A stretch of DNA of 64,000 bases from an uncultured Bacilli bacterium. Its GTDB lineage: Bacteria; Bacillota_I; Bacilli_A; RF39; UBA660. The translations under genes and the position numbers were made by a program. Below, piece by piece: positions 1 through 64,000 of this stretch. Numbering within the stretch: position 1 is the stretch's first letter; every line of letters starts with the position of its first letter. Where the stretch lies: assembly GCA_944363635.1 (NCBI GenBank), contig CALVUP010000002.1, positions 21,974-85,973 on the forward strand, in the 5' to 3' direction. A model generated the notes under the pieces. The model had not been told where the DNA came from. It worked only from the letters and a program-made list of their open reading frames with translations, and ran no database searches.

Positions 1-466
1 TCTCTAATTCTTCTTTGGAAAATTTTCCTAGCACATAATCTTTAGTATCTATTGCTTTATTATTAGAAATACCTATTTTTAACCTTTTATATTGATTGGT
101 TTGTAAATAATGTTCAATATTTTTTAAACCATTGTGTCCTCCGGAAGACCCTTTTTTCTTCAATTTAAAATTGCCAAAAAACAAATCCAAATCATCACTA
201 ATAATTAAAATATCTTCAATAGCAATTTTAAAATAATGAACAAAAGCTAAAACAACCTCTCCAGAGAGATTCATAAATGATTGTGGTTTTAAGAAAAGAA
301 CATCAACTCCATCTATATTTTGTTTTGTATATAACCCATTAAATTTTTTCTTATCAATAGTAAAACCTTTGCTGGCACAATAACGATCTAAAAACATAAA
401 ACCAATATTATGACGCGTATTTTCATATTCTTTTCCAGGATTACCCAATCCAACAATTAATTTCAT
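1..466 (-). CDS. pth: peptidyl-tRNA hydrolase (C-terminus cut by window edge)
   Basis: Manual minus-strand translation gives MKLIVGLGNPGKEYENTRHNIGF..., the Pth signature. ATG at 464-466 with AAGGAAG RBS overlapping the rsmI stop. Missing from the ORF track because it runs off the window. Confidence 0.8.
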   Translation of the reverse strand, partial: MKLIVGLGNPGKEYENTRHNIGFMFLDRYCASKGFTIDKKKFNGLYTKQNIDGVDVLFLKPQSFMNLSGEVVLAFVHYFKIAIEDILIISDDLDLFFGNFKLKKKGSSGGHNGLKNIEHYLQTNQYKRLKIGISNNKAIDTKDYVLGKFSKEELE

Positions 467-470
467 TTAA

Positions 471-1319
471 TCACTTCCTTGTATGATAAGCTTTATAGAT
501 TTCTGCCTTAGGGAGCTTTCTATCTTTTGCTACCTTTTTAATAGCATCCATTTCGCTCAAACCATCTCTTAAATATATTTGTACATGGGAAAAAAGATCT
601 AAATCAGAAAAATCTTTTAAATCAGAAGCTCCTTCGACAACAAGAACAAATTCTCCCTTAATAACATCGAGTTCCTTTAGCACCTCTGATATTTTACCAC
701 GATATATCTCTTCATACAACTTAGAAATTTCACGACTGACACTTATTTTTCGATCTCCAAAAATTCGTAAGATATCTTGTAGAGTTTTTTGAATACGATG
801 CACAGCCTCATAAAATATAATTGTATATTGCACATTTTTCAAACTTTCTAATTCTTCTTTTCTTTTAGCAGCCTTGGCATTTAAAAAACCATAAAACAGA
901 AAAGAAGAAGGATCAATCCCTGAAGATGTTAAAGCCGGAACAAAAGCCGTTGGTCCCGGAAGAGAAATAACAGGTATTCCATTTTCAATTAAATAACGAA
1001 CAATTTTATAACCAGGATCACTAATAATTGGTGTACCTCGATCTGTAACTAAGCCAATATTTTTACCAGACTTTACATCCAACAAAATCTTTTCCTTTAT
1101 ATTCTCTTCATTATGTTCATGACAACTAACTAATTTTTTCGAAATATGCAAATGTTTTAATAACTGAGCCGTGACTCTAGTATCTTCCGATAATATATAA
1201 TCAACATTTTCTAAAGTATGAATTGCTCTTAATGTAATATCTTCCATATTCCCTATGGGCGTTGGAATTAAATAAAGACTAGGTGTCTCACTATAACTTT
1301 TTTGAATCATCTTTACCAT
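471..1319 (-). CDS. rsmI: 16S rRNA (cytidine1402-2'-O)-methyltransferase RsmI
   Basis: ORF contains LYLIPTPIGNMEDIT and a tetrapyrrole-methylase fold typical of RsmI/YabC. The ORF-track N-terminus is probably over-extended; likely start at M19 or M22. Confidence 0.75.
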   Translation of the reverse strand: MVKMIQKSYSETPSLYLIPTPIGNMEDITLRAIHTLENVDYILSEDTRVTAQLLKHLHISKKLVSCHEHNEENIKEKILLDVKSGKNIGLVTDRGTPIISDPGYKIVRYLIENGIPVISLPGPTAFVPALTSSGIDPSSFLFYGFLNAKAAKRKEELESLKNVQYTIIFYEAVHRIQKTLQDILRIFGDRKISVSREISKLYEEIYRGKISEVLKELDVIKGEFVLVVEGASDLKDFSDLDLFSHVQIYLRDGLSEMDAIKKVAKDRKLPKAEIYKAYHTRK

Positions 1320-2049
1320 CTCCAAGCATATTAATAATTTCTTTTGTGTACTCGCCAAAGTCATCATAAACAATCAAAGGCGGATCAATCTTACACTCCT
1401 TGCCTCCATTTAAACGTGCTTCAATTAAAAACAGTTTAGACTGTTTATGACGATTTGAATATATGATTTGAATTGTTTTTGGCTCTAACCGATGCAAGCT
1501 TAGTTTTGAAAGCAATTCCACGATACGTTCTGTTCTATAGATTAAAAAAAGTTTGCCTTTATCTTTTAATAGATACCTAGATATATGAATAATATCATCA
1601 AGAGTTAACATTAATTCATGTCTAGCAATTGACTTACTGACTCTTTTTGAAAGTAAATTTTTCTCTTCCATATTAAAATAAGGTGGATTACAAATGACCG
1701 CATCAAAGCTATCCGGAGCGTATCGATCTTTTAAATGGCGCACATCATCTTGAATAAGTTCAATTCTATCTTCTAAATGATTATACTTGATAGTCGAAGT
1801 AGCTAAATCACATACTTCCTTTTGTATCTCTACAGCGGTAACTTTTTGATGCAAGCGTGTTTGTAAATATAAAGGAATCGGAATCGTTCCAGTAGCTAAA
1901 TCTATTATATTTCCCCTTTTATAATGTTTAACAACAAAATCGGCTAATAAAATAGAATCTAACGTATATTTAAATCGTTCATTATCTTGGTAAATCATAA
2001 ACTTGTCAAAATTTAAAAATTGTTCGAATTGAACCATTTTAAACATCAA
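1291..2049 (-). CDS. SAM-dependent tRNA (adenine37-N6)-methyltransferase, YabB/TrmN6 family
   Basis: NPPY motif and methyltransferase fold. Sits in the yabB position between ricT and rsmI as in B. subtilis. Confidence 0.6.
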   Translation of the reverse strand: MMFKMVQFEQFLNFDKFMIYQDNERFKYTLDSILLADFVVKHYKRGNIIDLATGTIPIPLYLQTRLHQKVTAVEIQKEVCDLATSTIKYNHLEDRIELIQDDVRHLKDRYAPDSFDAVICNPPYFNMEEKNLLSKRVSKSIARHELMLTLDDIIHISRYLLKDKGKLFLIYRTERIVELLSKLSLHRLEPKTIQIIYSNRHKQSKLFLIEARLNGGKECKIDPPLIVYDDFGEYTKEIINMLGDGKDDSKKL

Positions 2050-2818
2050 TTCTTTCTATAATTTTATCGTCTGTTTCAACTAAAAAGTATTTTTTGAATA
2101 AATTAATTTCTACAACTTCACCAAGACCATTTTCTGTTTTATATTTAGAACCAATTTCTGGCATCATCTTTTTTAATTCCGTATAAATTTCATCTTCATA
2201 ATTTAAGCAACACAACAAACGACCACACACACCATTAATTTTTGTAGGACTTAAAGACAAATATTGATTTTTAGCCATATTAATGGATACACTTTCAAAA
2301 TCACTTAAGAAAGTAGCACAACATAACATTCTACCACAAGGGCCTAAACCTCCTAGTTGTTTGGCTTTATCACGAACCCCAATTTGTCTTAATTCAATTC
2401 GAGTTTTATAGACTTGAGCTAATTTTTTAGCTAATTCACGAAAGTCAATTCGATCATCTGCTGTATATCGAATAAATAATTGATTTTTATCAAAAGTGAA
2501 ATGTGCATCTACAAAGTTCATATTTAAATTTAATTTGGCAGCAATGGATTTGGCTTTTTTGATTACATTTAAACTTTCTTTTCTTGTTCTAGTGTATTTC
2601 TCTTTATCTTCCTTATTTGCAATACGAAGTACTTTTTTTAATGGAAAAATTAAGTTTTCTTTTGTTTCTGTTTTTGGAGATACAACAACTTTTCCATATC
2701 CCAACCCATTATCTAATTCTACAATTACAAATTGGTTTTTCCTTAATTGAAAATTATTAATATCAAAATAGTAAATTTTATTACTTCCATCTAAAGAAAC
2801 ACCTACAACAGTATACAT
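2039..2818 (-). CDS. ricT: PSP1-domain protein RicT/YaaT
   Basis: PSP1 C-terminal Cys-rich motif GLGPCGRMLCCATFL. ATG at 2816-2818 overlaps the holB stop (ATGA); the track start at 2821 is a TTG one codon upstream. Confidence 0.7.
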   Translation of the reverse strand: MYTVVGVSLDGSNKIYYFDINNFQLRKNQFVIVELDNGLGYGKVVVSPKTETKENLIFPLKKVLRIANKEDKEKYTRTRKESLNVIKKAKSIAAKLNLNMNFVDAHFTFDKNQLFIRYTADDRIDFRELAKKLAQVYKTRIELRQIGVRDKAKQLGGLGPCGRMLCCATFLSDFESVSINMAKNQYLSLSPTKINGVCGRLLCCLNYEDEIYTELKKMMPEIGSKYKTENGLGEVVEINLFKKYFLVETDDKIIERIDV

Positions 2819-3639
2819 CAAATCACCTCACTCATTGCTAAAACAAACTGATCAAATAATAATTTTATATTTACATTATAACGTAATTTTTTTAAACAAT
2901 CATCGATTATAATTATTTTTTTAGAAATTTTTTTCAGAGTTGACTGTCTAGAATTTTCTATCGCACTACGATTTTCGTTAAATAAATAAATATAATAGCT
3001 TTCCAATTCCTTTAATTTTTCTATTAAAGATTCTTTATCAAGAAAATACCAATTTGTATCTATATAACCTAAAGCGTTTTCGCCGTAATGGTCAATAGTA
3101 GAAGCTAAATCAATCACTTCTTGGCTAAAACTTTTTTTACAAACGGTATGAGAAAGCACAAGACATTGACACCTAGAAGAAATCGTACGAATTACATTAT
3201 ATATATTATTGGTTAATAAAATAGCTATTATATTCTCAGGGGGTTCTTCTAAAAACTTTAAAATTGTATTTGCTGAGGATTTATTTAAAAACTCGGCACC
3301 ATCAATAATATACACCAAATATTTTCCATAGATTGGTTTAATACTGAATTCCTTTTGTAAATCCAAGAGTTGTTCTTTTCGAATGATACGATTTATAGGT
3401 TCAATAATTTTTAATTCCGGATAACTATAATTAGATACCAATCGATCAATGTCTAATTCAGACTCATATTTATTTTGATCTAAAATTTTTTTTACGAATT
3501 CTAAAATCACATCACGATAATTTTCTATATTTCTACACTCAACTAAAAAAGCATGAGAAAGCTTGTCCTCACTTATTCGTTTATTCATATATTTTGCAAA
3601 TTCCGGATAATCCTTATCATACTTATTAAACATAAACAC
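2818..3639 (-). CDS. holB: DNA polymerase III delta-prime subunit
   Basis: AAA+ clamp-loader-like sequence (LSHAFLV..., IIDGAEFL...). In the holB position upstream of ricT. Confidence 0.65.
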   Translation of the reverse strand: MFMFNKYDKDYPEFAKYMNKRISEDKLSHAFLVECRNIENYRDVILEFVKKILDQNKYESELDIDRLVSNYSYPELKIIEPINRIIRKEQLLDLQKEFSIKPIYGKYLVYIIDGAEFLNKSSANTILKFLEEPPENIIAILLTNNIYNVIRTISSRCQCLVLSHTVCKKSFSQEVIDLASTIDHYGENALGYIDTNWYFLDKESLIEKLKELESYYIYLFNENRSAIENSRQSTLKKISKKIIIIDDCLKKLRYNVNIKLLFDQFVLAMSEVI

Positions 3640-3640
3640 C

Positions 3641-3829
3641 TCAATACACTACTAGTAATAACATAATAAGAGCGAACAAAGCTGGTGCTCCAAGCAAACT
3701 AACCAAAGCGATCGTAATAATATTTATTGGTATTGCCATATTAAAAGATGTTGCAATTAAATTATAACCATATAAAATAACAAAACCAAATACAATTCTT
3801 TTTAATACATTTAATATTCCATTTTTCAT
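3641..3829 (-). CDS. bofA: BofA-family small membrane protein (pro-sigma-K processing inhibitor-like)
   Basis: 62 aa, two TM segments, PIN..T.A....LG.P..AL pattern matching B. subtilis BofA. Lies downstream of recR as bofA does in B. subtilis. Confidence 0.45.
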   Translation of the reverse strand: MKNGILNVLKRIVFGFVILYGYNLIATSFNMAIPINIITIALVSLLGAPALFALIMLLLVVY

Positions 3830-3866
3830 GCTATCACCAATTTAATTTATGATAGCCTTATATTTT

Positions 3867-4463
3867 TTATTCCATCTTTATTCGATCCTGTAAAGCTCTT
3901 TCTAATGTCATTATATCAATATATTCCATGTCAGCTCCAATTGGAACCCCACTTGCTATTCTTGAAATAACAATATCTAAACCTTCTAAAACACTTTTAA
4001 TATATAAAGCAGTAGTTTCCCCCTCTATACTTGGTTTGACAGCAATAATAATTTCTTTAAATTTTTCTTTTTTTATTCTTTCCATTAATTTATCCAAACC
4101 AATATCTTCTGGATTAATTCCGTCTAGTGGAGAAATCAAACCATTTAAAACATGATACTTTCCGTGAAACAAACCCGTTTTTTCTAGAATAAAAACATTT
4201 TTAGGATCTTCTACAATACATAAAATTCCATTATTTCTATCCTTACTAGCACATATATCACATATTTCATTTTCTGTTAATGAATTACAAATTGAACACT
4301 TTTTAATATTATGCTTAGCTTTTTTTAATTCTTCCGAAAAAAACTCTACATTTTCTTCTTCTAAATCTAAAACCGAAAAAGCCAATCGTTCTGCTGTTTT
4401 CTCACCTATACCAGGTAGCAGTTTGAAAGATTCGATTAAATTTTTTAGACTTTGTGGATACAT
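3867..4463 (-). CDS. recR: recombination protein RecR
   Basis: C4 zinc finger CSICNSLTENEICDIC, Toprim domain, 198 aa. Confidence 0.9.
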   Translation of the reverse strand: MYPQSLKNLIESFKLLPGIGEKTAERLAFSVLDLEEENVEFFSEELKKAKHNIKKCSICNSLTENEICDICASKDRNNGILCIVEDPKNVFILEKTGLFHGKYHVLNGLISPLDGINPEDIGLDKLMERIKKEKFKEIIIAVKPSIEGETTALYIKSVLEGLDIVISRIASGVPIGADMEYIDIMTLERALQDRIKME

Positions 4464-4760
4464 TTAAAACAAACCAGGCATCATATTACCATATTTTGCC
4501 ATTTTTTGTTCTGTGTAATCATCAACCTTTTTAAATGCTTGATTTATTGCTACAACGATCATATCTTGTAACATTTCTATATCTTCTTTTTCTATAGAAG
4601 CACCATCAATTTTAATATTTAACACTTCTTTTTTTCCATTAACTACTACTTTAACAATTGAACTTTCGCCTTCAAAAGTCGTAGAATCAATTTCTTCCTT
4701 CGTTTTTAACATATCTTTTTGTAAATTTTGCGCTTGCTTCATTAACGCTTGCATATTCAT
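4464..4760 (-). CDS. ebfC: YbaB/EbfC nucleoid-associated protein
   Basis: 98 aa; conserved dnaX-ybaB-recR synteny. Confidence 0.8.
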   Translation of the reverse strand: MNMQALMKQAQNLQKDMLKTKEEIDSTTFEGESSIVKVVVNGKKEVLNIKIDGASIEKEDIEMLQDMIVVAINQAFKKVDDYTEQKMAKYGNMMPGLF

Positions 4761-4773
4761 ATTTTATTCCTCC

Positions 4774-6426
4774 TTATTTTACTTCAATTATATCATTTCC
4801 AAATAATAAACTAGCCTCTTGAACTTCCTCATCCTGCGAAGAAATCTCATTAGACTCATTTATTTCTTGTTTTTCCAATTCCTTAATCTCATATTTTATA
4901 TTATTTTTTATATTATTTATATAATGTATTTTTTCTTGTTCCCACTTTTCATCCGTTAACAATGAGATAGAATAATTTTCTCCTAAGATTTGTTTTAAAA
5001 CATGAACCAGAGAATCATACATTTCTATACCTCGATCAACCATGGAATCATATTCATAGCTTAAAATTAAATTGTTTTTTCCACAAGCACGAATATGACC
5101 ATCCACTAAATAACAAGCAATCGCACCAAAGTTTTTATCTAATAGATAATCATTTAATTTTTCCCACTCTTGTTTAAGTTGAATAAGATCATTTTTATTG
5201 GCTAAAGCAAATGTATTATTCATTATAATTTCATTGTTTTTTAAATTTATTTTTTTTCTCTGATCATCTAGAGATTGATTCTCCTCTTCTGAAGAAGATT
5301 GATTTTCTTCTAAATGTTCTTCTTTCTTATCTATAACATCAGAAGTTTTTGATACCTCTGTTTTAATCGAATTCGATTTTGAAACAGTGTCATTCCCTAA
5401 ATTTTCTTTATCAACCAAACAAATAATTCCTGCTTCAAATAAAGCTTTAATGTTATCTGTATTTTTTAAACGATTACATAAATCATTTAATTCAAAAATT
5501 AAATTACAATATTCACAAAAACCATTAGATGAATTATAATATTGCCTTATTTTCTGTCGTACATATTCAATTAACTCGTTCGTAAATAATATATAATCCT
5601 TTCCTGTGTCATACAACTCTGTAGAAATCGCAAGTATTTCATTTAGATTTCCATTTACTAGTGATGTAAAGAAGCGTTCCAATACTATAGAATCGACAAA
5701 TCCAAAAGTATTATTAAAGTCATTCATATGAATTTCTTTTTCTGAAGAAGCTGCAATTAATTTTTCTAAATTACCTATAGCATCTCTTAAACCACCATTG
5801 GAAATTTCTGAAATTTTAAGCAAAACATCATCATCTATATTTATTTTTTCTTCATCAGCAATAAATTTTAATCGATTTTTTATATCAACCACCGAAATAC
5901 TTTCAAAGTTTATACATTGACATCTAGATAAAATTGTGGATGGAACTTTTTGAATATCTGTAGTCGCTAAAATAAAAATAATATGTTCAGGAGGTTCCTC
6001 TAATGTTTTTAATAAAGCATTAAAAGCTCCAATAGTAAGCATATGTACTTCATCAATGATATAAATTTTATATTTTAATGAGGAACAAGAAAGAGATACA
6101 CTATTTCGAATTTCCCTAACCTCATCTACTCCATTATTAGATGCAGCATCAATTTCTATAATATCAACACTCTCATTTGAATTTATTTCTATACAATTTC
6201 TACAATGTTCACAAGCAACTCCATTTATAGGATTTAAACAATTAACACTTTTAGCAAGTATTTTCGCCATAGTTGTTTTTCCTGTTCCACGTGGACCCGA
6301 AAACAAATAAGCATGATTTATTTTTTTATTATTTAAAGAATTTTTGATAATTCGTACCGCGATTTTTTGACCTACAACATCATCAATTGTTTTAGGTCTA
6401 TACTTTCTATATAGTGATTGATACAT
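4774..6426 (-). CDS. dnaX: DNA polymerase III tau/gamma subunit
   Basis: Walker A GPRGTGKTT, zinc module C..C..C..C, AAA+ clamp loader. Start taken at M3 (MYQSLYRKYRP) with GGGGGAA RBS 5 nt upstream. Confidence 0.9.
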   Translation of the reverse strand: MYQSLYRKYRPKTIDDVVGQKIAVRIIKNSLNNKKINHAYLFSGPRGTGKTTMAKILAKSVNCLNPINGVACEHCRNCIEINSNESVDIIEIDAASNNGVDEVREIRNSVSLSCSSLKYKIYIIDEVHMLTIGAFNALLKTLEEPPEHIIFILATTDIQKVPSTILSRCQCINFESISVVDIKNRLKFIADEEKINIDDDVLLKISEISNGGLRDAIGNLEKLIAASSEKEIHMNDFNNTFGFVDSIVLERFFTSLVNGNLNEILAISTELYDTGKDYILFTNELIEYVRQKIRQYYNSSNGFCEYCNLIFELNDLCNRLKNTDNIKALFEAGIICLVDKENLGNDTVSKSNSIKTEVSKTSDVIDKKEEHLEENQSSSEEENQSLDDQRKKINLKNNEIIMNNTFALANKNDLIQLKQEWEKLNDYLLDKNFGAIACYLVDGHIRACGKNNLILSYEYDSMVDRGIEMYDSLVHVLKQILGENYSISLLTDEKWEQEKIHYINNIKNNIKYEIKELEKQEINESNEISSQDEEVQEASLLFGNDIIEVK

Positions 6427-6507
6427 ATGCATTCCCCCGTAAATAATATACTATTATTATAGCATTTATTGGATAAACTGTAAATCCAATTACGATTAAG
6501 TTTTTTT

Positions 6508-6521
6508 ATTTCCCGGGAAAT
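6508..6521. promoter_or_regulatory. Noc-binding-site-like palindrome ATTTCCCGGGAAAT (extended TTATTTCCCGGGAAATAA, 6506-6523)
   Basis: Perfect 14-bp match to the B. subtilis NBS consensus, abutting the tadA stop codon ~80 bp upstream of dnaX. Confidence 0.6.
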
Positions 6522-6524
6522 AAT

Positions 6525-6956
6525 TCATCTTTTTTCTTTAAAAAAGTTAGTTAACAAAATAGCGCATTCTTGAACTCGAACATTTTTTCGTATTTTTGTG
6601 TTTTTAAATATTTGATCAATGATTTTTAGATTCTTTTTTTCTGGTCTTGAAGCCCCATAAAACACGCAATCTATTCGAGATTGTTCTATGGCACTGGCAC
6701 ACATTGGACATGGTTCTAAGGTGGTGTAAATAGTACATCCATTTAATCGCCAATCTTTCTTTTTTCTACATGCCTTTTTAATAGCAATAATTTCAGCATG
6801 TGCATACACTAATTTATTTTTTTCTTTTTGATTATATCCTTTTCCTATGATTTTTCCATCAGAATCAACCACAATTGCTCCTACTGGAACTTCTTTTTTC
6901 TTATAAGCTTTTTTCGCTTCCAAAATTGCGAAATGCATATAATATTTATCATTCAT
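6525..6956 (-). CDS. tadA: tRNA-specific adenosine deaminase
   Basis: CDA zinc motifs HAEIIAI and PCPMC. Start placed at M5 because the ORF-track N-terminal codons overlap the ffs terminator. Confidence 0.85.
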   Translation of the reverse strand: MNDKYYMHFAILEAKKAYKKKEVPVGAIVVDSDGKIIGKGYNQKEKNKLVYAHAEIIAIKKACRKKKDWRLNGCTIYTTLEPCPMCASAIEQSRIDCVFYGASRPEKKNLKIIDQIFKNTKIRKNVRVQECAILLTNFFKEKR

Positions 6957-6968
6957 AAAATCACCCAT

Positions 6969-7050
6969 AAAAAATGACGCACATAAAAATGAATTATTAA
7001 GGCTGCTACTTTCCAGTCCTGACCTGATTCTAATTATTCTTATTGCGTCT
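6969..7050 (-). ncRNA. ffs: small SRP RNA (4.5S-type, ~80 nt)
   Basis: Minus-strand read 5'-GACGCA..AUCAGGUCAGGACUGGAAAGUAGCAGCC..UGCGUC-UUUUUU closely matches SRP RNA domain IV (E. coli CAGGUCAGGUCCGGAAGGAAGCAGCC) with a GGAA tetraloop. Closing helix GACGCA/UGCGUC, 3' U-tract, and a TTGAAA-17-TATTAT promoter placing the TSS at about 7050. Confidence 0.7.
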
Positions 7051-7055
7051 TAGTT

Positions 7056-7084
7056 ATAATAATATATTTCAGAATAATTTTCAA
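7056..7084 (-). promoter_or_regulatory. sigma-A type promoter of ffs (TTGAAA-17 nt-TATTAT)
   Basis: Reverse complement of 7056-7084 reads TTGAAA, 17-nt spacer, TATTAT, about 6 nt upstream of the GACGCA RNA 5' end. Confidence 0.55.
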
Positions 7085-7101
7085 GTTTTTTATTCGTTCA
7101 A

Positions 7102-7117
7102 TGTTTCACGTGAAACA
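7102..7117. promoter_or_regulatory. parS site 1 (TGTTTCACGTGAAACA)
   Basis: Perfect 16-bp match to the Spo0J/ParB parS consensus, inside a 26-bp perfect palindrome (7097-7122). Confidence 0.85.
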
Positions 7118-7170
7118 TTGAATATATTATCGAATAAACTTTACTTTTTTTTGTAAATGATTAAAAAATT

Positions 7171-7184
7171 ATTTCCCAGGAAAT
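7171..7184. promoter_or_regulatory. NBS-like site (ATTTCCCAGGAAAT, one mismatch)
   Basis: 13/14 match to ATTTCCCGGGAAAT, in repeat unit 1. Confidence 0.5.
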
Positions 7185-7217
7185 ATTTTAAATAAAACGA
7201 GTATTTATTACTAATAA

Positions 7218-7233
7218 TGTTTCACGTGAAACA
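7218..7233. promoter_or_regulatory. parS site 2 (TGTTTCACGTGAAACA)
   Basis: Perfect parS consensus in repeat unit 2. Confidence 0.85.
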
Positions 7234-7283
7234 TTGAATATATTATTAAATAAACTTTATTTTTTTATAAATGATTAAAAATT

Positions 7284-7297
7284 ATTTCCCAGGAAAT
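7284..7297. promoter_or_regulatory. NBS-like site (ATTTCCCAGGAAAT)
   Basis: 13/14 match to the NBS, in repeat unit 2. Confidence 0.5.
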
Positions 7298-7330
7298 ATT
7301 TTAAATAAAATGAATGTTTATTATTAATAA

Positions 7331-7346
7331 TGTTTCACGTGAAACA
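7331..7346. promoter_or_regulatory. parS site 3 (TGTTTCACGTGAAACA)
   Basis: Perfect parS consensus in repeat unit 3. Confidence 0.85.
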
Positions 7347-7398
7347 TTGAATATTTTTTTTTGAACATAGCCTATTTTGAATAAATATTCAAAATTTT

Positions 7399-7412
7399 AT
7401 TTCCCGGGAAAT
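7399..7412. promoter_or_regulatory. NBS site (ATTTCCCGGGAAAT; 22-bp perfect palindrome 7396-7417)
   Basis: Perfect NBS consensus 10 bp downstream of the gyrA stop. Confidence 0.6.
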
Positions 7413-7426
7413 AAAAAGAAGAAATT

Positions 7427-9886
7427 TTAAACTTCTTCTTTTTCTTCCTCAATATCAATATTATTTGTGTCTTCTTCCTGTTCTACAATAGCAATTGTTG
7501 ATACTTTTTGATTATCCTTTAAATGAATTAATCTTACACCTTGCGTAGATCTTTTTAATGTTGATACTTGTTCAAGAGGCATTTTTATAATAATTCCACT
7601 ATCAGTAATAATCATAATATCAAAGTTTTTGTTTTTATCTACACACTTCAAAGAAACCATCATTCCATTTTTCTCTGTGATATTTAATGCTTTAACACCT
7701 TTGCTACCTCTATGTGTTAATCGATACTCATCAATATCTGTTTGTTTTCCATATCCATTTTCAGTAACAACTAAAATATTACTATCTGTTTGAACGACTT
7801 CTCCACTAATAACACAACTATTGTCTAAGTCAATTCCTTTTACTCCAGATGCTGATCGGCCCATTACACGAATTTCGCTTTCTTTAAATCGAACCAATCG
7901 ACCATTATTCGCACCAATAATAATTTCATTATTACCAGTTGTCGCGCGTACACTAATTAATTCATCTTCTTCACGAAGAGTAATTGCGAGTTTTCCTGAT
8001 TTTCGAATTCGATCAAATTCGTTTAAAACCGTTCTCTTAACAATTCCGAATTTAGTAATAAACACTAAGTATTTATTTACTTCGTTATCACGAGATAGTC
8101 CAATTATCGAACTAATGTTCTCATTTTTCTCTAGTGGTAATAAATTGACAATCGGCAATCCCTTTGATTGTCTACTAAATTCTGGCACTTCATAACCTTT
8201 TATTCTATAAACTCTACCTTTATTCGAGAAGAATAATAAATAATCATGCGTTTTCATAGATATCAAGTGTTCGACAAAATCCTCCCCATTGGTAGACATC
8301 CCTTTAACACCAACTCCACCTCTATTTTGTGTTTTATATGTATTGTATTTCAATCTCTTTATATATCCTTTATTCGTCAATGTAACAATTACATCTTCAT
8401 TTGGAATTAACGATTCATCTTCTATATAATCAATAGCTGTCATATCAATGCTTGTTCTTCTTTCATCTCCATATTTATTCTTAATTTCAAGCATTTCTTT
8501 TTTAATAATTTCAAGAACTTTAGCTTCACTAGCTAAAATAGATCTTAATTCATCAATTTCTGCTAATAATTCTTTTAATTCATTTTCAATTTTATCTCTT
8601 TCTAAGCCAGTTAATCTTCTAAGTTTCATTTCAAGTATAGCTTGTCCTTGAGGTTCTGTTAAAGCAAAACGACTCATCAATCCTGCTAAAGCTTCAGTAT
8701 CACTTTTAGATTCTCTTATTAATTTAACAATAGCATCAATATGATCTAAAGCAATCTTTAAGCCTTCTAATATATGTGCTCTTTTTTCATCTTTATCCAA
8801 ATCAAATTTTGTTCTTCTAATAATGATTTCTTTTTGATAATCAATATATTTAGCAATAATATCTTTTAAACCTAAAGTTTTAGGGACTCCTTGATCTAAC
8901 ATCAAAAAGATAATACCATAATTTGTTTGAAAAGCTGTATGCTTATATAGATTGTTTAATACAACTTGTGGATTTGCATCTTTTTTTAATGTTATGGTTA
9001 TTTTGACACCATCTTTTAAATCCGTATGATAATCTGTAATGCCATCAATAACTTTATTATGAACCAATTCTGCAACTTTATTTTTTAATTCTAAAGTATT
9101 AATTCCATAAGGAACCTCATCCACAATAATATAATGTCTACCATTTTTTTCTTCAATAGTAGCTCGACTGCGAATAGTAATAGTTCCTCGTCCGGTTTCA
9201 TAGGCTTTTTTAATTCCACTATTTCCTAAGATAATTCCGCCCGTTGGAAAGTCTGGACCCTTTATATATTGCATTAATCCATCTAAATCAATATCCGGAT
9301 TATCAATGTATGCTACACACCCATCGATAACTTCTCCTAAATTATGAGGTGGAATATTCGTAGCCATACCAACAGCAATTCCCATAGTCCCATTTACTAA
9401 AATATTAGGAAAACGAGAAGGAAGAATCTCTGGTTCTTTCTCAGATTCATCAAAGTTAGGTATAAAATTTACTGTATCTTTATTAATATTTCTTAATAAT
9501 TCTAAAGAAATTTTAGAAAGCCTTGATTCGGTATAACGCATAGCTGCAGCCCCATATCCTTCGATATTTCCGAAATTACCATGGCCATCTACAAGCATAT
9601 AACGATAAGAAAAATCTTGTGCCATTCTTACCATAGCTTCATAAATAGAAGAATCTCCATGTGGATGATATTTTCCCATAACATCTCCAACAATTCTAGC
9701 ACTTTTTTTATGAGGTTTATCTGGAGTATATCCTGATTCATACATAGAATATAAAATTCTTCGATGTACTGGTTTTAATCCATCTCTTAAATCAGGTAAT
9801 GCTCTAGCAACAATAACACTCATTGAATACTCAAGAAATGAATCTCTAACTTCTTTAACTATATTGTTTTTTTCTAATCTATCCAT
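7427..9886 (-). CDS. gyrA: DNA gyrase subunit A
   Basis: 819 aa, catalytic tyrosine region AAMRYTE, C-terminal beta-pinwheel repeats. Confidence 0.95.
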
Positions 9887-9896
9887 GTTTTACCTC

Positions 9897-11822
9897 CTAA
9901 ATATCAAGATTCTGAACATAAACGGCATTTTCTTCAATAAATTTTCTCCTTGGTTCAACTTCTTCTCCCATTAATTTTGAAAAAGTATCATCCGCAGACA
10001 TTGCATCCTCAACAGTAATTTGCCTTAAAACACGTTTTTCTATGTCCATTGTTGTTTCATTTAATTCTTCCGCATCCATTTCTCCTAAACCTTTCATACG
10101 CATAATGTCATATTTCGTATTTGGAGATAATGTTTTTAGATATTCATCTCTTTCTTGTTCATTTAAAACATATTTGATTGTTTTTCCATGCTTGATTACA
10201 AATAATGGCGGTTGTGCGGCATAAACATGCCCTGCTTCTACAATTGGTCTAAAAAATCGATAAAATAAAGTCAATAATAAAACACGAATATGAGATCCAT
10301 CAACATCAGCATCAGTCATAATTATAATTTTATCGTATCTTAGTTTACTTAAATCAAAATCATCACCAATACCGGTTCCAAAAGCAGTAATAATGGTTCT
10401 GATTTCTTCGTTAGATAAAGCACGATCCAATCTAGCTTTTTCAACATTTAATATTTTGCCTCTTAATGGAAGAATTGCTTGTCTCATACTATCTCTTCCT
10501 TTAATAGCAGAACCTCCTGCGGAATCTCCTTCGACCAAAAAGATTTCACATTCAGAAGGATCTTTACTCTTACAATCTGAAAGTTTTCCATAGAAATTGG
10601 TAATATCCAAATCTCCTTTTCTTCGTGTTAATTCACGTGCTTTTTTAGCAGCAACTCGAGCACGAGAAGCGGTCATTCCTTTATCTATAATGACACGTGC
10701 TTGATCTGGATTTTCCATTAAAAATCTTTCTAAAGCAGCAGAAAAGATTCGATCAGCAATTCCTCGACATTCACTATTTCCAAGTTTTGTTTTTGTTTGC
10801 CCTTCAAACTGTGGATTTGGATGTTTAATGGAAATAATCATAGTTAAACCTTCTTTAACATCTTCTCCACTTAATGGATCATCTTTTTCTTTTAAAATAC
10901 CTGCATCTTTCGCATATTTATTCAAAACCCTGGTTAAAGCTCTTTTAACTCCATCCTCATGAGTTCCACCTTCTGGGGTATTAATATTATTTACAAAAGA
11001 ATAAATATTGGAATTATAAGACTCGTTATATTGTAAAGAAACTTCTAAAGAAATATCCTTTTCACTACCATTACAAGAAATAATCGTTTCATGAATAGGC
11101 TTTTTATCTTTATTTAATAACGCTACATACTCATCAATTCCACCTTCATAATGAAAAGAATCCTTTTTATTATCTTCTCTACAATCATATAAAGAAATTC
11201 TTAATCCCTTATTTAAAAAAGCCAACTCACGAAGTCTTGTTTTTAAAACATCGTAATCAAATATAGTAGTCTCAGTAAAAATATCTGGATCAGGTTTAAA
11301 AATGACCGTTGTACCTGTTCGATCAGTAGGACAAGTATCAATAATTTTTAATTCTTCTACTGGATGTCCTCCGTGAGTATATCTTTGAAAGTAAACATTT
11401 CCATTCTTATATACACGAACTTCCAACCATTCACTTAAAGCATTAACAACACTAGCTCCAACACCATGTAAACCACCAGAGACTTTATATCCGCCTCCAC
11501 CAAATTTACCTCCTGCATGTAACACAGTATATACCGTTTCAACTGTACTTTTTCCTGTTTTAGGATGAATATCTACAGGTATACCTCTTCCATCATCCTT
11601 TACAGTAATAGTATTTTCTTTACCAATTTCAACCTCAATATGTGTACAATATCCAGCTAATGCTTCATCAATTGCATTATCAACAATTTCCCACACCAAA
11701 TGATGTAACCCTCTAGAACTCGTTGTACCAATATACATACCCGGTCTTTTTCGTACAGCTTCTAGTCCTTCTAAAACTTGAATAGATGAAGAATCATAAG
11801 ATTCATTTTTTACATTTTCCAT
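9897..11822 (-). CDS. gyrB: DNA gyrase subunit B
   Basis: 641 aa, GHKL ATPase, Toprim [19 protein letters not shown] motifs. Confidence 0.95.
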
Positions 11823-11825
11823 AAA

Positions 11826-12935
11826 TTACCTTCTTTCTATTTTTCCTGCTGTCACTTTAAAAACAAAAGCATCTTTGATTATTTTTTTACTCAAACCTCT
11901 TAAATCTGTTGCAGTAATAATGGTTTGAATATCTTTGTTAATAAATTGAATCAATTTATTTTTCTTGGACTTATCTATTTCACTAAAAATATCATCCAAC
12001 AATAGTATAGGACTTGTATTTGTCTTTTCTTTAAAAATATCAATTTCTGCTAACTTTAAACAAATAACACTCAATCTTTGTTGGCCCTGAGAACCAAACA
12101 ATTTTAAATTTTCTTCTCCAATAAAAAACTCAAAATCATCTCGATGTGGTCCATACAGAGTCATACCTTGCAACAATTCTTTTTTATAATTTTCCTTATA
12201 TTTTTTTCTTAATTTTTCTTTAATATTTTCTTCGTTGAAATCTTCAATATCACAATTATTTAAATACTTAATCCATAATCCTTTTACACCAGCAATTTCA
12301 TAGTATAAAGATGAAATATTTTGATTAATTTTATCTATAAATTTTTGTCTCGATTGATAAATAATAACTGCTTTTTCAATCAATCTTTCTGTAAGTATAT
12401 CTAAATATTTTTCATCACGAAAATGATTAATATATAACATTTTTAAATATTCATTTCTGTTTTTTAATAATTTGTTATATTCATTTAAAGTTGTTATATA
12501 AGAATGGGAAATTTGACTGATTTCTATATTTAATAAATTTCTTCGAACAGAAGGAGAACCTTTAATAATTTCTAAATCATCTGGAGTAAATAAAATGACA
12601 TTCAAATTTGAAATATAATCTGAAATTCTTTTAATAGGGGTTTTATTTTTAAAAACTTTTTTTTCATTTTTAGTAATTTGAATTTCTAAAGTTTCCAAAA
12701 TTCGATCTTTTTTAATTTTTCCTTCTATTTTTAGAGAATTTTTTCCATAAAGAATTAAATTAGATTCATTTACATTGCGATGTGATTTTGTTAAAGCTAA
12801 AACATATATACTTTCAAGAATATTAGTCTTTCCTTGAGCATTATTCCCTATGAAAATATTGATTTTATTATTTAATGGAACAGAAACTTTCTCATAATTT
12901 CTATAATTTACTAAATTTATTTTTTTTAAAATCAC
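11826..12935 (-). CDS. recF: DNA replication/repair protein RecF
   Basis: Walker A GNNAQGKTN, SMC-like signature, 369 aa, between gyrB and dnaN. Confidence 0.9.
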   Translation of the reverse strand: MILKKINLVNYRNYEKVSVPLNNKINIFIGNNAQGKTNILESIYVLALTKSHRNVNESNLILYGKNSLKIEGKIKKDRILETLEIQITKNEKKVFKNKTPIKRISDYISNLNVILFTPDDLEIIKGSPSVRRNLLNIEISQISHSYITTLNEYNKLLKNRNEYLKMLYINHFRDEKYLDILTERLIEKAVIIYQSRQKFIDKINQNISSLYYEIAGVKGLWIKYLNNCDIEDFNEENIKEKLRKKYKENYKKELLQGMTLYGPHRDDFEFFIGEENLKLFGSQGQQRLSVICLKLAEIDIFKEKTNTSPILLLDDIFSEIDKSKKNKLIQFINKDIQTIITATDLRGLSKKIIKDAFVFKVTAGKIERR

Positions 12936-13055
12936 GTTATTGCTATAAAAATGCTCATAAAATCACCTTTTACTGTTTTCTAATACTCCTATACATACAT
13001 ATTTATTATAACATATACAGACAAAAAAAAGAACATTTTTGCCCTTTTTCTAAAA

Positions 13056-13529
13056 TTATTTCATAAAATAGATATTCTTTTGATCCGTCGTACGATTTCT
13101 TAGTACCGATTCTAATCTTGTGGATCGTAAAATCTGATTTTCAATAGATCGATAAGAAACAGGAACATTCATTTTTTTCCCTTCTTTAAAATAAAGGTTT
13201 GTTGTATGATTTTCTCCTTTTTCTATTTTTTGAATATTATGCAAGGAAATCCAGATACAAGAATCTAATGCAGGTGATTCCGTTGGGAAAAAAATAATAT
13301 AATTTTCTTCTTTTACTATAATAGGTACTTTATAACTAGAACCTAATATATTTTGACTTCCACCTTTTCGCCCTTCATATGTGCTTCCAAAATATTGACA
13401 ACTCGCATCCATAATTTCATATGGATTTTTCTCCACAACAAATTCATAATCCTTTTCTAATACTTTCGTTTTCTTTTTATCAATTGGTAAAATAACTAAA
13501 GTATCCTCATTAATTTCATAACTTTTCAT
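13056..13529 (-). CDS. comK: ComK-family competence transcription factor homologue
   Basis: SYEINEDTLVILP, CQYFGSTYEGRKGGS, IIFFPTESP..C.WIS and VPVSYRSIENQ blocks align with B. subtilis ComK (SYEVNGATIAVLP, CRFFGSSYAGRKAGT, IFLFPT, LPISYNSFENQ). Confidence 0.75.
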   Translation of the reverse strand: MKSYEINEDTLVILPIDKKKTKVLEKDYEFVVEKNPYEIMDASCQYFGSTYEGRKGGSQNILGSSYKVPIIVKEENYIIFFPTESPALDSCIWISLHNIQKIEKGENHTTNLYFKEGKKMNVPVSYRSIENQILRSTRLESVLRNRTTDQKNIYFMK

Positions 13530-13544
13530 AAAATTCCCCCTAAA

Positions 13545-13610
13545 TAAAAAAATTCTACATTAAATGTAGTGTTTTTAAAATAACACATAAAAATGTAGAA
13601 TTTTGTTGAA
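13545..13610. promoter_or_regulatory. Nested AT-rich inverted repeats upstream of comK and downstream of dnaN
   Basis: AAATTCTACATT ... AATGTAGAATTT outer dyad enclosing CTACATTAAATGTAG and GTGTTTTTAAAATAACAC dyads. A/T tracts resemble ComK AT-box architecture, but the function is unproven. Confidence 0.3.
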
Positions 13611-13612
13611 TT

Positions 13613-14731
13613 TTAATAGGTTCGTATTGGTAATACCAATTCTGTTAAAGTTTTATCTTCGTCTGAATTTAAAATAATAGGTTTAACTTCTCCAAAGAAA
13701 CAAATATCCACAGTTTCTGTTGAAAAAGCTTTTAAAGCATCCATCATATATTTAGAACTAAAAGAAATTTTAATATTTTCTTTCATTGTATTGTTAATCA
13801 TCATTTTTTCTTCTACTTTACCAATTTCTGCAACAAAAGAACGCAAAGTTAAATGATTATCTTCGATCTCTAAAGTAATAATATTTTTTTCTTTATCTGT
13901 AGATAAGATACTTGTTCGATCGATAGTATTATAAAATAGATCCTTATCTACATTTACTTTTAATATAGGATCTTCTGGAATTAAATTTGAAGTATTTGGA
14001 TAAGTGCCACTAATTAATCTTGTTTGAAATAATAAATTATTATATTTAAATAGAAGTTTATTATTAAAAATATTAATTTCTATATCCACATCTTCTGTTA
14101 ATATTTTAGAAAATTCCAACAAGTTTTTACTAGGAATAATTAAATTAAAGGATTCTTTATTATCACTTAAATTCACAATTTTTCTAGACAAACGATAAGA
14201 ATCAGTAGAATTACATTCTAATAGATCTCCTGTAATATTAAAATTAATTCCAGTTAAAGAAGGTTTAGACTCATCCGTACTTGCTGCAAAACAAGTTTGA
14301 TTGATAATTTCATTAAATAAATCTCTGCTTAGTTTTACTTTATTTTTGCTTTCTTCCAAATGAATCGTAGGATATTCTTTTTTATTAATTCCATTTAGAT
14401 TAAATTCACTATTTTCAGTATAAATGATTACTTTAGAATCATCTATAATTTCTATATTTATATACTCATCTGGTAATTTACGAACAATATCTAATATATA
14501 TTTCCCTTGAATAACAATACTTCCTTCTTCTTTAATTTCTAAATTTTCGTTATCTTCGTTTAAATGGGTTTGAATGGTTATATCATTATCGGATGCTGTA
14601 AGTATTAATTGATTGTCTTTCGCATCAAAACAGATTCCAGATAAAACAGGTATGATATTTTTGCTAGATAAAGCTTTTGATACTTTATTTAATTCTTCTA
14701 ATAAAATCACTTTTTTCACTTTTAATTTCAT
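13613..14731 (-). CDS. dnaN: DNA polymerase III beta sliding clamp
   Basis: 372 aa, three-domain clamp, immediately downstream of dnaA. Confidence 0.9.
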   Translation of the reverse strand: MKLKVKKVILLEELNKVSKALSSKNIIPVLSGICFDAKDNQLILTASDNDITIQTHLNEDNENLEIKEEGSIVIQGKYILDIVRKLPDEYINIEIIDDSKVIIYTENSEFNLNGINKKEYPTIHLEESKNKVKLSRDLFNEIINQTCFAASTDESKPSLTGINFNITGDLLECNSTDSYRLSRKIVNLSDNKESFNLIIPSKNLLEFSKILTEDVDIEINIFNNKLLFKYNNLLFQTRLISGTYPNTSNLIPEDPILKVNVDKDLFYNTIDRTSILSTDKEKNIITLEIEDNHLTLRSFVAEIGKVEEKMMINNTMKENIKISFSSKYMMDALKAFSTETVDICFFGEVKPIILNSDEDKTLTELVLPIRTY

Positions 14732-14854
14732 ATTATCACTCTTTCTTTTTTATATTTTTATTATTATTACTGTGGAAATTGTTGATAACCTCTTTTTACT
14801 CTTATTTTATAATGTTTTTGTTTATTATCCCCTGTTTATTTCTTGTAGATAATT

Positions 14855-16225
14855 TTATTTTTTTGAACAACTATCAATTTCTTTTTGTAAAATATCAATA
14901 ATTTGCCGTAATTCAGGATTTACTTTTAGTTCCCTTTCTATTTTATCACAAGAATGGATGACTGTCGAATGATCTTTACCTCCAAATTCAATTCCTAGTT
15001 TAGGAAAAGACTCATCTGTGCAATTCCTACAAAGATACATAGCAATTTGTCTTGGAAAAGCAACATTATAGTTTCTTTTCTTGCTTTTTAGATCTTCTAT
15101 GGATATTTTAAAATATTCTGCTACAATTCTTTGTATTTTATGAACATCATCTTTTTCATATGAACCTTTACTAACATAATCCGTTAGCGCATCCATTGCT
15201 AGATCAACTGTGATATCACATCCCCCCATCATAGAAGAATAAGCAAGCAAACGATTAATAGATCCTTCCAATTGTCTTACATCACCACTAACATTAAATG
15301 CAATATATTCAATTACATCTTCTGGAATATTTTTTTCAATGATGGAAGCTGCTATTTTTTTCTTCACAATGGCAACTCTTAAATCAAAGTTTGGTGGTTG
15401 AATATCAACCGTAATTCCCCAACAAAATCTTGTTTTTAATCGATCTTCAAGTTTTTTTAAATCATCCGGAGAACGATCAGAAGAAATAATAATTTGCTTG
15501 TTACTATTATATAAAGAATTAAAAGTATGAAAAAATTCTTGTTGCGATTGTGTCGTTCCACCTAAAAACTGGATATCATCGATAATTAAAACATCAATAT
15601 TACGATATTTATCTTTAAAAAGATCGATTACATCTAGATTATTACTATTATTTTTTTTATTAATTCCAACAAAATCTTCAATAAATTTATCACTTGTAAC
15701 ATATAAAACCTTTTTATTCGAATGTTCCGTTATATAATTTCCAATTGCATGCATTAAATGTGTTTTTCCTAAACCACTATTCCCATATATAAATAAAGGA
15801 TTATAAATACTACCTGGATTTTCCGCAACTGCAACAGCTGTCGCATGAGCTAATCGATTACTATTTCCAACGACAAAATTTTCAAAAGTATATTTTTTAA
15901 TAAGATTGGTCTCAAAATGATTGTTTATTTCATTGTGTATATTATTATTTATTTTTTCTTCTTGCTTCATATCCATGATTTCATCTTGAAGAAAATATTC
16001 AATATTTTTATAATCCGTATAAATTGTGGATAAAGTTTCATCAATAATATCTTTATATTTATCATGAAGATGCGTTTTGTGGATAGACATTGGCACAATT
16101 ACTCGAAAAATACCATTATCTATATCATATAAAGAAGTGTCTTTAAACCATGTTTCATAGGATAATGTTGATATTTTATCTTTAATTTTTTCTAAAAAAT
16201 TGTCCCAAATGATTTTATAATTCAT
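14855..16225 (-). CDS. dnaA: chromosomal replication initiator DnaA
   Basis: AAA+ Walker A GNSGLGKTHL and C-terminal DNA-binding domain. Start taken at MNYKIIWDNF (ATG 16223-16225) because the track's upstream codons encode the RBS GGGAGGTG. Confidence 0.95.
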   Translation of the reverse strand: MNYKIIWDNFLEKIKDKISTLSYETWFKDTSLYDIDNGIFRVIVPMSIHKTHLHDKYKDIIDETLSTIYTDYKNIEYFLQDEIMDMKQEEKINNNIHNEINNHFETNLIKKYTFENFVVGNSNRLAHATAVAVAENPGSIYNPLFIYGNSGLGKTHLMHAIGNYITEHSNKKVLYVTSDKFIEDFVGINKKNNSNNLDVIDLFKDKYRNIDVLIIDDIQFLGGTTQSQQEFFHTFNSLYNSNKQIIISSDRSPDDLKKLEDRLKTRFCWGITVDIQPPNFDLRVAIVKKKIAASIIEKNIPEDVIEYIAFNVSGDVRQLEGSINRLLAYSSMMGGCDITVDLAMDALTDYVSKGSYEKDDVHKIQRIVAEYFKISIEDLKSKKRNYNVAFPRQIAMYLCRNCTDESFPKLGIEFGGKDHSTVIHSCDKIERELKVNPELRQIIDILQKEIDSCSKK

Positions 16226-16321
16226 TTTTTTCAACACCTCCCCGCCTGAAAATAAAGGTTTGATTACCATTATTCTAAAACAAATACACAGAAAAATAAA
16301 GTAAAAAAAACATAATTTTTT

Positions 16322-16439
16322 TTATTCACAATAAATTCACAGGATTATCCACAATTATTTTCCTTATATAATAAAGAATTTATAAATTTTCCACAAATAT
16401 GAATTTCTTTTTCCACAAGAGATTTAAAAATTATTCACA
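16322..16439 (+). other. oriC: oriC DnaA-box cluster (six TTWTYCACA boxes, same orientation)
   Basis: TTATTCACA 16322, AAATTCACA 16333, TTATCCACA 16345 (perfect), TTTTCCACA 16387, TTTTCCACA 16409, TTATTCACA 16431. All lie in the AT-rich dnaA-rpmH intergenic region. Confidence 0.8.
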
Positions 16440-16493
16440 AGATTGTGCATATGTGCAAAAAATAGAAAATAAAATAAAAATAATTGGTTTATA

Positions 16494-16522
16494 TTGACAA
16501 AATCAATAAAAATTATTACAAT
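16494..16522 (+). promoter_or_regulatory. rpmH promoter (TTGACA-17 nt-TACAAT)
   Basis: Consensus -35, 17-nt spacer and near-consensus -10, about 30 nt upstream of rpmH. Confidence 0.55.
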
Positions 16523-16552
16523 AATGTAGATTTATGTCTGGAGGTGGAAAAT

Positions 16553-16675
16553 ATGAAAAGAACATATCAACCAAATAATAGAAAAAAATCTAAAAAGCAT
16601 GGTTTCTTCGCAAGAATGAAAGCTAATATAATCAATCGCCGTCGTAAGAAAGGACGTAAGAGATTATCTAAATAG
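16553..16675 (+). CDS. rpmH: 50S ribosomal protein L34
   Basis: [22 protein letters not shown]..., RBS GGAGGTGG. The track ORF is N-terminally over-extended. Confidence 0.95.
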
Positions 16676-16723
16676 TCCACTGTTAAAACCAGTGGTTTTT
16701 TCGTATTAAAAGGAAGTGCCCAT

Positions 16724-17071
16724 ATGAAAAAAATAAATATTATAAAAGAGAATAAAACATTTAATCAAATAATAAACTTAAATAAATGTGTGAAAGATAA
16801 AAATTTCATTATTTATTATAATTATAATCCAGAAAATAACAATTATCGCTTTGGTATTTCAGTAGGCAAAAAAATAGGACATGCTGTTATAAGAAATAAA
16901 TACAAACGAAAAATAAGAAATATTATTGATAATAATAAAAAACTCTATGCAAAAAAACTAGATTATATTATAATAGTAAGAAAGAACTGTTTAAATTTAA
17001 CTTTTTTGGAAATGGAAAAAAGTTTTATTCAATTGATTAATAAAATAAAGAAAGAGGATCTATATGATTAA
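16724..17071 (+). CDS. rnpA: RNase P protein component
   Basis: 115 aa, basic protein; rpmH-rnpA-yidC synteny. Confidence 0.85.
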   Translation: MKKINIIKENKTFNQIINLNKCVKDKNFIIYYNYNPENNNYRFGISVGKKIGHAVIRNKYKRKIRNIIDNNKKLYAKKLDYIIIVRKNCLNLTFLEMEKSFIQLINKIKKEDLYD

Positions 17072-18005
17072 GAAAATAACAAGAGTATTTTTAATAGGAA
17101 TTATTTTATTTTCTTTAACAGGTTGTACAAAAACACTTATTGATGAAGATAATAAAGCTGTTAAAAATCCAGTCACAGGGCAAACGTTAACTGAAAATAT
17201 TATTTGTAAGCCACAGGATGAAAAAACAATAGAAGTTTATAAAGAACATGATATTGATATTGATCAATTACCAGAGTGTCATGATTTAAAAATAAATAGT
17301 GGTTCTTATGAAGGCCTTTGGACAAATATTTTTGTAGAACCTTTAGCATGGTTTATCATTCAAGTTGGAAATGTAGTAAAAAATTATGGCTTAGCTTTAA
17401 TTATTACAAGTTTGCTTATTCGATTTATCGTATTGCCTTTAACCAGAAAAAGTGCTATGCAATCTGAATTGTTAAAAGAGGCTCAAAAAGATTTAAATAA
17501 AATTGAAAAGAAATATATAAACAAAACCGATCAAGAATCTTTAATGAAAAAAAGTCAAGAAATGACAATGGTTTATAAGAAACATGGAATTAATCCTGTA
17601 GCTGGATGTTTGGTTGCATTTATTCAATTACCATTGTTTATTGCTTTCTTTGAAGCCATTAATCGAGTTCCAGCTATTTTTGAAGATCACTTTTTATGGA
17701 TGCAAATGGGAACAACACCATGGGTTGGAATTACATCTGGCAATTTTGTTTATTTGCTTTTATTAATTGCTATTGCAGCAACAACGTATTTCAGCTTTAA
17801 ATTTTCAGCTGCAGATTCTATGGCTTCCACAGGATCACAAATGGGTACTATGAAAAAAATGCCTCTTATTATGACCATAGTAATTGTTATAATGGGAATG
17901 TTTATGACTTCTGCTATAGGAATTTATTGGGTAACAACCAACTTATTTACAGTTGTTCAAAATATATTAATTAAAAGGAGTCGTGAAAAAAATGAAAAAA
18001 TATAA
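17064..18005 (+). CDS. yidC: membrane protein insertase YidC/OxaA (lipoprotein type)
   Basis: Lipobox LTGC followed by a multi-TM 60-kDa-IMP core; synteny. Confidence 0.85.
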   Translation: MIKKITRVFLIGIILFSLTGCTKTLIDEDNKAVKNPVTGQTLTENIICKPQDEKTIEVYKEHDIDIDQLPECHDLKINSGSYEGLWTNIFVEPLAWFIIQVGNVVKNYGLALIITSLLIRFIVLPLTRKSAMQSELLKEAQKDLNKIEKKYINKTDQESLMKKSQEMTMVYKKHGINPVAGCLVAFIQLPLFIAFFEAINRVPAIFEDHFLWMQMGTTPWVGITSGNFVYLLLLIAIAATTYFSFKFSAADSMASTGSQMGTMKKMPLIMTIVIVIMGMFMTSAIGIYWVTTNLFTVVQNILIKRSREKNEKI

Positions 18006-18603
18006 ATATAGTGCCAAAACAGAAGCTGCTGCTAAAGAGCAAGCTTTATATGATTTAAAAACAGTAGAAAATAATATTGTCTATACGACCAAAGAGGTAA
18101 AAGCGGGTCTTTTTGGTAAAAAAATCGAAATAGAAGTCATAAAAAAAGATGAAATTATAGAATTTATAAAAGAAAATTTATTAAATATTGTTTCTAAAAT
18201 GGGCATTGAAGCAAAAATTGAAGTCAAAAATAGAGAGGATTCCTTAAATTTTGTTATTTATGGTGATCAAAATGCATTGTTAATAGGAAAACAAGGAAAA
18301 AATTTGCAAGCTTTAACAATAATTTTAAAACAAATTGTACTACAAGAAATTGGACAACCTTTTCGTTTTAATTTAGATGTTGGTGAATATAAATTAAAAA
18401 GACAAAAAGAATTGGAAAGATTAGCTAAAAAAACGGCTAAGGAAGTTGTAAGAACCAAAATAGAAGCTAAGATGGATTCTATGAATTCTTATGAAAGAAG
18501 AATTGTACATAATATTTTAAATGATTGGAAGACGGTTTATACTGAAAGTGAAGGAGAAGAACCAAATCGTTATGTCGTGATTAAACCAAAAGAAGAAAAA
18601 TAA
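17992..18603 (+). CDS. khpB: Jag/KhpB RNA-binding protein (KH + R3H)
   Basis: C-terminal R3H motif and Jag_N domain. ATG 17992 has an AGGAG RBS 11 nt upstream; the track's GTG 17983 has none. Confidence 0.8.
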   Translation: MKKYKYSAKTEAAAKEQALYDLKTVENNIVYTTKEVKAGLFGKKIEIEVIKKDEIIEFIKENLLNIVSKMGIEAKIEVKNREDSLNFVIYGDQNALLIGKQGKNLQALTIILKQIVLQEIGQPFRFNLDVGEYKLKRQKELERLAKKTAKEVVRTKIEAKMDSMNSYERRIVHNILNDWKTVYTESEGEEPNRYVVIKPKEEK

Positions 18604-18632
18604 GAAGGTAAATCTACGGAATGTGATTGCAT

Positions 18633-18656
18633 AAGACAAATTTTGTCTTTTTTTTA
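18633..18656 (+). terminator. rho-independent terminator after khpB
   Basis: AGACAAA/TTTGTCT stem followed by a T8 run. Confidence 0.6.
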
Positions 18657-18669
18657 TTTCCCGGGAAAT
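18656..18669. promoter_or_regulatory. NBS site ATTTCCCGGGAAAT (extended TTATTTCCCGGGAAATAA)
   Basis: Perfect NBS consensus directly after the khpB terminator, ~60 bp upstream of mnmE. Confidence 0.6.
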
Positions 18670-18729
18670 AATTTATTGAAAAAAGAAAGGGATTGTAATA
18701 TAATACGTATGAGTTAGGGAGGGATTTTT

Positions 18730-20085
18730 ATGAATGATACCATTGCAGCTATATCTACAGCTTTAGGTATTGGAGCTATATCTATTATAAGAACAAGTGG
18801 AAAAGAAGCAATTGAAATTGTAAATAAAATATTTAAAGGAAAAGATTTAACCAAAGTAGACAGTCACACAATTCATTATGGATTTATAATAGACAAAGAC
18901 GAAATTATTGATGAAGTCTTAGTATCAGTTATGAAAGCCCCTAAAACATTTACTGTAGAAGATGTCGTTGAAATTAACTGTCATGGAGGAATTGCAACGA
19001 CAAATAAAGTATTGGAATTATTACTTAGAAATGGCTGTCGTATGGCAGAACCAGGAGAATTTACGAAAAGAGCTTTTTTAAATGGAAGAATTAATTTAAT
19101 GGAAGCAGAATCTGTGATGGACTTAATTAACGGAAAAACGGATAAAGCGCGCAAATTGGCTATTAATGGCTTAAGAGGATTAACTTCGAATTTAATTAGT
19201 AATCTTAGAAAAGAAATATTGGAATTAATTGCTTCTATAGAGGTAAATATCGATTATCCAGAATATAAAGATATAGAAGAAAAAACATTAGAAGATGTAA
19301 AAACAAGTATGGATTCGATTCAAGAAAAGTTAACAAAAATTGTTAAAGATTCCGAAAATGGTAAATTAATCAAAGAAGGAATTAAAACTGTGATACTTGG
19401 AAAGCCAAATGTTGGAAAAAGTAGCATTCTAAATCGCTTATTAGATGAAGAAAAAGCAATTGTAACCGACATTGAAGGAACAACTCGAGATATCGTAGAG
19501 GGACAGATCAATATAAACGGCATCTTATTAGATATTATTGATACTGCTGGAATAAGAAAAACAAAAGATATCATTGAACAAAAAGGTGTAGAAAAAAGTT
19601 TAGAGCTTATTGATCAAGCAAATTTAATTATTATGGTATTAAATAATAATGAAAAATTAACTTTAGAAGATAAAGAATTATTAGAAAAGACAAAAAACAA
19701 AAAAAGAATTCTTGTTGTAAATAAACAAGATTTAGAAACAAAGATTGATCTTGATAAAGAATTAGAACAAGAAAGCATAAAGATTGATACCATTCATCAA
19801 GAAGGAATTCTTCCTTTAATAAATAAAATAAAAGAGCTGTTTAATATGGAAGAATTAGAAAATAGTGATTTAAATTACATTAGTAATGCTAGGCAAATTT
19901 CTCTATTAAAACAAGCATTAGAAATCATTCCTTCGATATACCAAGGGTTAAAAGATCATTTACCAATTGATATGATTGAAATTGATATAAAAGAAATATA
20001 TAACCTATTAGGAGAAGTAAATGGAGAAAGTTATTCCGATGAAATTATTGATCAATTATTTAGTCAATTCTGTCTAGGAAAATAG
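18730..20085 (+). CDS. mnmE: tRNA modification GTPase MnmE
   Basis: G domain GKPNVGKSS, C-terminal CxGK. Confidence 0.95.
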   Translation: MNDTIAAISTALGIGAISIIRTSGKEAIEIVNKIFKGKDLTKVDSHTIHYGFIIDKDEIIDEVLVSVMKAPKTFTVEDVVEINCHGGIATTNKVLELLLRNGCRMAEPGEFTKRAFLNGRINLMEAESVMDLINGKTDKARKLAINGLRGLTSNLISNLRKEILELIASIEVNIDYPEYKDIEEKTLEDVKTSMDSIQEKLTKIVKDSENGKLIKEGIKTVILGKPNVGKSSILNRLLDEEKAIVTDIEGTTRDIVEGQININGILLDIIDTAGIRKTKDIIEQKGVEKSLELIDQANLIIMVLNNNEKLTLEDKELLEKTKNKKRILVVNKQDLETKIDLDKELEQESIKIDTIHQEGILPLINKIKELFNMEELENSDLNYISNARQISLLKQALEIIPSIYQGLKDHLPIDMIEIDIKEIYNLLGEVNGESYSDEIIDQLFSQFCLGK

Positions 20086-20093
20086 AAAAAATT

Positions 20094-20107
20094 ATTTCCC
20101 GGGAAAT
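20094..20107. promoter_or_regulatory. NBS site ATTTCCCGGGAAAT (24-bp perfect palindrome 20088-20111)
   Basis: Perfect NBS consensus 9 bp after the mnmE stop and ~25 bp before mnmG. Confidence 0.6.
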
Positions 20108-20134
20108 AATTTAATAAAATGGAAGTGAAAATAT

Positions 20135-22000
20135 ATGGATACATATGAAATTATTGTTGTAGGTGGAGGACATGCAGGATGTGAAGCTTCTTTAGCAGCA
20201 GCTCGGAAAAATCACAAGACACTTTTAATTACTGGAAATATAAAAAATATAGCGGATATGCCATGTAATCCATCAATTGGAGGACCAGCTAAAGGAATCG
20301 TTGTAAGAGAAATTGATGCTTTAGGCGGAGAAATGGCCAAAAATACAGATAAAGGGGCCATTCAAATTAAAATGCTAAATACAAAGAAAGGTCCAGCTGT
20401 TCAAGCCTTAAGAGCCCAAGCAGATAAAATTACTTATCCACAAGAAATGTATAAGACATTAAAAAATCAAAACAATTTAACTATTTTAGAAGCTATGGTT
20501 GAAGATCTTTTGGTAGAAAATAATAAAATTAAAGGAGTTGTCTTAGAAGACGGCACAACAATTTTGGCCTCATCTGTCATATTAACAACGGGAACCTATT
20601 TAAAAGCTGATATTTTGGTAGGAGATCAAAGAAAAAGAAGTGGACCACATAATGAAAAACCTTCAAACTTTTTAAGTGATCGTCTAAAAGCGTTAGGATT
20701 TACAATCAAAAGATTAAAAACAGGTACACCTCCAAGACTTGATAAAAATACAATCGATTTTAGTAAAACAATATTAGAAGAGGGAGATAAAACGCCTTAT
20801 AGCTTTTCTTATGAAAATGAGGCTATCTACGATGTTGAAAAACAGGTTCCTTGTCATTTAATTTATACCAATCAAAAAACACATGAAATTATCAAAGAAC
20901 ATCTAAATGAATCAAGTATGTATGGAGGATATGTAGAAGGAGTTGGTCCTAGATATTGTCCTTCTATTGAAGATAAAATTGTACGATTTAGTGATAAAGA
21001 ACGACATCAACTTTTTTTAGAACCAGAAAGTAGATATTATGATGATATTTATTTACAAGGATTTTCTACAAGTATGCCCCATTATGTTCAAGAGCAAATG
21101 GTTCATAGCTTAGATGGTTTAGAACATGTAAAAATTTTAAAATATGCTTATGCGATTGAATATGATGCGATTGATTCAAAACAATTAAAACAAAGTTTAG
21201 AGACAAAATTAATAGAAGGTTTATATACTGCTGGACAAATTAATGGAACAAGTGGTTATGAAGAAGCAGCTTGTCAGGGATTAATAGCAGGAATTAACGC
21301 CTCTTTAAAATTAGAAGGTAAACAGCCGTTAATTTTAAAACGAAATGAAGCGTACATTGGTGTCTTAATTGATGATTTAGTAACGAAAGGAGTTATTGAT
21401 CCTTATCGTTTATTAACCTCACGCGCTGAATATCGCTTATTATTACGAAATGATAACGCAGATATTCGCTTGACAAAGTATGGATATGACATAGGATTAA
21501 TTTCTGAAGAAAGATATACAAAATTTAATAAAAAAATAAATCAAATAAAAAAATTAACTGAAGAATTACAAACCAATAAAATTACGCCTAAGATTGAAGT
21601 AAATCAATATCTAGAAAGTATTGATTCAACACCTCTAAAAGACGGCATTACTTTACATGACTTATTAAAAAGACCAGAGATTACTTTTGCACATATCAAA
21701 CATTTTTACCCAAATAATTATTCAAAAGAAGTCTACGAACAAGTCGAAATTAATATTAAATATGAAGGCTATATTGCAAAAGCAAATAAAGAGGCAGAAA
21801 AAATGTTGGCTTTAGAAAACATAAAAATACCAGAAGATATAAATTATGATGCTATAAAAAATTTAGCAAGCGAAGCTTTACAAAAATTAAAAGAAATACG
21901 TCCTACGACAATTTCACAAGCAAGTCGAATTAGTGGTGTAAATCCTGCCGATATATCGATATTAATTGTATATTTAAAAAAGGAAAAATATTATGAATAA
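20135..22000 (+). CDS. mnmG: tRNA uridine 5-carboxymethylaminomethyl modification enzyme MnmG
   Basis: FAD-binding GGGHAGCEA, 621 aa. Confidence 0.95.
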   Translation: MDTYEIIVVGGGHAGCEASLAAARKNHKTLLITGNIKNIADMPCNPSIGGPAKGIVVREIDALGGEMAKNTDKGAIQIKMLNTKKGPAVQALRAQADKITYPQEMYKTLKNQNNLTILEAMVEDLLVENNKIKGVVLEDGTTILASSVILTTGTYLKADILVGDQRKRSGPHNEKPSNFLSDRLKALGFTIKRLKTGTPPRLDKNTIDFSKTILEEGDKTPYSFSYENEAIYDVEKQVPCHLIYTNQKTHEIIKEHLNESSMYGGYVEGVGPRYCPSIEDKIVRFSDKERHQLFLEPESRYYDDIYLQGFSTSMPHYVQEQMVHSLDGLEHVKILKYAYAIEYDAIDSKQLKQSLETKLIEGLYTAGQINGTSGYEEAACQGLIAGINASLKLEGKQPLILKRNEAYIGVLIDDLVTKGVIDPYRLLTSRAEYRLLLRNDNADIRLTKYGYDIGLISEERYTKFNKKINQIKKLTEELQTNKITPKIEVNQYLESIDSTPLKDGITLHDLLKRPEITFAHIKHFYPNNYSKEVYEQVEINIKYEGYIAKANKEAEKMLALENIKIPEDINYDAIKNLASEALQKLKEIRPTTISQASRISGVNPADISILIVYLKKEKYYE

Positions 22001-22622
22001 AGAACAGTTTATAAAAGAAGTTGAGAAGTTAGGAATTTTTTTAACAGAAGAACAATTGGATCAATTGGATCGTTTTTATCATTTATTAATCGAATGGAAT
22101 AAAAAAATAAATTTGACAAGAATCATAGAAGAAAATGAAGTTTATGCCAAACATTTTTATGATAGTCTAACTTTAATAAAAGCTGTGGATTTACGCAAAA
22201 ATGTAACACTTTTAGATGTCGGTAGCGGCGCAGGATTTCCAGGAATTGTACTTAAAATTGTTTTCCCAAATTTAAAAATTACACTTGTAGATTCTTTATT
22301 AAAACGAATTAAATATTTAAATATAGTCATAGAAACATTGCAGTTAAAAAATATAGAAGCCATTCATACTCGAATTGAAGATTATGCGAAAAAAAAGATT
22401 CAATTTGATATTGTTACCTCTCGTGCTGTAGCAAATATGACCAAGTTATATAATTATTGTATACCAGTGGTAAAAAACGGTGGTTATTTTATAGCGATGA
22501 AAGCCAATGCTGAAGATGAACTTTCTGAATTTTTAAAAAAATATGATGTAAATATTAAAGAGATTAAGTTTATGTTACCATATGAAAATGCACATAGAGA
22601 CTTAGTCGTTATTAAAAAATAA
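21993..22622 (+). CDS. rsmG: 16S rRNA (guanine527-N7)-methyltransferase
   Basis: GidB family, SAM motif DVGSGAGFPG. Confidence 0.9.
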   Translation: MNKEQFIKEVEKLGIFLTEEQLDQLDRFYHLLIEWNKKINLTRIIEENEVYAKHFYDSLTLIKAVDLRKNVTLLDVGSGAGFPGIVLKIVFPNLKITLVDSLLKRIKYLNIVIETLQLKNIEAIHTRIEDYAKKKIQFDIVTSRAVANMTKLYNYCIPVVKNGGYFIAMKANAEDELSEFLKKYDVNIKEIKFMLPYENAHRDLVVIKK

Positions 22623-22668
22623 AATAAACAGATAGAAGCAATTCTATTTGTTTTTTTATTAAAAAAGA

Positions 22669-22697
22669 TTGTAATAAAAAGTAAAATCATGTATAAT
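22669..22697 (+). promoter_or_regulatory. promoter of the noc-like gene (TTGTAA-17 nt-TATAAT)
   Basis: Near-consensus sigma-A elements about 40 nt upstream of the start. Confidence 0.5.
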
Positions 22698-22732
22698 GCT
22701 AATATAGGGTTTTTATAGAATAGAAGGGGAAG

Positions 22733-24055
22733 ATGTTTATGGATAACAGTAATGAAAAAAACGAAGTAGTTTATTTATATTTAGATGATATCATTCCAAA
22801 TCGATTTCAACCAAGAGAAAGATTTGATGAGGGGGCATTAAGGGAATTAGCAGCTTCGATCAAAGAACACGGAGTTATTCAACCAATTATTGTTCGAAAA
22901 ATCGGAGACAAATATGAGATCATTGCTGGAGAAAGAAGATATAAAGCTTCCGCTTTAGCAGGACTTACAAAAATCCCTGCAATTATTCGAAATTTAGATG
23001 ATAAAGAATCAAGTAAAGTAGCCCTTTTGGAAAATTTACAAAGAAAAAATTTAAGTCCAATAGAGGAAGCACGAACTTATCAAAAAATCTTAGATTTGGA
23101 TCAAATGACACAGTTTGAATTAGCAAAAACCATGGGAAAATCACAACCCGTTGTAGCAAATAAATTAAGATTGCTTACTCTTCCTGATGAGGTACAAGAA
23201 GCGTTATTAAAAGAGCAAATTTCAGAAAGACATGCCCGTAGTTTATTAGCGCTAAATAACGCAGAAGATCAAATAGAGATGCTACATAAAATAATTAATA
23301 ATCGGATGACAGTTCGTGAAACGGATGAAGAAATAAGAAAAATGACAAATACTGCAAATTTTGGATTACCAGGATTAGAAAGTACACATGTTGAGAAAAC
23401 AGAACCTAAAAATCAAATGGAGCAACCAATGCCAAAACCTACACAAATCAATGTTCAACCACAAAAAAGTACTGTAATGCCACAAATGCCAAACTATGAA
23501 GTCAATCAAAATATTGCTACTATTCCAGATGTGAACACATTAAGAGAACAGGCTGTGGATATAAACGATTTAAACAAAATGCCTACGAATGTTGCTCCAA
23601 CAGCTGTATCTCAAAATGAAGGAAAACAAGAAGAAGCAATTCAACCTGTATTACCTGAAATATCTGAAAGTGATCAGGATAAACCATTTATTGATTTAGA
23701 AGAACTGTTAAAAACACCAGAGACTGTACCTATTGAAGAACAACCACCAAAGCAAGATCCACCAAAAGAAGAAACCGAAGAGTTATTAGAAAAAATTGAA
23801 ACATCTGAATCTCAAGCATTAGAAGAAACCTTAGATGTTGAAAAATTAGATGACACACCAAAGCCAAAAGCTTCAGAGGAAAAGCCATTACCTTCTGTTA
23901 TAGATACAAAATCAATAAATGTATTTGATTTACGATTAGCAATTTCAACGATTCGAGATACAATTAAACAATTAGAAGATAAAGGAATAAATATAGATAC
24001 TGAGGAAATTGATTTTGAAGACCATTATCAAATAGTAGTCAAAATTCAAAAATAA
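22733..24055 (+). CDS. noc: Noc-like ParB paralogue with a long acidic/Pro-rich internal insertion
   Basis: ParB N-domain GERRYKA. The HTH region GKSQPVVANKLRLLTLP aligns with B. subtilis Noc (GKGQSTIANKLRLLKLP), not with Spo0J. C-terminal dimerisation segment is also Noc-like. A ~190-aa low-complexity insertion lies between them. Start at 22733 or 22739. Confidence 0.7.
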   Translation: MFMDNSNEKNEVVYLYLDDIIPNRFQPRERFDEGALRELAASIKEHGVIQPIIVRKIGDKYEIIAGERRYKASALAGLTKIPAIIRNLDDKESSKVALLENLQRKNLSPIEEARTYQKILDLDQMTQFELAKTMGKSQPVVANKLRLLTLPDEVQEALLKEQISERHARSLLALNNAEDQIEMLHKIINNRMTVRETDEEIRKMTNTANFGLPGLESTHVEKTEPKNQMEQPMPKPTQINVQPQKSTVMPQMPNYEVNQNIATIPDVNTLREQAVDINDLNKMPTNVAPTAVSQNEGKQEEAIQPVLPEISESDQDKPFIDLEELLKTPETVPIEEQPPKQDPPKEETEELLEKIETSESQALEETLDVEKLDDTPKPKASEEKPLPSVIDTKSINVFDLRLAISTIRDTIKQLEDKGINIDTEEIDFEDHYQIVVKIQK

Positions 24056-24061
24056 GAAACA

Positions 24062-24087
24062 AGTAGATACCCCTTCTACTTTTTTTT
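24062..24087 (+). terminator. rho-independent terminator after noc-like gene
   Basis: AGTAGA/TCTACT stem followed by a T7 run. Confidence 0.55.
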
Positions 24088-24164
24088 GACAAATTTAATA
24101 GAAAACATTTAAAAACCAAATATTTTTTGGTAAAATATCTTTAGACAAAAGAAAAGGTGATAGT

Positions 24165-24953
24165 ATGAGTAAAGTTATTTCGTTAGTAAATCAAAAAGGA
24201 GGAGTCGGTAAAACGACGACAAGCATAAACTTATCATCTTCTTTAGCAGTATTAGGAAAAAGAGTATTATTAATCGATTTAGATCCTCAAGGAAATACAA
24301 CCACAGGTATAGGAATTAATAAAGGAGAAATAGACAAAAGTATTTATGATGTGTTAACTGGGAATTGTACAATACAAGAAGCAATGGTAAAAACAAAATA
24401 TCAAAATTTATTTGTATTACCATCATCTATTAATTTAGCGGGAATTGATATGGAATTAATGGAAAAAAGTAGAAATGATGTTACTTATGATAAAAGAAGA
24501 CAATTAAAAAAGCATTTAGATACTGTCTCAGATTATTTTGATTTTGTAATTATTGATTGTCCACCTTCTTTAGGATTAATCACGACCAACGCTTTAACAG
24601 CTTCTAACTCAGTAATGATACCCGTTCAATGTGAATTTTACGCTTTAGAGGGAATTACGCAATTGTTAAATACAATTATATTGGCCCAAAAAAACTTAAA
24701 TCCAAATCTTGAAATTGAAGGAGTTCTATTAACTATGTTGGATTCAAGAACCAATTTGGGATTAGAAATTGTTGAAGAAATACGAAAATATTTTAAAGAA
24801 AAAGTATATGATACAATCATTCCTAGATTAATTCGTTTATCTGAAGCACCATCTCATGGAAAACCTATCATTGCTTACGATCCTAAAAGTAGAGGTGCAG
24901 AGGCTTATCTAAATTTAGCAAAGGAAGTGATTTCTAAGAATGGAAACGTCTAA
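24165..24953 (+). CDS. soj: chromosome partitioning ATPase ParA/Soj
   Basis: Deviant Walker A KGGVGKTTT, 262 aa. Confidence 0.9.
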   Translation: MSKVISLVNQKGGVGKTTTSINLSSSLAVLGKRVLLIDLDPQGNTTTGIGINKGEIDKSIYDVLTGNCTIQEAMVKTKYQNLFVLPSSINLAGIDMELMEKSRNDVTYDKRRQLKKHLDTVSDYFDFVIIDCPPSLGLITTNALTASNSVMIPVQCEFYALEGITQLLNTIILAQKNLNPNLEIEGVLLTMLDSRTNLGLEIVEEIRKYFKEKVYDTIIPRLIRLSEAPSHGKPIIAYDPKSRGAEAYLNLAKEVISKNGNV

Positions 24954-25818
24954 AAGAAGAGCTTTAGGTAGAGGATTGGAAGAATTATTTAGTAATGAAC
25001 CTATTGCTTATAATAAAGTAGAAAGTAAAATATTAGAAGAAACACCAAAAGAAAACATAGTAGAATTAAATTTGGATGAATTAAGGGCAAATCCTTATCA
25101 ACCAAGAAAAGTCTTTGATGAAGAAGCACTAAAAGAGTTAGCAGCTTCTATTAAAGAACATGGTGTTTTTCAACCAATCATTGCAAAAAAAAGTATAAAA
25201 GGTTATGAAATTATTGCTGGAGAAAGAAGAGTAAAAGCTTCAAAACTAGCAGGATTAAAAACAATTCCAGCCATTGTTCGAGATTTTACAGACAATGAAA
25301 TGATGGAAATTGCCCTTCTAGAGAACTTACAAAGGGAAAATTTAACTGCTATAGAAGAAGCTGAAGCATATAAAAATTTGTTAGATACATTAGATATAAC
25401 CCAAGAAAAGTTAGCAGAACGAATTGGCAAAAGTCGTAGTTATATTACCAATATGCTTGGGTTATTAAACTTACCAGATAATGTTAAAAAACTACTTGAA
25501 GAAAAAAAGATTACGATGAGTCATGCTCGAGTTTTAAGTAAAATTGAGGATGAACAAAAAATTACGGAGCTTGCTAATAAGATTATAGCAGAAAATTTAA
25601 ATGTTCGTGATATAGAAGAAATTTCCAAAGATCATCATATCAAAAAGACAAAAGAAAATAAAAAGCATAGTGAAACAAATGAATATACTTATATTGAAAA
25701 TGAATTGTGTGAAAAATTTGGTACAAAAGTAAAAGTAAAAACAAACAAATTAGAAATTTCCTTTTCCAACATTAATGATTTAAATAGAATATTAGAAATC
25801 ATGAAGATTCATTTATAG
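24940..25818 (+). CDS. spo0J: chromosome partitioning protein ParB/Spo0J
   Basis: GERR box, HTH GKSRSYITNMLGLLNLP with ParB-type R/T specificity residues. Confidence 0.9.
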   Translation: METSKRRALGRGLEELFSNEPIAYNKVESKILEETPKENIVELNLDELRANPYQPRKVFDEEALKELAASIKEHGVFQPIIAKKSIKGYEIIAGERRVKASKLAGLKTIPAIVRDFTDNEMMEIALLENLQRENLTAIEEAEAYKNLLDTLDITQEKLAERIGKSRSYITNMLGLLNLPDNVKKLLEEKKITMSHARVLSKIEDEQKITELANKIIAENLNVRDIEEISKDHHIKKTKENKKHSETNEYTYIENELCEKFGTKVKVKTNKLEISFSNINDLNRILEIMKIHL

Positions 25819-25826
25819 GTGATAAG

Positions 25827-26012
25827 ATGGAAAATAAAGAATATAAGTTAGGTTCTAAGGTTATAATGAAAAAACCACATCCTTGTGGTACCAATGAATG
25901 GGAAATTACAAGATTAGGTGCAGATATCAAAATTAAATGTCTTGCATGTAATAGAACGGTTATGTTGCCTAGAATAGAATTTAACCGTAAGTTAAAAAAA
26001 GTATTAGACTAG
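25827..26012 (+). CDS. small zinc-ribbon protein, DUF951 family
   Basis: 61 aa, HPCGTNEWEITRLGADIKIKCLACNR pattern. Confidence 0.5.
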   Translation: MENKEYKLGSKVIMKKPHPCGTNEWEITRLGADIKIKCLACNRTVMLPRIEFNRKLKKVLD

Positions 26013-26022
26013 GAAGTGTTTT

Positions 26023-27627
26023 ATGAATAGAAAAAAGAAATTAAAATTAAAAAAATTCAAACTGCATCCAGCGACAACGATCATTTTATTAATTCTTTTT
26101 ACATTTGTCTTAAGTGGCATTTTATCTTTGTTTGAAGCACAAGTTACTTATAGTCAAATCAATGAAAATACAGGAACTTTGGAAAGAATTTTAATATCTG
26201 TTGAAAACTTGTTTAATTATGATGGATTCAAATATTTTATAAGTAATGCAACTAGAAACTTTGCTAGTTTTACTTCATTGAGTATGTTATTAGTATCTTT
26301 ATTAGGTGTAGGAATTGCAGAAGCATCTGGACTTTTAGATACAGTTATTCGTAAAAAATTAGTAAAATTGGATGGCTGGGTTTTAACTTTTTTAGTTGTA
26401 TTTTTAGGAACCATTTCAAGTCTAATTAATGATGTAGGATATGCAATTATTATTCCTTTAGGAGCATTAATCTTTCTTTATAAAGGTAGAAGTCCTATTT
26501 TAGGTATTATTGCTGCATTTTGTGGTGTGGCTTTTGGGAATGGAGCAAGTATATTTGTAGGATCGTTAGATATTTCTTTGATTCCTCATACACAACTTGC
26601 TGCTCGTTTGATTGATAGTGGTTATCACGTAGCCCTTTCTTCAAATTTAATTATTATGATTTTTAGTTCTATTATTATGTCTATTATTGGAACCATTATT
26701 ATCGAAAAAATTATTGTTCATAAAGTTGGAACTTATAAAATTACAGCAGAATTAAGAAAAACGCAAGAGATAAAAATCATCTCTAAAGAGTTAGCAGAGG
26801 ATTATGAGCAATCAAAAATTAGTAAAGAAAAGCGAGAAGATCGTGGATTGAGATTTGCCCTTATTACCTCTATTGTTGTCATTTTATTGTTCATTTATAT
26901 GTTAATTCCTAATTTGCCAGGTTCTGGTTTATTGCTAGATATGAACGCAAATACTTATGTTGATCAATTATTTGGAGAAAATTCTTATTTTCAAGATGGA
27001 TTCACTTTTATGGTTGCCTTATTATTCTTGCTTGCTGGACTTGCTTACGGTATTGGTGCAAAGACCATCAAGAGTGACAACGATGTAATGCGTGGTTATA
27101 AAAAATATATGAATGATATTGGAGAAATTATTGTTTTGATTTTTTTAGCTTCTCAGTTAATTGCCTTATTCAATATGACAAACATTGGTGTTGTAATTAC
27201 GGGATGGGGAGCCAACTTAATATCAGAGCTTAATTTTTCAGGAATCCCATTGATTTTATTAGTTATGATTGTTGTAGCTATTAGTAACTTATTTCAAACT
27301 TCGCCAGAGGCAAAATGGATTATTATTTCTCCAGTGGCGGTACCTTTATTAATGCAAAGCAATATCTCTCCAGAATTTGCTCAATTTATATTTAGAGCTG
27401 CTGATTCGATGACAAAGGGAATGACGATCTTTTTACCATCCTTTATCATTTTTATAGGATATTTAAATATGTATAATCCAAATAAAAAAGAACCTATTGG
27501 AATATTTAAAGCCATTCGTTATGTAACCCCCTATTTTGCTATTATTTCTGTAGCATGGATTTTATTAATCCTATTCTGGTATTTAACAAATCTACCGATC
27601 GGACCAGGGGTATTTCCAATCCTTTAG
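26023..27627 (+). CDS. AbgT-family transporter
   Basis: Multi-TM, 534 aa. C-terminus FRAADSM...NLPIGPGVFPIL matches AbgT FRIADSS...GLPIGPGIYPRL. Confidence 0.6.
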   Translation: MNRKKKLKLKKFKLHPATTIILLILFTFVLSGILSLFEAQVTYSQINENTGTLERILISVENLFNYDGFKYFISNATRNFASFTSLSMLLVSLLGVGIAEASGLLDTVIRKKLVKLDGWVLTFLVVFLGTISSLINDVGYAIIIPLGALIFLYKGRSPILGIIAAFCGVAFGNGASIFVGSLDISLIPHTQLAARLIDSGYHVALSSNLIIMIFSSIIMSIIGTIIIEKIIVHKVGTYKITAELRKTQEIKIISKELAEDYEQSKISKEKREDRGLRFALITSIVVILLFIYMLIPNLPGSGLLLDMNANTYVDQLFGENSYFQDGFTFMVALLFLLAGLAYGIGAKTIKSDNDVMRGYKKYMNDIGEIIVLIFLASQLIALFNMTNIGVVITGWGANLISELNFSGIPLILLVMIVVAISNLFQTSPEAKWIIISPVAVPLLMQSNISPEFAQFIFRAADSMTKGMTIFLPSFIIFIGYLNMYNPNKKEPIGIFKAIRYVTPYFAIISVAWILLILFWYLTNLPIGPGVFPIL

Positions 27628-27670
27628 AATACCATCTAAAGGATTTTTAATTGTAAAATGAGGAGGTATT

Positions 27671-28621
27671 ATGATAAAAGCATATAGTGTAGTAAAAGAT
27701 TTGAATGAAGAAGCGATTCAAGTTATCAAGCAAAACAATATTGATTTAACATGCAATTCAACAGGTATAATTCCAACGACTGAAGAGATTATTTTGCTTT
27801 TAAAAGAGTATGATATTCTCATCATTGGTATAAGAACATTGATAAAAAAAGAAATTCTGAATACTCTTTTTTCTAAAAAAATAATTGCCACTTTATCTGT
27901 GGGAGTAGATCATATTGATAAAGAAGTCCTAGAACATCCGCTTGTAGAAGTGATGCATATAAAAACGGCCAATGCTTTATCAGTTGCGGAACATATTTTC
28001 TCTTTTATTCTATCTTTAAATAAAAGAATTTATGAATTAAACACATTGGTATTAAAGAAAAAAGGAAGAAGAAAAAATCTTTTTGAAAACCCTGATGATA
28101 TTTCTGAAAAAACATTAGGGTTGATTGGTGCTGGAAATATTACTCAAGAAGTCATAAAGATAGCTCAAGTTTTTCACATGCCCATGCTTTGTTATACAAA
28201 ACATCCTGAAAAACATACGGATTTGTTAAAGTATGGTATTCGCTTTATAACACTAGAAGAACTATTAAAAACAAGTGATATTATTACAGTAAATCTTCCT
28301 TTAACAAAAGAAACAAACCGCTTGATAGCCAAAGATCAAATAAAACTGATGAAAAAGAATGCTACTTTTATTAATACTTCCCGCCGTGATATTGTCGATA
28401 CCAAGGCATTAATTGATTATGCGGAGGAAAATAAAACTTTTTATGTTGGATTAGATATCGATTTAGATAGATATGAAAAACTATTTTCTAAATATAGACC
28501 CAATGTTCTTGTTACTCCACATACAGCGGGTGTAACTAAACAGGCCAACAAGCGTATGTACATAGAAATTGCTGAAAAAATTGTGGATTTTCTCCATAAA
28601 AATGAAGAAACCATGTTATAA
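27671..28621 (+). CDS. D-isomer-specific 2-hydroxyacid dehydrogenase family protein
   Basis: NAD-binding GLIGAGNITQEV, catalytic HTAG region. Confidence 0.6.
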   Translation: MIKAYSVVKDLNEEAIQVIKQNNIDLTCNSTGIIPTTEEIILLLKEYDILIIGIRTLIKKEILNTLFSKKIIATLSVGVDHIDKEVLEHPLVEVMHIKTANALSVAEHIFSFILSLNKRIYELNTLVLKKKGRRKNLFENPDDISEKTLGLIGAGNITQEVIKIAQVFHMPMLCYTKHPEKHTDLLKYGIRFITLEELLKTSDIITVNLPLTKETNRLIAKDQIKLMKKNATFINTSRRDIVDTKALIDYAEENKTFYVGLDIDLDRYEKLFSKYRPNVLVTPHTAGVTKQANKRMYIEIAEKIVDFLHKNEETML

Positions 28622-28655
28622 TAACCTAAGAAATTAAAAAGAAAGAAGGAATCGT

Positions 28656-29753
28656 ATGAGTTTAACGGCGGGAATTGTAGGGCTTCCAAACGTTGGAAAG
28701 TCTACCTTATTTAATGCAATAACCAAACAAAAAATATTAGCGGCTAACTACCCTTTTGCTACCATTGATCCAAATGTAGGCGTCGTGAGTGTACCGGATG
28801 AGAGAATCGATAAATTAAGTGCTATGTATAATCCAAAACGAACGATTGCTACAAGTTTTGAATTTACCGATATTGCAGGACTTGTTAAAGGTGCTTCTAA
28901 AGGAGAAGGTTTAGGAAATAAGTTTTTATCTCATATCAGAGAGGTAGATGCTATTTGTCATATTGTACGATGCTTTGAGGATCCAAATGTCATTCATGTT
29001 GAAGGAAGTATAGATCCTATTCGTGATATTGAAACAATTAATTTAGAATTAGCAATTGCTGATTTAGAAGTTGTAAATAACCGTTTAGATCGTATTAAGA
29101 AAAAAGCCCAAACCAATCGCGACAAAGAAACTTTAATGGAAGTAACTTGTTTAGAAAAATGCAAAAAATCATTAGAAGGAAACATTCCTCTTAGAACGAT
29201 TGAATTTACAGAGGAAGAACAAGCTCTTATAAAAAGTTATAGTTTTTTAACATTAAAACCAGTGATTTATTTAGCAAACGTAAAAGAAGATGACTTAAAT
29301 AAGAAAAATAAATATGTGCAACTTGTAGAAGAATATGCTAAAAAAGAACATGCCGAAACAATCGAAATTTGTGCTAAAGTTGAAGAAGATTTAATTGATA
29401 TGAGTGAAGAAGAAGCAAAGGAAATGTTAGAAATGATTGGAGTAGAAGAAAGTGGATTGAATCAATTGATAAAGAAAGCTTATTCTTTATTAGGATTAAA
29501 GACCTTCTTCACGGTTGGAAAAGATGAAGTTCGTGCTTGGACTTTTAAAGATGGAATGAATGCGAAACAATGTGCAGGAATTATTCATACTGATTTTGAA
29601 AAAGGATTTATCAGAGCCGAAGTAATGAGTTATGATGATTTAATTCAATATGGAAGTGAATTAAAAGTAAAAGAAGCAGGACATGCAAGGTTAGAAGGCA
29701 AAGATTATTTAATGCAAGATGGTGATATTTGTTATTTTAGATTTAATGTTTAA
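28656..29753 (+). CDS. ychF: ribosome-binding ATPase YchF
   Basis: GIVGLPNVGKSTLFNA, TGS domain, 365 aa. Confidence 0.9.
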   Translation: MSLTAGIVGLPNVGKSTLFNAITKQKILAANYPFATIDPNVGVVSVPDERIDKLSAMYNPKRTIATSFEFTDIAGLVKGASKGEGLGNKFLSHIREVDAICHIVRCFEDPNVIHVEGSIDPIRDIETINLELAIADLEVVNNRLDRIKKKAQTNRDKETLMEVTCLEKCKKSLEGNIPLRTIEFTEEEQALIKSYSFLTLKPVIYLANVKEDDLNKKNKYVQLVEEYAKKEHAETIEICAKVEEDLIDMSEEEAKEMLEMIGVEESGLNQLIKKAYSLLGLKTFFTVGKDEVRAWTFKDGMNAKQCAGIIHTDFEKGFIRAEVMSYDDLIQYGSELKVKEAGHARLEGKDYLMQDGDICYFRFNV

Positions 29754-29780
29754 CATATAATGAATTGTAATAAAATTTTG

Positions 29781-29809
29781 TTTACAAACAAAAAAGATTT
29801 TGTTATAAT
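29781..29809 (+). promoter_or_regulatory. rpsF operon promoter (TTTACA-17 nt-TATAAT)
   Basis: Near-consensus sigma-A elements. Confidence 0.5.
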
Positions 29810-29820
29810 ACTATCGAGTA

Positions 29821-29878
29821 TTTTATTACTCCTTGCTTCTAATGAAAGAAGCCGAAAGTCCAAAAGGAGGTGCAAAGC
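29821..29878 (+). promoter_or_regulatory. rpsF 5' leader with hairpin (possible S6:S18 autoregulatory leader)
   Basis: GCTTCTAATGAAAGAAGC stem-loop between the promoter and the AAGGAGG RBS. Family assignment is inferred from context only. Confidence 0.3.
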
Positions 29879-30169
29879 ATGAGAAAATATGAAATAACGT
29901 TTATTGTAAGACCTGATTTAGAAGAGGCAAATATAACAAAAATTGCAGAAGATTTAAAGAAAGTTTTAACAGACAATGGTGCAAAAATCATTGAAGAAAA
30001 ACCAATGACACAAAGAGAATTGGCTTATGAAATCAAAAAGTTTAAAACTGGATATTATTTCTTTTACAAAATTGAAACATCAAGTAATGACGCTATTAAT
30101 GAATTTAATAGAGTTGTACGCATTAATGAAAACGTTATACGTCATCTAGTTTTAAAAGTAGAAGACTAA
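29879..30169 (+). CDS. rpsF: 30S ribosomal protein S6
   Basis: MRKYEITFIV...; ATG 29879, 9 nt after the AAGGAGG RBS. The track start 29870 is a GTG inside the RBS spacer. Confidence 0.9.
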   Translation: MRKYEITFIVRPDLEEANITKIAEDLKKVLTDNGAKIIEEKPMTQRELAYEIKKFKTGYYFFYKIETSSNDAINEFNRVVRINENVIRHLVLKVED

Positions 30170-30184
30170 GAAAAGAGGTAAACT

Positions 30185-30649
30185 ATGAATAAAGTAATTT
30201 TAATTGGTCGTCTAACTAGAGATCCAGAATTAAGATATACAGGAACGAATACGGCTGTTGCGACATTTTCTTTGGCAGTAAATAGACCATTTACAAATCA
30301 AGCTGGAGAAAGAGAAGCTGATTTTATTAATATTGTTGTTTGGAGAAAACAAGCAGAAAATGTAAAAAACTATTTAAATCAAGGAAGTCAAGTTGCAGTA
30401 GAAGGAAGAATTCAAACAAGAAGTTACGATGGAGAAGATGGTAAAAAACGTTATGTTACAGAAGTTGTTGCAGACAATGTACAATTTTTAGATACAAAAG
30501 CATCACGTGAAAATGCTCAAGCAAATTCAAATCCAACACCTTATGATTTTCCATCTACTAACGAAACGCCAACAACCAACGTAGAAAAAGATCCATTCGC
30601 AGATTTTGGTTCTAATATCGAAATTAATGATGACGAATTACCATTCTAA
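30185..30649 (+). CDS. ssb: single-stranded DNA-binding protein
   Basis: OB fold, acidic tail DDELPF. Confidence 0.95.
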
Positions 30650-30665
30650 AGAAGGAGGATTAACT

Positions 30666-30884
30666 ATGGCAGAAGGATTTTATCGTAGAAAGAAAAAAGT
30701 TTGCTATCTTTGTACAGGCAGAACTTTTACATACAAAGATGTAGACTCTTTAAAAAGATATATAAATGAAAGAGGTAAAATTTTACCAAGAAGAGTTACA
30801 GGTACTTGTCAAAAGCATCAAAGAGAAATTGCTAAAATGATTAAAGAAGCAAGAGCTATTGGCTTATTACCATATACAAAATAA
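30666..30884 (+). CDS. rpsR: 30S ribosomal protein S18
   Basis: [18 protein letters not shown]..., RBS GAAGGAGG. The track ORF is over-extended. Confidence 0.95.
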
Positions 30885-30907
30885 ACACAGTTTATGTGTT
30901 TTTTTTG
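30884..30907 (+). terminator. rho-independent terminator after rpsR
   Basis: AACACA/TGTGTT stem followed by a T9 run. Confidence 0.6.
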
Positions 30908-30982
30908 TGGTGTTTAATGACATTTACATAAATTTATAGTATACTAAAGATACAACAAATTTCTGTATAAGGAGGTTTTGTT

Positions 30983-31423
30983 ATGAAGGTTATTTTTTTA
31001 AAAGATTTAAAAAACCAAGGAAAAAAAGATGAAATTAAAGAAGTAAAAGATGGATATGCTCAAAACTTTTTAATTGCCAAAGGCTATGCAATTAAACTAA
31101 CGGAAGAATCTAAACACGATTTAGATCGAAAGTTAGCAAAAAACAAAGCCTTAGATGAAGAAAATCGCAATCAAGCAAAAAGAATAAAAGAGCAGATTGA
31201 AAAAGAAACATTAAGTTTTAAAGTAAAAGCGGGTACCAATGATAAAGTGTTTGGAAGTATTAGTGCAAAACAAATCAAAGACGCCCTTGCTAAGAAAGGA
31301 TATAGTATAGATAAAAAACAAGTTTTATTAGATCATAATTTAACAACACTAGGATATCACTTTGTTACAATAGAGTTATATAAAGAAATCCGTGCTAAAG
31401 TAAGAATAGAAATAATCAAATAG
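30983..31423 (+). CDS. rplI: 50S ribosomal protein L9
   Basis: 146 aa, [21 protein letters not shown]. Confidence 0.9.
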
Positions 31424-31433
31424 AGGTGAATGT

Positions 31434-32795
31434 ATGGCAGTAAGAGAATTACCTAATAATCTAGAAGCCGAACAAGCTGTATTAGGATCTATGTTTTTAT
31501 CAAAAGCAGCTTTAGAAAAAGCTGTTGAAATATTAAAAGAAACTTCATTTTACTCAGAAAAAAATGGTAAAATCTTTTCTGCGTTAAAATCTTTGGATGA
31601 AAGAAAAATCCCTATTGATATTACAACTTTGACGGAAGAATTAAAAAATAAAAATTTAATTAATGCAATTGGTGGCGTTGAATATTTAACTGAAGTTTTA
31701 GATAGTGTTCCAAATGCTGCTAATATAGACTATTATATTAAAATTATAGAAGATAAAGCCACTTTAAGAGAACTAATTGAACGTGCTACTGAAATAACAA
31801 CCATGGGTTATAATGAAGAAAATTCAGTGAATGAAACGATTGAAGAAGCCGAAAAGAAAATACTTGGTATTATTAAAAATAAAAGATCTACTGAATTTAA
31901 AACAATTCAAGATGTTATGAAAATAACAGAAAAAAACTTAGAGGTTTTATCAGAATCAAAAGGAGAAATTACAGGAATTCCAACAGGTTGGATGGATATT
32001 GATCGAATTACAGCTGGGTTTCATGAAAATGAGTTAATCATCATTGCTGCAAGACCTGCTATGGGAAAAACGGCATTTGCTTTAAATTTAGCAACTTATG
32101 TTGCAACACATACGGATAAGTCCGTTGCATTATTTAACTTGGAAATGGGAGTCGAACAATTAGCGATTCGTATCTTATCTTCTCTAGGACAAATTGATCA
32201 AACCAAATTAAGAACAGGAAATTTACAAAATGAGGATTGGAAAAGAGTAACGGAAGCAATTAGTCAACTTTCTAATGCTAAATTGTACATGGATGATACT
32301 CCAGGAATTACGATTGGAGAAATTCGTGCGAAATGTCGCCGACTTGCAAATAGCGATAAAGGACTTGGTATTGTTATCATCGATTATTTACAATTAATTT
32401 CGACCAATGGTCGCTATGGATCAAATCGACAACAGGAAGTTTCCGATATTTCTAGAGCTTTAAAAACAATGGCTATGGAATTAAAAGTACCAGTAGTCGC
32501 ACTTGCTCAGCTTTCTCGAGCAGTAGAACAAAGAGAAGACAAAAGACCAATTATGTCTGATTTAAGAGAATCAGGTTCTATTGAACAAGATGCAGATATA
32601 GTATCTTTCCTATTTAGAGAGGATTATTATAATAAACAAGCTAGAGATGATTCACAAACAAGTATTAGTGAATTCATTATTGGAAAGCATAGAAATGGAC
32701 CAACTGCAACGGTTGAATTATTATTTAAAAGAAATACTTCTACATTTTTAAACTATATGAAAAATATAGATAATAAAGGAGGAAATAATGAATAA
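31434..32795 (+). CDS. dnaB: replicative DNA helicase (DnaB family)
   Basis: Walker A ARPAMGKTAF, helicase motifs, 453 aa; rplI-helicase synteny. Confidence 0.95.
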   Translation: MAVRELPNNLEAEQAVLGSMFLSKAALEKAVEILKETSFYSEKNGKIFSALKSLDERKIPIDITTLTEELKNKNLINAIGGVEYLTEVLDSVPNAANIDYYIKIIEDKATLRELIERATEITTMGYNEENSVNETIEEAEKKILGIIKNKRSTEFKTIQDVMKITEKNLEVLSESKGEITGIPTGWMDIDRITAGFHENELIIIAARPAMGKTAFALNLATYVATHTDKSVALFNLEMGVEQLAIRILSSLGQIDQTKLRTGNLQNEDWKRVTEAISQLSNAKLYMDDTPGITIGEIRAKCRRLANSDKGLGIVIIDYLQLISTNGRYGSNRQQEVSDISRALKTMAMELKVPVVALAQLSRAVEQREDKRPIMSDLRESGSIEQDADIVSFLFREDYYNKQARDDSQTSISEFIIGKHRNGPTATVELLFKRNTSTFLNYMKNIDNKGGNNE

Positions 32796-34275
32796 AAAGG
32801 TAATGTTTTTTATTGTACTAGGATTAATCATAAGTGGGGCTTTAATTTTCTTGGTTACAAAATATGATTTTCAAAATCCTAAAGAAGTCTATACTGTTTA
32901 TTTAGAAGGTAAAGAATTAGGAAAAATAAATTCGAAAGAAGAACTTGAAAATTATATTGATCAGGAGCAGGAAGATTTAAAAACAGAATATGATGTTGAT
33001 AAAGTATATGCTCCAGAATCATTGGATATCGAAAAAGAAATCACGTATGATCGAAAAATTTCAACAGCGAATGAAATTTATGATGAAATCAAGGATCAAA
33101 CTTCATTTACAATTAATGGTTATGAAATTACAATTCAAGAAGTAGCAGAAAAAACCAGTGATAGTGATCAAAACAATAAAACGGATGAAGAGTTAGGCTC
33201 TCAAACAATCTATGTGATTGATAAGAGTGTTTTTGAAGATGCGGTCGATAATTTTGTTAAGGCATTTGTTAGTGAGGAAGACTATGAAGCTTTTAAAAAC
33301 AACACGCAAAGTGAAATTGAGGAAACAGGATCTCTTATTGAAAATATATATATTGATAATGAAATCACGATCAAGAAAGGAAAAATTCCTGCTGATGAAT
33401 ATATTTATACCGATGTAAATGAATTAAGCAAGTATTTGATTTTTGGTACTTTAGAAGAACAAAAAACATATAAAGTAAAAAAAGGAGAAACGATTGAAGG
33501 CATTTCTTTTGATAATAAAATGTCTGTAGAAGAATTTTTAATTGCCAATCCCGAATTTTCAGATGCAAACAACTTATTATATGAAGGACAGGAAGTAAAA
33601 CTTGGTATTTTAACTCCTCAATTAAGTTTAGTAGAAGAGGATCATGTTGTAGAAGATCAAACAGTAGACTTTAAAACAGAAATAAAATACGATAACAAAA
33701 AATTGGTAGGTACCGTAACTGTTCAACAAGAAGGTGTAGATGGTTTAAACCGTGTTACAAAAAAAGTCAAAAAGGTCAATGGTGAAACGACCAATGTTAT
33801 TGTAACCAATACAGAGGTTTTAAAAGCAACAAGGGAAGAAATCATTATTCGTGGTGGAAATAGTGGAGCCGTTTATGCAAGTGATGAATATTGGATTTGG
33901 CCTACAAAAACACCATATACGATTTCAAGTCCTTTTGGCTATCGATGGGGAACACTTCATGACGGAAGTGATATTATAGGTCCAGGGTATGGATCTCCAA
34001 TTTATGCAGCAAACAATGGAGTTGTAACAGAAGCAGGATATCGTTGGCCAGATGGAGAGCACATTGTGATTAATCATAATAATGGTTATTATACAATATA
34101 TGCACACATGTCAAAACTATATGTAAATGTAGGAGATGTTGTAGAGGCTGGTCAAGTTATTGGAGCAATGGGGCAAACTGGAAATGCTTATGGAACCCAT
34201 TTACATTTTGGAGCATTTAGAGGATATCCATATCGTGGAGGAACAGCCTTTAATGCGATGGAGTTGTATAGGTAA
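32788..34275 (+). CDS. membrane-anchored peptidoglycan hydrolase with LysM, G5 and M23 peptidase domains
   Basis: N-terminal TM. LysM KVKKGETIEGISFDNKMSVEEFLIANP, G5-like segment, M23 motifs HDGSDI and THLHFG. Confidence 0.75.
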   Translation: MNKKVMFFIVLGLIISGALIFLVTKYDFQNPKEVYTVYLEGKELGKINSKEELENYIDQEQEDLKTEYDVDKVYAPESLDIEKEITYDRKISTANEIYDEIKDQTSFTINGYEITIQEVAEKTSDSDQNNKTDEELGSQTIYVIDKSVFEDAVDNFVKAFVSEEDYEAFKNNTQSEIEETGSLIENIYIDNEITIKKGKIPADEYIYTDVNELSKYLIFGTLEEQKTYKVKKGETIEGISFDNKMSVEEFLIANPEFSDANNLLYEGQEVKLGILTPQLSLVEEDHVVEDQTVDFKTEIKYDNKKLVGTVTVQQEGVDGLNRVTKKVKKVNGETTNVIVTNTEVLKATREEIIIRGGNSGAVYASDEYWIWPTKTPYTISSPFGYRWGTLHDGSDIIGPGYGSPIYAANNGVVTEAGYRWPDGEHIVINHNNGYYTIYAHMSKLYVNVGDVVEAGQVIGAMGQTGNAYGTHLHFGAFRGYPYRGGTAFNAMELYR

Positions 34276-34276
34276 T

Positions 34277-35041
34277 ATGCAGATTAAAGTAATAAGAAGC
34301 GGTTCAAAAGAAAATTGTACTTTTATTCAAACAGAAACAACAAGCATTTTGATTGATATTGGATGCAATTTTCTTACTTTAAAAACAGTATTAGAAAGAG
34401 AAAATATAGATATAAATAAAATTGATAGTGTCTTAATTACTCATATTCATAGTGATCATACGAGAGGGTTAAAAACTCTTTTGCATCAATTACCTATGAA
34501 AGTAGTAATTCCTGAAAAAATGACAAGAGAACTGTCTAGATTAATTGATCCAAAATACTTTGAGATTGTAGAAGAAAAGTTTACGATTGGAGATCTTGCT
34601 ATTGAATGGATTCCTACATCCCATGATACAGAAGCATCTGTTGGCTATATTATCAGCTCAAAAGATAAAGAACTCGTCTATATTACAGATACAGGTTATA
34701 TTAATCGAAAGTATTTTCAGAAACTTTCCAATAAAGATTTATATGTAATTGAAAGCAATCATGATGAAGCAATGTTAATGGATGGTCCTTATCCACCTTA
34801 TTTAAAACAAAGGATTCTTAGTGATGAAGGGCATCTTTCGAATGCTACCACCGCTCGATATTTATCAAAATTTATAGGGCCAAAAACAAAAACCATTATT
34901 CTAGCGCACGTTAGTGAAAAGAATAATACTTATGAATTGGTCTATGAAACGATCAAAAATAAATTAGAAAGTGAAAATATAAAGATTGAAAATATACTTG
35001 TCGCTCACCAACAAGAAGAATTGCCATTAATAGAGGTGTAA
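34277..35041 (+). CDS. MBL-fold metallo-hydrolase (YycJ/WalJ-like)
   Basis: HxHxDH motif THIHSDHTRG. ATG 34277 two nt after the upstream stop; the track ORF is over-extended. Confidence 0.7.
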   Translation: MQIKVIRSGSKENCTFIQTETTSILIDIGCNFLTLKTVLERENIDINKIDSVLITHIHSDHTRGLKTLLHQLPMKVVIPEKMTRELSRLIDPKYFEIVEEKFTIGDLAIEWIPTSHDTEASVGYIISSKDKELVYITDTGYINRKYFQKLSNKDLYVIESNHDEAMLMDGPYPPYLKQRILSDEGHLSNATTARYLSKFIGPKTKTIILAHVSEKNNTYELVYETIKNKLESENIKIENILVAHQQEELPLIEV

Positions 35042-35042
35042 T

Positions 35043-35498
35043 ATGATAAAAATCATTTGTGTAGGAAAAATTAAGGAAAAATATATAAAAGAGGCCATAG
35101 AAGATTATGCAGCGAGAATTAAAAAATATACAAATCTTGAAATTATAGAAGTTATGGATGAAAAAATAGAAAACGAAAAAACAACGAAACAAAAAGAAGG
35201 AGCAAAACTACTAAATCATATCAAAGAAAAAGATTATGTGATTGCTTTAGATATTGCCTCTAAAGAATATTCTTCTTTAGAATTTGCCAAAATAATAAAT
35301 GATACGTTTATCATCAATTCAAATATTGTGTTTGTTATTGGTGGTTCTTTAGGATTGGATGAAATGGTTTTAACTCGCGCAAATAAAAAAATATCTTTTT
35401 CAAAACTAACATTCCCCCACCAATTATTTCGCGTTTTACTCTTAGAGCAAATCTACCGATCTTATAAAATAAACAATAATGAAAATTACCATAAATAA
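35043..35498 (+). CDS. rlmH: 23S rRNA (pseudouridine1915-N3)-methyltransferase
   Basis: SPOUT/YbeA family, 151 aa; follows yycJ as in B. subtilis. Confidence 0.85.
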   Translation: MIKIICVGKIKEKYIKEAIEDYAARIKKYTNLEIIEVMDEKIENEKTTKQKEGAKLLNHIKEKDYVIALDIASKEYSSLEFAKIINDTFIINSNIVFVIGGSLGLDEMVLTRANKKISFSKLTFPHQLFRVLLLEQIYRSYKINNNENYHK

Positions 35499-35531
35499 TA
35501 AAAAAGAATACTATATATAAAAGGAGTAAAT

Positions 35532-36953
35532 ATGAAAAGATTAAATGAATTATATAATTGTCCTTATAATATAGAAATCAAAGATGTAAAAATAAATTCA
35601 AAACAAGTGCAACCAGGAGATATTTTTGTTTGCACAATGGGAGTTACAGCTGATCGGCATGATTTTATCGATGAAGCTATAGAAAATGGAGCCTCTGCAA
35701 TTGTTGTAAGCAAAGAAGTAGGTAAAAAGACTGTTCCAGTTATAAAGGTTAAAAATACCAACAAAGAACTTTTTTATATAGCAGGAAAATTATATGATTT
35801 TCCTCAAAAAAAATTAGAAATGATTGGTATAACGGGAACCAATGGAAAAACATCTGTAGCTGAAATTCTATATCAATTAATTGGTGATAAATGTGCTTAT
35901 TTAGGGACCAATGGTAAAAAATATAAGAATCATAGTGAGATGATCAGAAATACAACTCCAGATGTAGATCGCTTATATAAATATTTTAAAGAATATTTAG
36001 ATCATGGTTGTACCAGTGTGGTCATGGAAGCTTCAAGTGAAGCTATGTATTGGCACCGTTTAGACGACATTGCTTATGATATATGCATTCTTACGAATAT
36101 TACAGAGGATCATTTGAATATTCATAAAACATTAGAAAACTATATTGAATGTAAAAGTCGTTTATTTGGTTTGGTTAAAAAAAATGGGTATAGTATTTTA
36201 AATAGTGGAAGCAAATTCTTAGATACAGTATTAAAATACGCAAAAGGAAATATTGTTACTTATGGTTTTAAACCCGAGGATGATCTTTATATTAAAAGTT
36301 ATAAAGAAGGAAAAACATTAGATATTACTTTTATCTATAAACAAAACACTTACTTAGTCAAAAGTCCCCTACTTGGTGCTTTTAATATTTTAAATGTTGC
36401 AGCTGCAATTTTAGCTTGTTTATGTCGAGGAATGCCCATAGAAGAAGTGATAAAAAAGGTGGAAAAATTACATCAGATTGAGGGCAGATTTGAAATTTTA
36501 GATTTTAAACAAGATTATACATTAATATTAGATTATGCCCATACTACGGATGCCTTTCAAAATATATTGCGTTATTTAAATAAAATAAAGAAGAAAAGAA
36601 TTATTACATTAACAGGATCAGCAGGGGGTAGAGAAAAGGAAAAACGCCCAGAAATGGGAAAAACCGTATTGGAAAACTCCGACTTTGTTGTGTTTACAAT
36701 GGATGATCCAAGGTATGAGCGCGTTTCTGATATTATAGATGACTTAGTCAGAACAAGTCATAAAAAAAATTATATACGTATTGAAAACAGATCTAAAGCG
36801 ATTCATTATGCTTTAAATATGGCTCAAAAAGATGATATTGTATTAATTGCTGGTAAGGGAAGAGATAATTATATGGCTGTAGAAGATAAATACCTACCCT
36901 ATAATGATTATGATGAGATTGTAAAGTATTTTAAAGAAAAAAATAATGCTTAG
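35532..36953 (+). CDS. murE: Mur ligase family protein, MurE-like
   Basis: GITGTNGKTS P-loop, Mur ligase middle and C-terminal domains, 473 aa. Substrate specificity cannot be read from sequence. Confidence 0.6.
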   Translation: MKRLNELYNCPYNIEIKDVKINSKQVQPGDIFVCTMGVTADRHDFIDEAIENGASAIVVSKEVGKKTVPVIKVKNTNKELFYIAGKLYDFPQKKLEMIGITGTNGKTSVAEILYQLIGDKCAYLGTNGKKYKNHSEMIRNTTPDVDRLYKYFKEYLDHGCTSVVMEASSEAMYWHRLDDIAYDICILTNITEDHLNIHKTLENYIECKSRLFGLVKKNGYSILNSGSKFLDTVLKYAKGNIVTYGFKPEDDLYIKSYKEGKTLDITFIYKQNTYLVKSPLLGAFNILNVAAAILACLCRGMPIEEVIKKVEKLHQIEGRFEILDFKQDYTLILDYAHTTDAFQNILRYLNKIKKKRIITLTGSAGGREKEKRPEMGKTVLENSDFVVFTMDDPRYERVSDIIDDLVRTSHKKNYIRIENRSKAIHYALNMAQKDDIVLIAGKGRDNYMAVEDKYLPYNDYDEIVKYFKEKNNA

Positions 36954-36961
36954 AATAATTT

Positions 36962-36997
36962 GAATGATTGGAATCAATCATTCTTTTTCTTTTTTTT
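36962..36997 (+). terminator. rho-independent terminator
   Basis: GAATGATTG/CAATCATTC 9-bp stem, GAAT loop, T-rich tail. Confidence 0.7.
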
Positions 36998-37021
36998 GCT
37001 TATAATTAATTAGGTGATTCT

Positions 37022-38281
37022 ATGTTAAGTAAAATCGTTTGGGCAATTGCAACCCCCTTATTATTAATCAGTGGAATATACTTTACTTTTCAATTAAAAG
37101 GAGTACAATTCAATTTAAAAAAAATGATAAAAAGTTTAAAAACAAAAGAGGAAACGACTATATCCCCTATTCAAACTTTGATGTTATCCTCTGCCGCAAA
37201 AATAGGGGTTGGCTCTATTGCGGGAATTGCTTTAGCCTTGTATTTTGGTGGTGAAGGAACTATTTTTTGGTTGTGGATTACTTCTTTTATAACGGCACCA
37301 AATGCCTTTGTGGAAAGTTTATTGGGATCTAAACATAAGGTAAAAGAAAAAGAAATTTATATGGGAGGACCCTCTTATTATATAAAAAACGGTTTAAATA
37401 ATAAAAAACTTAGTTTTATCTATGCTATTTTTATAATTGTTGTTTATATTTTGTGCTTTTCTTCCATTCAAACCAATACGATTGCAACAAGTATTTATCA
37501 TTCATATCATATCAATAAATATGTGATTGCCATTCTTATAACTTTTATAAGTGGAATTGTAATATTTAAAAACATTAAAGATTTAATAAAAATGATTTCT
37601 GCCTTTGTACCAATTATGTGTATCATCTATATTTTTATTGGAATTATTATTATCATTTATAATAAAGACCAATTGCCAAATGTATTTTATCGCATTTTTG
37701 ATGCTGCTTTTAATTTTAAATCCTTTATAAGTGGTTTTTTAACTTCTTTAATTATTGGTATTCAAAGAGGCATTTTTTCCAATGAAGCAGGTATTGGAAC
37801 AGGAGCGATTGCATCAGCCACTTCAGATACAAAAAATTATATAAACCAAGGATATATACAAATTTTAGGAGTCTATTTTACCTCTTTAGTTATTTGTAGT
37901 ATTTCTGCTTTTCTTATTCTTTTATCTCCATATCAAACCCTACACTTTGAGAATGTAAATGGAATTGAAATTTCGCTGTATGCTTTAAAATATCATCTAG
38001 GATCATTTGGGGAATTCTTTTTAATTCTATCTATTTTATTATTTGCCTTTTCCACTATTGTCGCAGGCTATTATTATGGTGAAAGTAGTTTAAGATTTAT
38101 TGATAAAAAAGTATCCAAAGCAAAACTTATTGTATTTAAAATAATAACATTATTTATTTTATTTATTGGAGCGATTATAAAACCAGGTATTTTATGGAAT
38201 ATGAGTGATTTTATCATTGGACTACTTGCGATTATTAATATTTATAGTATATTAAAACTATATAAGAAGAAAAAAATATGA
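37022..38281 (+). CDS. sodium:alanine (AGCS) family symporter
   Basis: Multi-TM protein, 419 aa, N-terminal pattern typical of AlsT-like carriers. Confidence 0.5.
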   Translation: MLSKIVWAIATPLLLISGIYFTFQLKGVQFNLKKMIKSLKTKEETTISPIQTLMLSSAAKIGVGSIAGIALALYFGGEGTIFWLWITSFITAPNAFVESLLGSKHKVKEKEIYMGGPSYYIKNGLNNKKLSFIYAIFIIVVYILCFSSIQTNTIATSIYHSYHINKYVIAILITFISGIVIFKNIKDLIKMISAFVPIMCIIYIFIGIIIIIYNKDQLPNVFYRIFDAAFNFKSFISGFLTSLIIGIQRGIFSNEAGIGTGAIASATSDTKNYINQGYIQILGVYFTSLVICSISAFLILLSPYQTLHFENVNGIEISLYALKYHLGSFGEFFLILSILLFAFSTIVAGYYYGESSLRFIDKKVSKAKLIVFKIITLFILFIGAIIKPGILWNMSDFIIGLLAIINIYSILKLYKKKKI

Positions 38282-38305
38282 TAAAATAAAAATGGATGTG
38301 ATAAA

Positions 38306-38986
38306 ATGATTGGAAATGATTGGGACAGCTTATTAGAAGATGAATTAAATAAGGAGTATTTTCAAAAGCTGATTGACTTTGTAAAAAAAGAATATAAAGA
38401 AAAAACCATTTATCCAAAACAATCGGATATTTTTAATGCTTTTCGTTATACAAGTTATAAAGATGTAAAAGTAGTAATCTTAGGACAAGACCCCTACCAT
38501 GGAGAAAATCAAGCGGAAGGCTTATCTTTTTCTGTAAAAAAAGGAATAAAAAAACCACCTTCTTTAGTAAACATATATAAGGAATTACAAAGTGATTTAA
38601 ATATTCCAATCGAAGAGAATGGTTCATTAGTCAAATGGGCAAATCAAGGAGTTTTATTATTAAATGCCGTTTTAACAGTAGAAAAAGACAAAGCGGCTTC
38701 TCATCAAGGAAAAGGTTGGGAAATCTTTACGGATGAAGTGATTAAATTATTAAATAAAAAAAAGAACCCTATTGTCTTTATTTTATGGGGAAGTTATGCG
38801 AGAAGTAAAAAGAAATATATTACCAATCAAAAGCATTGCATCATTGAATCAGCACACCCATCTCCCCTATCTGCTCATAATGGATTTTTTGGAAGCAAAC
38901 CATTTTCAAAAACCAATGCATTTTTAGAAAAAACGCATCAAAAACCAATTGATTGGTCTTTAAAAGAAAAAAAGAGTTCTTGCTGA
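38306..38986 (+). CDS. ung: uracil-DNA glycosylase
   Basis: GQDPYHG and GLSFSV motifs, family 1 UDG. Confidence 0.9.
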
Positions 38987-39000
38987 AGTAGTCAAGAAAA

Positions 39001-39034
39001 AGTAGACTAGACTCTTTTTAGTCTGTCTACTTTT
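39001..39034. terminator. bidirectional rho-independent terminator between ung and lemA
   Basis: GTAGAC-AGACT/AGTCT-GTCTAC hairpin flanked by A4 upstream and T4 downstream. Confidence 0.6.
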
Positions 39035-39060
39035 ATCATATCACTTCATGCTAGAACTCT

Positions 39061-39627
39061 TTATTCTTTATTACCCTCTTTTAAAATTTCATAAATTTCT
39101 TCTTTTTCTTTTTCATAAAATTCTTTTCTTTTCAATCGCATAAAAACCCCAACAATATTAGATGGAAAAGAACAAATCAATTTATTATAAATAACAACAT
39201 TATCATTATAAAATCTTTCTCCAGCTTCAATATCCTGACGATTCATAAACAATTCATCTAAAATAACTTTAATATTTTCCTCTTCATATAAATAAACATT
39301 ATTATCCAAAATTTCATTTAAAATTCGAGAAGCAGTTGCTAATTCCTTATTTATTTCAAAATTATTAAGATGATTGTCTTTAATACGAATCATGATATCC
39401 AAAAGTCGATTTTCATCTTTAAATTTTTCCTTTAAAATAGGAATTAAACGTTCAAATAAAGCCATTTTTTCTTTTAAACTTTTACTCACTTTATTTTCAG
39501 CTTCATTAATTCGTATAATTGCAAATTGATATTTGTTATAATAAACAACAAATATCATAAGTAAAATGGCAATCAAAATAATAGCAAGTACAACAATATA
39601 TAGCCACATAGAATCACTTCCTAGCAT
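39061..39627 (-). CDS. LemA family protein
   Basis: N-terminal TM; C-terminal YNDNVVIYNKLICSFPSN matches the LemA YND.V..YN..I..FPSN block. Confidence 0.6.
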   Translation of the reverse strand: MLGSDSMWLYIVVLAIILIAILLMIFVVYYNKYQFAIIRINEAENKVSKSLKEKMALFERLIPILKEKFKDENRLLDIMIRIKDNHLNNFEINKELATASRILNEILDNNVYLYEEENIKVILDELFMNRQDIEAGERFYNDNVVIYNKLICSFPSNIVGVFMRLKRKEFYEKEKEEIYEILKEGNKE

Positions 39628-39694
39628 AAATTATTATATCAAAAAAAAAGAATTGGTACAACATCCTTTTCATGTATTTTATGGAATCGTAAAA

Positions 39695-40396
39695 TTATTC
39701 GATATCATCATCTTTAGGATCTCTATGTGATTCTTTGTCTTTTTTCCATCCTACGGAGTATACATCTGGTTCCATGCTCATTCGATTCATAATTTTATCG
39801 ATTTTAAATGCAGAATTATTGCTAATTTCAATACTAGCAATAATTTTTACTTTATCTTCTTCACTAATATTTTCAATATCATCAAGCATAACTTCTTCTC
39901 TATTTAATCTTTGTAAAAGTAAAGTACGAATAACAACAGCCTTTTTTGGGCTACAAGCAATCGTTAAAATAAATTTTTTTGTTGTATTGTTTTTATCTAC
40001 CATTCGATTCGCAAATATACGTAAGATTACATTACTAAATAAAATGAACAAAGTTCCAACAACAGCTTCAAATATCATTCCAGAAGCTGTAAGAACACCT
40101 AGTGCTGCATTGCACCATAAAGTAGCCGCTGTATTTAATCCACGAATATTTTTTCCTTCTCTTAAAATGACTCCGGCACCCAAAAAACCCATACCAGAAA
40201 CAATCTGTGCTGGAATACGTGTAATATCCGCATCTACAAAGTGAAACCCTACACTCGTAAATAAGAAAGAACCAATACATACAAGTACATTTGTCCTAAG
40301 GCCAATCGTTCTTCTTCTATATTGTCTTTCAAACCCAATAATAAAACTAAGTATAAAGCAAATTCCAATTCGAATTAAAAAAACTTTAGAATCCAT
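39695..40396 (-). CDS. mgtC: MgtC/SapB family membrane protein
   Basis: GFERQ, GMGFLGAGVI and GLNTAATLW motifs. Confidence 0.8.
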   Translation of the reverse strand: MDSKVFLIRIGICFILSFIIGFERQYRRRTIGLRTNVLVCIGSFLFTSVGFHFVDADITRIPAQIVSGMGFLGAGVILREGKNIRGLNTAATLWCNAALGVLTASGMIFEAVVGTLFILFSNVILRIFANRMVDKNNTTKKFILTIACSPKKAVVIRTLLLQRLNREEVMLDDIENISEEDKVKIIASIEISNNSAFKIDKIMNRMSMEPDVYSVGWKKDKESHRDPKDDDIE

Positions 40397-40520
40397 CGTT
40401 CACCTCCGAGATTTTTAATTATAACATAAATTTATTCACAAAGAAAGAAAAACATACAAAATTATAGGAAAGAAGAAAGTAAAATGTGTTATAATTACTA
40501 AGGAAGAAAGGAAGTGCTTT

Positions 40521-41084
40521 ATGAAAGTATTATTAGGAGTATCAAACAAGCATGTTCATTTAAGTGAAGAAGATTATAAAATTTTATTTAATGACATGCC
40601 AATAGAAAAAGTTAAAGATTTGGTTCAACCAGGACAATTTGCGTCCAATTTATTTGTTGATGTAAAAACAGAGGCAGGAGAATTAAAACATTTACGTGTT
40701 TTAGGACCAATTCGAAGTTACACACAAGTAGAACTTGCCAAAACAGACAGTTTTAAATTAAAAATTAACCCACCTGTTCGTGAATCGGGGAATCTAGAAG
40801 GAGCAAGTCAAGTGACATTAGTAGGCCCAAACGGTGAAGTAACAAAAGAATGTGCAATTCTTGCCAATAGACATATACATGTTAATGAAGCCATTAGAAA
40901 AGAATATGGACTTGTTGGAGTAGAAAAAGTAAAAGTAGTGATGCCGGGAGAAAAAGGTGCAATATTTGATAATGTGTATTTAAAAGATGCAGAACCCGCT
41001 GCTTTTGAATTTCATATTGATACAGATGATGCTAATGCAACGCTTGCTAAAACAGGTGATTATGTAGAAGTAATAGTAGACTAA
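40521..41084 (+). CDS. PduL-type phosphate acyltransferase
   Basis: Two PduL repeats, GVSNKHVHLS and ILANRHIHV, 187 aa. Confidence 0.6.
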   Translation: MKVLLGVSNKHVHLSEEDYKILFNDMPIEKVKDLVQPGQFASNLFVDVKTEAGELKHLRVLGPIRSYTQVELAKTDSFKLKINPPVRESGNLEGASQVTLVGPNGEVTKECAILANRHIHVNEAIRKEYGLVGVEKVKVVMPGEKGAIFDNVYLKDAEPAAFEFHIDTDDANATLAKTGDYVEVIVD

Positions 41085-41152
41085 CTATTGCTTTTTTATT
41101 GTTTTAAAATATGATTTAAGATATAATAAAATTAATCAGGGAGGTTTTTCGT

Positions 41153-42118
41153 ATGTCAAATATTAAAGAAATAGAAGAATTAAAAGAATTAAAACAAAGA
41201 GTCGAGAAATTAAATGAGGAAATCATACAATATTCTGTGTATCCAAGTAAAGCCTTAGCTAAATCTTTTGCCAAATTGCTTACAACCTTTGGACAACAAA
41301 CTTTTTATGTTTCGGCTGAATATTCTAATACGTATAGCATTTATTATAACTATTATGGACAGCATTTCATTTTTAGCTTATATAATAATGCTCCAGGTTG
41401 CAGTAAATATATCAAAACATCTAAAGAACAGACTGTCTTTTGCCCAGCAGACTATAAAGGCATAGATTCTTATTATCGTAAACAACGATTGCCAATGTAT
41501 ATCTATAATTTTATTGATTATGCATTTAAACAAAGAGTAGAGAAAAACTTGGTAAACATTACAGAGGAAGAGTTGGATGTAATTGTAGAGGAATATATTA
41601 AAAATGTTAAAGAGGAACAGGCTCAAAAAGCTAAAACTAAAGAGCAAATAGAAAAAGAAAAACAAAGAATCTCTTTTGAAAAAACATGTATGGTAGATCG
41701 AGAAAGCATTTTTTATGCGATTGAGAGTATAATTACAAAGAGTGATGAAAAAGCTTATAGTGGCGTACATTATGGTAAGCAAAAAGATAAAACGAAAAAA
41801 GAAAGCACTTTTTTAGTTACCAATAGTCTTTATATTTTACTAAATGGGAGACTAAAAGACTATCGAACACTATTAGATACTGTGCAAGAACAAGAGGAAG
41901 ATAAAGTAGTAATTGATAAAAACAAAGTACCATATATTAATTTTTTTGATTTAAAGAATTATTTTTCATATGCTTATGAAAATCTAGATTGTTTTCATAA
42001 CTTTATGGATGATGTAGAATCTTTATATCAAGATAGAAAAGCGGTAGGAAAGAAAGATATTGAACTTTTATTAAGTCGCGAAAAAGAAAACAACAAAGTT
42101 AAAATGAAAACAGAATAG
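41153..42118 (+). CDS. hypothetical protein with charged coiled-coil segments
   Basis: 321 aa, strong RBS GGGAGG, K/E-rich helical stretches; no domain recognised. Confidence 0.5.
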   Translation: MSNIKEIEELKELKQRVEKLNEEIIQYSVYPSKALAKSFAKLLTTFGQQTFYVSAEYSNTYSIYYNYYGQHFIFSLYNNAPGCSKYIKTSKEQTVFCPADYKGIDSYYRKQRLPMYIYNFIDYAFKQRVEKNLVNITEEELDVIVEEYIKNVKEEQAQKAKTKEQIEKEKQRISFEKTCMVDRESIFYAIESIITKSDEKAYSGVHYGKQKDKTKKESTFLVTNSLYILLNGRLKDYRTLLDTVQEQEEDKVVIDKNKVPYINFFDLKNYFSYAYENLDCFHNFMDDVESLYQDRKAVGKKDIELLLSREKENNKVKMKTE

Positions 42119-42222
42119 CAAATACAAATTTGACTTCAATAGGAGGGCTTGTTATTATAAAAACATTTATTTAGGAGGAATTTGGTTATGGAAACATTAC
42201 ATTCATTAGGAGAATTAAAAGA

Positions 42223-42251
42223 AGTATTTCAGAAAGTTGAAATACTTTTTT
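42223..42251. terminator. bidirectional terminator shared by the 41153 gene and PBP1A
   Basis: AGTATTTC/GAAATACT 8-bp stem, 8-nt loop, then T6; abuts the PBP1A stop. Confidence 0.6.
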
Positions 42252-44205
42252 ATTCATCATTATTTGGTTCTATCTCATCGAATACAGGATCATCTGCGCT
42301 TGGTTCACTACCCTTTATATAATACATAATTTTTGCTTTTTCGTTATCTTTACTTGCAGGTTTTCCAGTAATAGGATCAACTAGTACCCCTACTACATTA
42401 TCAGGAATTTCATACCAATGATTTTCTGTTCCTTCTAAATAATCTTCCATAGCATTGATCCATATATCTTTTGTATATTTATAATCATCTGCTTTAATTG
42501 TTCGATTATCATCATAACCACACCATACAGCAGTAACAACATCTGGTGTATACCCAATATAGATACTATCAGTGTCGGTTGTTCCTGATTTTAATGCATA
42601 TGTATGCGTCATTTTTGAAGCCAAAGAAATGGCCGTAGGATAATTATAATCAATAAAAGCAGAGTCATATGTCGATGTTAATAAATTGCTTAAAATGAAG
42701 GTAATACTTTCGCTTAATACTTGGTCCTTTTCTTCTTTTGCCTCATAAAGAACTTCCCCTTTTGCATTTTCAACTTTTTTAATAAGATAGGGTTTGATTT
42801 TATATCCTCCGTTTGCAAATGCAGAATATCCCCCAACAAGTTCTTTTAAATACATTTCATAAGTTCCTAAAGGTAAAGACGCAACCGGTTCTAATTTTGA
42901 AGTGATCCCTACTCTTTTTGCTGTTTCCACAAGCATATCTTCTCCTAAAAACATATGCGTTTTAACAGCATATATATTATCTGAATAAGCAATAGCTGTT
43001 GCTAAAGAAATAGGCTTTTCTGCATATTTATCATTATAATTTTTAGGTGAATAAGTTTCGTTGTTGCTTAAAGTAAAAGTCGTTCTCTCACTTTTAAAGG
43101 CAGAAGAAGAAGTAAAACCATTTTCTAATGCGGCGTAATATAAAAAAGGTTTCATTGTTGATCCAATTTGTCTTTTTGAAGAGATGGCTCGATTGTATTC
43201 ACTCGTATTATAATCTTTGCCTCCAACAAGAGCTAGAATTTGACCATTATTTGGATCCATCATCATAGAAGCTGTTTGAATTTCTGTTTGATCATCAATT
43301 ACACTTTTTGTATTTTTTTCAAGTGCATTTTGTGCTTTCATATCCATACTGGTATAAATTTTTAATCCACCAGATTCAACTAAAGATTTTGAAATTCCAA
43401 GTTCTTCCAATTCACTATTTACAGCACTGATGTAATACATGTAATTTAAAGTTTCATCATTCTCTAAATTACCTACAATAGTTAATTCTTCTTCATAAGC
43501 CGCATCGGCTTCCTTTTGGGTAATGTATTTGTTGTCAACCATGGTGGATAAAATATATTTTTGTCTTTGTTTGGCTGCATCAAAATTATTTACTGGAGAA
43601 TAATTTGTAGGTGATTTTGGAATTCCTACTAATATGGAAGCCTCAGCTAAAGTTAGATCTTTCGCACTTTTATTAAAATAAAACTTAGAAGCTTTTTCAA
43701 TACCATACATACCATGTCCATAATTAATTGTATTTAAATACCCTTCTAGAATCTCATCTTTCGAATAATGTGCCTCTATTTCCATAGTTAACCACATTTC
43801 ATCCCATTTTCTAGACCAAGTTTGATCAAAATCTAAATATAAGTTCTTCACATATTGTTGTGAAATTGTAGAAGCCCCTTGTTTGGTACCGCTGGTTATA
43901 TTTGTAAACATCGCTTTTAGAATACGTTTAAAATCAAACCCATGATGGGAATAAAAATTTTTATCTTCACTTGAGATTGTCGCATCAATTACATTTTGAC
44001 TAATATTTTTTAAATTGGCCCAAGTACTTGTACCATTTCCTTGATAAAAAACAGTGTTGGTATTATCAAAATAAGTAATTCCTTCGCTTGAAGTAATATT
44101 AACCGTAGGTGTTAATTTTACATAAAAATAACAAAAAATGACAAAAACAAAACATAAACAAATAAAAAATAAAGAAAATTTCCATAGATTTCTAAATAAA
44201 CGCAT
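42250..44205 (-). CDS. ponA: class A penicillin-binding protein (glycosyltransferase + transpeptidase)
   Basis: GT51 motif SSEDKNFYSHHGFD, transpeptidase SxxK/KTG motifs, N-terminal TM, 651 aa. Confidence 0.9.
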   Translation of the reverse strand: MRLFRNLWKFSLFFICLCFVFVIFCYFYVKLTPTVNITSSEGITYFDNTNTVFYQGNGTSTWANLKNISQNVIDATISSEDKNFYSHHGFDFKRILKAMFTNITSGTKQGASTISQQYVKNLYLDFDQTWSRKWDEMWLTMEIEAHYSKDEILEGYLNTINYGHGMYGIEKASKFYFNKSAKDLTLAEASILVGIPKSPTNYSPVNNFDAAKQRQKYILSTMVDNKYITQKEADAAYEEELTIVGNLENDETLNYMYYISAVNSELEELGISKSLVESGGLKIYTSMDMKAQNALEKNTKSVIDDQTEIQTASMMMDPNNGQILALVGGKDYNTSEYNRAISSKRQIGSTMKPFLYYAALENGFTSSSAFKSERTTFTLSNNETYSPKNYNDKYAEKPISLATAIAYSDNIYAVKTHMFLGEDMLVETAKRVGITSKLEPVASLPLGTYEMYLKELVGGYSAFANGGYKIKPYLIKKVENAKGEVLYEAKEEKDQVLSESITFILSNLLTSTYDSAFIDYNYPTAISLASKMTHTYALKSGTTDTDSIYIGYTPDVVTAVWCGYDDNRTIKADDYKYTKDIWINAMEDYLEGTENHWYEIPDNVVGVLVDPITGKPASKDNEKAKIMYYIKGSEPSADDPVFDEIEPNNDE

Positions 44206-44316
44206 ATAAAATACCTCATTTCTTTTTTAGTATGAAAAAAACCAAAAAAAATATGTACTAAAAAAAAAGAATATGCTATAATCTGTTGTAGAAATTGACA
44301 TTGGAGGAATTTTGTA

Positions 44317-44658
44317 TTGAAAAAAAAGATTAAAGTAAAAATTAAAAATGATGAAGAAGAACAAGAAAATATTTATTCATCTATTTTTTCAGAAAATCAA
44401 ATACAATATATAGAAAAGAAAAATACAAAAGTCAAAGTGAACCGAAAAGATTTCATTTTAACAAGGGAAAACGAAGATATGAAAATGGAATATTTTTTTA
44501 AAGAGAAGAAAGGGAGTCTATTTTTAAAAAAGTATAAAAGAGTTTTGCCTATTGTACTAAAAGTAAAAAAAATTACAAATGAAAAAGAAAAACTAATAAT
44601 AGAATATGAAGTTGAAAATATGCACTTTTATTATTCTATTGATTGGAGGAAAATATGA
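44317..44658 (+). CDS. small hypothetical protein (possibly YwiB/DUF1934-like)
   Basis: 113 aa, TTG start with GGAGGA RBS, directly upstream of and overlapping argS. Confidence 0.35.
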   Translation: MKKKIKVKIKNDEEEQENIYSSIFSENQIQYIEKKNTKVKVNRKDFILTRENEDMKMEYFFKEKKGSLFLKKYKRVLPIVLKVKKITNEKEKLIIEYEVENMHFYYSIDWRKI

Positions 44659-46406
44659 GTATTATTAAAACCGTTGAAAGTATTATTACAAATGTTATAA
44701 ATGATTTAGGATATGAAGTGGAACATGTACAGTTATTAAATTCTGCTCGACCTGATTTGGGACAATTTCAAATCAATGAAGCCATGATGTTAGGTAAAAA
44801 GAATCATAAAAATCCAAGAGAAGTGGCTGAAGAGATTGTCCTTGAACTGGAAGGAAACGGAATTTTTACTAAATTAAACATTGCTGGACCTGGATTTATT
44901 AATTTATCTTTATCTGATTCTTTTTTAGAAAACAGTTTAAATAAAATGATTGATTTGAAAAGTAATAATATTGATTATCCAACTTCTAAAAAAATTATTA
45001 TTGACTATGGTGGAGCTAATATAGCAAAAGAACTTCATGTAGGACATTTAAGATCTGCAAATATTGGAGAAGCATTAAAGAGATTAGCGAGATTATTAGG
45101 AAATGAAGTGATAGGCGATGTACATTTAGGAGATTGGGGATTGCCAATGGGCCTTGTCATGAGAGAGATTAAAGAAATGCATCCAGACCTTGTTTATTTT
45201 GATGATCATTATCAAGGGGATTATCCAACCACCTCACCGGTAACGGAAGAAGAATTAGCGGTTATTTATCCACGAGCAAGCCAAAGAAAAAAAGAAGATG
45301 AAGCTTACTTAAAAGAAGCCCAAGAAATGACAGCCAAGTTGCAAGCCGGATATAAAGGTTATCGTGCTTTATGGAGACATATTGTCAATACCTCTTCCAA
45401 TGATATAAAAAAAGTGTATAAAGATTTAAATACAGAGTTTGATCTATGGTTGGGAGAAAGTGACGCTCATGATTCCATTCCTCGTATTATCGAAATTTTT
45501 AAAGAAAAAAAATTAACGAAAAAAGACGATGGAGCTTTAATTGTAGAGGTAAAAGATCCAACCGATAAAAAAGAAGTTCCCCCTATTCTACTGATAAAAT
45601 CCAATGGAGCCTCAGGATATCAAACGACCGAGATTGCTACCATTTATAATCGAGTAAGAGATTATAATCCGGACGCCATATGGTATTTAACAGATACGAG
45701 ACAAACACTACATTTTGAACAAGTGTTTCGAGCTTGTAAAAAAGCAGAGATCGTTCGAGAAGATGTTTCCTTAGAATATTTGCCATTTGGTACGATGAAT
45801 GGTCCAGATGGGAAGCCATTTAAAACAAGAGACGGTGGAGTTATGTCTTTAAAGAATTTAATTCAAATTGTTGAGGAGGAAGCCGTAAAGAAAATAAATG
45901 TCGATATCGTAGGAGAGGAGAAAAAGCAAGACACAGCGCATGCCATTGCCATTTCTACCATCAAATACGCCGATTTAATTCCTTTTCGCACTACGGATTA
46001 TATTTTTGATCCTAAAAAGTTCTCAGAGACAGAAGGAAAAACCGCAACCTATTTGCTTTATTCAACGATTCGAATGAAGTCTTTATTAACCAAAGCCAAA
46101 GCCCAAAATGAAAACATTTTAAGCTATAAAAAAGTGTTTACCGCAAGTGAAAGAGAAGTTATTTTAACTTTGCTTCAACTTCCAAAAATTCTAACAAAAT
46201 CCTATGAAACAAGAAGTTTAAATGAAATTAGTGAATTTTTATATCGATTAACAAATAGTTATAATAAGTTCTATACAGAAAATAAAATTTTAACAGAAAA
46301 CGATTTAGATAAAAAAGAATCATGGTTATTTCTATCACAAGTTGTCTATAATACGAATATAATGCTTTTAGATACCCTAGGTTTAAATATCCCAGAAAAA
46401 ATGTAA
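44655..46406 (+). CDS. argS: arginine--tRNA ligase
   Basis: HVGH class I motif, 587 aa. Start taken at MSIIKT. Confidence 0.9.
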   Translation: MSIIKTVESIITNVINDLGYEVEHVQLLNSARPDLGQFQINEAMMLGKKNHKNPREVAEEIVLELEGNGIFTKLNIAGPGFINLSLSDSFLENSLNKMIDLKSNNIDYPTSKKIIIDYGGANIAKELHVGHLRSANIGEALKRLARLLGNEVIGDVHLGDWGLPMGLVMREIKEMHPDLVYFDDHYQGDYPTTSPVTEEELAVIYPRASQRKKEDEAYLKEAQEMTAKLQAGYKGYRALWRHIVNTSSNDIKKVYKDLNTEFDLWLGESDAHDSIPRIIEIFKEKKLTKKDDGALIVEVKDPTDKKEVPPILLIKSNGASGYQTTEIATIYNRVRDYNPDAIWYLTDTRQTLHFEQVFRACKKAEIVREDVSLEYLPFGTMNGPDGKPFKTRDGGVMSLKNLIQIVEEEAVKKINVDIVGEEKKQDTAHAIAISTIKYADLIPFRTTDYIFDPKKFSETEGKTATYLLYSTIRMKSLLTKAKAQNENILSYKKVFTASEREVILTLLQLPKILTKSYETRSLNEISEFLYRLTNSYNKFYTENKILTENDLDKKESWLFLSQVVYNTNIMLLDTLGLNIPEKM

Positions 46407-46497
46407 AAAATATATTGTAATTGTATATAAAGTATGATATAAATTTAGGTGTTTATTTATAAAAAGAAAAAATTATCATTCTATGTAGGAGGAAATC

Positions 46498-46923
46498 ATG
46501 AAAAAAAGCATCTCAAATTATACAAAAGAAGAATTAGAATTGTTATCATATAAAGACATTACCTACTTAATCTTAAAAGAACAAAAGGCAACCAATACCG
46601 CAGATTTATTCCGAAAAATAATGGAGTTACTTGGTTTAACAAATAAAGACTATGAAGCAAAAATTGGTGATTATTATACATCACTAACGACAGATAAACG
46701 ATTTATCATGTTAGAAGATGGTTGTTGGGATTTAAGAGATAGACATAAATCTGATAAAATTATCAAAGTTGATGATGAAGACGATGATGATGAAATGGAT
46801 GAAATGGAATCCGAAGAAGATGCCAATACATTTGATTCTGTTGATGATGAAAACTATGAAGATACCGATGATGATTTAAAAGATTTAGTAGTTATTGATG
46901 AAGATGAAATGGATATGGAATAA
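46498..46923 (+). CDS. rpoE: RNA polymerase delta subunit
   Basis: HARE-HTH N-domain plus poly-acidic C-tail (DDEDDDDEMDEMESEED). Confidence 0.75.
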   Translation: MKKSISNYTKEELELLSYKDITYLILKEQKATNTADLFRKIMELLGLTNKDYEAKIGDYYTSLTTDKRFIMLEDGCWDLRDRHKSDKIIKVDDEDDDDEMDEMESEEDANTFDSVDDENYEDTDDDLKDLVVIDEDEMDME

Positions 46924-46949
46924 AACACCAAAGTGGTGTTTTATTCTTT
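46924..46949 (+). terminator. rho-independent terminator after rpoE
   Basis: AACACCA/TGGTGTT stem followed by a T-rich tail. Confidence 0.55.
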
Positions 46950-46983
46950 CATATGTTATAATACAAAAAGAAAGGGTGATAGG

Positions 46984-48045
46984 ATGTTTGAACGGTTAGA
47001 AGCCATCGAAGAAAAATATAATCATTTAAATCAAGAATTGATGGATCCACAAACATTGAGCAATATTACAAAAACCACTAAAATTTCAAAAGAAATCAGT
47101 GAATTAGAAGAAACAGTAAAATGTTATCAAGAATATAAAAGAGTAAAAGTTGATATAGAAGAAGTAAGCAAAATGTTAAAAGATAAAGATTTAATGGATA
47201 TGGCCAAAGAAGAATTACCCAAATTAACAGAACAACAAACAAAACTGCAACAACAATTAGAAGTTTTGTTAATTCCAAAAGATCCAAATGATTCTAAGAA
47301 TGTTATTGTAGAAATTCGAGGCGCAGCAGGAGGAGATGAAGCAAATATTTTTGCTGGAGATTTATATAGAATGTATACAAAATATGCTGAAAAACATGGA
47401 TTTAGTGTTGAAACCATCAATTCTATTGATGGGGATGCCGGTGGTTTTACAATTGTAGAATTTATGATCAAAGGGCAGGGTGCTTACTCAAAATTAAAAT
47501 ACGAAAGTGGTTCACACCGAGTACAAAGAGTTCCTGTTACAGAATCCAATGGTAGATTACAAACGTCAACAGCTACCGTCCTTGTTATGCCAGAAGCAGA
47601 AGATGTTGATATTGAAATTGATGAAAAAGATATTAAAGTAGATGTTTATCGTTCATCAGGTTGCGGTGGGCAAGGCGTCAATACGACAGATAGTGCAGTA
47701 CGAATGACACATATTCCAACAGGAATCGTTGTTACTTGCCAAAATGAAAGAAGTCAAATTAAAAATAGAGAACGTGCATTAAAAGTTTTAAAAACCAGAA
47801 TTTATGAAGCTAAATTACAAGAAGAAGAACAAAAAGCAGGAGAAACTCGAAAAAACAAAATAGGTACTGGAGACCGAGCAGAAAAAATTAGAACATACAA
47901 TTATCCTCAAAATCGTGTTACTGATCATAGAATTAATTTTACAACGAAACAATTAGATCGAGTAATGGAAGGAGATCTAGATGAAATTATTGATGCTTTA
48001 ATTTCAGAAGATCAAAGAAGAAAGCTAGCAAGCGATGAAAATTAA
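46984..48045 (+). CDS. prfA: peptide chain release factor 1
   Basis: GGQ motif SGCGGQGVNTTDSAVR and PxT-region. Start at MFERLE; the track ORF is over-extended. Confidence 0.95.
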   Translation: MFERLEAIEEKYNHLNQELMDPQTLSNITKTTKISKEISELEETVKCYQEYKRVKVDIEEVSKMLKDKDLMDMAKEELPKLTEQQTKLQQQLEVLLIPKDPNDSKNVIVEIRGAAGGDEANIFAGDLYRMYTKYAEKHGFSVETINSIDGDAGGFTIVEFMIKGQGAYSKLKYESGSHRVQRVPVTESNGRLQTSTATVLVMPEAEDVDIEIDEKDIKVDVYRSSGCGGQGVNTTDSAVRMTHIPTGIVVTCQNERSQIKNRERALKVLKTRIYEAKLQEEEQKAGETRKNKIGTGDRAEKIRTYNYPQNRVTDHRINFTTKQLDRVMEGDLDEIIDALISEDQRRKLASDEN

Positions 48046-48859
48046 TGATTTAATTGATTATGGAAATCAATATCTACATAAAGATCAAGTTAAGTTAATT
48101 ATAGGCGACATTTTAAATTATAATCCGTTAGAACTTTATAATCATCTAGAAGAAACGGTAGATGAAAAAAAATGTGAAATAATAAAAAAAGCAGTAGAAG
48201 CCATTATCAATAAAAAACCTCTTCAGTATGCTCTTGGTAGAACTGGTTTTTATGGATATACTTTCAAAGTAAATGAAAATGTTTTAATTCCTCGTTTTGA
48301 AACAGAAGAATTAGTAGAAAATACAATACAATACATTGATCAATACTTTAATAAAAAAGCAAAGATTATTGATTTAGGCTGTGGCAGTGGAGCAATTGGA
48401 ATTACCTTAAAAAAGGAAAGAAAAGATTGTGATGTGACGTTACTTGATATTAGTGAAAAAGCATTAGAAATTGCAGAGGAAAATAAAGAAAATTTACAAA
48501 CCGATGTAAAAATTATACAAGGAGATATGTTGGAACAAGTAGAGGAAAAGTTTGATATTATCATAAGCAATCCTCCATATATCAAAGAAGACGAACCAAT
48601 TGATGATTTAGTCAAAAACAACGAACCACATCTTGCTTTATATGCTAAAGACAATGGCTTGTACTACTATGATAAAATATTAAAACAGGCATCCAGTCAC
48701 TTAAATGATAAATATATTATTGCATTTGAAATTGGTTATGACCAAAAACAAGAAATCACAGAACTTGTGCATAAATATTTAAAAGATGTACGTATTCTTT
48801 GTAAAAAAGATCTTCAAGGAAGAGATCGTATGCTATTTATTTTTAAAAATTGTGAATAA
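48035..48859 (+). CDS. prmC: release factor glutamine N5-methyltransferase
   Basis: NPPY motif, HemK family. Confidence 0.85.
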   Translation: MKINDLIDYGNQYLHKDQVKLIIGDILNYNPLELYNHLEETVDEKKCEIIKKAVEAIINKKPLQYALGRTGFYGYTFKVNENVLIPRFETEELVENTIQYIDQYFNKKAKIIDLGCGSGAIGITLKKERKDCDVTLLDISEKALEIAEENKENLQTDVKIIQGDMLEQVEEKFDIIISNPPYIKEDEPIDDLVKNNEPHLALYAKDNGLYYYDKILKQASSHLNDKYIIAFEIGYDQKQEITELVHKYLKDVRILCKKDLQGRDRMLFIFKNCE

Positions 48860-48902
48860 AAAATATATAAACCGCCCAATATGAAATTGAGGTGGTTTTC
48901 TT

Positions 48903-49427
48903 ATGAAAAAACTTATATTATTTGGAATTGTTTGTTTTGCTTTGTTTTCCTTCATAAACATAAAAGAAGAAGAACTAATTATTCCGGATGAAGCGATTCG
49001 TCTTCGTGTAATTGCTTCTTCCAATTCTGTAGAAGATCAAAATATTAAAAAACAAGTACGTGACAATATTCAAAAGGAAATTGTGAAATTATCGGATGCT
49101 AAAGATATTGATCGTACAAGAGAAAATATAAAAACAAATCTAGATACAATCGAACAAATAACCAAAGAAACATTGAAAGAATTAAATGTAGATGAAGAAT
49201 ATGATATTCATTATGGATATAATTATTTTCCTGATAAAAAATATAAAGGAGTAACCTATGAAGAAGGATATTATGAATCATTGGTTATTACGCTAGGAGA
49301 AGGAAAGGGAGAAAATTTCTGGTGCGTTTTATTTCCTCCACTTTGCATGTTAGAAGCCGAAGAAACACAGACCGATGAAGTCGAATATAAATTTTATATA
49401 CAAGAATTATTAGAAAAATATTTTTAA
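48903..49427 (+). CDS. spoIIR: stage II sporulation protein R homologue
   Basis: IRLRVIASSNS and ITLGEGKGENFWCVLFPPLC match B. subtilis SpoIIR (IRLRILANSDS, ITIGEGKGENWWCVLFPPLC). Adjacent to prfA-prmC as in B. subtilis. Confidence 0.75.
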   Translation: MKKLILFGIVCFALFSFINIKEEELIIPDEAIRLRVIASSNSVEDQNIKKQVRDNIQKEIVKLSDAKDIDRTRENIKTNLDTIEQITKETLKELNVDEEYDIHYGYNYFPDKKYKGVTYEEGYYESLVITLGEGKGENFWCVLFPPLCMLEAEETQTDEVEYKFYIQELLEKYF

Positions 49428-49471
49428 GACATAAATCTATAAAACTATCGTAATATGTAAAGAGGGATATT

Positions 49472-49999
49472 ATGTTTCTAACAAATATTATGATAGCTAT
49501 TGGCTTAAGTATGGATGCCTTTTCATTAGCCATTTTATATGGTACGAGTGGCATTAACAAAAAAAACATTTCCTACTTAAGTTTTATTGTAGGAATATAT
49601 CATTTCATCATGCCAATATTAGGGTTTTATATTGGCCGATGTATATTAAAAATATTGCCTATGAAACCTGATATATTAGTCGGTAGCATTTTTTTAATAC
49701 TAGCTATTCAAATGTTTTTATCTGCTTTTAAAGAAGAAGAGGTCACGCCACTTAATAAAATAAGTGCTTTGTTTTTATTTGGATTTACGGTTAGTATTGA
49801 TAGTTTTACTGTTGGTATTGGTCTTGGAACCATCAGTCAGTCAATATTATTACCTCCAATTCTTTTTTCAATCGTAAGTTTTGGATTTACTTTTCTTGGC
49901 TTAAAATTAGGGAAATTTTTAAATCAATCTTTTGGAATCATTGCTACTATTCTTGGGAGTGTTTTATTAATGATTTTGGCGTTTTCTTATATTTTTTAG
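49472..49999 (+). CDS. MntP/YtaF-family (DUF204) membrane protein
   Basis: GLSMDAF motif, 175 aa, 5-6 TM segments. Confidence 0.5.
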   Translation: MFLTNIMIAIGLSMDAFSLAILYGTSGINKKNISYLSFIVGIYHFIMPILGFYIGRCILKILPMKPDILVGSIFLILAIQMFLSAFKEEEVTPLNKISALFLFGFTVSIDSFTVGIGLGTISQSILLPPILFSIVSFGFTFLGLKLGKFLNQSFGIIATILGSVLLMILAFSYIF

Positions 50000-50063
50000 A
50001 CACTTATACTGTAAAGTAGAGTGTTTTTTCATTGCTTTCATAAATGGAATTTTATATAATTAA

Positions 50064-50924
50064 ATGGGTGATACTATGCTAGTAAACAGTAAAGATATGT
50101 TATTAGATGCAAAAAAAAATAAATATGCAGTTCCACATTTTAATATTAATAATTTGGAGTGGACAAGGTTTATATTAGAAGAATGTCAGCGTTTAAATAC
50201 CCCTGTTATTCTAGGTGTAAGTGAAGGTGCTTTAAAATACATGGGTGGTGCTAAAACGATAGTGGGCATGGTAAAAGGACTTATTGATGAACTTTTTATA
50301 ACGATTCCAGTATGTCTTCATATCGATCATGGACAAACGTTTGAAACTTGTAAAAGAGCAATTGATGCAGGATTTACTTCAGTGATGATTGATGGCTCTA
50401 AATATTCTTTGGATGAAAATATTAAAGAAACACAAAAAGTTGTAGAATATGCTCATGCTAGGAATGTAACGGTAGAAGCTGAGTTGGGCCTTATTGGAGG
50501 AGAAGAAGATGGCGTAGCCAATAAGTTGGCATTTACCAATTTAAAAGATTGTCAGTATTTTTTAGAAAGAGTTGATGTAGATTCACTTGCACCAGCTTTA
50601 GGAAGTGTTCATGGTCTATACAAAGGCGAACCAAATTTGGATTATGAAACAATGAAAGAAATTAATGACAATATTGCAGTACCATTAGTTTTACATGGTG
50701 GAAGTGGTCTTGATAATGAAAAAATTACAAAGGCTATTGCCTGTGGAATTAGTAAAATTAATATAAATACAGATTTACAAATTGCTTGGAGCAATGCTGT
50801 AAGAGAATTTTTAGATAATGATAAGCAAGTTTATGACCCAAGAAAAGTAATAAAAAGTGGTGAACAAGCCATGAAGAAGGTTATTGAGGAAAAAGTAAAT
50901 ATATTTTCAAACAAGAATAGGTAA
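50064..50924 (+). CDS. fba: class II fructose-bisphosphate aldolase
   Basis: HxDHG and HGGSG zinc-aldolase motifs. True start may be ML at 50076. Confidence 0.8.
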   Translation: MGDTMLVNSKDMLLDAKKNKYAVPHFNINNLEWTRFILEECQRLNTPVILGVSEGALKYMGGAKTIVGMVKGLIDELFITIPVCLHIDHGQTFETCKRAIDAGFTSVMIDGSKYSLDENIKETQKVVEYAHARNVTVEAELGLIGGEEDGVANKLAFTNLKDCQYFLERVDVDSLAPALGSVHGLYKGEPNLDYETMKEINDNIAVPLVLHGGSGLDNEKITKAIACGISKININTDLQIAWSNAVREFLDNDKQVYDPRKVIKSGEQAMKKVIEEKVNIFSNKNR

Positions 50925-50975
50925 CCAACCCAGAAAAAAGAAATAAAATATAGTAACGAATCATGGAGGTATCAC

Positions 50976-52229
50976 ATGAAAGTATTAGAAATCAAAGGAA
51001 ATAAAGAATTAAGTGGAACCATTCGGATTAGTGGAGCAAAAAATAGTGCTGTTGCTTTAATTCCAGCGGCCATTTTATCGGATGAACAGGTTACAATTTA
51101 TAATGTTCCAAATATTACAGATATAGATGCGCTTAGTGAAATTTTAGAATATTTAGGATCTGCTGTTACTAGAGAACAGGAAACAATAAAAATTGATCCT
51201 TCGCATATAAAAAACAGAACAATATCAGAAGAACATTCTACAAAATTAAGAGCTTCGTATTATTTTTTAGGCGCTTTACTTAGTAAATATAAAAAAGCAG
51301 AAATGTATTTTCCCGGTGGTTGTTCTATTGGTGCTCGACCAATTAATTTGCATTTAAAGGGATTTGAAGCGTTAGGGGCCAAAGTAACCGCCAATAAAAA
51401 TTGTTATAGAATCGAAGCTCAGGAATTAAAAGGAGCAAGGATTTATTTAGATATTGCTTCTGTTGGAGCAACCATCAATATTATGTTAGCTGCTACCAAA
51501 GCCCAAGGCAAAACAGTTATTGATAATGCTGCAAAAGAACCAGAAATTGTAAATGTAGCCACCTTCCTTAATAATATGGGGGCAAAAATCAGTGGCGCTG
51601 GTACATCAACAATTACTATTATAGGAGTAGAAAAATTGCATGGTTGTTTTCATGAAGTGATTCCAGACCGAATTGAGGCAGGTACATATATTTTAGCGGG
51701 TGCTTTATGTGGGAATAGGTTGCGTATTGAAAATATTATCCCTAAGCATTTAGAAGCTTTAACATCAAAATTAAAAGATATGCATGTGCCATTTGAAATT
51801 GGTACAGATTATATAGTTGTTTCAAAACAAAAAACCTATCAACCAACTAAGATTAAAACCTTAATATATCCAGGCTTTCCTACAGATCTTCAACAGCCGT
51901 TTACTGTTTTAATGACACAAGCAAATGGCAAATCTACGGTTGAAGAAACAATATGGGAAAATAGATTTATGCATGTTCCTTACTTAAATAAAATGGGAAG
52001 TAAAATAAAAGTAAAAGATGAGATTGCAACCATTTATGGACCTACACCACTAACCGGTAAAAAAGTCAAGGCTACTGATTTACGAGCAGGAGCAGCTATG
52101 GTACTTGCGGGATTACTTGCGAAAGGGACAACGACAATAGAAAATGTAGATCATATTTTAAGAGGATATGAAAATATTGTAAATAAACTTCAAAATGTTG
52201 GTGCTAATATTGAATTAAAAGAAATATAA
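50976..52229 (+). CDS. murA: UDP-N-acetylglucosamine 1-carboxyvinyltransferase
   Basis: EPSP-synthase fold with catalytic Cys loop (PGGCSIGARP). Confidence 0.9.
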   Translation: MKVLEIKGNKELSGTIRISGAKNSAVALIPAAILSDEQVTIYNVPNITDIDALSEILEYLGSAVTREQETIKIDPSHIKNRTISEEHSTKLRASYYFLGALLSKYKKAEMYFPGGCSIGARPINLHLKGFEALGAKVTANKNCYRIEAQELKGARIYLDIASVGATINIMLAATKAQGKTVIDNAAKEPEIVNVATFLNNMGAKISGAGTSTITIIGVEKLHGCFHEVIPDRIEAGTYILAGALCGNRLRIENIIPKHLEALTSKLKDMHVPFEIGTDYIVVSKQKTYQPTKIKTLIYPGFPTDLQQPFTVLMTQANGKSTVEETIWENRFMHVPYLNKMGSKIKVKDEIATIYGPTPLTGKKVKATDLRAGAAMVLAGLLAKGTTTIENVDHILRGYENIVNKLQNVGANIELKEI

Positions 52230-52249
52230 TTTACTATATTTCTTTTTTT
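52217..52249 (+). terminator. rho-independent terminator at the murA 3' end
   Basis: GAAATATA/TATATTTC stem flanked by A4 and a T7 run. Confidence 0.55.
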
Positions 52250-52261
52250 ATTGGAGGCATC

Positions 52262-53020
52262 ATGAAAAAAATAATTATACCACTACTTATAACGATATTT
52301 ATTGTTTTTGGTATTTACAATTTTTATAACGAAGATAAGTTAAACTATGTAGCTTTGGGCGATTCTCTTGCTCAAGGAGAAAATCCTTATGGAGAGATCG
52401 GATATGGTTATGCGGATTATATTAAAGAATACCTAAGTGGAAAAGATAAATTAAAAAGTTATACAAAAGGTTATGCAAAAAGCGGGGATACAACAGAGGA
52501 TTTAATAGATAAAATCAAAAACAATGTCAAAGCAGAAATTGATAATGAACAAATTGGCATCAAAAGAGCGTTAAGAGAATCCGATCTAGTAACAATATCC
52601 ATTGGAGCAAATGATTTAATTCAAAATATGCATTTTAAAAACATTCAATCTTTAGATACAATTGATTACACGGAGATTGAAAAAAACATTGATAAAGTAA
52701 CAGAAAATGTGGATAAAGCAATTACGGAAATAAAAAAGTATGCGAAAAAAGAGATTTTATTAATTGGATATTATAATCCAATTAACAAAAAAATTGTGGA
52801 CAACGAAAAAATGAAAGCTTTAATCGATAAAATCGATGCATTATACACAGATATTTGTGCAAAACAAGAAATTGTTTATATTAAAATTTCGGATGTATTT
52901 GTGCAAAACGATCAATTCTTACCAAATCCTTTCAATATTCACCCTAATTATAAAGGTTATCAAGCAATTTCCACAAAAATTATTAATTATTTAGAAAAAA
53001 ACAATAAAAAACTTGCATGA
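52262..53020 (+). CDS. SGNH/GDSL-family hydrolase with N-terminal anchor
   Basis: GDSL block VALGDSLAQG, GAND block. Confidence 0.65.
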   Translation: MKKIIIPLLITIFIVFGIYNFYNEDKLNYVALGDSLAQGENPYGEIGYGYADYIKEYLSGKDKLKSYTKGYAKSGDTTEDLIDKIKNNVKAEIDNEQIGIKRALRESDLVTISIGANDLIQNMHFKNIQSLDTIDYTEIEKNIDKVTENVDKAITEIKKYAKKEILLIGYYNPINKKIVDNEKMKALIDKIDALYTDICAKQEIVYIKISDVFVQNDQFLPNPFNIHPNYKGYQAISTKIINYLEKNNKKLA

Positions 53021-53098
53021 AAATAAAATTATTGATATAATAATTTCGCATTTAATTACTATGATTAATATTTAATCATGGCGGAAGGAGAGATAAGT

Positions 53099-53311
53099 AT
53101 GAAAAAAGGAATACATCCTGAATATAAAGAAGTAACAGTTACTTGTGCTTGTGGGGAAACCTTTAAAACCATGAGTACAAAGGATCATAATGTTGAAGTT
53201 TGTAGTAAATGTCATCCAGCTTATACTGGCAAACAAATTAGAACATCAAGTGATGGAGCTGTTGCTAAATTTAATAAAAAATATGGATTTACTGAAAATA
53301 AAGCTGCTTAG
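53099..53311 (+). CDS. rpmE: 50S ribosomal protein L31 (zinc-binding type)
   Basis: MKKGIHPEY..., CxCG...CxxCH cysteines; GGAAGGAGAG RBS. Confidence 0.9.
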   Translation: MKKGIHPEYKEVTVTCACGETFKTMSTKDHNVEVCSKCHPAYTGKQIRTSSDGAVAKFNKKYGFTENKAA

Positions 53312-53396
53312 GCTTTATTTTTTTGTAATTTTTGTGAAAGGTATAGAATAAAAAAAGAAATTCATGTAAAATAATAATAGAAAGTAAGGTGGTAAC

Positions 53397-53831
53397 ATGA
53401 AAATAGGAATAACCAATGATCATGCTGGTGTGAGTATGAAAAACAAATTATGTAAATATTTATTAAAAAAAGGATACGAAGTATATAACTATGGTACAAA
53501 TACCAAAGACTCAGTCGATTATCCAGATATGGCTAAAAAATTAACAGATGCTATACTTGATAAAACGGTAGATACAGGAATTGCTATATGTAATACAGGT
53601 ATTGGTATTTGTATGGCTTGTAATCGTGTAAAAGGAATCAGGTGTGCTAAAGTAAGCGATATAAATGAGGCCAAACTTACAAGAATTGATAACGATGCCA
53701 ACATTTTAGCATTATCTGCTCATACACCATTATATCGAGCAAAAGATATCTTGGACGTTTTTTTAACAACCCCATTTTCTAATATGGAAAGACATCAAAG
53801 AAGAATAGAAAAATTAGATAAATTAAAATAA
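53397..53831 (+). CDS. rpiB: ribose-5-phosphate isomerase B
   Basis: RpiB/LacAB family, 144 aa. Confidence 0.8.
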   Translation: MKIGITNDHAGVSMKNKLCKYLLKKGYEVYNYGTNTKDSVDYPDMAKKLTDAILDKTVDTGIAICNTGIGICMACNRVKGIRCAKVSDINEAKLTRIDNDANILALSAHTPLYRAKDILDVFLTTPFSNMERHQRRIEKLDKLK

Positions 53832-54022
53832 TGTCTGTAAAATTTTTTATTTATTTATTTTCTACTATATTAGTATTATGGGCTGTTGATTCGATCAATA
53901 TCAATCAAATATTTAAAAAAAATAAAATTTATCAAGCACGTGCATTTTATTTTTGTATAACTGTATCTTTAATTTATTTGGTTACTAATTTTATATATGA
54001 TTTTTTTATGTCATATCATTAG
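53831..54022 (+). CDS. possible small membrane protein
   Basis: 63 aa, two hydrophobic segments, start overlaps the rpiB stop. No homology assessable. Confidence 0.25.
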   Translation: MSVKFFIYLFSTILVLWAVDSININQIFKKNKIYQARAFYFCITVSLIYLVTNFIYDFFMSYH

Positions 54023-54086
54023 TAACTTTTTTATTTTCTATGTATATTTTTTTATAATGGAACCAAACTGATAATGAGGTGAAATT

Positions 54087-54713
54087 ATGAAGAAAAATTT
54101 AAAGTTAAGACCATTTGTATTACCAACAATCTATGCATTATCAGTCATAACATTGATTATAAGTATTTATTATGCAGCCAATACATTAAAAACTTCAGAA
54201 GATGAATATTATACTTATGTTACAAGTTCAATTATGGATACAGATATTCCAGTAATCGCAACTGATATTAAATTAATAAGACCCTACACCAATACAGAAG
54301 TGACAATAGGAAAAAGTTATTATGATTACAAAGCAGAAAAAGAAGAACAAGAAAATTCCATAACTTATTATGAAAATACGTATATGCAAAATGCTGGAGT
54401 TGATTACGTCTTAAAAGATACTTTTGAAGTCGTTAGTATTTTAGATGGAACCGTTATTGATGTAAAAGAAGATGATATTGTTGGAAAAACGATTACAATT
54501 AAACATGACGATAAAATAGTGAGTGTTTATCAAAGTTTATCGGAAGTAAACGTAAAGAAAGATGATCAAGTCACACAAGGTCAAATTATTGGAAAAAGTG
54601 GAACCAATAAATTAGAAAAAGATTTAGGAAACCACTTATATTTTGAATTATCTATAGATGGATCCGTAGTAAATCCTGAAGATTATTACGATAAAAAAGT
54701 AAATGAAATTTAG
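54087..54713 (+). CDS. membrane-anchored M23/LytM-domain protein (SpoIIQ-like by context)
   Basis: N-terminal TM plus C-terminal LytM-like domain. Sits directly upstream of spoIIID-mbl, the position of spoIIQ in clostridial genomes. Confidence 0.45.
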   Translation: MKKNLKLRPFVLPTIYALSVITLIISIYYAANTLKTSEDEYYTYVTSSIMDTDIPVIATDIKLIRPYTNTEVTIGKSYYDYKAEKEEQENSITYYENTYMQNAGVDYVLKDTFEVVSILDGTVIDVKEDDIVGKTITIKHDDKIVSVYQSLSEVNVKKDDQVTQGQIIGKSGTNKLEKDLGNHLYFELSIDGSVVNPEDYYDKKVNEI

Positions 54714-54733
54714 GCAATTATGCCTTTTTTTTA
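54712..54733 (+). terminator. rho-independent terminator
   Basis: AGGCA/TGCCT stem, ATTA loop, T8 run. Confidence 0.55.
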
Positions 54734-54823
54734 TTATAGAAAGTATAGAATGAATAATTTTAATCACTTATTTTCATAAAAAATACATTTCTTATATATA
54801 ATTCATTAGAAAGAGGGAATAAT

Positions 54824-55084
54824 ATGTATGAAAGTATTAAAGATAGAGTGATTGAAGTAGCCAATTATATGCTGAAAAGCAAACAAACGATTCGAGAAAT
54901 TGCTAAAAAGTTTCATATAAGTAAAAGTACGATTCATAAGGATATATCCTATCGGCTTAGATTTATCGATTATTCTTTATATGAAGAAGTAAGTAAAGTT
55001 GTTAAAGAACACAAAGATATAAGGCATATAAGAGGAGGCGAATCGACAAGAATTAAATATTTACAAAAAAGAAAAGGAAGGTAA
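54824..55084 (+). CDS. spoIIID: sporulation transcriptional regulator SpoIIID
   Basis: 86 aa. VIEVANYML..KQTIREIAKKFHISKSTIHKD and IRHIRGGESTRIKY align with B. subtilis SpoIIID; mbl immediately downstream as in B. subtilis. Confidence 0.85.
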   Translation: MYESIKDRVIEVANYMLKSKQTIREIAKKFHISKSTIHKDISYRLRFIDYSLYEEVSKVVKEHKDIRHIRGGESTRIKYLQKRKGR

Positions 55085-55089
55085 AAAAC

Positions 55090-56079
55090 ATGGCAAAAGA
55101 TATAGGAATCGATCTAGGAACTGCAAATATATTGATCTATTTAAAAGGAGAAGGCATTGTTTTAAATGAACCAAGTGTTGTGGCATTGGATGTTGAAAAC
55201 AATCGAATTCTAGCTGTAGGAAAAGAAGCAAATGCAATGTTAGGGAGAACACCAGGTAAAGTGAAAACCATCCGACCTATTAAAGATGGAGTTATTGCAG
55301 ATTTTGAGGTTACGCAAGCAATGTTAAATGAATTTATAAAAAAAATTAGTGGAAAAAAGGGACTAATACGACCAAAAATATTAATTTGTTGTCCTTCCAA
55401 TATTACACAAGTCGAAAAAAATGCGATCAAAGAGGCTGCTGAATGTACAGGAGCTAAAAAAGTATTTTTAGAAGAGGAACCAAAGGTTGCTGCCATTGGA
55501 ACGGGTATGGATATCAATACACCAAGTGCAAATATGATTGTAGATATCGGAGGAGGAACAACCGATATTGCAGTATTATCTATAGGAGGAATTGTTACTT
55601 CTTTATCAATAAAAACAGCTGGAAATACATTGGACCGAGATATTAAAAAATATATTAAACAAAAATATAAACTATTAATAGGAGATAAAACTGCAGAAAA
55701 TATAAAAATAAAAATAGGCTCTGTGCATAAACCAGATCAATCCGAACGTATGGAAGTAAAAGGCAGAAATCTAATGAGTGGACTTCCAAATACAATTGAA
55801 ATTACTTCAGAAGAAGTAGAAGAAGCAATTCGAGATAGTATCTTAGAGTTAGTAAAAGCAATCAAATCAGTCTTAGAAATCACTCCACCAGAATTATCTG
55901 CTGATATTGTGGATAAAGGATTGGTATTAACAGGCGGTGGAGCTTTAATTAATGGATTACCAGAATTGTTAGAAAAAGAGTTAAAAATACCTGTAGTTAT
56001 TGCTGAATCCCCTCTTACGAGTGTTGCTGATGGTACGGGTGTTTTATTAAATCATTTAGACTGGCTATCTTCAGAATAA
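55090..56079 (+). CDS. mbl: MreB/Mbl actin-like cell-shape protein
   Basis: MAKDIGIDLGTANILIY, 329 aa actin fold. Confidence 0.9.
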   Translation: MAKDIGIDLGTANILIYLKGEGIVLNEPSVVALDVENNRILAVGKEANAMLGRTPGKVKTIRPIKDGVIADFEVTQAMLNEFIKKISGKKGLIRPKILICCPSNITQVEKNAIKEAAECTGAKKVFLEEEPKVAAIGTGMDINTPSANMIVDIGGGTTDIAVLSIGGIVTSLSIKTAGNTLDRDIKKYIKQKYKLLIGDKTAENIKIKIGSVHKPDQSERMEVKGRNLMSGLPNTIEITSEEVEEAIRDSILELVKAIKSVLEITPPELSADIVDKGLVLTGGGALINGLPELLEKELKIPVVIAESPLTSVADGTGVLLNHLDWLSSE

Positions 56080-56140
56080 GATAAAAATTTGGCTATTTTC
56101 TATATTTTTGCTATAATCAATATAGAAAGAAGGATTTTTT

Positions 56141-57217
56141 ATGATTTCTAAAGAAGTAATTGCAATGGGAGTCATTGTACTTGTAACTATGATTTTTAGC
56201 GCATGTATTATGCCATTTATGAAAAAAATTGCTCATCATATTGGAGCAATTGATTATCCTAGTAAAAAAGAAGGAAATAGACATATTCATCAAAAAGCAA
56301 CACCAAAATTAGGAGGCGTTGGTATTTTCCTAGCTTTTCTTTTTGGATATATGTTATTTGGGCATCATAGTATAAAAATGAATGCTATCTTAATAGGAAG
56401 TTTTATTATTGTATTAACAGGAATTATTGATGATATTAAACCGATTAAAGCATCTCAAAAATTAATTGGACAAGTTATAGCTGCTTTAATTATTGCATGC
56501 TACGGTAAAATATTATTACAAAACATATCGGCTTTTGGTTATGTAATTGATTTTGGAATATTTGCTTATCCCATTACAGTGATTTTTATTGTTGCTTGTG
56601 TCAATATCATTAATTTAATTGATGGGATTGATGGTTTAAGTGGAGGAATTTCTAGTATTTTTTATTTAACCGTTGGGATTATTTCTTTATCGCAGGCGCG
56701 CTATGGATCTTTAGAAATCCTACTTGCATTCATTATGTTAGGAGCAACACTTGGATTCTTAATTCATAATTTTAATCCAGCTTCTATATTCGCAGGAGAC
56801 TGCTCGATGTTTATGGGATTTTTAATTGCTGTTATTACTCTATTAGGATTTAAAGCCACTGCATTAACTTCATTTTTCATTCCTATTATTATATTAATCA
56901 TTCCAATATTAGATACTTGCTTTGCGATTATAAGAAGAAAACTAAAAGGAAAACCAATCTTTTCCGCAGATAAAGATCATATTCATCATCAATTAATTAA
57001 AATGAATTTATCTCAAAAAACAACAGTATTAATTATTTATTTTGTTGATCTTTTATTTGCTATTGCGACACTGATTTATGCATTAAAAGATCCAAAGATC
57101 GGAATGCTGATCTATATTGTGTTATTTGTAATTATATTAATCTTTGTTTGTAATACAAATATTATTTCTGATAAACTACCTAAAAAATTAAAGAAAATTA
57201 CGAAAACAAAAAAGTAA
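56141..57217 (+). CDS. MraY/WecA-family polyprenol-phosphate sugar-1-phosphate transferase (TagO-like)
   Basis: 10-11 TM, NIINLIDGIDGL motif. Confidence 0.65.
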   Translation: MISKEVIAMGVIVLVTMIFSACIMPFMKKIAHHIGAIDYPSKKEGNRHIHQKATPKLGGVGIFLAFLFGYMLFGHHSIKMNAILIGSFIIVLTGIIDDIKPIKASQKLIGQVIAALIIACYGKILLQNISAFGYVIDFGIFAYPITVIFIVACVNIINLIDGIDGLSGGISSIFYLTVGIISLSQARYGSLEILLAFIMLGATLGFLIHNFNPASIFAGDCSMFMGFLIAVITLLGFKATALTSFFIPIIILIIPILDTCFAIIRRKLKGKPIFSADKDHIHHQLIKMNLSQKTTVLIIYFVDLLFAIATLIYALKDPKIGMLIYIVLFVIILIFVCNTNIISDKLPKKLKKITKTKK

Positions 57218-57297
57218 TTTTTTTTATGAATAATAAATGGAAAATTATTCCAATTATGATAAAATAATATATATATAAAAGATAGAGGGGATGATAT

Positions 57298-58029
57298 ATG
57301 TTAAATTTTATAATTGGTGAAGATAACACAAAATTTTCTGCACGCACCAAACAAATCATTGAAAATTTTATGATGAATTATGATATTGAATATCATATGG
57401 ATTGCTTTCCAAATTATGGGAAGGATTTTAAAAAGGCGGCCAAAGCAGAAAGTGGATTTAAAATATATTTTCTTGATATCAAAACAGATGAAGGTTCAGG
57501 ACTTGATGCAGCTCGAATGATTCGAGAAGAACTAGATGATTGGGTATCCATTATTGTTATTATTACTTCTTATACAGAGTATAAATATGAAGCGTTAGGA
57601 AATAGATTATATTTATTAGATTTTATATCTAAGTTTGATGATTGCGAGAAAAGAATTAAAGAATGCTTAGAAATCGCTTTAAAAAATTATGATAATAGAC
57701 ATAAATCTTTAAGCTTTTCTTATAATCATATCATAAAGAAAATTGAATATAGAAACATTGTCTATATTGAAAAAGAGCAAGAGAGTAAAAGATGTATTAT
57801 CAACACAACCTATGGAGATCATTTTATAAACGATACATTAAATAATGTTTATGCAAAATTAGATAAACGCTTTATCAAAGTAAATCGAAGTTTAATTGTA
57901 AATTCTGATTTTATTAGAGAATATGATGTAAAAAATAATAAGATCATATTTTCAAATGGAACCTATACACATTTAATATCAAAAACAGGTAGAAAGGAAT
58001 TAATGAAGTATGTTGGAAGTAGTAATTAA
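57298..58029 (+). CDS. LytTR-family response regulator (AgrA/ComE-like)
   Basis: Receiver-like N-domain (FLDIKTDEGSGLDAARMI) plus C-terminal LytTR DNA-binding domain; 243 aa. Confidence 0.75.
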   Translation: MLNFIIGEDNTKFSARTKQIIENFMMNYDIEYHMDCFPNYGKDFKKAAKAESGFKIYFLDIKTDEGSGLDAARMIREELDDWVSIIVIITSYTEYKYEALGNRLYLLDFISKFDDCEKRIKECLEIALKNYDNRHKSLSFSYNHIIKKIEYRNIVYIEKEQESKRCIINTTYGDHFINDTLNNVYAKLDKRFIKVNRSLIVNSDFIREYDVKNNKIIFSNGTYTHLISKTGRKELMKYVGSSN

Positions 58030-59299
58030 ATTTTTATGTAGTTTAATTGGTTCTGTAGCCGGTATTCTAATAATCGAAAATATTTCTAAAATAAAATTTA
58101 AACTCAATTTAAAAAACATAATATTATTAATACTTTTATCAGTAATTACAACATTACAATTTAAAACAGAATATACTATAACCATATCTTTAACTGTATA
58201 TATACTTATAATAATGATATATAAATGGTTATTTAATATGAGTTATAAAAAATCTGTATTATTGGGTGGAGTAGTATTAATAATTACTTCGATGTCCGAT
58301 TTAATGTGGGCAATAATATTAAAACAATTTTTTACTAACGATCAATTAAGAGAACCAACTATTTTATTTTTAATGTTTAATATGTTAGTATATTCAAGCG
58401 CATATTTTTTATCTCATGTGTTTAATTATAAACGATTTCTAACAAAATTTATTGCCAAAACAGATAATAGTAAAATATATAGTCAGTTTATTTTTATAAT
58501 TTTAACAGTGGTTGTTTCGTGTTTAATAATATATGATATTACATCTCTTAAGATTATTGGAATGGAACAATATATAATTACATTATCTACTTTTGTTTTA
58601 ATGTTAATCCTGGTTTTGATTTATATTAAATCAAAAAACGATAATGATAAGTTACAAGAACAATTCGATTATTTATATAATTATTCTAAGAATTATGAGG
58701 ATTGGATTACCAAAGAACAATTAAATATTCATGAAAACAAAAATCAATTGATTGTATTACGCGATATGGTTAAAAAGAATGAAAAAGCGGTAAACTACAT
58801 TAATGAGATCTTGGAAGAAGATTTTGTTATAGAAGATAAATGGATTGGACAATTATCCAATATTCCAAAGGGTGGGTTAAAAGGATTATTATATTATAAA
58901 TTAATTACGATAGAAAAAGACAATCTAAACTTTTGTGTAGATATTAGTAAAAATGTTAAAACAAAGTTAAAAAAATTACAGAAAGATCAATTAAAAGATA
59001 TTAGTCATATCATTGGTATATTTATAGACAATGCGATAGAAGCTTCTGTAAATTCTAAGAAGAAAATGTTCTCTTTAGAGATTTATTGCATAAAAAAAGA
59101 ATTGAATATAGTAATTACCAATTCATTTGATGGCCAAATTGAACTTAATAAAATTAATAATAATGGATATTCTACCAAAGGAAAAGACCGTGGTAAAGGA
59201 TTGTATTTTGTCTCTAAAATAAAAGAGAAAAATCCAAATATACTTACGGAAGCACATATTATTAATAATTATTTTGTACAGAAAATTATTATAAAATAA
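58010..59299 (+). CDS. AgrC-type (HPK10) membrane sensor histidine kinase
   Basis: Six N-terminal TM helices; C-terminal GHKL ATPase with N-box FIDNAIEAS and G-box GKDRGKGLY; 429 aa; 20-nt overlap with the upstream RR gene. Confidence 0.75.
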   Translation: MLEVVIKFLCSLIGSVAGILIIENISKIKFKLNLKNIILLILLSVITTLQFKTEYTITISLTVYILIIMIYKWLFNMSYKKSVLLGGVVLIITSMSDLMWAIILKQFFTNDQLREPTILFLMFNMLVYSSAYFLSHVFNYKRFLTKFIAKTDNSKIYSQFIFIILTVVVSCLIIYDITSLKIIGMEQYIITLSTFVLMLILVLIYIKSKNDNDKLQEQFDYLYNYSKNYEDWITKEQLNIHENKNQLIVLRDMVKKNEKAVNYINEILEEDFVIEDKWIGQLSNIPKGGLKGLLYYKLITIEKDNLNFCVDISKNVKTKLKKLQKDQLKDISHIIGIFIDNAIEASVNSKKKMFSLEIYCIKKELNIVITNSFDGQIELNKINNNGYSTKGKDRGKGLYFVSKIKEKNPNILTEAHIINNYFVQKIIIK

Positions 59300-59303
59300 A
59301 AAT

Positions 59304-59337
59304 AAAACTCCTATCATCTTTGAGTTTTATTTTTTTT
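59304..59337. terminator. bidirectional terminator between the kinase gene and agrD
   Basis: AAAACTC/GAGTTTT stem followed by T-run; A-run on the other side serves the convergent agrD transcript. Confidence 0.55.
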
Positions 59338-59342
59338 ATAAT

Positions 59343-59459
59343 TTATTTGAAATAAGATGGCGCTTTGGGTTCATCAATAAAGAACCAAATACATCCCATA
59401 CTTGCTGCGGAAGTGGCTAACATCGCAACTGCAGCTAATACTTTTGCTACTTTTTTCAC
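59343..59459 (-). CDS. agrD: AgrD-like autoinducing-peptide precursor (38 aa, GTG start)
   Basis: Minus-strand ORF MKKVAKVLAAVAMLATSAASMGCIWFFIDEPKAPSYFK. Perfect RBS GGAGG 7 nt upstream of GTG. Amphipathic leader, Cys-containing core CIWFF, acidic/Pro recognition tail IDEPKAP. Lies 58 bp downstream of agrB; too short for the ORF track. Confidence 0.8.
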   Translation of the reverse strand: MKKVAKVLAAVAMLATSAASMGCIWFFIDEPKAPSYFK

Positions 59460-59517
59460 TTTACTACCTCCTACTACTATATTTATCTAAATTTATAAAA
59501 ATAAATTAGATACAAAA

Positions 59518-60105
59518 TTAAATATGTTTGTAATTCGCATAAGGCTGTTTAAACAATTTATAAAACAATGGATTAATCATAATACTTTCTAATACAAGAG
59601 CAATCAGAAATAGATTGGCTATAGAAGTATTAAAATGCATAATACAAATGAAATAGATAATAGCAATAACAATAGTAGTTATCTTTCGAATCATACGTAT
59701 TTTTTTATCTCGGAAAGGTCGCTTAACTGTATCTGCAGGTGCAAAGAAGAAATAGGAAATGATGCAACCGATAGCGATTAAACACATAATAGTTTTATTA
59801 AGTTGGATATATTGAAATAATAATGGGAATCCAATAAAGAACAAACTTGATGTAATTAAGCATTGATAACTTTTCTCTGCATGAAACCCAAACCCAGTAT
59901 ATCGAATAATATTAAATAATATTAAAGTGAAAAAAACTTCTTTTTCTATATGAAAAACAATAGCGAATAGAATAATTAGAATTAATTTTGATAAAGTTAA
60001 ATATAGTCCTTCAAGTCCATATAATAGTTTTTCTTTGTCTTCTTCAGAATAATCATTATATTTTAAAATTAAATGATAAAAATTATGAATTACTACTTTT
60101 TTCAT
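59518..60105 (-). CDS. agrB: AgrB-family membrane endopeptidase
   Basis: 195 aa multi-TM. RYTGFGFHAEKSYQC aligns with S. aureus AgrB RRHAHGAHAPSSFWC, conserving catalytic His and Cys at identical spacing. FAPADTVKRPF and ESIMINPLFYK also align. Confidence 0.85.
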   Translation of the reverse strand: MKKVVIHNFYHLILKYNDYSEEDKEKLLYGLEGLYLTLSKLILIILFAIVFHIEKEVFFTLILFNIIRYTGFGFHAEKSYQCLITSSLFFIGFPLLFQYIQLNKTIMCLIAIGCIISYFFFAPADTVKRPFRDKKIRMIRKITTIVIAIIYFICIMHFNTSIANLFLIALVLESIMINPLFYKLFKQPYANYKHI

Positions 60106-60345
60106 CTTACTACCTCTTGCATTTAAGTCTAATATAAAAACGTAATAAAAAAAGAAAAAATCTTTAAAAAAATAAAGAGTAGAACTTTTGATATAAATAA
60201 TTTACAGATAGTGAATAATGTGTTCAAAAAATGCTTTAAATTGACTATTTAAGGAAAAAACTATAGAAAGGCGTTAGCTTTGATATAATAAACATGTTCA
60301 CTCATTTAGGCCGAATAAGGAACAGAAGAATAATTAGTAAAGGAG

Positions 60346-60582
60346 ATGTGGCGAGAAGTGAGAGGTAGAGTAAAATGGTTCAATAATGAAAAGGGATATG
60401 GATTTATTGAATATAAAGAGAATGAAGATATCTTTGTTCACTATTCTGCGATCAAACAAGAAGGATACAAAACTTTGTCGGAAGGGCAATTAGTGGAGTT
60501 TAAATTGTTAGAAACAACCAAAGGATACCAAGCCTTAGATGTAACTGTAGTAAAGGATGCAGTTACAACGCCTAGTAAATAA
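60346..60582 (+). CDS. cspA: cold-shock protein (CspA family)
   Basis: [16 protein letters not shown]1 motif, FVHYSAI RNP2. Start may be GTG 60358 (MRGRVKWFN). Confidence 0.85.
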
Positions 60583-60691
60583 GAAAAGTAAGAATTTTGT
60601 TCTTACTTTTTTTATGGTTTTTTTGTGAAAAAAAGAATATGTATTGGTTAAATTTATTAAATATGCTATAATTTAGGTGGAGGATGATAAT

Positions 60692-61216
60692 ATGAAATTA
60701 AATATTAGAGGTGAAAAAATTGACATTACAGCTGCTATGAAAGATTATGCATTAGAAAAGTTACAAAAGATAGAAAAATATTTTAACGATTCTAGTGAAA
60801 TAACAGCGAATGTCTTAGTAAAACTTAGAAATCATATGCAAAAAGTAGAAATAACTATATTTTTACAATCATTAATATTAAGAAGTGAAGAAGAACAAGA
60901 AGATTTTTATGCTGCAATTGATAATTCAATTGATAAATTAGAACGTCAAATTAGAAAAAATAAAACCAAATTAGAAAGTAAAAATCGTGTAAATAAAAGT
61001 TTAAGCTTTGATTTTGAATCTGAAGATTCCGAAGAAGAACAAAAAGTAGTAAAACGTAAAAGTGTAGAAGTAAAACCAATGGATGAAGAAGAGGCAATGT
61101 TACAATTGGAACTTTTAGGACATCAGTTTTATCTATATAATGACATAGATACTGGTAAAGCAACAGTTATCTATAAAAGAAAAGATGGAAATTACGGAAT
61201 AATTGAGGCGGAATAA
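60692..61216 (+). CDS. hpf: ribosome hibernation-promoting factor (long form)
   Basis: MKLNIRGEKIDIT... S30AE N-domain plus C-terminal dimerisation domain; GGAGGA RBS. Confidence 0.85.
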   Translation: MKLNIRGEKIDITAAMKDYALEKLQKIEKYFNDSSEITANVLVKLRNHMQKVEITIFLQSLILRSEEEQEDFYAAIDNSIDKLERQIRKNKTKLESKNRVNKSLSFDFESEDSEEEQKVVKRKSVEVKPMDEEEAMLQLELLGHQFYLYNDIDTGKATVIYKRKDGNYGIIEAE

Positions 61217-61277
61217 GAGAAAAACCTTTTATTCTTCCTTTTTTTTTGATAGAATATTACTTAGGAGATGAGGATGA

Positions 61278-63824
61278 ATGAACTTGTTAAAAAAAGTATT
61301 TAGTCATGATTATAAAGAATTAAAAAGGTTTACGGTTATTGCGGATAAAATAGATGCTTTAGATGAAGAAATGAGAGAGCTTAAAGATACAGAACTTAAA
61401 GCCAAAACAGAAGAATTTATAGAACGTTTAGAAAAAGGTGAAACCCTAGAGGATATCTTGGTAGAAGCTTTTGCAGTTGCACGTGAAGCAAGTTATCGTG
61501 TTATTAAACAAAGACCCTTTTATGTACAGTTGTTAGGTGCTTTAGCAATTCATTATGGAAACATTGCTGAAATGAAAACAGGAGAAGGAAAAACTTTAAC
61601 CTGTGTTATGCCTGCCTATTTAAATGCACTTACTAAAAAAGGTGTTCATATCATTACCGTTAATGAGTATTTAGCAGGACGTGATGCGCAGTGGATGGGA
61701 GGTATTTATAACTTTCTAGGATTAACAGTAGGAGTCAATAAAAGAGATTTAACTCCAAAAGAAAAGAAAGAACAATATGCTTGTGATATCATGTATACTA
61801 CGAATAATGAATTGGGATTTGACTATTTAAGAGATAACATGGTAGTAAAAGCAGAAAATAGAGTACAAAGAGGATTAAATTTTGCAATTGTCGATGAAGT
61901 AGACTCTATCTTAATTGATGAAGCTAGAACACCACTAATCATATCTGGTGGACAGATGAAAAACGTATCTTTATATGAAGAAGCAGATAAATTTGCTAAA
62001 AGTTTAAAGTTAGATAAAGATTTTACGTATGATCCAAAGGTAAAAAGTGTTAATTTAACCGACGAAGGGCATAGAAAAGCAGAAAAGTTTTTCCATGTAG
62101 ACAATTTATACGATTTATCACAAGCCTCTCTTGTACATTTTGTAAATCAAGCCTTAAGAGCAAATTATGCAATGCATAACAATATTGATTATGTAGTACA
62201 AGACGGTAAAATTGTAATCGTTGATCAATTTACTGGACGTTTAATGAAAGGGAGAGCTTTCTCTGATGGACTTCATCAAGCTATAGAAGCTAAAGAAGGC
62301 GTTAAAATCAATCAGGAAACAAAAACACTTGCGACCATTACATTCCAAAATTTATTTAGAATGTATTCAAAATTATCTGGAATGACAGGAACAGCAAAAA
62401 CCGAAGAAGAAGAATTTAGAGAAATATACAATATGTACGTTATTCCGATTCCTACAAACAAAAAAGTAATTCGTGTAGATGCTCCGGATTTAGTATATGC
62501 AACCAAGGATGCTAAATTTAAAGCCATTGTTAATGTTATTGAAGAACTTTATAAAAAAGGACAACCTGTATTGGTTGGTACTGTAGCGATTGAAACCAGC
62601 GAATTATTATCAAAAATGTTAAAGAAGAAAAAAATTCCACATGAAGTATTAAATGCCAAGAATCATGAAAGAGAAGCTGAAATTATTTCTAAAATCGGGC
62701 AACATAAATCAGTAACAATTGCTACAAATATGGCAGGACGTGGAACCGATATTACTTTGTCTGATGAAACAAGAAAATTAGGTGGACTTTATGTTATTGG
62801 TACAGAAAGACATGAATCTCGTCGTATTGATAACCAATTAAGAGGACGTTCAGGAAGACAAGGGGATCCAGGATATACACAGTTCTTTGTGTCTATGGAA
62901 GATGATTTAATGGTTCGTTTTGGTTCTGATCGAATCAAATCTATGATGACATCTTTAGGTTTTGGAGATCATGCGATAAGAAGTAAGGCTTTTACGAAAT
63001 CAATATCATCCGCACAAGCTCGTGTAGAAGGAAATAACTATGATGTTCGTAAACATTTATTAGATTATGATGATGTTATGAATAGTCAAAGAGAAATTAT
63101 TTATGGAAAAAGAAATGAAATTATTGATAGTGAATCTATTCATGGTATGATCTTAGACTCTATGAAAAATCATGTATCTGATACGGTTATGTCTCATACT
63201 TCACCGGATGGAAGTCTTACAGACGATGATAAAAAAGAAATTTTAGATTATGTAAATGAAAAATTATTAAAGAAAGATATTGAATTAAACGATATTGAAA
63301 AAGAAGTTTTAAAAACAGAAAAGAAAACGAAGAAAACAAAAGAAGTAAAAATCACTCCTGACCAACTTATTGATTATATTTATAATGCTTTAGTAGAAGA
63401 ATATGAAGCAAAAATAAAAGAATTACCAGATGAAATTGTCAATGAATTCGAAAAAGCAATTAGTTTAAATGTAATTGATAATTATTGGATGGAACACATC
63501 AATACTATGTCTCATCTAAGAGAAGGAATTGGTCTTCGTGGTTATGCTCAAGAAGATCCACTTAGAGCTTATACGATCGAAGGATATGAACTTTTTGATC
63601 AAATGAATCAAAAGATTGATGCGGATATTACAGCGTTCCTTCTTAGAGCAGAGGTAAGACAAAACATTGAAAGAAAAGAACAAACAAGAGTCAAGATTAC
63701 AAATGATATCGATAAAGAAGGAAAGAAAATTCCTAAAAGAGTAGGTAAAAAAATAGGAAGAAATGATCCATGTCCATGTGGTTCAGGGAAGAAATATAAA
63801 CAATGTTGTGGAAAGAATGCATAA
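61278..63824 (+). CDS. secA: preprotein translocase ATPase SecA
   Basis: 848 aa, DEAD-like motor, C-terminal zinc finger CPCGSGKKYKQCCG. Confidence 0.95.
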   Translation: MNLLKKVFSHDYKELKRFTVIADKIDALDEEMRELKDTELKAKTEEFIERLEKGETLEDILVEAFAVAREASYRVIKQRPFYVQLLGALAIHYGNIAEMKTGEGKTLTCVMPAYLNALTKKGVHIITVNEYLAGRDAQWMGGIYNFLGLTVGVNKRDLTPKEKKEQYACDIMYTTNNELGFDYLRDNMVVKAENRVQRGLNFAIVDEVDSILIDEARTPLIISGGQMKNVSLYEEADKFAKSLKLDKDFTYDPKVKSVNLTDEGHRKAEKFFHVDNLYDLSQASLVHFVNQALRANYAMHNNIDYVVQDGKIVIVDQFTGRLMKGRAFSDGLHQAIEAKEGVKINQETKTLATITFQNLFRMYSKLSGMTGTAKTEEEEFREIYNMYVIPIPTNKKVIRVDAPDLVYATKDAKFKAIVNVIEELYKKGQPVLVGTVAIETSELLSKMLKKKKIPHEVLNAKNHEREAEIISKIGQHKSVTIATNMAGRGTDITLSDETRKLGGLYVIGTERHESRRIDNQLRGRSGRQGDPGYTQFFVSMEDDLMVRFGSDRIKSMMTSLGFGDHAIRSKAFTKSISSAQARVEGNNYDVRKHLLDYDDVMNSQREIIYGKRNEIIDSESIHGMILDSMKNHVSDTVMSHTSPDGSLTDDDKKEILDYVNEKLLKKDIELNDIEKEVLKTEKKTKKTKEVKITPDQLIDYIYNALVEEYEAKIKELPDEIVNEFEKAISLNVIDNYWMEHINTMSHLREGIGLRGYAQEDPLRAYTIEGYELFDQMNQKIDADITAFLLRAEVRQNIERKEQTRVKITNDIDKEGKKIPKRVGKKIGRNDPCPCGSGKKYKQCCGKNA

Positions 63825-63924
63825 ATAAAGGGAAAAATCAATATTATAAAAATATGTAGTAAAATGAAGGTGTGAACAAGAATTTAATTTGCTCGCACCT
63901 TTTAATTTAGAAAGGAGGATTAAT

Positions 63925-64000
63925 ATGAAAGAAAAAAAATTAAACTTAACAAGTGAATGGGATAAAACATTCCCAAAAAGTGATAAAGTAAATCATAGAA
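63925..64000 (+). CDS. unidentified CDS, 5' end only
   Basis: AAAGGAGGA RBS then ATG 63925 (MKEKKLNLTSEWDKTFPKSDK...); runs off the window. Confidence 0.4.
   Translation, partial: MKEKKLNLTSEWDKTFPKSDKVNHR

What the first reader, a model, noticed from the sequence alone, without database searches (positions are those of the whole stretch)
22733..24055. Noc-like ParB paralogue with a ~190-aa disordered insertion and no obvious N-terminal amphipathic helix
The N-terminal ~200 aa match Noc specifically: HTH GKSQPVVANKLRLL, with Gln/Lys where Spo0J in this window has Arg/Thr. The last ~45 aa match the Noc C-terminal domain. Between them is a Pro/Glu/Gln/Lys-rich low-complexity segment (roughly nt 23350-23920) absent from B. 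subtilis Noc. The N-terminus (MFMDNSNEKNEV...) does not resemble the short membrane-targeting amphipathic helix of B. subtilis Noc. This suggests a different tethering or spacing mechanism for a protein whose binding sites are clustered at oriC.
Basis: partly seen in the sequence, partly recalled or inferred. Interest (0 to 1): 0.6.

Follow-up and report, generated by a model that had tools for sequence, protein, structure and literature searches.

The report
Noc orthologue without its membrane anchor
This gene is the Noc (nucleoid occlusion) orthologue of an uncultured gut Bacillus relative, but it lacks the membrane-binding helix thought universal in Noc, carries a long acidic disordered linker with short conserved motifs, and its DNA sites sit interleaved with the chromosome-partition sites next to the replication origin, so it probably works differently from textbook Noc.

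Summary
ORF 22733-24055 (440 aa; possibly starting at 22739) is a true Noc orthologue. It shows rsmG-noc-soj-spo0J synteny, the NBS-specificity residues Q/K/R and a Noc-type C-terminal domain. It groups with canonical Noc in 100/100 NJ bootstraps, and perfect B. subtilis-type NBS sites lie nearby.

[quoted passage not shown] A ~190-aa disordered linker (net charge -22) replaces the ~16-aa basic tether of canonical Noc.

This is neither an assembly artefact nor an oddity of one genome. More than 250 homologues, including 150 clusters at 50% identity, share the architecture: no helix, and a linker of 92-552 aa that is always net negative. Many carry short motifs in a conserved order.

NBS sites concentrate around oriC. 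Three alternate with three parS sites in a 113-bp tandem array downstream of gyrA. The same interleaved array occupies that syntenic spot in 85 metagenome contigs and in genomes encoding long-linker Noc.

Most likely this Noc loads next to Spo0J at the origin and recruits partners through linker motifs instead of binding the membrane directly; that step is inferred. New variant of a known kind.

The parts
22669..22697 (+). Promoter-like site (TTGTAA-17-TATAAT) upstream of noc
   Evidence: Consensus scan, 10 of 12 matches. This is a consensus match only, not a demonstrated promoter.
22733..24055 (+). noc orthologue, 440 aa (alternative start at 22739 gives 438 aa)
   Evidence: ORF list. TIGR04285 scores 305.9 bits. 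Best PDB hits are Noc. NJ tree groups it with Noc in 100/100 bootstraps.
22769..23041 (+). ParB N-terminal (CTP-binding) domain, aa 13-103, with the GERRY and ENLQR motifs
   Evidence: Pfam PF02195, 117 bits. The motif residues are invariant in 34 homologues.
23045..23347 (+). HTH DNA-binding domain, aa 105-205. The recognition stretch GKSQPVVANKLRLL (aa 135-148) carries Q138, K144 and R166, equivalent to Q173, K179 and R201
   Evidence: Pfam PF17762, 116 bits. The model superposes on the Noc-DBD/NBS structure 6Y93 at 1.3-1.6 A. Specificity positions are taken from PMC7383237. The family shows Q-K-x-R in 78/78 sequences.
23351..23917 (+). Acidic disordered linker, aa ~207-395
   Evidence: pLDDT 40-50. 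Net charge -22 with no family hit. No tandem repeat apart from a 15-bp unit x2.5, and GC content is normal.
23519..23566 (+). Linker motif M1, aa 263-278 (TIPDVNTLREQAVDIN)
   Evidence: Motif HMM hit, E 5e-6. M1 is found in 81 of 146 family representatives. There is a local pLDDT rise to 66-69 with a helix at 267-272.
23684..23731 (+). Linker motif M2, aa 318-333 (PFIDLEELLKTPETVP)
   Evidence: Motif HMM hit, E 1e-3. M2 is found in 38 of 146 representatives. Local pLDDT is 61. It resembles the Spo0J N-terminal motif GRGLEELF; this is a lead only.
23879..23905 (+). Possible M3-like motif, aa 383-391 (EKPLPSVID)
   Evidence: Conserved as EKPLPSV(V/I)D among close relatives. The M3 HMM does not detect it, so the assignment is tentative.
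23918..24052 (+). Noc-type C-terminal dimerisation domain, aa 396-440
   Evidence: Matches TIGR04285 profile positions 211-255, E 8e-8. It is 40% identical to the B. subtilis Noc C-terminal domain, E 9e-7. pLDDT is about 90.
7100..7413 (.). Tandem array of a 113-bp unit x2.7. It holds 3 perfect parS sites (7102, 7218, 7331) alternating with 3 NBS sites (7171 and 7284 with one mismatch, 7399 perfect)
   Evidence: The same arrangement is found in 85 metagenome contigs and in L167, L169 and L170.
6508..6521 (.). Perfect NBS in the tadA-dnaX intergenic region
   Evidence: The same position carries an NBS in L167 and L168.
18656..18669 (.). Perfect NBS in the jag-mnmE intergenic region
   Evidence: Conserved in L167 and L168.
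20094..20107 (.). Perfect NBS in the mnmE-mnmG intergenic region
   Evidence: Perfect NBS sites recur 2.6-3.4 kb upstream of noc in 9 of the 80 related genome loci (13 loci carry an NBS anywhere) and in L168.
16322..16439 (.). DnaA-box cluster (oriC) upstream of dnaA
   Evidence: Five boxes within 120 bp.
24165..24953 (+). soj (parA)
   Evidence: Pfam AAA_31 and ParA families.
24940..25818 (+). spo0J (parB), canonical 292 aa. It has the N-terminal LGRGLEELF motif and R/M/N/S at positions 173/179/184/201

Best explanation
The gene is the orthologue of Noc, the NBS-specific paralogue of ParB, in a lineage of uncultured, AT-rich gut Bacilli. In this lineage the effector parts of the protein have been rebuilt. 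The CTP-binding N-domain, the NBS-reading HTH domain and the Noc-type dimerising C-domain are kept. [quoted passage not shown] The short basic tether between the DNA-binding and C-terminal domains is replaced by a 90-550-aa acidic disordered linker carrying two or three short motifs in a fixed order.

The protein most likely still loads as a CTP-dependent clamp at NBS sites. Here those sites are concentrated within about 20 kb of oriC and alternate with parS sites in a tandem array downstream of gyrA. Noc therefore assembles side by side with Spo0J on the origin region. It probably cannot bind the membrane directly. Instead it presents a negatively charged brush whose motifs recruit one or more partner proteins, still unidentified, from division, segregation or replication.

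Shown here: orthology, specificity residues, cognate sites and their clustering, absence of the helix, linker properties, motif conservation, and co-occurrence with the arrays.

Inferred: CTP clamp behaviour, loss of direct membrane binding, partner recruitment, and the cellular role.
For: Orthology:
- Synteny is rsmG-noc-soj-spo0J.
- TIGR04285 scores 305.9 bits, against 247 for the window's Spo0J.
- The best solved relatives are Noc.
- The C-terminal domain is of Noc type.
- The NJ tree gives long plus canonical Noc monophyletic in 100/100 bootstraps, long Noc monophyletic in 95/100, and long Noc with its own Spo0J in 0/100.

DNA specificity:
- Q173, K179 and R201 equivalents are present; one Lys at 179 or 184 is sufficient (PMC7383237).
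- Q-K-x-R is found in 78/78 family members.
- The window has 4 perfect and 2 one-mismatch NBS sites against 0.43 expected.
- In related loci, 16 of 22 CCCGGG hexamers lie inside a full NBS.

No anchor:
- A stop codon lies four codons upstream.
- 258 homologues have 10-42 residues before NRFQPR, and none of these stretches is cationic-amphipathic.
- The 116 canonical Nocs have 38-57 residues there, and 103 of them start MK..FS[KR][FL]F.
- In B. subtilis the helix is required for function, and was predicted in all homologues examined (PMC4331003).

Linker:
- It is 92-552 aa with net charge -6 to -86 in 258/258 homologues, against 0-20 aa and 0 to +7 in canonical Noc.
- It is predicted disordered.
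- It diverges fast (17-70% identity) while NTD+DBD stays at 78-100%.
- Motifs M1, M2 and M3/M4 are enriched over shuffled linkers and occur in a conserved order.

Origin context:
- The window carries an interleaved parS/NBS array.
- The same array is found in 85 metagenome contigs, 83 of which carry a gyrA or dnaX homologue. In all 34 contigs that have both genes, the parS sites lie between them.
- The array lies on the same contig as a long Noc in L167, L169 and L170.
- Over 82 kb of this contig, NBS sites occur only from -17 to +4 kb of oriC.
Against: - Nothing biochemical was tested: not CTP binding, not sliding, not membrane binding, not any partner.
- No partner is identified. The motifs are present in only 26-55% of family representatives, and 27 of 146 representatives carry none of them.
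- The window protein has M1 and M2 but no clear M3/M4.
- Only 82 kb of the genome was surveyed, so NBS sites scattered at B. subtilis-like density (about 1 per 57 kb) elsewhere cannot be excluded.
- In NTD+DBD alone the protein is about as similar to its own Spo0J (180 bits) as to B. subtilis Noc (191 bits).
- The protein falls just under NCBI's curated Noc cut-off (305.9 against 315 bits).
Confidence: 0.55

Rival explanations
1. The linker is a passive element, an acidic entropic spacer or brush. It enlarges the clamp lumen, for example to let Noc slide past Spo0J bound at neighbouring parS sites, or it keeps DNA and other macromolecules away. No specific partner is involved.
For: The linker sequence and length are hypervariable (17-70% identity, 92-552 aa), while only net negative charge is universal, in 258/258 homologues. 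27 of 146 representatives have none of the motifs. The tight interleaving of NBS and parS sites makes roadblock bypass a plausible need.
Against: Short motifs are enriched 15-30-fold over shuffled linkers and keep the order M1-M2-M3/M4 across distant members. They coincide with local pLDDT rises, which is typical of binding motifs embedded in disorder.
Confidence: 0.2
2. Direct membrane binding is retained but has moved: a hydrophobic motif inside the linker (M4 'PGKFFN(L/M)', M3 'KF(I/L/V)P(S/N)F') replaces the N-terminal helix.
For: The M4 core [KR]FF resembles the canonical core SRFFGL. The best matches of a canonical-helix HMM within the linkers fall on M4. M3 and M4 are mutually exclusive and occupy the same position in the motif order.
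Against: The helix HMM scores no better on real linkers than on shuffled ones (at most 0.7 bits). M3 contains proline. The motifs are flanked by acidic residues, which would be repelled by anionic membranes. The window protein has no M3 or M4 hit and no cationic amphipathic segment in its linker.
Confidence: 0.1
3. It is a decaying or functionless Noc remnant whose loss of the helix and gain of low-complexity sequence reflect relaxed selection.
For: The helix is essential for Noc function in B. subtilis. The linker evolves fast.
Against: ORFs are intact in more than 250 homologues. NTD+DBD is 78-100% identical across the family, and the CTP-motif and DNA-contact residues are invariant. Perfect NBS sites are kept at conserved intergenic positions and in arrays. 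The gene has a promoter-like site of its own.
Confidence: 0.03
4. The insertion is an assembly or sequencing artefact, or a foreign insertion, or the gene is simply a second Spo0J copy.
For: None was found. Public annotation does name relatives only 'ParB/RepB/Spo0J family partition protein'.
Against: Eleven sequences at 98-100% identity, all 438 or 440 aa long, come from NCBI, ENA and Logan entries. The architecture is shared by 150 clusters at 50% identity. There is no frameshift, GC content is normal and there is no repeat structure. The specificity residues are Q/K/R, not R/x/x/G. The tree places the protein with Noc.
Confidence: 0.01

Closest known systems
Noc of Bacillus subtilis, Geobacillus thermoleovorans and Staphylococcus aureus (TIGR04285; PDB 7NFU, 7NG0, 7OL9, 6Y93)
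   Same: Same gene position (rsmG-noc-soj-spo0J). Same ParB-type CTP-binding N-domain motifs and HTH with Q173/K179/R201. Identical NBS core ATTTCCCGGGAAAT. Noc-type C-terminal domain. Monophyletic with these proteins in 100/100 bootstraps.
   Different: No N-terminal membrane-targeting helix; only 22 residues precede NRFQPR, against 38-57 in canonical Noc. Position 184 is never Lys. The DBD-CTD tether is 92-552 aa and acidic, not 0-20 aa and basic. The linker carries short conserved motifs. NBS sites alternate with parS sites in arrays beside oriC. The protein scores just below the curated family cut-off.
Chromosomal ParB/Spo0J
   Same: Same fold and same CTP-clamp motifs. Loading sites lie close to oriC, a distribution more like parS than like the scattered NBS sites of B. 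subtilis.
   Different: Reads NBS rather than parS (Q/R instead of R/G at positions 173/201). No N-terminal LG(R/K)GL ParA-binding peptide. Different C-terminal domain. A canonical Spo0J is encoded two genes downstream.
Origin-anchored division regulators such as MipZ-ParB of Caulobacter (comparison from general knowledge)
   Same: A possible shared logic: a factor held at the segregating origins could position division without being spread over the whole nucleoid.
   Different: No homology. No ATPase partner has been identified here. This is an analogy only, and an untested one.

Membership tests
Noc (nucleoid occlusion protein, TIGR04285) | ParB-type N-terminal domain with CTP-binding motifs (GERRxRA, ENLQR) | tested here: met
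   PF02195 scores 117 bits. GERRY and ENLQR are present and invariant in 34 homologues.
Noc (nucleoid occlusion protein, TIGR04285) | NBS-specificity residues Q173, K179 and/or K184, R201 (PMC7383237) | tested here: met
   The window protein has Q, K, T, R. One Lys at 179 or 184 is sufficient according to the paper. The family shows Q-K-x-R in 78/78 sequences.
Noc (nucleoid occlusion protein, TIGR04285) | Cognate NBS sites (ATTTCCCGGGAAAT) in the genome | tested here: met
   Six sites at up to 2 mismatches against 0.43 expected, reached by 0 of 100 shuffles. All four CCCGGG hexamers in the window lie inside perfect NBS sites.
Noc (nucleoid occlusion protein, TIGR04285) | Noc-type C-terminal domain | tested here: met
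   aa 396-440 match profile positions 211-255, E 8e-8, and the Spo0J C-terminus does not. 40% identity to the B. subtilis Noc C-terminal domain.
Noc (nucleoid occlusion protein, TIGR04285) | Gene position between rsmG (gidB) and soj-spo0J | tested here: met
   The same order is found in L167, L169 and L170.
Noc (nucleoid occlusion protein, TIGR04285) | Groups with Noc and not with ParB in a phylogeny | tested here: met
   NJ tree on 201 columns, 41 sequences, rooted on M. xanthus ParB: Noc monophyletic in 100/100 bootstraps.
Noc (nucleoid occlusion protein, TIGR04285) | N-terminal membrane-targeting amphipathic helix (MK..FS[KR][FL]F), required for function in B. subtilis | tested here: not met
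   The N-terminus is MFMDNSNEKNEV with a stop four codons upstream. No cationic amphipathic segment was found. The helix is absent in 258/258 long homologues and present in 103/116 canonical Nocs.
Noc (nucleoid occlusion protein, TIGR04285) | Score at or above NCBIfam's curated cut-off (315 bits) | tested here: not met
   305.9 bits, with the match split into two stretches by the insertion.
Noc (nucleoid occlusion protein, TIGR04285) | CTP-dependent clamp closure, CTP-switched membrane binding, inhibition of division over the nucleoid | not testable with these tools
   Needs biochemistry and cell biology.
Chromosomal ParB/Spo0J | R173 and G201 (parS reading) | tested here: not met
   Q and R at these positions.
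Chromosomal ParB/Spo0J | N-terminal ParA-interaction peptide LG(R/K)GLxxL(L/F) | tested here: not met
   Absent from the N-terminus. It is present in the neighbouring Spo0J and in 71 of 72 Spo0J sequences of the clade.
Chromosomal ParB/Spo0J | ParB_C dimerisation domain (PF23552) | tested here: not met
   No hit for this protein; weak hit for the window's Spo0J.

The most novel reading that the evidence does not exclude
In this clade Noc is not a membrane-tethering nucleoid-occlusion factor. It is a second centromere-binding clamp that co-assembles with Spo0J on interleaved parS/NBS arrays beside oriC. Motifs in its acidic disordered linker would recruit a division, segregation or replication partner. 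One candidate is Soj, bound through the M2 motif, which resembles the ParB N-terminal ParA-binding peptide but lacks its activating Arg/Lys. The result would be an origin-anchored way of coupling division or initiation to segregation.
Probability: 0.3. Interest if true: 0.8.

Novelty: new variant of a known kind. Interest (0 to 1): 0.62.

Why it matters
The accepted model of Noc rests on its N-terminal amphipathic helix. DNA-bound, CTP-activated Noc tethers the chromosome to the membrane and so crowds out the division machinery. The helix was reported as highly conserved and predicted in every homologue examined.

A large, monophyletic group of Noc orthologues keeps the NBS-reading clamp but lacks the helix and carries an acidic linker with conserved motifs. 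This shows that the clamp module can be coupled to a different output.

Pang et al. 2017 inferred species-specific contacts of Noc with replication or division factors. These proteins offer natural material for finding such contacts.

The conserved alternation of parS and NBS sites in tandem arrays beside oriC raises a directly testable question. How do two paralogous CTP clamps load and slide on interleaved sites, and do they act as one composite centromere? I found no description of these arrays in the papers searched.

Tried and rejected
1. Relocated membrane helix. An HMM built from 116 canonical Noc N-termini scored no better on real linkers than on shuffled ones (at most 0.7 bits). Its best hits fell on the M4 'RFF' core, so this stays a weak lead and not a finding.

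2. Hydrophobic-moment scan for a cationic amphipathic helix. The only hits were inside folded domains, with none in the N-terminus or linker.

3. Assembly artefact, foreign insertion or minisatellite. Rejected on near-identical sequences from separate public entries, normal GC content and the absence of any meaningful tandem repeat.

4. Independent ParB duplication with convergent specificity. Rejected by the tree and the shared Noc-type C-terminal domain.

5. Linking array-bearing metagenome contigs to noc-bearing genome loci by nucleotide overlap. Only 73-84% identity was found, with no same-species pair. The link was made instead through DnaA-anchored loci.

6. Family searches of the linker alone. 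No hit in NCBIfam, and no Pfam family beyond the ParB domains.

7. Literature searches for long-linker Noc, acidic ParB linkers or parS/NBS arrays. Nothing relevant was found in the held library.

8. Co-folding of linker motifs with Soj.
Full report
THE OBJECT

ORF 22733-24055 (+) encodes 440 aa. An in-frame TAG lies four codons upstream of the first ATG (22721-22723), so the N-terminus cannot be longer than MFMDNSNEKNEV. A second ATG at 22739 is better spaced from the AAGGGG Shine-Dalgarno sequence, and public gene calls give both 440-aa and 438-aa versions. A promoter-like TTGTAA-17-TATAAT site lies at 22669-22697.

The gene sits in the classic origin-region order. On one side are dnaA (14855-16270, minus strand), dnaN, recF, gyrB and gyrA. 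On the other are rnpA, yidC, jag, mnmE, mnmG, rsmG, this gene, soj and spo0J. A cluster of five DnaA boxes at 16322-16439 marks oriC.

The contig is a 106.7-kb scaffold of a metagenome-assembled genome (ENA ERZ28615057). It encodes mreB, ftsX/pcsB, LysM/M23 peptidases, spoIIID, spoVT and bofA, so the organism is a walled cell and not a mollicute. Relatives are uncultured gut and rumen 'Bacilli', among them Clostridium sp. CAG:710, CAG:417 and Candidatus Onthousia, and MAGs labelled Tenericutes or Erysipelotrichaceae. NCBI files Onthousia under Bacilli incertae sedis.

IS IT NOC?

Yes, by every sequence test except two.

- Pfam finds ParB_N and HTH_ParB.
- The NCBIfam Noc model TIGR04285 scores 305.9 bits, against 247 for the window's own Spo0J. 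That is just under the curated cut-off of 315, with the match split in two by the insertion.
- The best solved relatives are Noc of G. thermoleovorans and B. subtilis (213-217 and 184 bits), ahead of Spo0J (176 bits).
- The AlphaFold2 model superposes on the Noc DBD-NBS structure 6Y93 at 1.3-1.6 A.
- Jalal et al. 2020 showed that NBS specificity is set by Q173, K179, K184 and R201, and that one lysine at 179 or 184 suffices (PMC7383237). The window protein has Q, K, T, R. Across related loci the long proteins have Q-K-x-R in 78 of 78 cases.
- The window's Spo0J has R, M, N, S at these positions.
- The last 45 residues match positions 211-255 of the Noc model (E 8e-8), whereas the Spo0J C-terminus does not. 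They are 40% identical to the C-terminal domain of B. subtilis Noc.
- An NJ tree of NTD+DBD (41 sequences, 201 columns, rooted on M. xanthus ParB) groups long and canonical Noc in 100/100 bootstraps. The long proteins are monophyletic in 95/100. They never group with the Spo0J of their own clade.

One caveat applies. On pairwise scores of NTD+DBD alone, the protein is barely closer to B. subtilis Noc (191 bits) than to its own Spo0J (180 bits).

COGNATE SITES

The B. subtilis NBS core ATTTCCCGGGAAAT occurs perfectly at 6508, 7399, 18656 and 20094, and with one mismatch at 7171 and 7284. That is 6 sites at up to 2 mismatches against 0.43 expected, a count reached by 0 of 100 shuffles. All four CCCGGG hexamers in this 29%-GC window lie inside perfect NBS sites. 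In 923 kb of related loci, 16 of 22 CCCGGG hexamers do.

The sites at tadA-dnaX, jag-mnmE and mnmE-mnmG recur at the same intergenic positions in relatives.

WHAT IS MISSING AND WHAT IS ADDED

Canonical Noc starts with a membrane-targeting amphipathic helix. In B. subtilis it is required for function. Adams et al. 2015 found it highly conserved and predicted it in all homologues they examined (PMC4331003). Jalal et al. 2021 showed that CTP binding releases it (PMC8429893).

As a control I collected 116 canonical Bacillaceae Nocs:
- length 265-298 aa;
- 38-57 residues before the NRFQPR motif;
- 103 of 116 start MK..FS[KR][FL]F;
- DBD-CTD tether of 0-20 aa with net charge 0 to +7.

The window protein has 22 residues before NRFQPR, and they are acidic or polar. 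A hydrophobic-moment scan finds no cationic amphipathic segment outside the folded domains.

Between residue ~206 and the C-terminal domain lie about 190 residues. Counted over aa 206-398 they contain E 28, P 24, K 16, Q 15, R 1, with net charge -22. pLDDT there is 40-50, against 84-95 in the DBD and about 90 in the C-terminal domain. The segment has no family match, no real tandem repeat and normal base composition.

NOT AN ARTEFACT, AND NOT ONE GENOME

Eleven sequences at 98-100% identity, all 438 or 440 aa long, come from NCBI, ENA and Logan entries. All 120 best hits in the 5.8-billion-protein search are 332-507 aa, apart from one 249-aa fragment. All 150 best representatives at 50% identity are 335-798 aa apart from two fragments, with the ParB domain starting at residues 2-8 in nearly all of them.

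Over 258 such proteins:
- the N-terminal stretch is 10-42 residues, median 17, with no helix;
- the linker is 92-552 aa, median 210;
- the linker net charge is negative in every case, from -6 to -86, median -23;
- Arg makes up 1% of linker residues, and Trp and Cys are absent.

NTD+DBD stays 78-100% identical while the linker falls to 17-70%. This is the usual signature of a disordered region selected for bulk properties.

MOTIFS IN THE LINKER

Reduced-alphabet k-mers are enriched 15-30-fold over shuffled linkers. Iterated motif HMMs define four motifs:
- M1, PGF(M/V)D(I/V)xKIExxAxDI, in 81 of 146 representatives;
- M2, ADLDSLLK, in 38;
- M3, KF(L/V/I)P(N/S)FD, in 31;
- M4, PGKFFN(L/M), in 30.

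M3 and M4 never occur together. The order M1-M2-M3/M4 is almost always kept.

The window protein has M1 at aa 263-278 (E 5e-6) and M2 at aa 318-333 (E 1e-3). Both coincide with local pLDDT rises to 66-69 and 61. It also has a tentative M3-like EKPLPSVID at aa 383-391.

M2 in the window (DLEELL) resembles the invariant ParA-binding peptide of this clade's Spo0J, LG(R/K)GLEELF, found in 71 of 72 Spo0J sequences. M2 lacks the basic residue of that peptide. I treat this as a lead only.

M4's [KR]FF core resembles the canonical helix core SRFFGL. However, a helix HMM does not score above shuffles, so a relocated anchor is not supported.

ORIGIN CONTEXT

Three perfect parS sites (7102, 7218, 7331) alternate with three NBS sites in a 113-bp tandem repeat, copy number 2.7, at 7100-7413. 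The array lies between gyrA and the SRP RNA gene (6968-7054), tadA and dnaX.

A scan of metagenome contigs for parS followed within 40-65 bp by NBS returned 85 contigs, all with GC 0.21-0.33. They carry dense clusters of up to 18 sites, in which 71% of neighbouring site pairs alternate in type. 83 of the 85 contigs carry a gyrA or dnaX homologue. In all 34 contigs that carry both, the parS sites lie between the two genes.

Loci anchored on DnaA homologues show the cluster and a long-linker Noc on one contig:
- L167: Noc of 477 aa, with parS-NBS-parS just downstream of gyrA;
- L169: Noc of 457 aa, with five NBS (one only at two mismatches) and four parS sites at a 117-bp period;
- L170: Noc of 484 aa.

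I extended the survey along the same scaffold to 82 kb. NBS sites were found only from about -17 to +4 kb of oriC, and none in the 54 kb to the right. It does not exclude a sparse genome-wide set of sites.

HOW IT MOST LIKELY WORKS

The conserved CTP motifs, DNA-contact residues and C-terminal domain argue for a CTP-dependent clamp that loads at NBS sites and spreads (inferred by homology). Two features argue that direct membrane binding is lost: the helix is absent across the family, and a basic tether has been replaced by an acidic one, which would be repelled by anionic lipid and by DNA (inferred).

The ordered motifs within a disordered acidic linker suggest partner recruitment. The interleaving with parS places this activity within the Spo0J partition complex at the origin. 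I put about 0.55 on this overall reading.

The main rival is a purely passive spacer or brush, perhaps enlarging the clamp lumen so that Noc can pass Spo0J bound at neighbouring sites (0.2). Next is a cryptic membrane motif in the linker (0.1). Decay and artefact are unlikely.

Pang et al. 2017 showed that S. aureus Noc also restrains replication initiation. They also showed that Noc orthologues need species-specific contacts (PMC5540599). That makes a partner-binding module plausible.

NOVELTY

I found no paper describing Noc without the helix, an acidic long-linker ParB-family clamp, or parS/NBS arrays. Public annotation calls these proteins only 'ParB/RepB/Spo0J family partition protein'.

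The protein is a member of the Noc lineage, but it fails one function-defining feature of Noc. I therefore rate it a new variant of a known kind.

Noticed in passing
window 7100-7413; also L081-L165, L167, L169, L170: Tandem arrays in which perfect parS and NBS sites alternate at periods of about 105-117 bp. They are conserved in the gyrA-(SRP RNA/tadA)-dnaX intergenic region across 85 metagenome contigs and several genomes of this clade. I found no description of such composite arrays in the papers searched.
   Followed up: yes
window 24940-25818 (Spo0J, HTH GKSRSYITNMLGLL...MSHAR): This Spo0J has Ser at the position equivalent to G201, which Jalal et al. 2020 call absolutely conserved in ParB. 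In their deep mutational scan, dual parS/NBS binders mostly had T or S at that position. S201 occurs in 17 of 71 Spo0J sequences of the clade. Possible cross-reading of NBS by Spo0J is untested.
   Followed up: partly
window 13056-13529 (-): A ComK-family gene (Pfam PF06338, E 4e-45) sits between dnaN and recF. The same arrangement is found in L166-L170, so it is conserved in the clade.
   Followed up: partly
window 6968-7054 (-): Small bacterial SRP RNA (Rfam RF00169, 59 bits) directly next to the parS/NBS array, followed by tadA (6540-6965, minus strand) and dnaX (4774-6432, minus strand).
   Followed up: yes
L172:13765 (about 950 bp beyond the left end of the window, inside mfd): One further one-mismatch NBS (ATTTCCTGGGAAAT, the same variant as in the array) about 17 kb from oriC. 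No NBS, parS or CCCGGG occurs in the 10 kb beyond the right end of the window (L171).
   Followed up: yes
window 57298-60105: An agr-like quorum-sensing cluster: a LytTR response regulator, an HATPase_c_5 histidine kinase and an AgrB homologue (Pfam hits listed).
   Followed up: no
window 54824-55084 and L172 (about 16966-17508 and 8990-9178): Sporulation-associated genes (spoIIID, spoVT-like, bofA), plus mreB, in a MAG whose relatives are often labelled Tenericutes or Erysipelotrichaceae. This suggests a walled, possibly spore-forming rod.
   Followed up: no

Follow-up and report, generated by a model that had tools for sequence, protein, structure and literature searches.

Here, we propose that an uncultured gut Bacilli bacterium carries a complete and apparently functional agr-type peptide quorum-sensing locus, located within the 64-kb stretch of DNA that was analysed (hereafter, the window). 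We put at roughly 85% the probability that the locus works as an agr-type autoinducing-peptide system and consists of two convergent transcription units, and we document its gene content, family membership, conserved catalytic residues and clade-wide synteny, along with the co-variation of peptide core and receptor. By sequence comparison, its agr membership is at the level of the family only and falls short of the staphylococcal equivalogs (NCBIfam equivalog scores and cutoffs of 58/400 for AgrA, 66/500 for AgrC and 97/282 for AgrB). The locus is an ordinary addition to the well-known agr system and leaves the mechanistic knowledge of agr unchanged. The four open reading frames of the first-pass annotation, for a response regulator (RR), a histidine kinase (HK), AgrD and AgrB, were all recovered where it had placed them, and the four families behind the agr functions that it assigned are confirmed. 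The features of the locus are as follows:

57238-57265, plus strand: promoter-like site of the RR-HK operon (TGGAAA, a 16-nt spacer and an extended -10, TGATAAAAT)
57298-58029, plus strand: AgrA-like response regulator, 243 aa, with a receiver and a LytTR DNA-binding domain (LytTR, 7e-13)
57723-59391, both strands: hypervariable "pherotype" cassette of 1.67 kb, defined by comparing the window with L002, a genome of the same species
58010-59299, plus strand: AgrC-like sensor HK, 429 aa, with DHp and GHKL domains (HATPase_c_5, 2.7e-8)
59298-59334, both strands: AT-rich hairpin between the convergent stop codons, a candidate bidirectional intrinsic terminator
59343-59459, minus strand: AgrD precursor, 38 aa, with a GTG start (TIGR04223)
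59518-60105, minus strand: AgrB membrane peptidase/cyclase, 195 aa, with five hydrophobic segments (PF04647, 4e-30)
60106-60233, minus strand: agrB upstream (promoter) region, in which 60210-60227 (TTGAACACATTATTCACT) lies at the place where a tandem repeat stands in most relatives
60234-60254, both strands: near-palindrome CCTTAAATAGTCAATTTAAAG, lying between the promoters of csp and agrB, with a T run after it in the agrB sense

The RR and HK genes overlap by 20 nt. The LytTR domain of the RR is recognised at 49 bits (cutoff 22.6), and its receiver (Response_reg) gives a weak match of 20.4 bits, under the Pfam gathering cutoff of 30.2. The RR aligns over its full length with ComE (4cbv, 3e-7), D60 falling on the phospho-Asp region of ComE, and its best NCBIfam match is AgrA, though far under the equivalog cutoff. 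Residues 1-206 of the HK form a polytopic membrane sensor with at least six hydrophobic segments. The only PDB matches of the HK are to S. aureus AgrC (4bxi and 6e52, 1e-11), with H241 aligned to the H-box His of AgrC, and AgrC is also its best NCBIfam match. Conservation of catalytic and phospho-transfer residues was counted over 66-80 relatives, depending on the protein: RR D9, D60 and K112 are at least 97% conserved (68 relatives), as are H241, E242, N245, D340, N341, G386, G391, G395 and G397 in the H, N and G boxes of the HK. Among relatives, the sensor half of the HK is far more variable than the cytoplasmic half, and identity to the relatives, at 60-75% for the housekeeping neighbours, is only 31-40% for the HK. 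Judged from these identities, a poorly conserved kinase beside conserved neighbours is what agr loci classically show, a receptor that evolves fast.

On the signal-producing side, AgrB matches PF04647 at 104.9 bits in a profile search (cutoff 23) and has 661 homologues, some of which carry the NCBI name "accessory gene regulator B family protein". Its H75 and C82, which we take to correspond to H77 and C84 of the S. aureus protein, do not vary across 80 relatives. The agrD gene begins 58 nt downstream of agrB, and a small ORF immediately follows agrB in 83 of 86 related loci, which upholds the expectation that the agrD ORF would be conserved; in relatives L007, L008 and L019 the position of the GTG start is an ATG. 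Of the profile searches that the first-pass annotation proposed, those with PF04647, LytTR and HATPase_c_5 give matches. PF05931, the Pfam AgrD profile, gives no match to the agrD ORF in a Pfam profile search, though the ORF does match the AgrD family TIGR04223 (24.5 bits, cutoff 19).

The AgrD precursor consists of a signal-peptide-like leader (residues 1-22), Cys23, a variable core (IWFFI) and a D-E-P follower. Across 76 genomes, little or no variation is seen at A-4, S-3, G-1, C0, E+7 and P+8. The variable core after the Cys is exactly five residues long and takes 74 distinct forms, with W at core position +2 in 57 of the 76. Judged from these cores, the signals appear to be almost entirely species-specific across the clade. 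Could the 38-aa ORF instead have nothing to do with AgrB processing and encode a secreted peptide or a lipoprotein-like signal peptide? The leader (MKKVAKVLAAVAMLATSAASMG-C), charged in its N-region and with residues 7-21 as a hydrophobic core, does resemble a Sec/lipoprotein signal, the Cys follows a small residue within an invariant A-S-x-G-C, and the Pfam AgrD profile is silent. However, clostridial AgrDs bear similar signal-like leaders, the ORF is always directly downstream of agrB, and an E-P held invariant at a fixed distance from the Cys, with variability limited to the five post-Cys residues, is the AgrD signature. Based on the follower motif and the above-cutoff match to TIGR04223, we reject the lipoprotein reading as exceedingly unlikely and treat the ORF as AgrD.

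As to the signal itself, a thiolactone containing CIWFF had been predicted. The Cys followed by IWFF is indeed found in the AgrD core, and it is the limit of the ring that is in doubt: as exactly five residues separate the Cys from the invariant D-E-P, the ring may have not five residues (CIWFF) but six (CIWFFI). By analogy with Clostridia, the signal may also lack a tail and have rearranged into a homodetic cyclopeptide (PMC8251862). Both tail-less rings and 6-residue rings are documented among clostridial AIPs (PMC8251862, PMC12312760).

The initiation regions of agrB and agrD had been described as near-identical, and the 64-kb window does hold the 24-nt pattern GAGGTAGTAA-NN-TGAAAAAAGTAG at just two places, agrB (60093-60116) and agrD (59447-59470), against an expectation of 0. 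The further suggestion of coupled or duplicated initiation signals fails as a conserved feature and is rejected, since in 64 relatives the agrB/agrD identity within a genome is at the control level (15.6/31 nt, against 15.3/31 nt between genomes). The near-identity of the two ribosome-binding regions is confined to the species of the window.

The chromosomal setting was described correctly from the outset. The tagO-like gene (PF00953), csp, hpf and secA all adjoin the locus, which is chromosomal, and its ori-proximal position is borne out by dnaA (14855-16270, minus strand) with dnaN, yidC, jag and mnmE around it and by a change in the sign of the GC skew at ~16 kb, which places oriC ~41-44 kb from the locus. 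The gene divergent from agrB is csp, there being no RNAIII-type RNA at that place, and an Rfam scan of 56000-61500 returned no RNAIII-like or other effector RNA, only a sub-threshold cspA fragment. Clostridial and listerial agr systems likewise lack RNAIII (PMC12312760).

The ORF map agrees with the first-pass annotation in that an RR-first pair on the plus strand converges on agrB-agrD on the minus strand, the two sharing a hairpin, in place of the canonical single co-directional agrBDCA operon. Where we part from that annotation is in its calling the layout unusual. The order mreB-tagO-RR-HK> <agrD-agrB csp-hpf-secA is found in ~70 of ~70 species-level gut Bacilli MAGs with enough flank, and the convergent gene order is thus the norm for the whole clade. 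MAG labels within this clade include "Mycoplasma sp. CAG:877", "Clostridium sp. CAG:417" and "Ca. Faecimonas". The layout also recurs on plasmids of C. estertheticum (pDSM14864-80) and C. tagluense (pCM022-183), where, going by RefSeq annotation alone, agrB-agrD converges on a GHKL HK with an overlapping upstream LytTR RR. These loci differ in being plasmid-borne, in adjoining ABC-transporter genes and in having a convergent gap of <10 nt, and they are distant relations (AgrB identity 35-37%; HK identity ~29% over the C-terminal half). They are two of eight Clostridium plasmid agr records inspected, among which there are at least four different gene orders. A co-directional operon is not universal within the agr family (PMC12312760), and we found no explicit description of convergent agr operons in the literature searched.

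Comparison with characterised systems places the locus more closely. With S. aureus agrBDCA it shares the same four functions and families (AgrC being the best solved match of the HK, the two aligning at the H-box His and at the N and G boxes), an AgrD in which a Cys and hydrophobic core are followed by an acidic, Pro-containing follower, and a hypervariable peptide and receptor with within-species specificity alleles. It differs in having, in place of one co-directional P2 operon (B-D-C-A), a convergent pair of units in which the RR precedes the HK, in having a signal-peptide-like and not an amphipathic AgrD leader, and in that no RNAIII-like RNA was detected. In addition, the S. aureus variable region spans the C-terminal part of AgrB, AgrD and the AgrC sensor, whereas the variable cassette here excludes AgrB and takes in the whole HK and the 3' part of the RR. 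In C. perfringens, the AgrD core is CLWFT, and the RR also comes first in the virR-virS operon, whose regulator is of LytTR type. The AIP systems of C. perfringens (AgrBD/VirRS), C. acetobutylicum and R. cellulolyticum resemble the present locus in their AgrD, which has a signal-peptide-like leader and a core of the type C-x-W-x-x, but agrBD and virRS are unlinked in C. perfringens and adjacent here.

Another complete four-gene clostridial-type agr locus from a gut Firmicute is C. difficile agr2 (agrACDB, R20291; L096 in our set, located via a published primer sequence), which has the order RR, HK, AgrD, AgrB, with the RR first and overlapping the HK (PMC3754575). It was considered as a convergent precedent and rejected, as its four genes lie on one strand, with agrD before agrB. 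Its AgrD also differs, having 46 aa and no Cys, with a Ser at the equivalent position. Finally, agr2 is an accessory locus found in only some strains (PMC7497831), whereas the locus described here is clade-wide.

Do the kinase and the peptide belong together? The most direct evidence comes from within the species of the window. When the window is compared with L002, ~357 of the 375 differences over 7 kb fall inside the cassette at 57723-59391, and the flanks have 0-3 differences per 100 nt. The cassette takes in the 3' third of the RR, the entire HK and the hairpin, along with the part of AgrD that runs from the Cys codon through the stop; the AgrD leader is the same in both genomes, and so is AgrB. 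For L002 the predicted peptide is CMWVF or CMWVFL, for the window CIWFF or CIWFFI. Amino-acid change in the HK reaches 35% in the sensor and 10% in the cytoplasmic half. In RR codons 142-243 there are 28 synonymous and 3 non-synonymous differences, and this predominance of synonymous change indicates purifying selection on a working regulator. The sharply bounded cassette exists as two alleles in the species, a third not being found by exact RR look-up, and by its sequence pattern this is an agr-group-like pherotype polymorphism.

This bears on whether the adjacent RR-HK is the receptor of the AgrD peptide at all, or an unrelated LytTR two-component system (e.g. of bacteriocin or stress type) that happens to lie beside an orphan agrBD. 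Orphan agrBD with a sensor encoded elsewhere is well documented in Clostridia, in C. difficile agr1 and in C. perfringens (PMC12312760, PMC4453554), and such precedents, together with the two units being separate transcripts on opposite strands and no shared operator being found within the window, lend this reading some support. Against it, the adjacency of RR-HK and agrBD is kept in all related genomes with sufficient flank, deeply diverged as these are, AgrC is both the best solved and the best NCBIfam match of the HK, and within the species the HK is swapped jointly with the part of agrD that codes for the AIP, as a sharp-edged cassette, an exchange that is expected only if both must match. 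We consider the orphan reading very improbable and take the HK to be the likely AgrD-peptide receptor.

The cassette also raises the question of whether the convergent layout is an adaptation and not an accident, bringing the 3' end of agrD, which encodes the AIP, up against the receptor operon in one swappable cassette. We hold this idea to be rather doubtful. If true, one contiguous cassette would join the core of the signal and its follower to the terminator, the kinase and the DNA-binding end of the regulator, and one recombination, with the conserved leader of AgrD and the receiver of the RR as its limits, would switch pherotype and leave AgrB untouched. The very short convergent gap might additionally couple both units by transcriptional interference.

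Within that gap lies the hairpin, with a 13-bp AT-rich stem and an 11-nt loop. The proposal that the two units share it as a bidirectional terminator finds support in its folding on both strands, at -9.6 kcal/mol (plus) and -10.7 kcal/mol (minus; z = -5.3 and -4.5), with 0 of 200 shuffles folding as well. A consensus terminator scan misses the hairpin at 59298-59334 because it has fewer than 3 G-C pairs (only 2-3 in the stem). The closest relatives, L007 and L019, have a different sequence at the same position that still forms hairpins with flanking A and T runs. In 58 relatives, the median convergent gap is 30 nt (minimum 5 nt) and hairpins with z < -2 occur in 57%; in ~40% the gap either holds no significant hairpin or leaves no room for one. 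An IS element lies within the gap of relative L035, with the flanking genes kept.

Gaps of this size (5-50 nt), together with a weak terminator, may suggest that the arrangement is itself regulatory, with antisense read-through from induced agrBD into HK-RR, or polymerase collision, providing negative feedback on the receptor, and conversely. Such a view could draw on the short gap and the ~40% of relatives without a significant hairpin, on the AT-rich and weak hairpin of the window, and on a layout that is strictly conserved over a deep clade and recurs on Clostridium plasmids. Yet vertical inheritance alone may explain the strict synteny, the IS element in the gap of L035 has not cost it the flanking genes, and the keeping of a hairpin with A/T runs by differing sequences in the window and its closest relatives suggests selection for termination. 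We therefore regard regulation by convergence as unlikely and favour two units that end at a common terminator.

Which promoters drive the two units? The promoter-like site upstream of the RR, found by promoter scan, overlaps the palindrome TGGAAAATTATTCCA. An extended -10 (TGnTAAAAT), ~35-40 nt upstream of the RR start, is the commonest 8-/10-mer in the tagO-RR spacers of 65 relatives, k-mers of this type occurring in 31-36 loci against a shuffle maximum of 7-19, and we infer promoter function at 57238-57265. On the other side, TTCGACA-N3-TTCGACA (at most 2 mismatches) has 49 matches in 81 relatives, all of them in the agrB-csp spacer (2.4% of bases), ~100 nt upstream of the agrB ATG and, in 47 of the 49, in agrB orientation. 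A recognisable TTCGACA tandem repeat is absent from the window and its closest relatives, and the upstream repeat only faintly suggests an operator for agrB in the window genome. Characterised LytTR sites are spaced roughly 21 bp apart. The TTCGACA repeat has a period of 10 bp, so that it could be a site for some other factor or a part of csp control. The paired 9-bp LytTR-type repeats for which the first-pass annotation proposed to search the two upstream regions of the window were found in neither (seed 6). More broadly, in the subclade of the window neither the agrB nor the RR upstream region yielded a clear RR operator, and autoinduction is therefore a prediction for the window genome. The near-palindrome CCTTAAATAGTCAATTTAAAG, which occurs once in the window and matches both strands, is an invariant block in an alignment of the four closest relatives.

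In light of these findings, how might the system work? Unit 1, on the minus strand, would be agrB-agrD, and unit 2, on the plus strand, RR-HK with its own conserved extended -10 promoter, both probably ending at the single AT-rich hairpin. AgrB, as a membrane Cys/His peptidase, would cut off the D-E-P-containing AgrD follower and cyclise the core via Cys23. The predicted product is a macrocycle of five (CIWFF) or six (CIWFFI) residues, which would be exported and lose its leader. The polytopic AgrC-like kinase would then sense the peptide, autophosphorylate on H241 and phosphorylate D60 of the LytTR regulator, altering transcription. The agrB promoter is among the likely RR targets (autoinduction) within a presumed regulon.

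Thus, a large uncultured gut Bacilli clade carries what appears to be a core-genome, ori-proximal agr system, and its genomes yield a catalogue of ~75 predicted peptide signals for organisms without a cultured representative. At least one species in the clade has two pherotype alleles. With AgrB outside the variable unit, the clade offers a natural test case of signal and receptor co-diversification.

We propose that the locus studied here is, as judged from its sequence, a genuine and intact agr-type quorum-sensing module, and the first-pass annotation was right to identify it as one. All four open reading frames were found as it had described them, with a hairpin between the two gene pairs (RR, the AgrA-like response regulator; HK, the AgrC-like histidine kinase):

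57298-58029, plus strand: RR, 243 aa, LytTR
58010-59299, plus strand: HK, 429 aa, overlapping RR by 20 nt
59298-59334, both strands: intergenic hairpin, -9.6 and -10.7 kcal/mol, z = -5.3 and -4.5
59343-59459, minus strand: AgrD, 38-aa ORF, GTG start behind GGAGG
59518-60105, minus strand: AgrB, 195-aa ORF

Profile searches agree with the family proposed for each product, through Pfam for three (LytTR, 7e-13; HATPase_c_5, 2.7e-8; AgrB, 4e-30) and, for the AgrD ORF, which had no Pfam match, through the NCBIfam AgrD family TIGR04223 (24.5 bits, cutoff 19). The top NCBIfam matches of RR, HK and AgrB are AgrA, AgrC and AgrB, all far under the staphylococcal equivalog cutoffs, and we therefore regard the three as belonging to these families without being orthologous to their S. 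aureus namesakes. Among solved structures, HK matches only S. aureus AgrC (4bxi, 6e52; 1e-11), with H241 aligned on the H-box histidine and the DNAIEAS and STKG-RG-GL boxes also matching, while RR aligns over its full length with ComE (4cbv), D60 lying at the phospho-acceptor position. In alignments of 66-80 relatives, conservation is at least 97% at HK H241, E242, N245, D340, N341, G386, G391, G395 and G397, at RR D9, D60 and K112, and at AgrB H75 and C82. HK has at least six hydrophobic segments within residues 1-206 and AgrB has five; no signs of decay were seen in the catalytic residues, domains and membrane segments. A 15-billion-protein collection includes the window's AgrB, HK and RR, without names, but not its exact AgrD; in most assemblies of the species the AgrD ORF had been passed over by gene callers.

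Metagenomic contigs carrying an identical AgrB number 19. A one-genome-per-species scan yielded 197 relatives, and the 80 loci retained from it all belong to uncultured gut Bacilli MAGs under varying labels (“Mycoplasma sp. CAG:877”, “Clostridium sp. CAG:417”, “Candidatus Faecimonas”, uncultured Bacilli or Tenericutes). An AgrD ORF follows agrB in 83/86 loci; together with the family matches, this clearly sets aside the two outcomes that had been named as counting against an agr module, products lacking domain hits or an agrD that is not conserved. Every locus with enough flank has the order mreB - tagO - RR - HK converging on agrD - agrB, then csp - hpf - secA. Identity to the window is 60-75% for the housekeeping neighbours, 45-55% for AgrB, 45-62% for RR and only 31-40% for HK. 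The module thus appears to be an old core-genome locus, inherited vertically, with a fast-evolving receptor. Four relatives (L018, L040, L045, L052) have a tandemly duplicated kinase, with two HK genes between RR and agrD, and in another (L035, “Mycoplasma sp. CAG:877”) an IS3-type transposase, broken into several ORFs, is inserted in the agrD-HK gap (6857-7947 of that locus), the agr genes on either side being intact.

The housekeeping neighbours (a Glycos_transf_4, tagO-like gene, csp, hpf and secA) and the ori-proximal location also hold. Around ~16 kb of the window, dnaA (14855-16270) and dnaN lie on the minus strand, and the plus strand carries yidC, jag and mnmE. GC skew switches sign at ~16 kb, placing the replication origin within the window, at ~16-17 kb, and hence the agr locus ~41-44 kb from oriC, with agrBD head-on to replication. 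Directly upstream of tagO and the agr locus (54824-56079) are spoIIID, an M23 peptidase gene (spoIIQ-like) and mreB/mbl; the organism is thus probably a spore-former. Sporulation in Clostridia is under agr control (PMC8251862).

Is the convergent layout unusual, as first described? The convergence of the two gene pairs recurs on two Clostridium plasmids, and only when set against staphylococcal agr does the layout look unusual. A plasmid tblastn search with AgrB gave 30 records, and the eight inspected fall into four arrangements: the canonical B-D-HK-RR (C. taeniosporum, E. raffinosus); the convergent B-D> <HK-RR of the window (C. estertheticum pDSM14864-80, C. tagluense pCM022-183); RR-HK> <agrD agrB>; and <RR agrD-agrB-HK>. 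Three C. estertheticum plasmid loci (L091, L093, L094) have orders other than the window's, one with agrD on the strand opposite to agrB and adjoining a CPBP-family protease, another immediately followed by six gallidermin/nisin-family lantibiotic genes in tandem. According to a recent primer, clostridial agr organisation is unlike the staphylococcal, and agrBD and agrCA can be separate operons (PMC12312760). The agr2 locus of C. difficile has been described as “agrACDB, the reverse order”, strands not stated (PMC3754575); we retrieved it (L096) through a published primer sequence to read the strands, and its four genes are co-directional with agrD ahead of agrB, so that it shares physical order with the window but not convergence. 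In that locus (2958-3734), AgrD2 (46 aa) lacks the Cys, its core region SASSWVAHQAKEP implying a Ser-based lactone, and the AgrB frame shows up as a pair of neighbouring ORFs (3157-3480 and 3489-3734). An explicit description of the convergent form was not found in the literature searched; it is already visible in RefSeq annotation.

None of 200 shuffles folds as well as the hairpin, whose AT-rich stem was missed by a consensus terminator scan. The closest relatives L007 and L019 keep it with different sequences. Clade-wide, a significant hairpin occurs in only 57% of loci, and the convergent gap is 30 nt at the median and as short as 5 nt. The initiation regions of agrB and agrD do share the near-identity first reported for them (24 nt, unique in the 64-kb window). 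It does not extend to a conserved coupling: in 64 relatives identity is 15.6/31 nt within genomes and 15.3/31 nt in the between-genome control, whose range (maximum 26) includes the window's 25. The likeness is best read as a common strong Shine-Dalgarno sequence and M-K-K-V start.

A feature absent from the first-pass annotation is a within-species cassette. Locus L002, from the window's own species, has 0-3 differences per 100 nt from the window in its flanks, yet ~357 of 375 differences over 7 kb fall in 57723-59391 (1.67 kb). This block starts in the LytTR-coding part of RR, spans all of HK and the hairpin, and ends at the agrD Cys23 codon: two alleles in one species, with sharp boundaries.

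Differences between the window and L002
RR codons 142-243: 10.5% nucleotide divergence; 28 codons with synonymous and 3 with non-synonymous changes
HK residues 1-210 (sensor): 35% differ
HK residues 211-429 (cytoplasmic half): 10% differ
AgrD, Cys23 to end: CIWFFIDEPKAPSYFK vs CMWVFLDEPQALKSFK
AgrD leader and AgrB: 100% identical

The cassette resembles the staphylococcal agr specificity groups, except that AgrB here lies outside the variable unit. Since the AgrD core and HK vary as one cassette, there is strong indirect evidence that HK would be the cognate receptor of the AgrD peptide.

What might that peptide be? In 76 AgrD sequences anchored on the Cys, G-C is invariant; 75 of them have A at position -4 and 73 have S at position -3. 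Exactly five hypervariable residues follow the Cys (W at +2 in 57), and after these [D/E]-E-P is again invariant. The core occurs in 74 distinct versions, and position +5 is as variable as the ring positions. In staphylococcal AgrDs, D-E directly follows the ring. Given the fixed spacing in 76/76 and the variable +5, a macrocycle of six residues, CIWFFI, is no less likely than the predicted CIWFF, a sequence contained in either candidate. C. acetobutylicum and R. cellulolyticum produce 6-residue rings without a tail, which rearrange to homodetic cyclopeptides (PMC8251862).

As for regulation, paired LytTR direct repeats, suggested for the regions upstream of RR and agrB, were sought in both and not found. 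The most conserved element upstream of RR across relatives is an extended -10, TGnTAAAAT (57257-57265), which suggests transcription of RR and HK from a promoter of their own, probably a constitutive one. A palindrome, TGGAAAATTATTCCA (57238-57252), kept in L007 and L019, overlaps the -35 region; it is a possible operator, for a dimeric regulator distinct from RR. The best candidate operator for RR is TTCGACA-N3-TTCGACA, ~100 nt before the agrB ATG in 49/81 relatives (within L009-L086), all 49 matches in 814 kb falling in the agrB-csp spacer (2.4% of bases). Its candidacy is weakened by the 10-bp period of its 2-3 copies, atypical for LytTR sites, and by its absence from the window's subclade, where the homologous place has only TTGAACACATTATTCACT; for these reasons we can only infer that the agrB promoter is autoinduced. 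The stretch separating the csp and agrB promoters holds a conserved near-palindrome, CCTTAAATAGTCAATTTAAAG (60234-60254), with a run of T after it when read in the agrB sense. More distant relatives have variants of it that look compensatory (CCGTA...TACGG), and the element may bind a protein or form a leader/insulator hairpin.

Thus, the module is a further member of a known system, and neither its layout nor its ribosome-binding-site similarity is remarkable. What it adds is of moderate value: a catalogue of species-specific signals for the whole clade, and the cassette that varies within one species.

Follow-up and report, generated by a model that had tools for sequence, protein, structure and literature searches.

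A short GTG-initiated gene behind agrB in an uncultured gut Bacilli lineage: a probable agrD with a hypervariable peptide core

In a 64,000-nt stretch of DNA (here called the window) from an uncultured gut Bacilli lineage of low GC content (28.6 %), the 38-codon open reading frame at 59343..59459 on the minus strand is a real gene under selection. It belongs to the AgrD family, lies in an agr context and encodes a signal that varies together with its receptor. The gene is very probably agrD, the second gene of an agrBD operon, and as such would specify the ribosomal precursor of a cyclic thiolactone autoinducing peptide.

The surrounding genes appear to form an agr quorum-sensing locus, as their predicted products are an AgrB with its dyad, a polytopic HPK10-type kinase and a LytTR regulator. 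agrB itself (59518..60105, minus strand) encodes a membrane cysteine endopeptidase/cyclase matched by PF04647 (E = 4e-30), in which H75 and C82 are unchanged in 24 homologues; the S. aureus dyad, His77/Cys84, has the same i, i+7 spacing (PMC10482373). AgrB would remove the tail at the C-terminus of AgrD and generate the thiolactone. Convergent with agrD, the plus strand carries the gene for an AgrC-like sensor histidine kinase of 429 aa (58010..59299; PF14501), whose best NCBIfam match is the AgrC model, under its equivalog cut-off. At least six hydrophobic segments, the last of which reaches residue 206, make up its membrane sensor half (about residues 1-206, 58010..58627), and the candidate phospho-acceptor His lies within the motif NIHENKN. 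The last 20 nt of the gene for an AgrA-like LytTR response regulator of 243 aa (57298..58029, plus strand; PF04397, E = 7e-13) overlap the kinase gene, and here too the best NCBIfam match, the AgrA model, is under its equivalog cut-off. On one side the locus is flanked by the genes for GT4 and MreB, and on the opposite side by those for Csp, HPF and SecA.

The agrB gene ends with its stop codon at 59518, 58 nt upstream of agrD and in the same orientation. The first-pass annotation had claimed that no terminator separates the two genes, and this stands: the predicted fold of the 58-nt spacer (59460..59517, minus strand; 46-63 nt in relatives) is no more stable than that of shuffled sequence (z -0.43) and a terminator scan of it returned nothing. 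A terminator-free spacer of this length implies co-transcription of agrBD. Between the convergent agrD and kinase genes, folding predicts an AT-rich hairpin at 59300..59340, with the core AAAACUC/GAGUUUU (59304..59328), A and U runs on its flanks and fold z-scores of -3.8 on the minus and -5.7 on the plus strand. This element is too GC-poor for the consensus terminator scan, which skips it, and is a bidirectional terminator-like structure.

The ORF listing confirms the 38-codon GTG-initiated frame that had been proposed, with MKKVAKVLAAVAMLATSAASMGCIWFFIDEPKAPSYFK as its translation (38 aa). The Shine-Dalgarno sequence that had been described, GGAGG at a spacing of 7 nt, can be read directly from the minus strand (59467..59471) ahead of the GTG at 59457..59459, the spacer TAGTAAA being exactly 7 nt long, and in relatives GGAG-type sites precede the start at a similar distance. 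The leader (residues 1-22) occupies 59394..59459 of the minus strand. It is followed by the variable core CIWFFI (C..+5, 59376..59393), which opens with the Cys23 codon at 59391..59393, by an Asp-Glu-Pro triplet reported as invariant (59367..59375), by the tail KAPSYFK (59346..59366) and by the stop codon (59343..59345), all on the same strand. If the precursor is cut before Asp, its C-terminal tail has 10 residues. Amphipathicity had been attributed to the leader, and this part of the description is moderately supported: the helical hydrophobic moment of 0.38 is raised, being reached in 53 of 5000 shuffles (about 1 %), but the 22 residues look signal-peptide-like and not of the staphylococcal type. 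ORF callers do miss the gene, as had been suggested. The exact peptide is not in a 15-billion-protein collection that does contain the neighbouring AgrB, and among the six contigs with a complete ORF of the window's allele none has a gene call for it; on a seventh contig with this allele there is a partial call only, cut by the contig end.

Compared with the AgrD families, the peptide matches the NCBIfam model TIGR04223 with 24.5 bits against a curated cut-off of 19 (E = 2.2e-5). The match covers residues 2-34 and profile positions 1-33 of 38, and the model picks up only 15 of the 28 members of the agrD subfamily at E <= 0.01. The staphylococcal-type AgrD model of Pfam, PF05931, leaves the peptide unmatched even at E <= 1, its one weak match otherwise being meaningless. 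The peptide is a member of the broader AgrD family and falls outside the narrower PF05931 sequence model. A profile built from 28 homologues retrieved 516 homologous protein clusters. This kind of gene is already recognised, in that the NCBI pipeline names some of the homologues 'cyclic lactone autoinducer peptide' (2 of the 516 clusters). Sequence searches of the PDB, with either the peptide profile or AgrB as query, gave nothing relevant.

An equivalent ORF of 38-40 aa follows agrB at +46..+63 nt in 24 of 24 related genomes, and its frame, length and position are kept although their AgrB is only 45-72 % identical. The order SecA-HPF-Csp / agrB agrD / kinase-regulator-GT4 is common to all 24 loci, one of which (L023) lacks the regulator. 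Neither frameshift nor loss of the ORF was found in any of these agrB-bearing relatives, and among the strain contigs it is intact in all nine that hold it whole, a tenth ending inside it. The internal ATG at M13 is not the sole conserved start, since the GTG of the window aligns with the ATG of the relatives at the same codon; the full leader is therefore conserved and M13 is not the start.

Across 137 family members Gly(-1), Cys, Glu(+7) and Pro(+8) are invariant, and the family motif after the variable stretch is given as Asp/Glu-Glu-Pro. The acidic-Pro tail claimed by the first-pass annotation is thus AgrD-like in its invariant Glu30 and Pro31, and Phe37 comes 7 positions downstream of Glu30, the same distance as from Glu34 to Leu41 in S. 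aureus. Entropy reaches 2.3-3.4 bits at +1 and +3..+5, and the 137 peptides contain 116 distinct cores. Trp occupies +2 in 123 of the 137, so that the likeness noted earlier to clostridial C-x-W cores such as [CLWFT] and [CPWII] is real (PMC12312760). Codon differences are mostly synonymous in the leader (60 synonymous vs 7 non-synonymous) and exclusively so in Asp-Glu-Pro (6 vs 0), while non-synonymous ones prevail in the core (8 vs 17). The leader and Asp-Glu-Pro codons are under purifying selection and changes in the residues after Cys are mostly amino-acid-changing.

Strain contigs with 100 % identical AgrB carry at least four core alleles (CIWFFI, CMWVFL, CYWFLL and CMWVFC); their leader DNA is identical and divergence begins exactly at the Cys codon. 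Sliding identity of three strain contigs (L027, L031 and L033) against the window, together with the raw sequences, delimits a hypervariable allelic cassette at 57800..59393, which starts at the agrD Cys codon, takes in the entire kinase gene and reaches into the 3' end of the regulator gene; the identity trough extends from 59394 to about 57800. Identity drops to 57-61 % over the kinase sensor region and is back to 98-100 % beyond it, the flanks of the cassette being 98-100 % identical among strains. Between the strain alleles the kinase sensor is 30-51 % identical, in comparison with 98-100 % for the adjacent cytoplasmic part. The pattern recurs between close species: 0-2 of the 5 core residues are shared and sensor identity is 26-50 %, against 92-99 % for the neighbouring GT4. 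Co-variation of peptide core and sensor between conserved flanks is the classic agr pherotype signature, and the species appears to possess several pherotypes, each a signal/receptor allele, all of which share one invariant AgrB. A metagenome scan with the leader DNA returned a single contig, already in the set, and did not raise the number of pherotypes.

The proposed pathway would start with agrB and agrD on one transcript. The 22-residue amphipathic, signal-peptide-like leader would bring AgrD to the membrane, where AgrB, through its predicted catalytic residues His75 and Cys82, would recognise the Asp-Glu-Pro tail, remove the tail and close the ring by transferring the carbonyl at the new C-terminus onto the Cys23 thiol. 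A second protease would then take off the leader near the invariant Ser-x-Gly-Cys, and the convergently encoded AgrC-like kinase would detect the freed peptide through its membrane domain and signal through the LytTR regulator. The processing chemistry is what we infer, as are ring size, tail length, autoinduction and target genes.

The ring is most likely of six residues, cyclo(Cys-Ile-Trp-Phe-Phe-Ile), a preference that we hold with some reserve. It is favoured because Glu-Pro stands at +7/+8 from Cys, as in C. acetobutylicum. In the window's GCIWFFIDEPKAP, Glu is at +7; it is also at +7 in C. acetobutylicum GKCVLVTLYEPKMP, which has a six-residue ring (sequence: supplement of PMC10301443), and the two precursors can be written in one register, CIWFFI-DEPKAP and CVLVTL-YEPKMP, with equal spacing from Cys to Glu-Pro. 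Glu is at +6 in Listeria KACFMFVYEPKSP, with a five-residue ring, and S. aureus AgrD, with Cys28 and Glu34, also has a five-residue ring (PMC10482373). The register argument draws on three characterised systems only. The first-pass annotation, whose reading of the peptide as an autoinducing peptide precursor is supported, ended the ring at CIWFF, probably one residue early.

That shorter ring, cyclo(CIWFF), would involve the same gene and pathway, with AgrB cutting between Phe27 and Ile28 and Ile28 becoming the first residue of the tail; we regard it as a substantial minority possibility. No ring size among characterised peptides is nearly as common as five residues (PMC12312760 Table 1; PMC4916163), and the C-x-W-x-x cores found in C. 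perfringens ([CLWFT]) and C. difficile ([CPWII]) form rings of this size. The commonest residues listed at +4 (L, I, V, F, M, A, W, Y) are all hydrophobic, like the usual ring-closing residues, and a minority of members have a polar residue at +5 (Ser in 16 of 137). However, clostridial precursors predicted to form six-residue rings also have Ser at +5 (CILLFS-YEPK), and an entropy of 3.35 bits makes +5 as variable as the core, which fits a residue exposed to receptor-driven diversification. In addition, compared with the five-ring precursors of Listeria and S. aureus, the window peptide has one extra residue between Cys and Glu-Pro, a spacing that it shares with the six-ring precursor of C. 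acetobutylicum.

A quite different proposal makes the product of the ORF a very small lipoprotein or a peptide exported through Sec, with residues 1-22 as a lipoprotein-type signal peptide that signal peptidase II would remove ahead of Cys23; AgrB would be uninvolved. The N-terminus, with its Lys-rich, hydrophobic and small-residue regions followed by Gly-Cys, has the appropriate layout; a permissive PROSITE PS51257-like pattern fits the window peptide and 120 of 120 family members, and one member weakly matches the lipoprotein model NF038029. Leu is typical at -3 of the lipobox consensus, but 134 of 137 members have Ser there. Maturation would yield a product just 16 residues long, and the proposal leaves unexplained the Asp/Glu-Glu-Pro after a hypervariable 5-residue stretch, the fixed place behind agrB in 24 of 24 genomes, the match to the AgrD model and the way in which the residues after Cys vary together with the kinase sensor. 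Given Ser at -3, the AgrD context and the core-sensor co-variation, we rejected it as very improbable. That the ORF arose by chance in an AT-rich intergenic spacer and is untranslated has a negligible probability and was rejected as contradicted by the conservation data: short ORFs are common (63 of at least 25 aa overlap the 9 kb region around agrD, so that its size alone is not beyond chance), most automated gene calls leave agrD out and its start is not ATG, but it is lifted above chance by the AgrD model match, the 24/24 loci in which frame, length and position survive such AgrB divergence, the 516 clusters and the 60:7 ratio in leader codons, to which its strong, optimally spaced Shine-Dalgarno sequence and its GC content (38.5 % vs 28.6 % for the window) can be added.

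With the gene read as agrD, the precursor can be set beside those of characterised systems. In the register from Cys to x-Glu-Pro-Lys-x-Pro it resembles AgrD of C. acetobutylicum (CA_C0079, with the six-residue ring [CVLVTL]), and AgrB, AgrC-like and LytTR partners are present in both. The agrBD and kinase/regulator genes of C. acetobutylicum form two separate transcription units (PMC10301443); a two-unit arrangement is common to both loci, although only in the window are the units convergent. The leaders are unrelated, long and hydrophilic in C. acetobutylicum but short and signal-peptide-like in the window, and Trp at +2 distinguishes the window's core. Ring size is a prediction for the window, in comparison with the six-residue ring of C. 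acetobutylicum. By its neighbour genes, the window's agr locus has no LanM-like effector gene (CA_C0082 homologue) beside it, and is therefore placed outside the C. acetobutylicum-type clostridial subgroup even with a shared ring size.

The leaders of C. perfringens and C. difficile are short, Lys-rich and hydrophobic with small residues before Cys, like that of the window, but the ring is followed by His-Gln-Pro and not by x-Asp-Glu-Pro. Their cores also read Cys-x-Trp and then hydrophobic residues, as in the window, within the five-residue rings of C. perfringens AgrD, [CLWFT], and C. difficile AgrD1, ANST[CPWII] (PMC12312760 Table 1). Unlike in the window, where the pair adjoins agrBD, the agrBD loci of these species are without an adjacent cognate kinase/regulator (PMC12312760).

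S. aureus offers the parallel for the allelic structure: in its agr groups I-IV (PMC10482373), which differ in a hypervariable agrB-agrD-agrC region, alleles of the core and the receptor sensor half occur within one species between conserved flanks, as here. Both systems have the AgrB His/Cys dyad and, after the ring, a Glu with a hydrophobic residue 7 positions on; E34 and L41 of S. aureus AgrD are needed for recognition by AgrB (PMC10482373). However, AgrB is 100 % identical across the window's alleles whereas S. aureus AgrB partly co-varies, and agrBD convergent with regulator-kinase contrasts with the order agrBDCA. The tail has 10 residues in the window but 14-15 in staphylococci (PMC10482373), and the window peptide is the one unmatched by PF05931. 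Listeria monocytogenes AgrD, [CFMFV], shows x-Glu-Pro-Lys-x-Pro right after its ring (YEPKSP vs DEPKAP in the window), with one residue fewer from Cys to Glu-Pro in keeping with its five-residue ring. Its leader is long and hydrophilic, unlike that of the window, and the peptide is conserved across the listerial sequences recovered whereas the window family is hypervariable. Listeria agrBD has been expressed in E. coli and analysed by mass spectrometry (PMC4916163).

The clade may use a distinct class of autoinducing peptide, characterised by a six-residue ring, Trp at ring position 2, a short signal-peptide-like precursor, a fixed core-genome locus and one invariant, promiscuous AgrB for many rapidly diversifying peptide/receptor pairs; this proposal falls just short of probable. 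If it is true, at least four pherotypes in the species and 116 cores among 137 peptides would point to a major role in these gut populations for kin discrimination between strains or for cross-inhibition. A natural series of cores and receptor sensors with a single unchanged AgrB makes up a data set for AgrB substrate tolerance and peptide/receptor specificity, and the peptides are small enough for synthesis. The understanding of how agr systems work is left unchanged by the agrD of the window. What is added is that a poorly known uncultured gut lineage has a complete agr circuit, located at a core-genome position that is conserved. The absence of agrD, with its neighbour present, from the 15-billion-protein collection also confirms that short non-ATG signal-peptide genes are systematically lost from automated MAG annotation.

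Rfam models, at the gathering threshold and at E <= 1, gave no RNAIII-like or other RNA at the agr locus, so that no counterpart of the divergent transcript of S. aureus is recognisable there. The sole Rfam match at the locus is a sub-threshold cspA, inside the csp coding region. A search of 60100..60350 (upstream of agrB) and 57180..57300 (upstream of the regulator gene) for LytTR-type direct repeats was negative, and autoinduction is therefore unsupported. The ad hoc pattern GTAWW-N15-17-GTAWW occurs in 7 of 25 upstream regions, vs about 1 expected, and is not clear in the window. The divergent control region that separates agrB from the gene for the cold-shock protein (60106..60345) contains, by alignment, boxes conserved in the clade; one of them, TTCCTTAAATAG, lies on the minus strand at 60245..60256, 151 nt before the agrB start; a counterpart is found at -146..-181 upstream of agrB in 22 of 25 loci.

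The small ORF read as agrD (59343..59459, minus strand) consists of 38 codons from a GTG start and encodes MKKVAKVLAAVAMLATSAASMGCIWFFIDEPKAPSYFK. In ten public contigs whose AgrB is identical to that of the window, agrB, the spacer and the DNA of the agrD leader are identical as well, and three of them (L027, L031 and L033) diverge abruptly from the Cys codon. From this Cys onward the window and six contigs carry CIWFFI-DEPKAPSYFK (one of the six, L034, stops inside the core, leaving only CIWF visible), L027 carries CMWVFL-DEPQALKSFK, L031 CYWFLL-DEPKAPSYFK and L033 CMWVFC-DEPRALKSFK. Sliding DNA identity to the window amounts to 98–100 % in SecA, HPF, Csp, agrB and the leader, drops to 57 % at the agrD core, varies between 57 and 94 % in the kinase gene, with a minimum of 57–61 % at 58200..58500, which encodes the membrane sensor, and is back to 98–100 % from about 57800. 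At the protein level, kinase residues 50–150 are 30–51 % identical between alleles and residues 200–300 are 98–100 % identical; the regulator is 98 % identical. A similar picture emerges between closely related species of the clade, where the core shares 0–2 of 5 residues, the sensor half of the kinase is 26–50 % identical, its cytoplasmic half 75–85 % and the neighbouring glycosyltransferase 92–99 %. We regard the strain-level co-variation as the strongest functional evidence that the sequences provide. The S. aureus agr specificity groups are likewise defined by a peptide core and a receptor sensor that co-diversify between conserved flanks (PMC12312760; PMC10482373). However, the hypervariable region of S. 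aureus takes in part of agrB, whereas AgrB is constant across the alleles described here.

The divergent tract also extends into the 3' end of the regulator gene (57800..58029, compared with L027), where the DNA is 87–92 % and the protein 98 % identical; almost all of these changes are synonymous, as expected where an imported recombination tract is subject to strong purifying selection. In L033 (3369..3485) the sole core difference from L027 is a second Cys at +5, counted from the first Cys, and this additional thiol could permit an alternative ring or a disulfide.

The first-pass annotation had divided the peptide into CIWFF and IDEPKAP. The register of the conserved Glu instead favours a six-residue core, CIWFFI. 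Three characterised systems suggest that the ring ends two residues before this Glu: it lies at +6 in S. aureus AgrD (Cys28, Glu34) and in Listeria AgrD (KACFMFV-YEPKSP), which form five-residue rings (CFMFV in the latter), and at +7 in C. acetobutylicum AgrD (GKCVLVTL-YEPKMP), whose ring CVLVTL has six residues. The window peptide (GCIWFFI-DEPKAP) has its Glu at +7, the register of the whole family, and a six-residue ring is thus predicted. In addition, Phe37 follows Glu30 by seven residues, just as Leu41 follows Glu34 in S. aureus. Because of this register and spacing, cyclo(CIWFFI) is somewhat the better supported structure by analogy. The single serious rival, a five-residue ring, retains a substantial though lesser probability, since five residues are the norm among such peptides, hydrophobic residues occupy +4 more uniformly than +5, and the rule counting back from Glu is built on few cases.

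Among 137 distinct peptides of the family, which comprise 116 distinct cores, the leader is almost constant (entropy below about 1 bit per position) and neither the Gly at -1 nor the Cys ever changes. Variability is high at +1 (3.2 bits), Trp occupies +2 in 123 of the 137, +3 to +5 vary again (2.3–3.4 bits), +6 is Asp or Glu, and Glu(+7) and Pro(+8) are invariant. The AgrD precursors of staphylococci are described with this same layout: an unvarying leader, one Cys with hypervariable residues behind it, and a tail that is acidic and conserved (PMC10482373). The leader and Cys of all members also fit a permissive lipobox pattern, as if the leader were a lipoprotein signal. However, we reject a lipoprotein, which would leave the invariant Glu-Pro, the linkage to agrB and the co-variation with the receptor unexplained, and the residue at -3 is Ser instead of Leu.

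Four independent lines of sequence evidence, namely a family model, conservation, codon pattern and family size, establish the small ORF as a gene. It matches the NCBIfam model TIGR04223 (AgrD family cyclic lactone autoinducer peptide) with 24.5 bits and E = 2.2e-5, the curated cut-off being 19 bits. When one genome per species was scanned, 24 related loci emerged, with AgrB 45–72 % identical to the window's, and all 24 have a counterpart of 38–40 aa with the pattern MKK..AAVAMLATGAAS-x-GC-xxxxx-[DE]EP, starting 46–63 nt after agrB (the longest-ORF calls in L004, L006 and L014 start further upstream). Among the window and the three relatives nearest to it at species level, all compared in pairs, synonymous and non-synonymous codon differences number 60 and 7 in the leader and 6 and 0 in Asp-Glu-Pro, against 8 and 17 in the six codons from Cys. 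A profile built from 28 peptides retrieved 516 protein clusters at E <= 0.01. The length of the ORF says little by itself, given the 63 ORFs of 25 aa or more that overlap the surrounding 9 kb, but conservation and codon data rule out a chance ORF. The GTG aligns with the ATG of the three relatives and the full leader is therefore translated, rather than a product starting at Met13, a start whose sole conservation the first-pass annotation had named as a refuting outcome. A Shine-Dalgarno sequence GGAGG (59467..59471, minus strand) precedes the GTG by the 7-base spacer TAGTAAA. The 58 nt on the minus strand between the agrB stop and the small ORF fold like shuffled sequence (z -0.43), and a scan of this spacer found no terminator-like site. 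Re-reading the ORF, its GTG, the GGAGG spacing and the neighbours bore out the first-pass annotation in every particular.

The gene is real and selected, its product belongs to the AgrD family, its context is that of an agr locus with an intact AgrB dyad, and signal and receptor co-vary. The agrB gene (59518..60105, minus strand) encodes 195 aa matching Pfam AgrB (E = 4e-30); His75 and Cys82, invariant in 24 homologues, are spaced like His77 and Cys84, the catalytic dyad of the S. aureus enzyme. By analogy with established staphylococcal, listerial and clostridial systems, agrBD would be transcribed as a single unit and AgrD anchored at the membrane by its leader. AgrB would cleave off the tail to give an acyl-enzyme intermediate on Cys82, which the Cys23 thiol would attack to form the thiolactone. 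After removal of the leader by a second protease, the free peptide would activate the kinase, leading to phosphorylation of the LytTR regulator. To judge from the invariant Ser-x-Gly-Cys, this protease may cut near Cys and possibly leave no tail, as in the tail-less peptides of C. perfringens and C. acetobutylicum (PMC12312760 Table 1).

The kinase gene (58010..59299, plus strand; 429 aa, GHKL domain of AgrC/LytS type) is convergent with agrD and preceded by the LytTR response regulator gene (57298..58029, plus strand; 243 aa), the reverse of the S. aureus agrC-agrA order. NCBIfam places them closest to its AgrC and AgrA models, respectively, with scores under the strict equivalog cut-offs in both cases. 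The two genes overlap by 20 nt (58010..58029), which suggests translational coupling. Their operon is headed by a sigma-70-like promoter of its own (TGGAAA-16-TAAAAT, with TG upstream), placed after the terminator of the preceding gene, and the locus therefore comprises two transcription units, as in C. acetobutylicum, although here they are convergent. Downstream of the small ORF, an AT-rich hairpin (59300..59340) is much more stable than shuffled sequence on both strands (z -3.8 and -5.7). Within its core (59304..59328), the loop is inverted between strains, AAAACTC-AAAGATGATAG-GAGTTTT in the window versus AAAACTC-CTATCATCTTT-GAGTTTT in contigs L028–L030; the unchanged stems of this putative terminator point to a small hairpin-mediated inversion. 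All 24 species have the locus in the same place, between SecA-HPF-Csp and GT4-MreB, which marks it as an ancient part of the clade's core genome. Among these loci, L023 (6080..6203) has the kinase and lacks the regulator gene before GT4, L004 (6119..7443) has about 1.3 kb inserted between the kinase and regulator genes, and L024 (4763..5420) has about 0.65 kb extra between agrD and the kinase gene.

No paired LytTR sites were found in the window upstream of agrB or of the regulator gene, and autoinduction is therefore an assumption. A box TTCCTTAAATAG (60245..60256, minus strand) belongs to a family pattern, TTCC-N-TAAT-N-TG, found in 22 of 25 loci 146–181 nt upstream of the agrB start; a T-run that ends in GG or GA comes after it. 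Either the agrB promoter or the divergent cold-shock gene, through its promoter or 5' leader, could include this box. A candidate regulator site, the tandem 10-bp repeat TTCGACAAAATTCGACA, is conserved in 17 of the 24 related genomes (L003, L004, L006, L009, L011–L022 and L024; e.g., L014:3891), some 100 nt ahead of agrB. Neither the window nor its three closest relatives (L001, L002 and L005) have it, and TTCGACA occurs in the window only at three unrelated places (633, 8270 and 14969). The only two Rfam matches in the window are a small bacterial SRP RNA (6968..7054, minus strand, 59.3 bits) and an L31-Firmicutes ribosomal protein leader (53059..53090, plus strand, 35.1 bits, just over the gathering score).

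This kind of gene is already known. Large-scale mining of such peptides from human microbiomes has been published (PMC11953309), and the NCBI pipeline names two homologues, from clusters P0029 and P0083 of the profile search, "cyclic lactone autoinducer peptide [Bacilli bacterium]". The exact peptide of the window is absent from the protein collection, and none of the six contigs with a complete ORF of its allele has a gene call for it, in keeping with the earlier remark that ORF callers miss it. At E <= 0.01, TIGR04223 recovers only 15 of the 28 members of the subfamily, and the Pfam AgrD model does not match the window's peptide. Of moderate additional interest are the several pherotypes with one AgrB, the probable ring of six residues and the unusually large natural range of core variants.

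The host belongs to an uncultured lineage. The guts of rabbit, goat, sheep and chicken are the sources of related records, which bear the labels Bacilli, Mycoplasmatota, Tenericutes or Candidatus Faecimonas (Bacilli incertae sedis). An 86-aa ORF (54824..55084, plus strand) with a helix-turn-helix-like sequence, directly 5' of the MreB-like gene (55090..56079), presumably resembles the sporulation regulator SpoIIID, which, if true, would be remarkable given that submitters assign this lineage to Mycoplasmatota or Tenericutes. Three representative genomes with this Bacilli-type locus (L002, L005 and L016) are titled 'uncultured Muribaculaceae' (Bacteroidota); relative to the window, their SecA is 89–92 % (L002 and L005) and 75 % (L016) identical. 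These records have probably been mislabelled taxonomically or misbinned.
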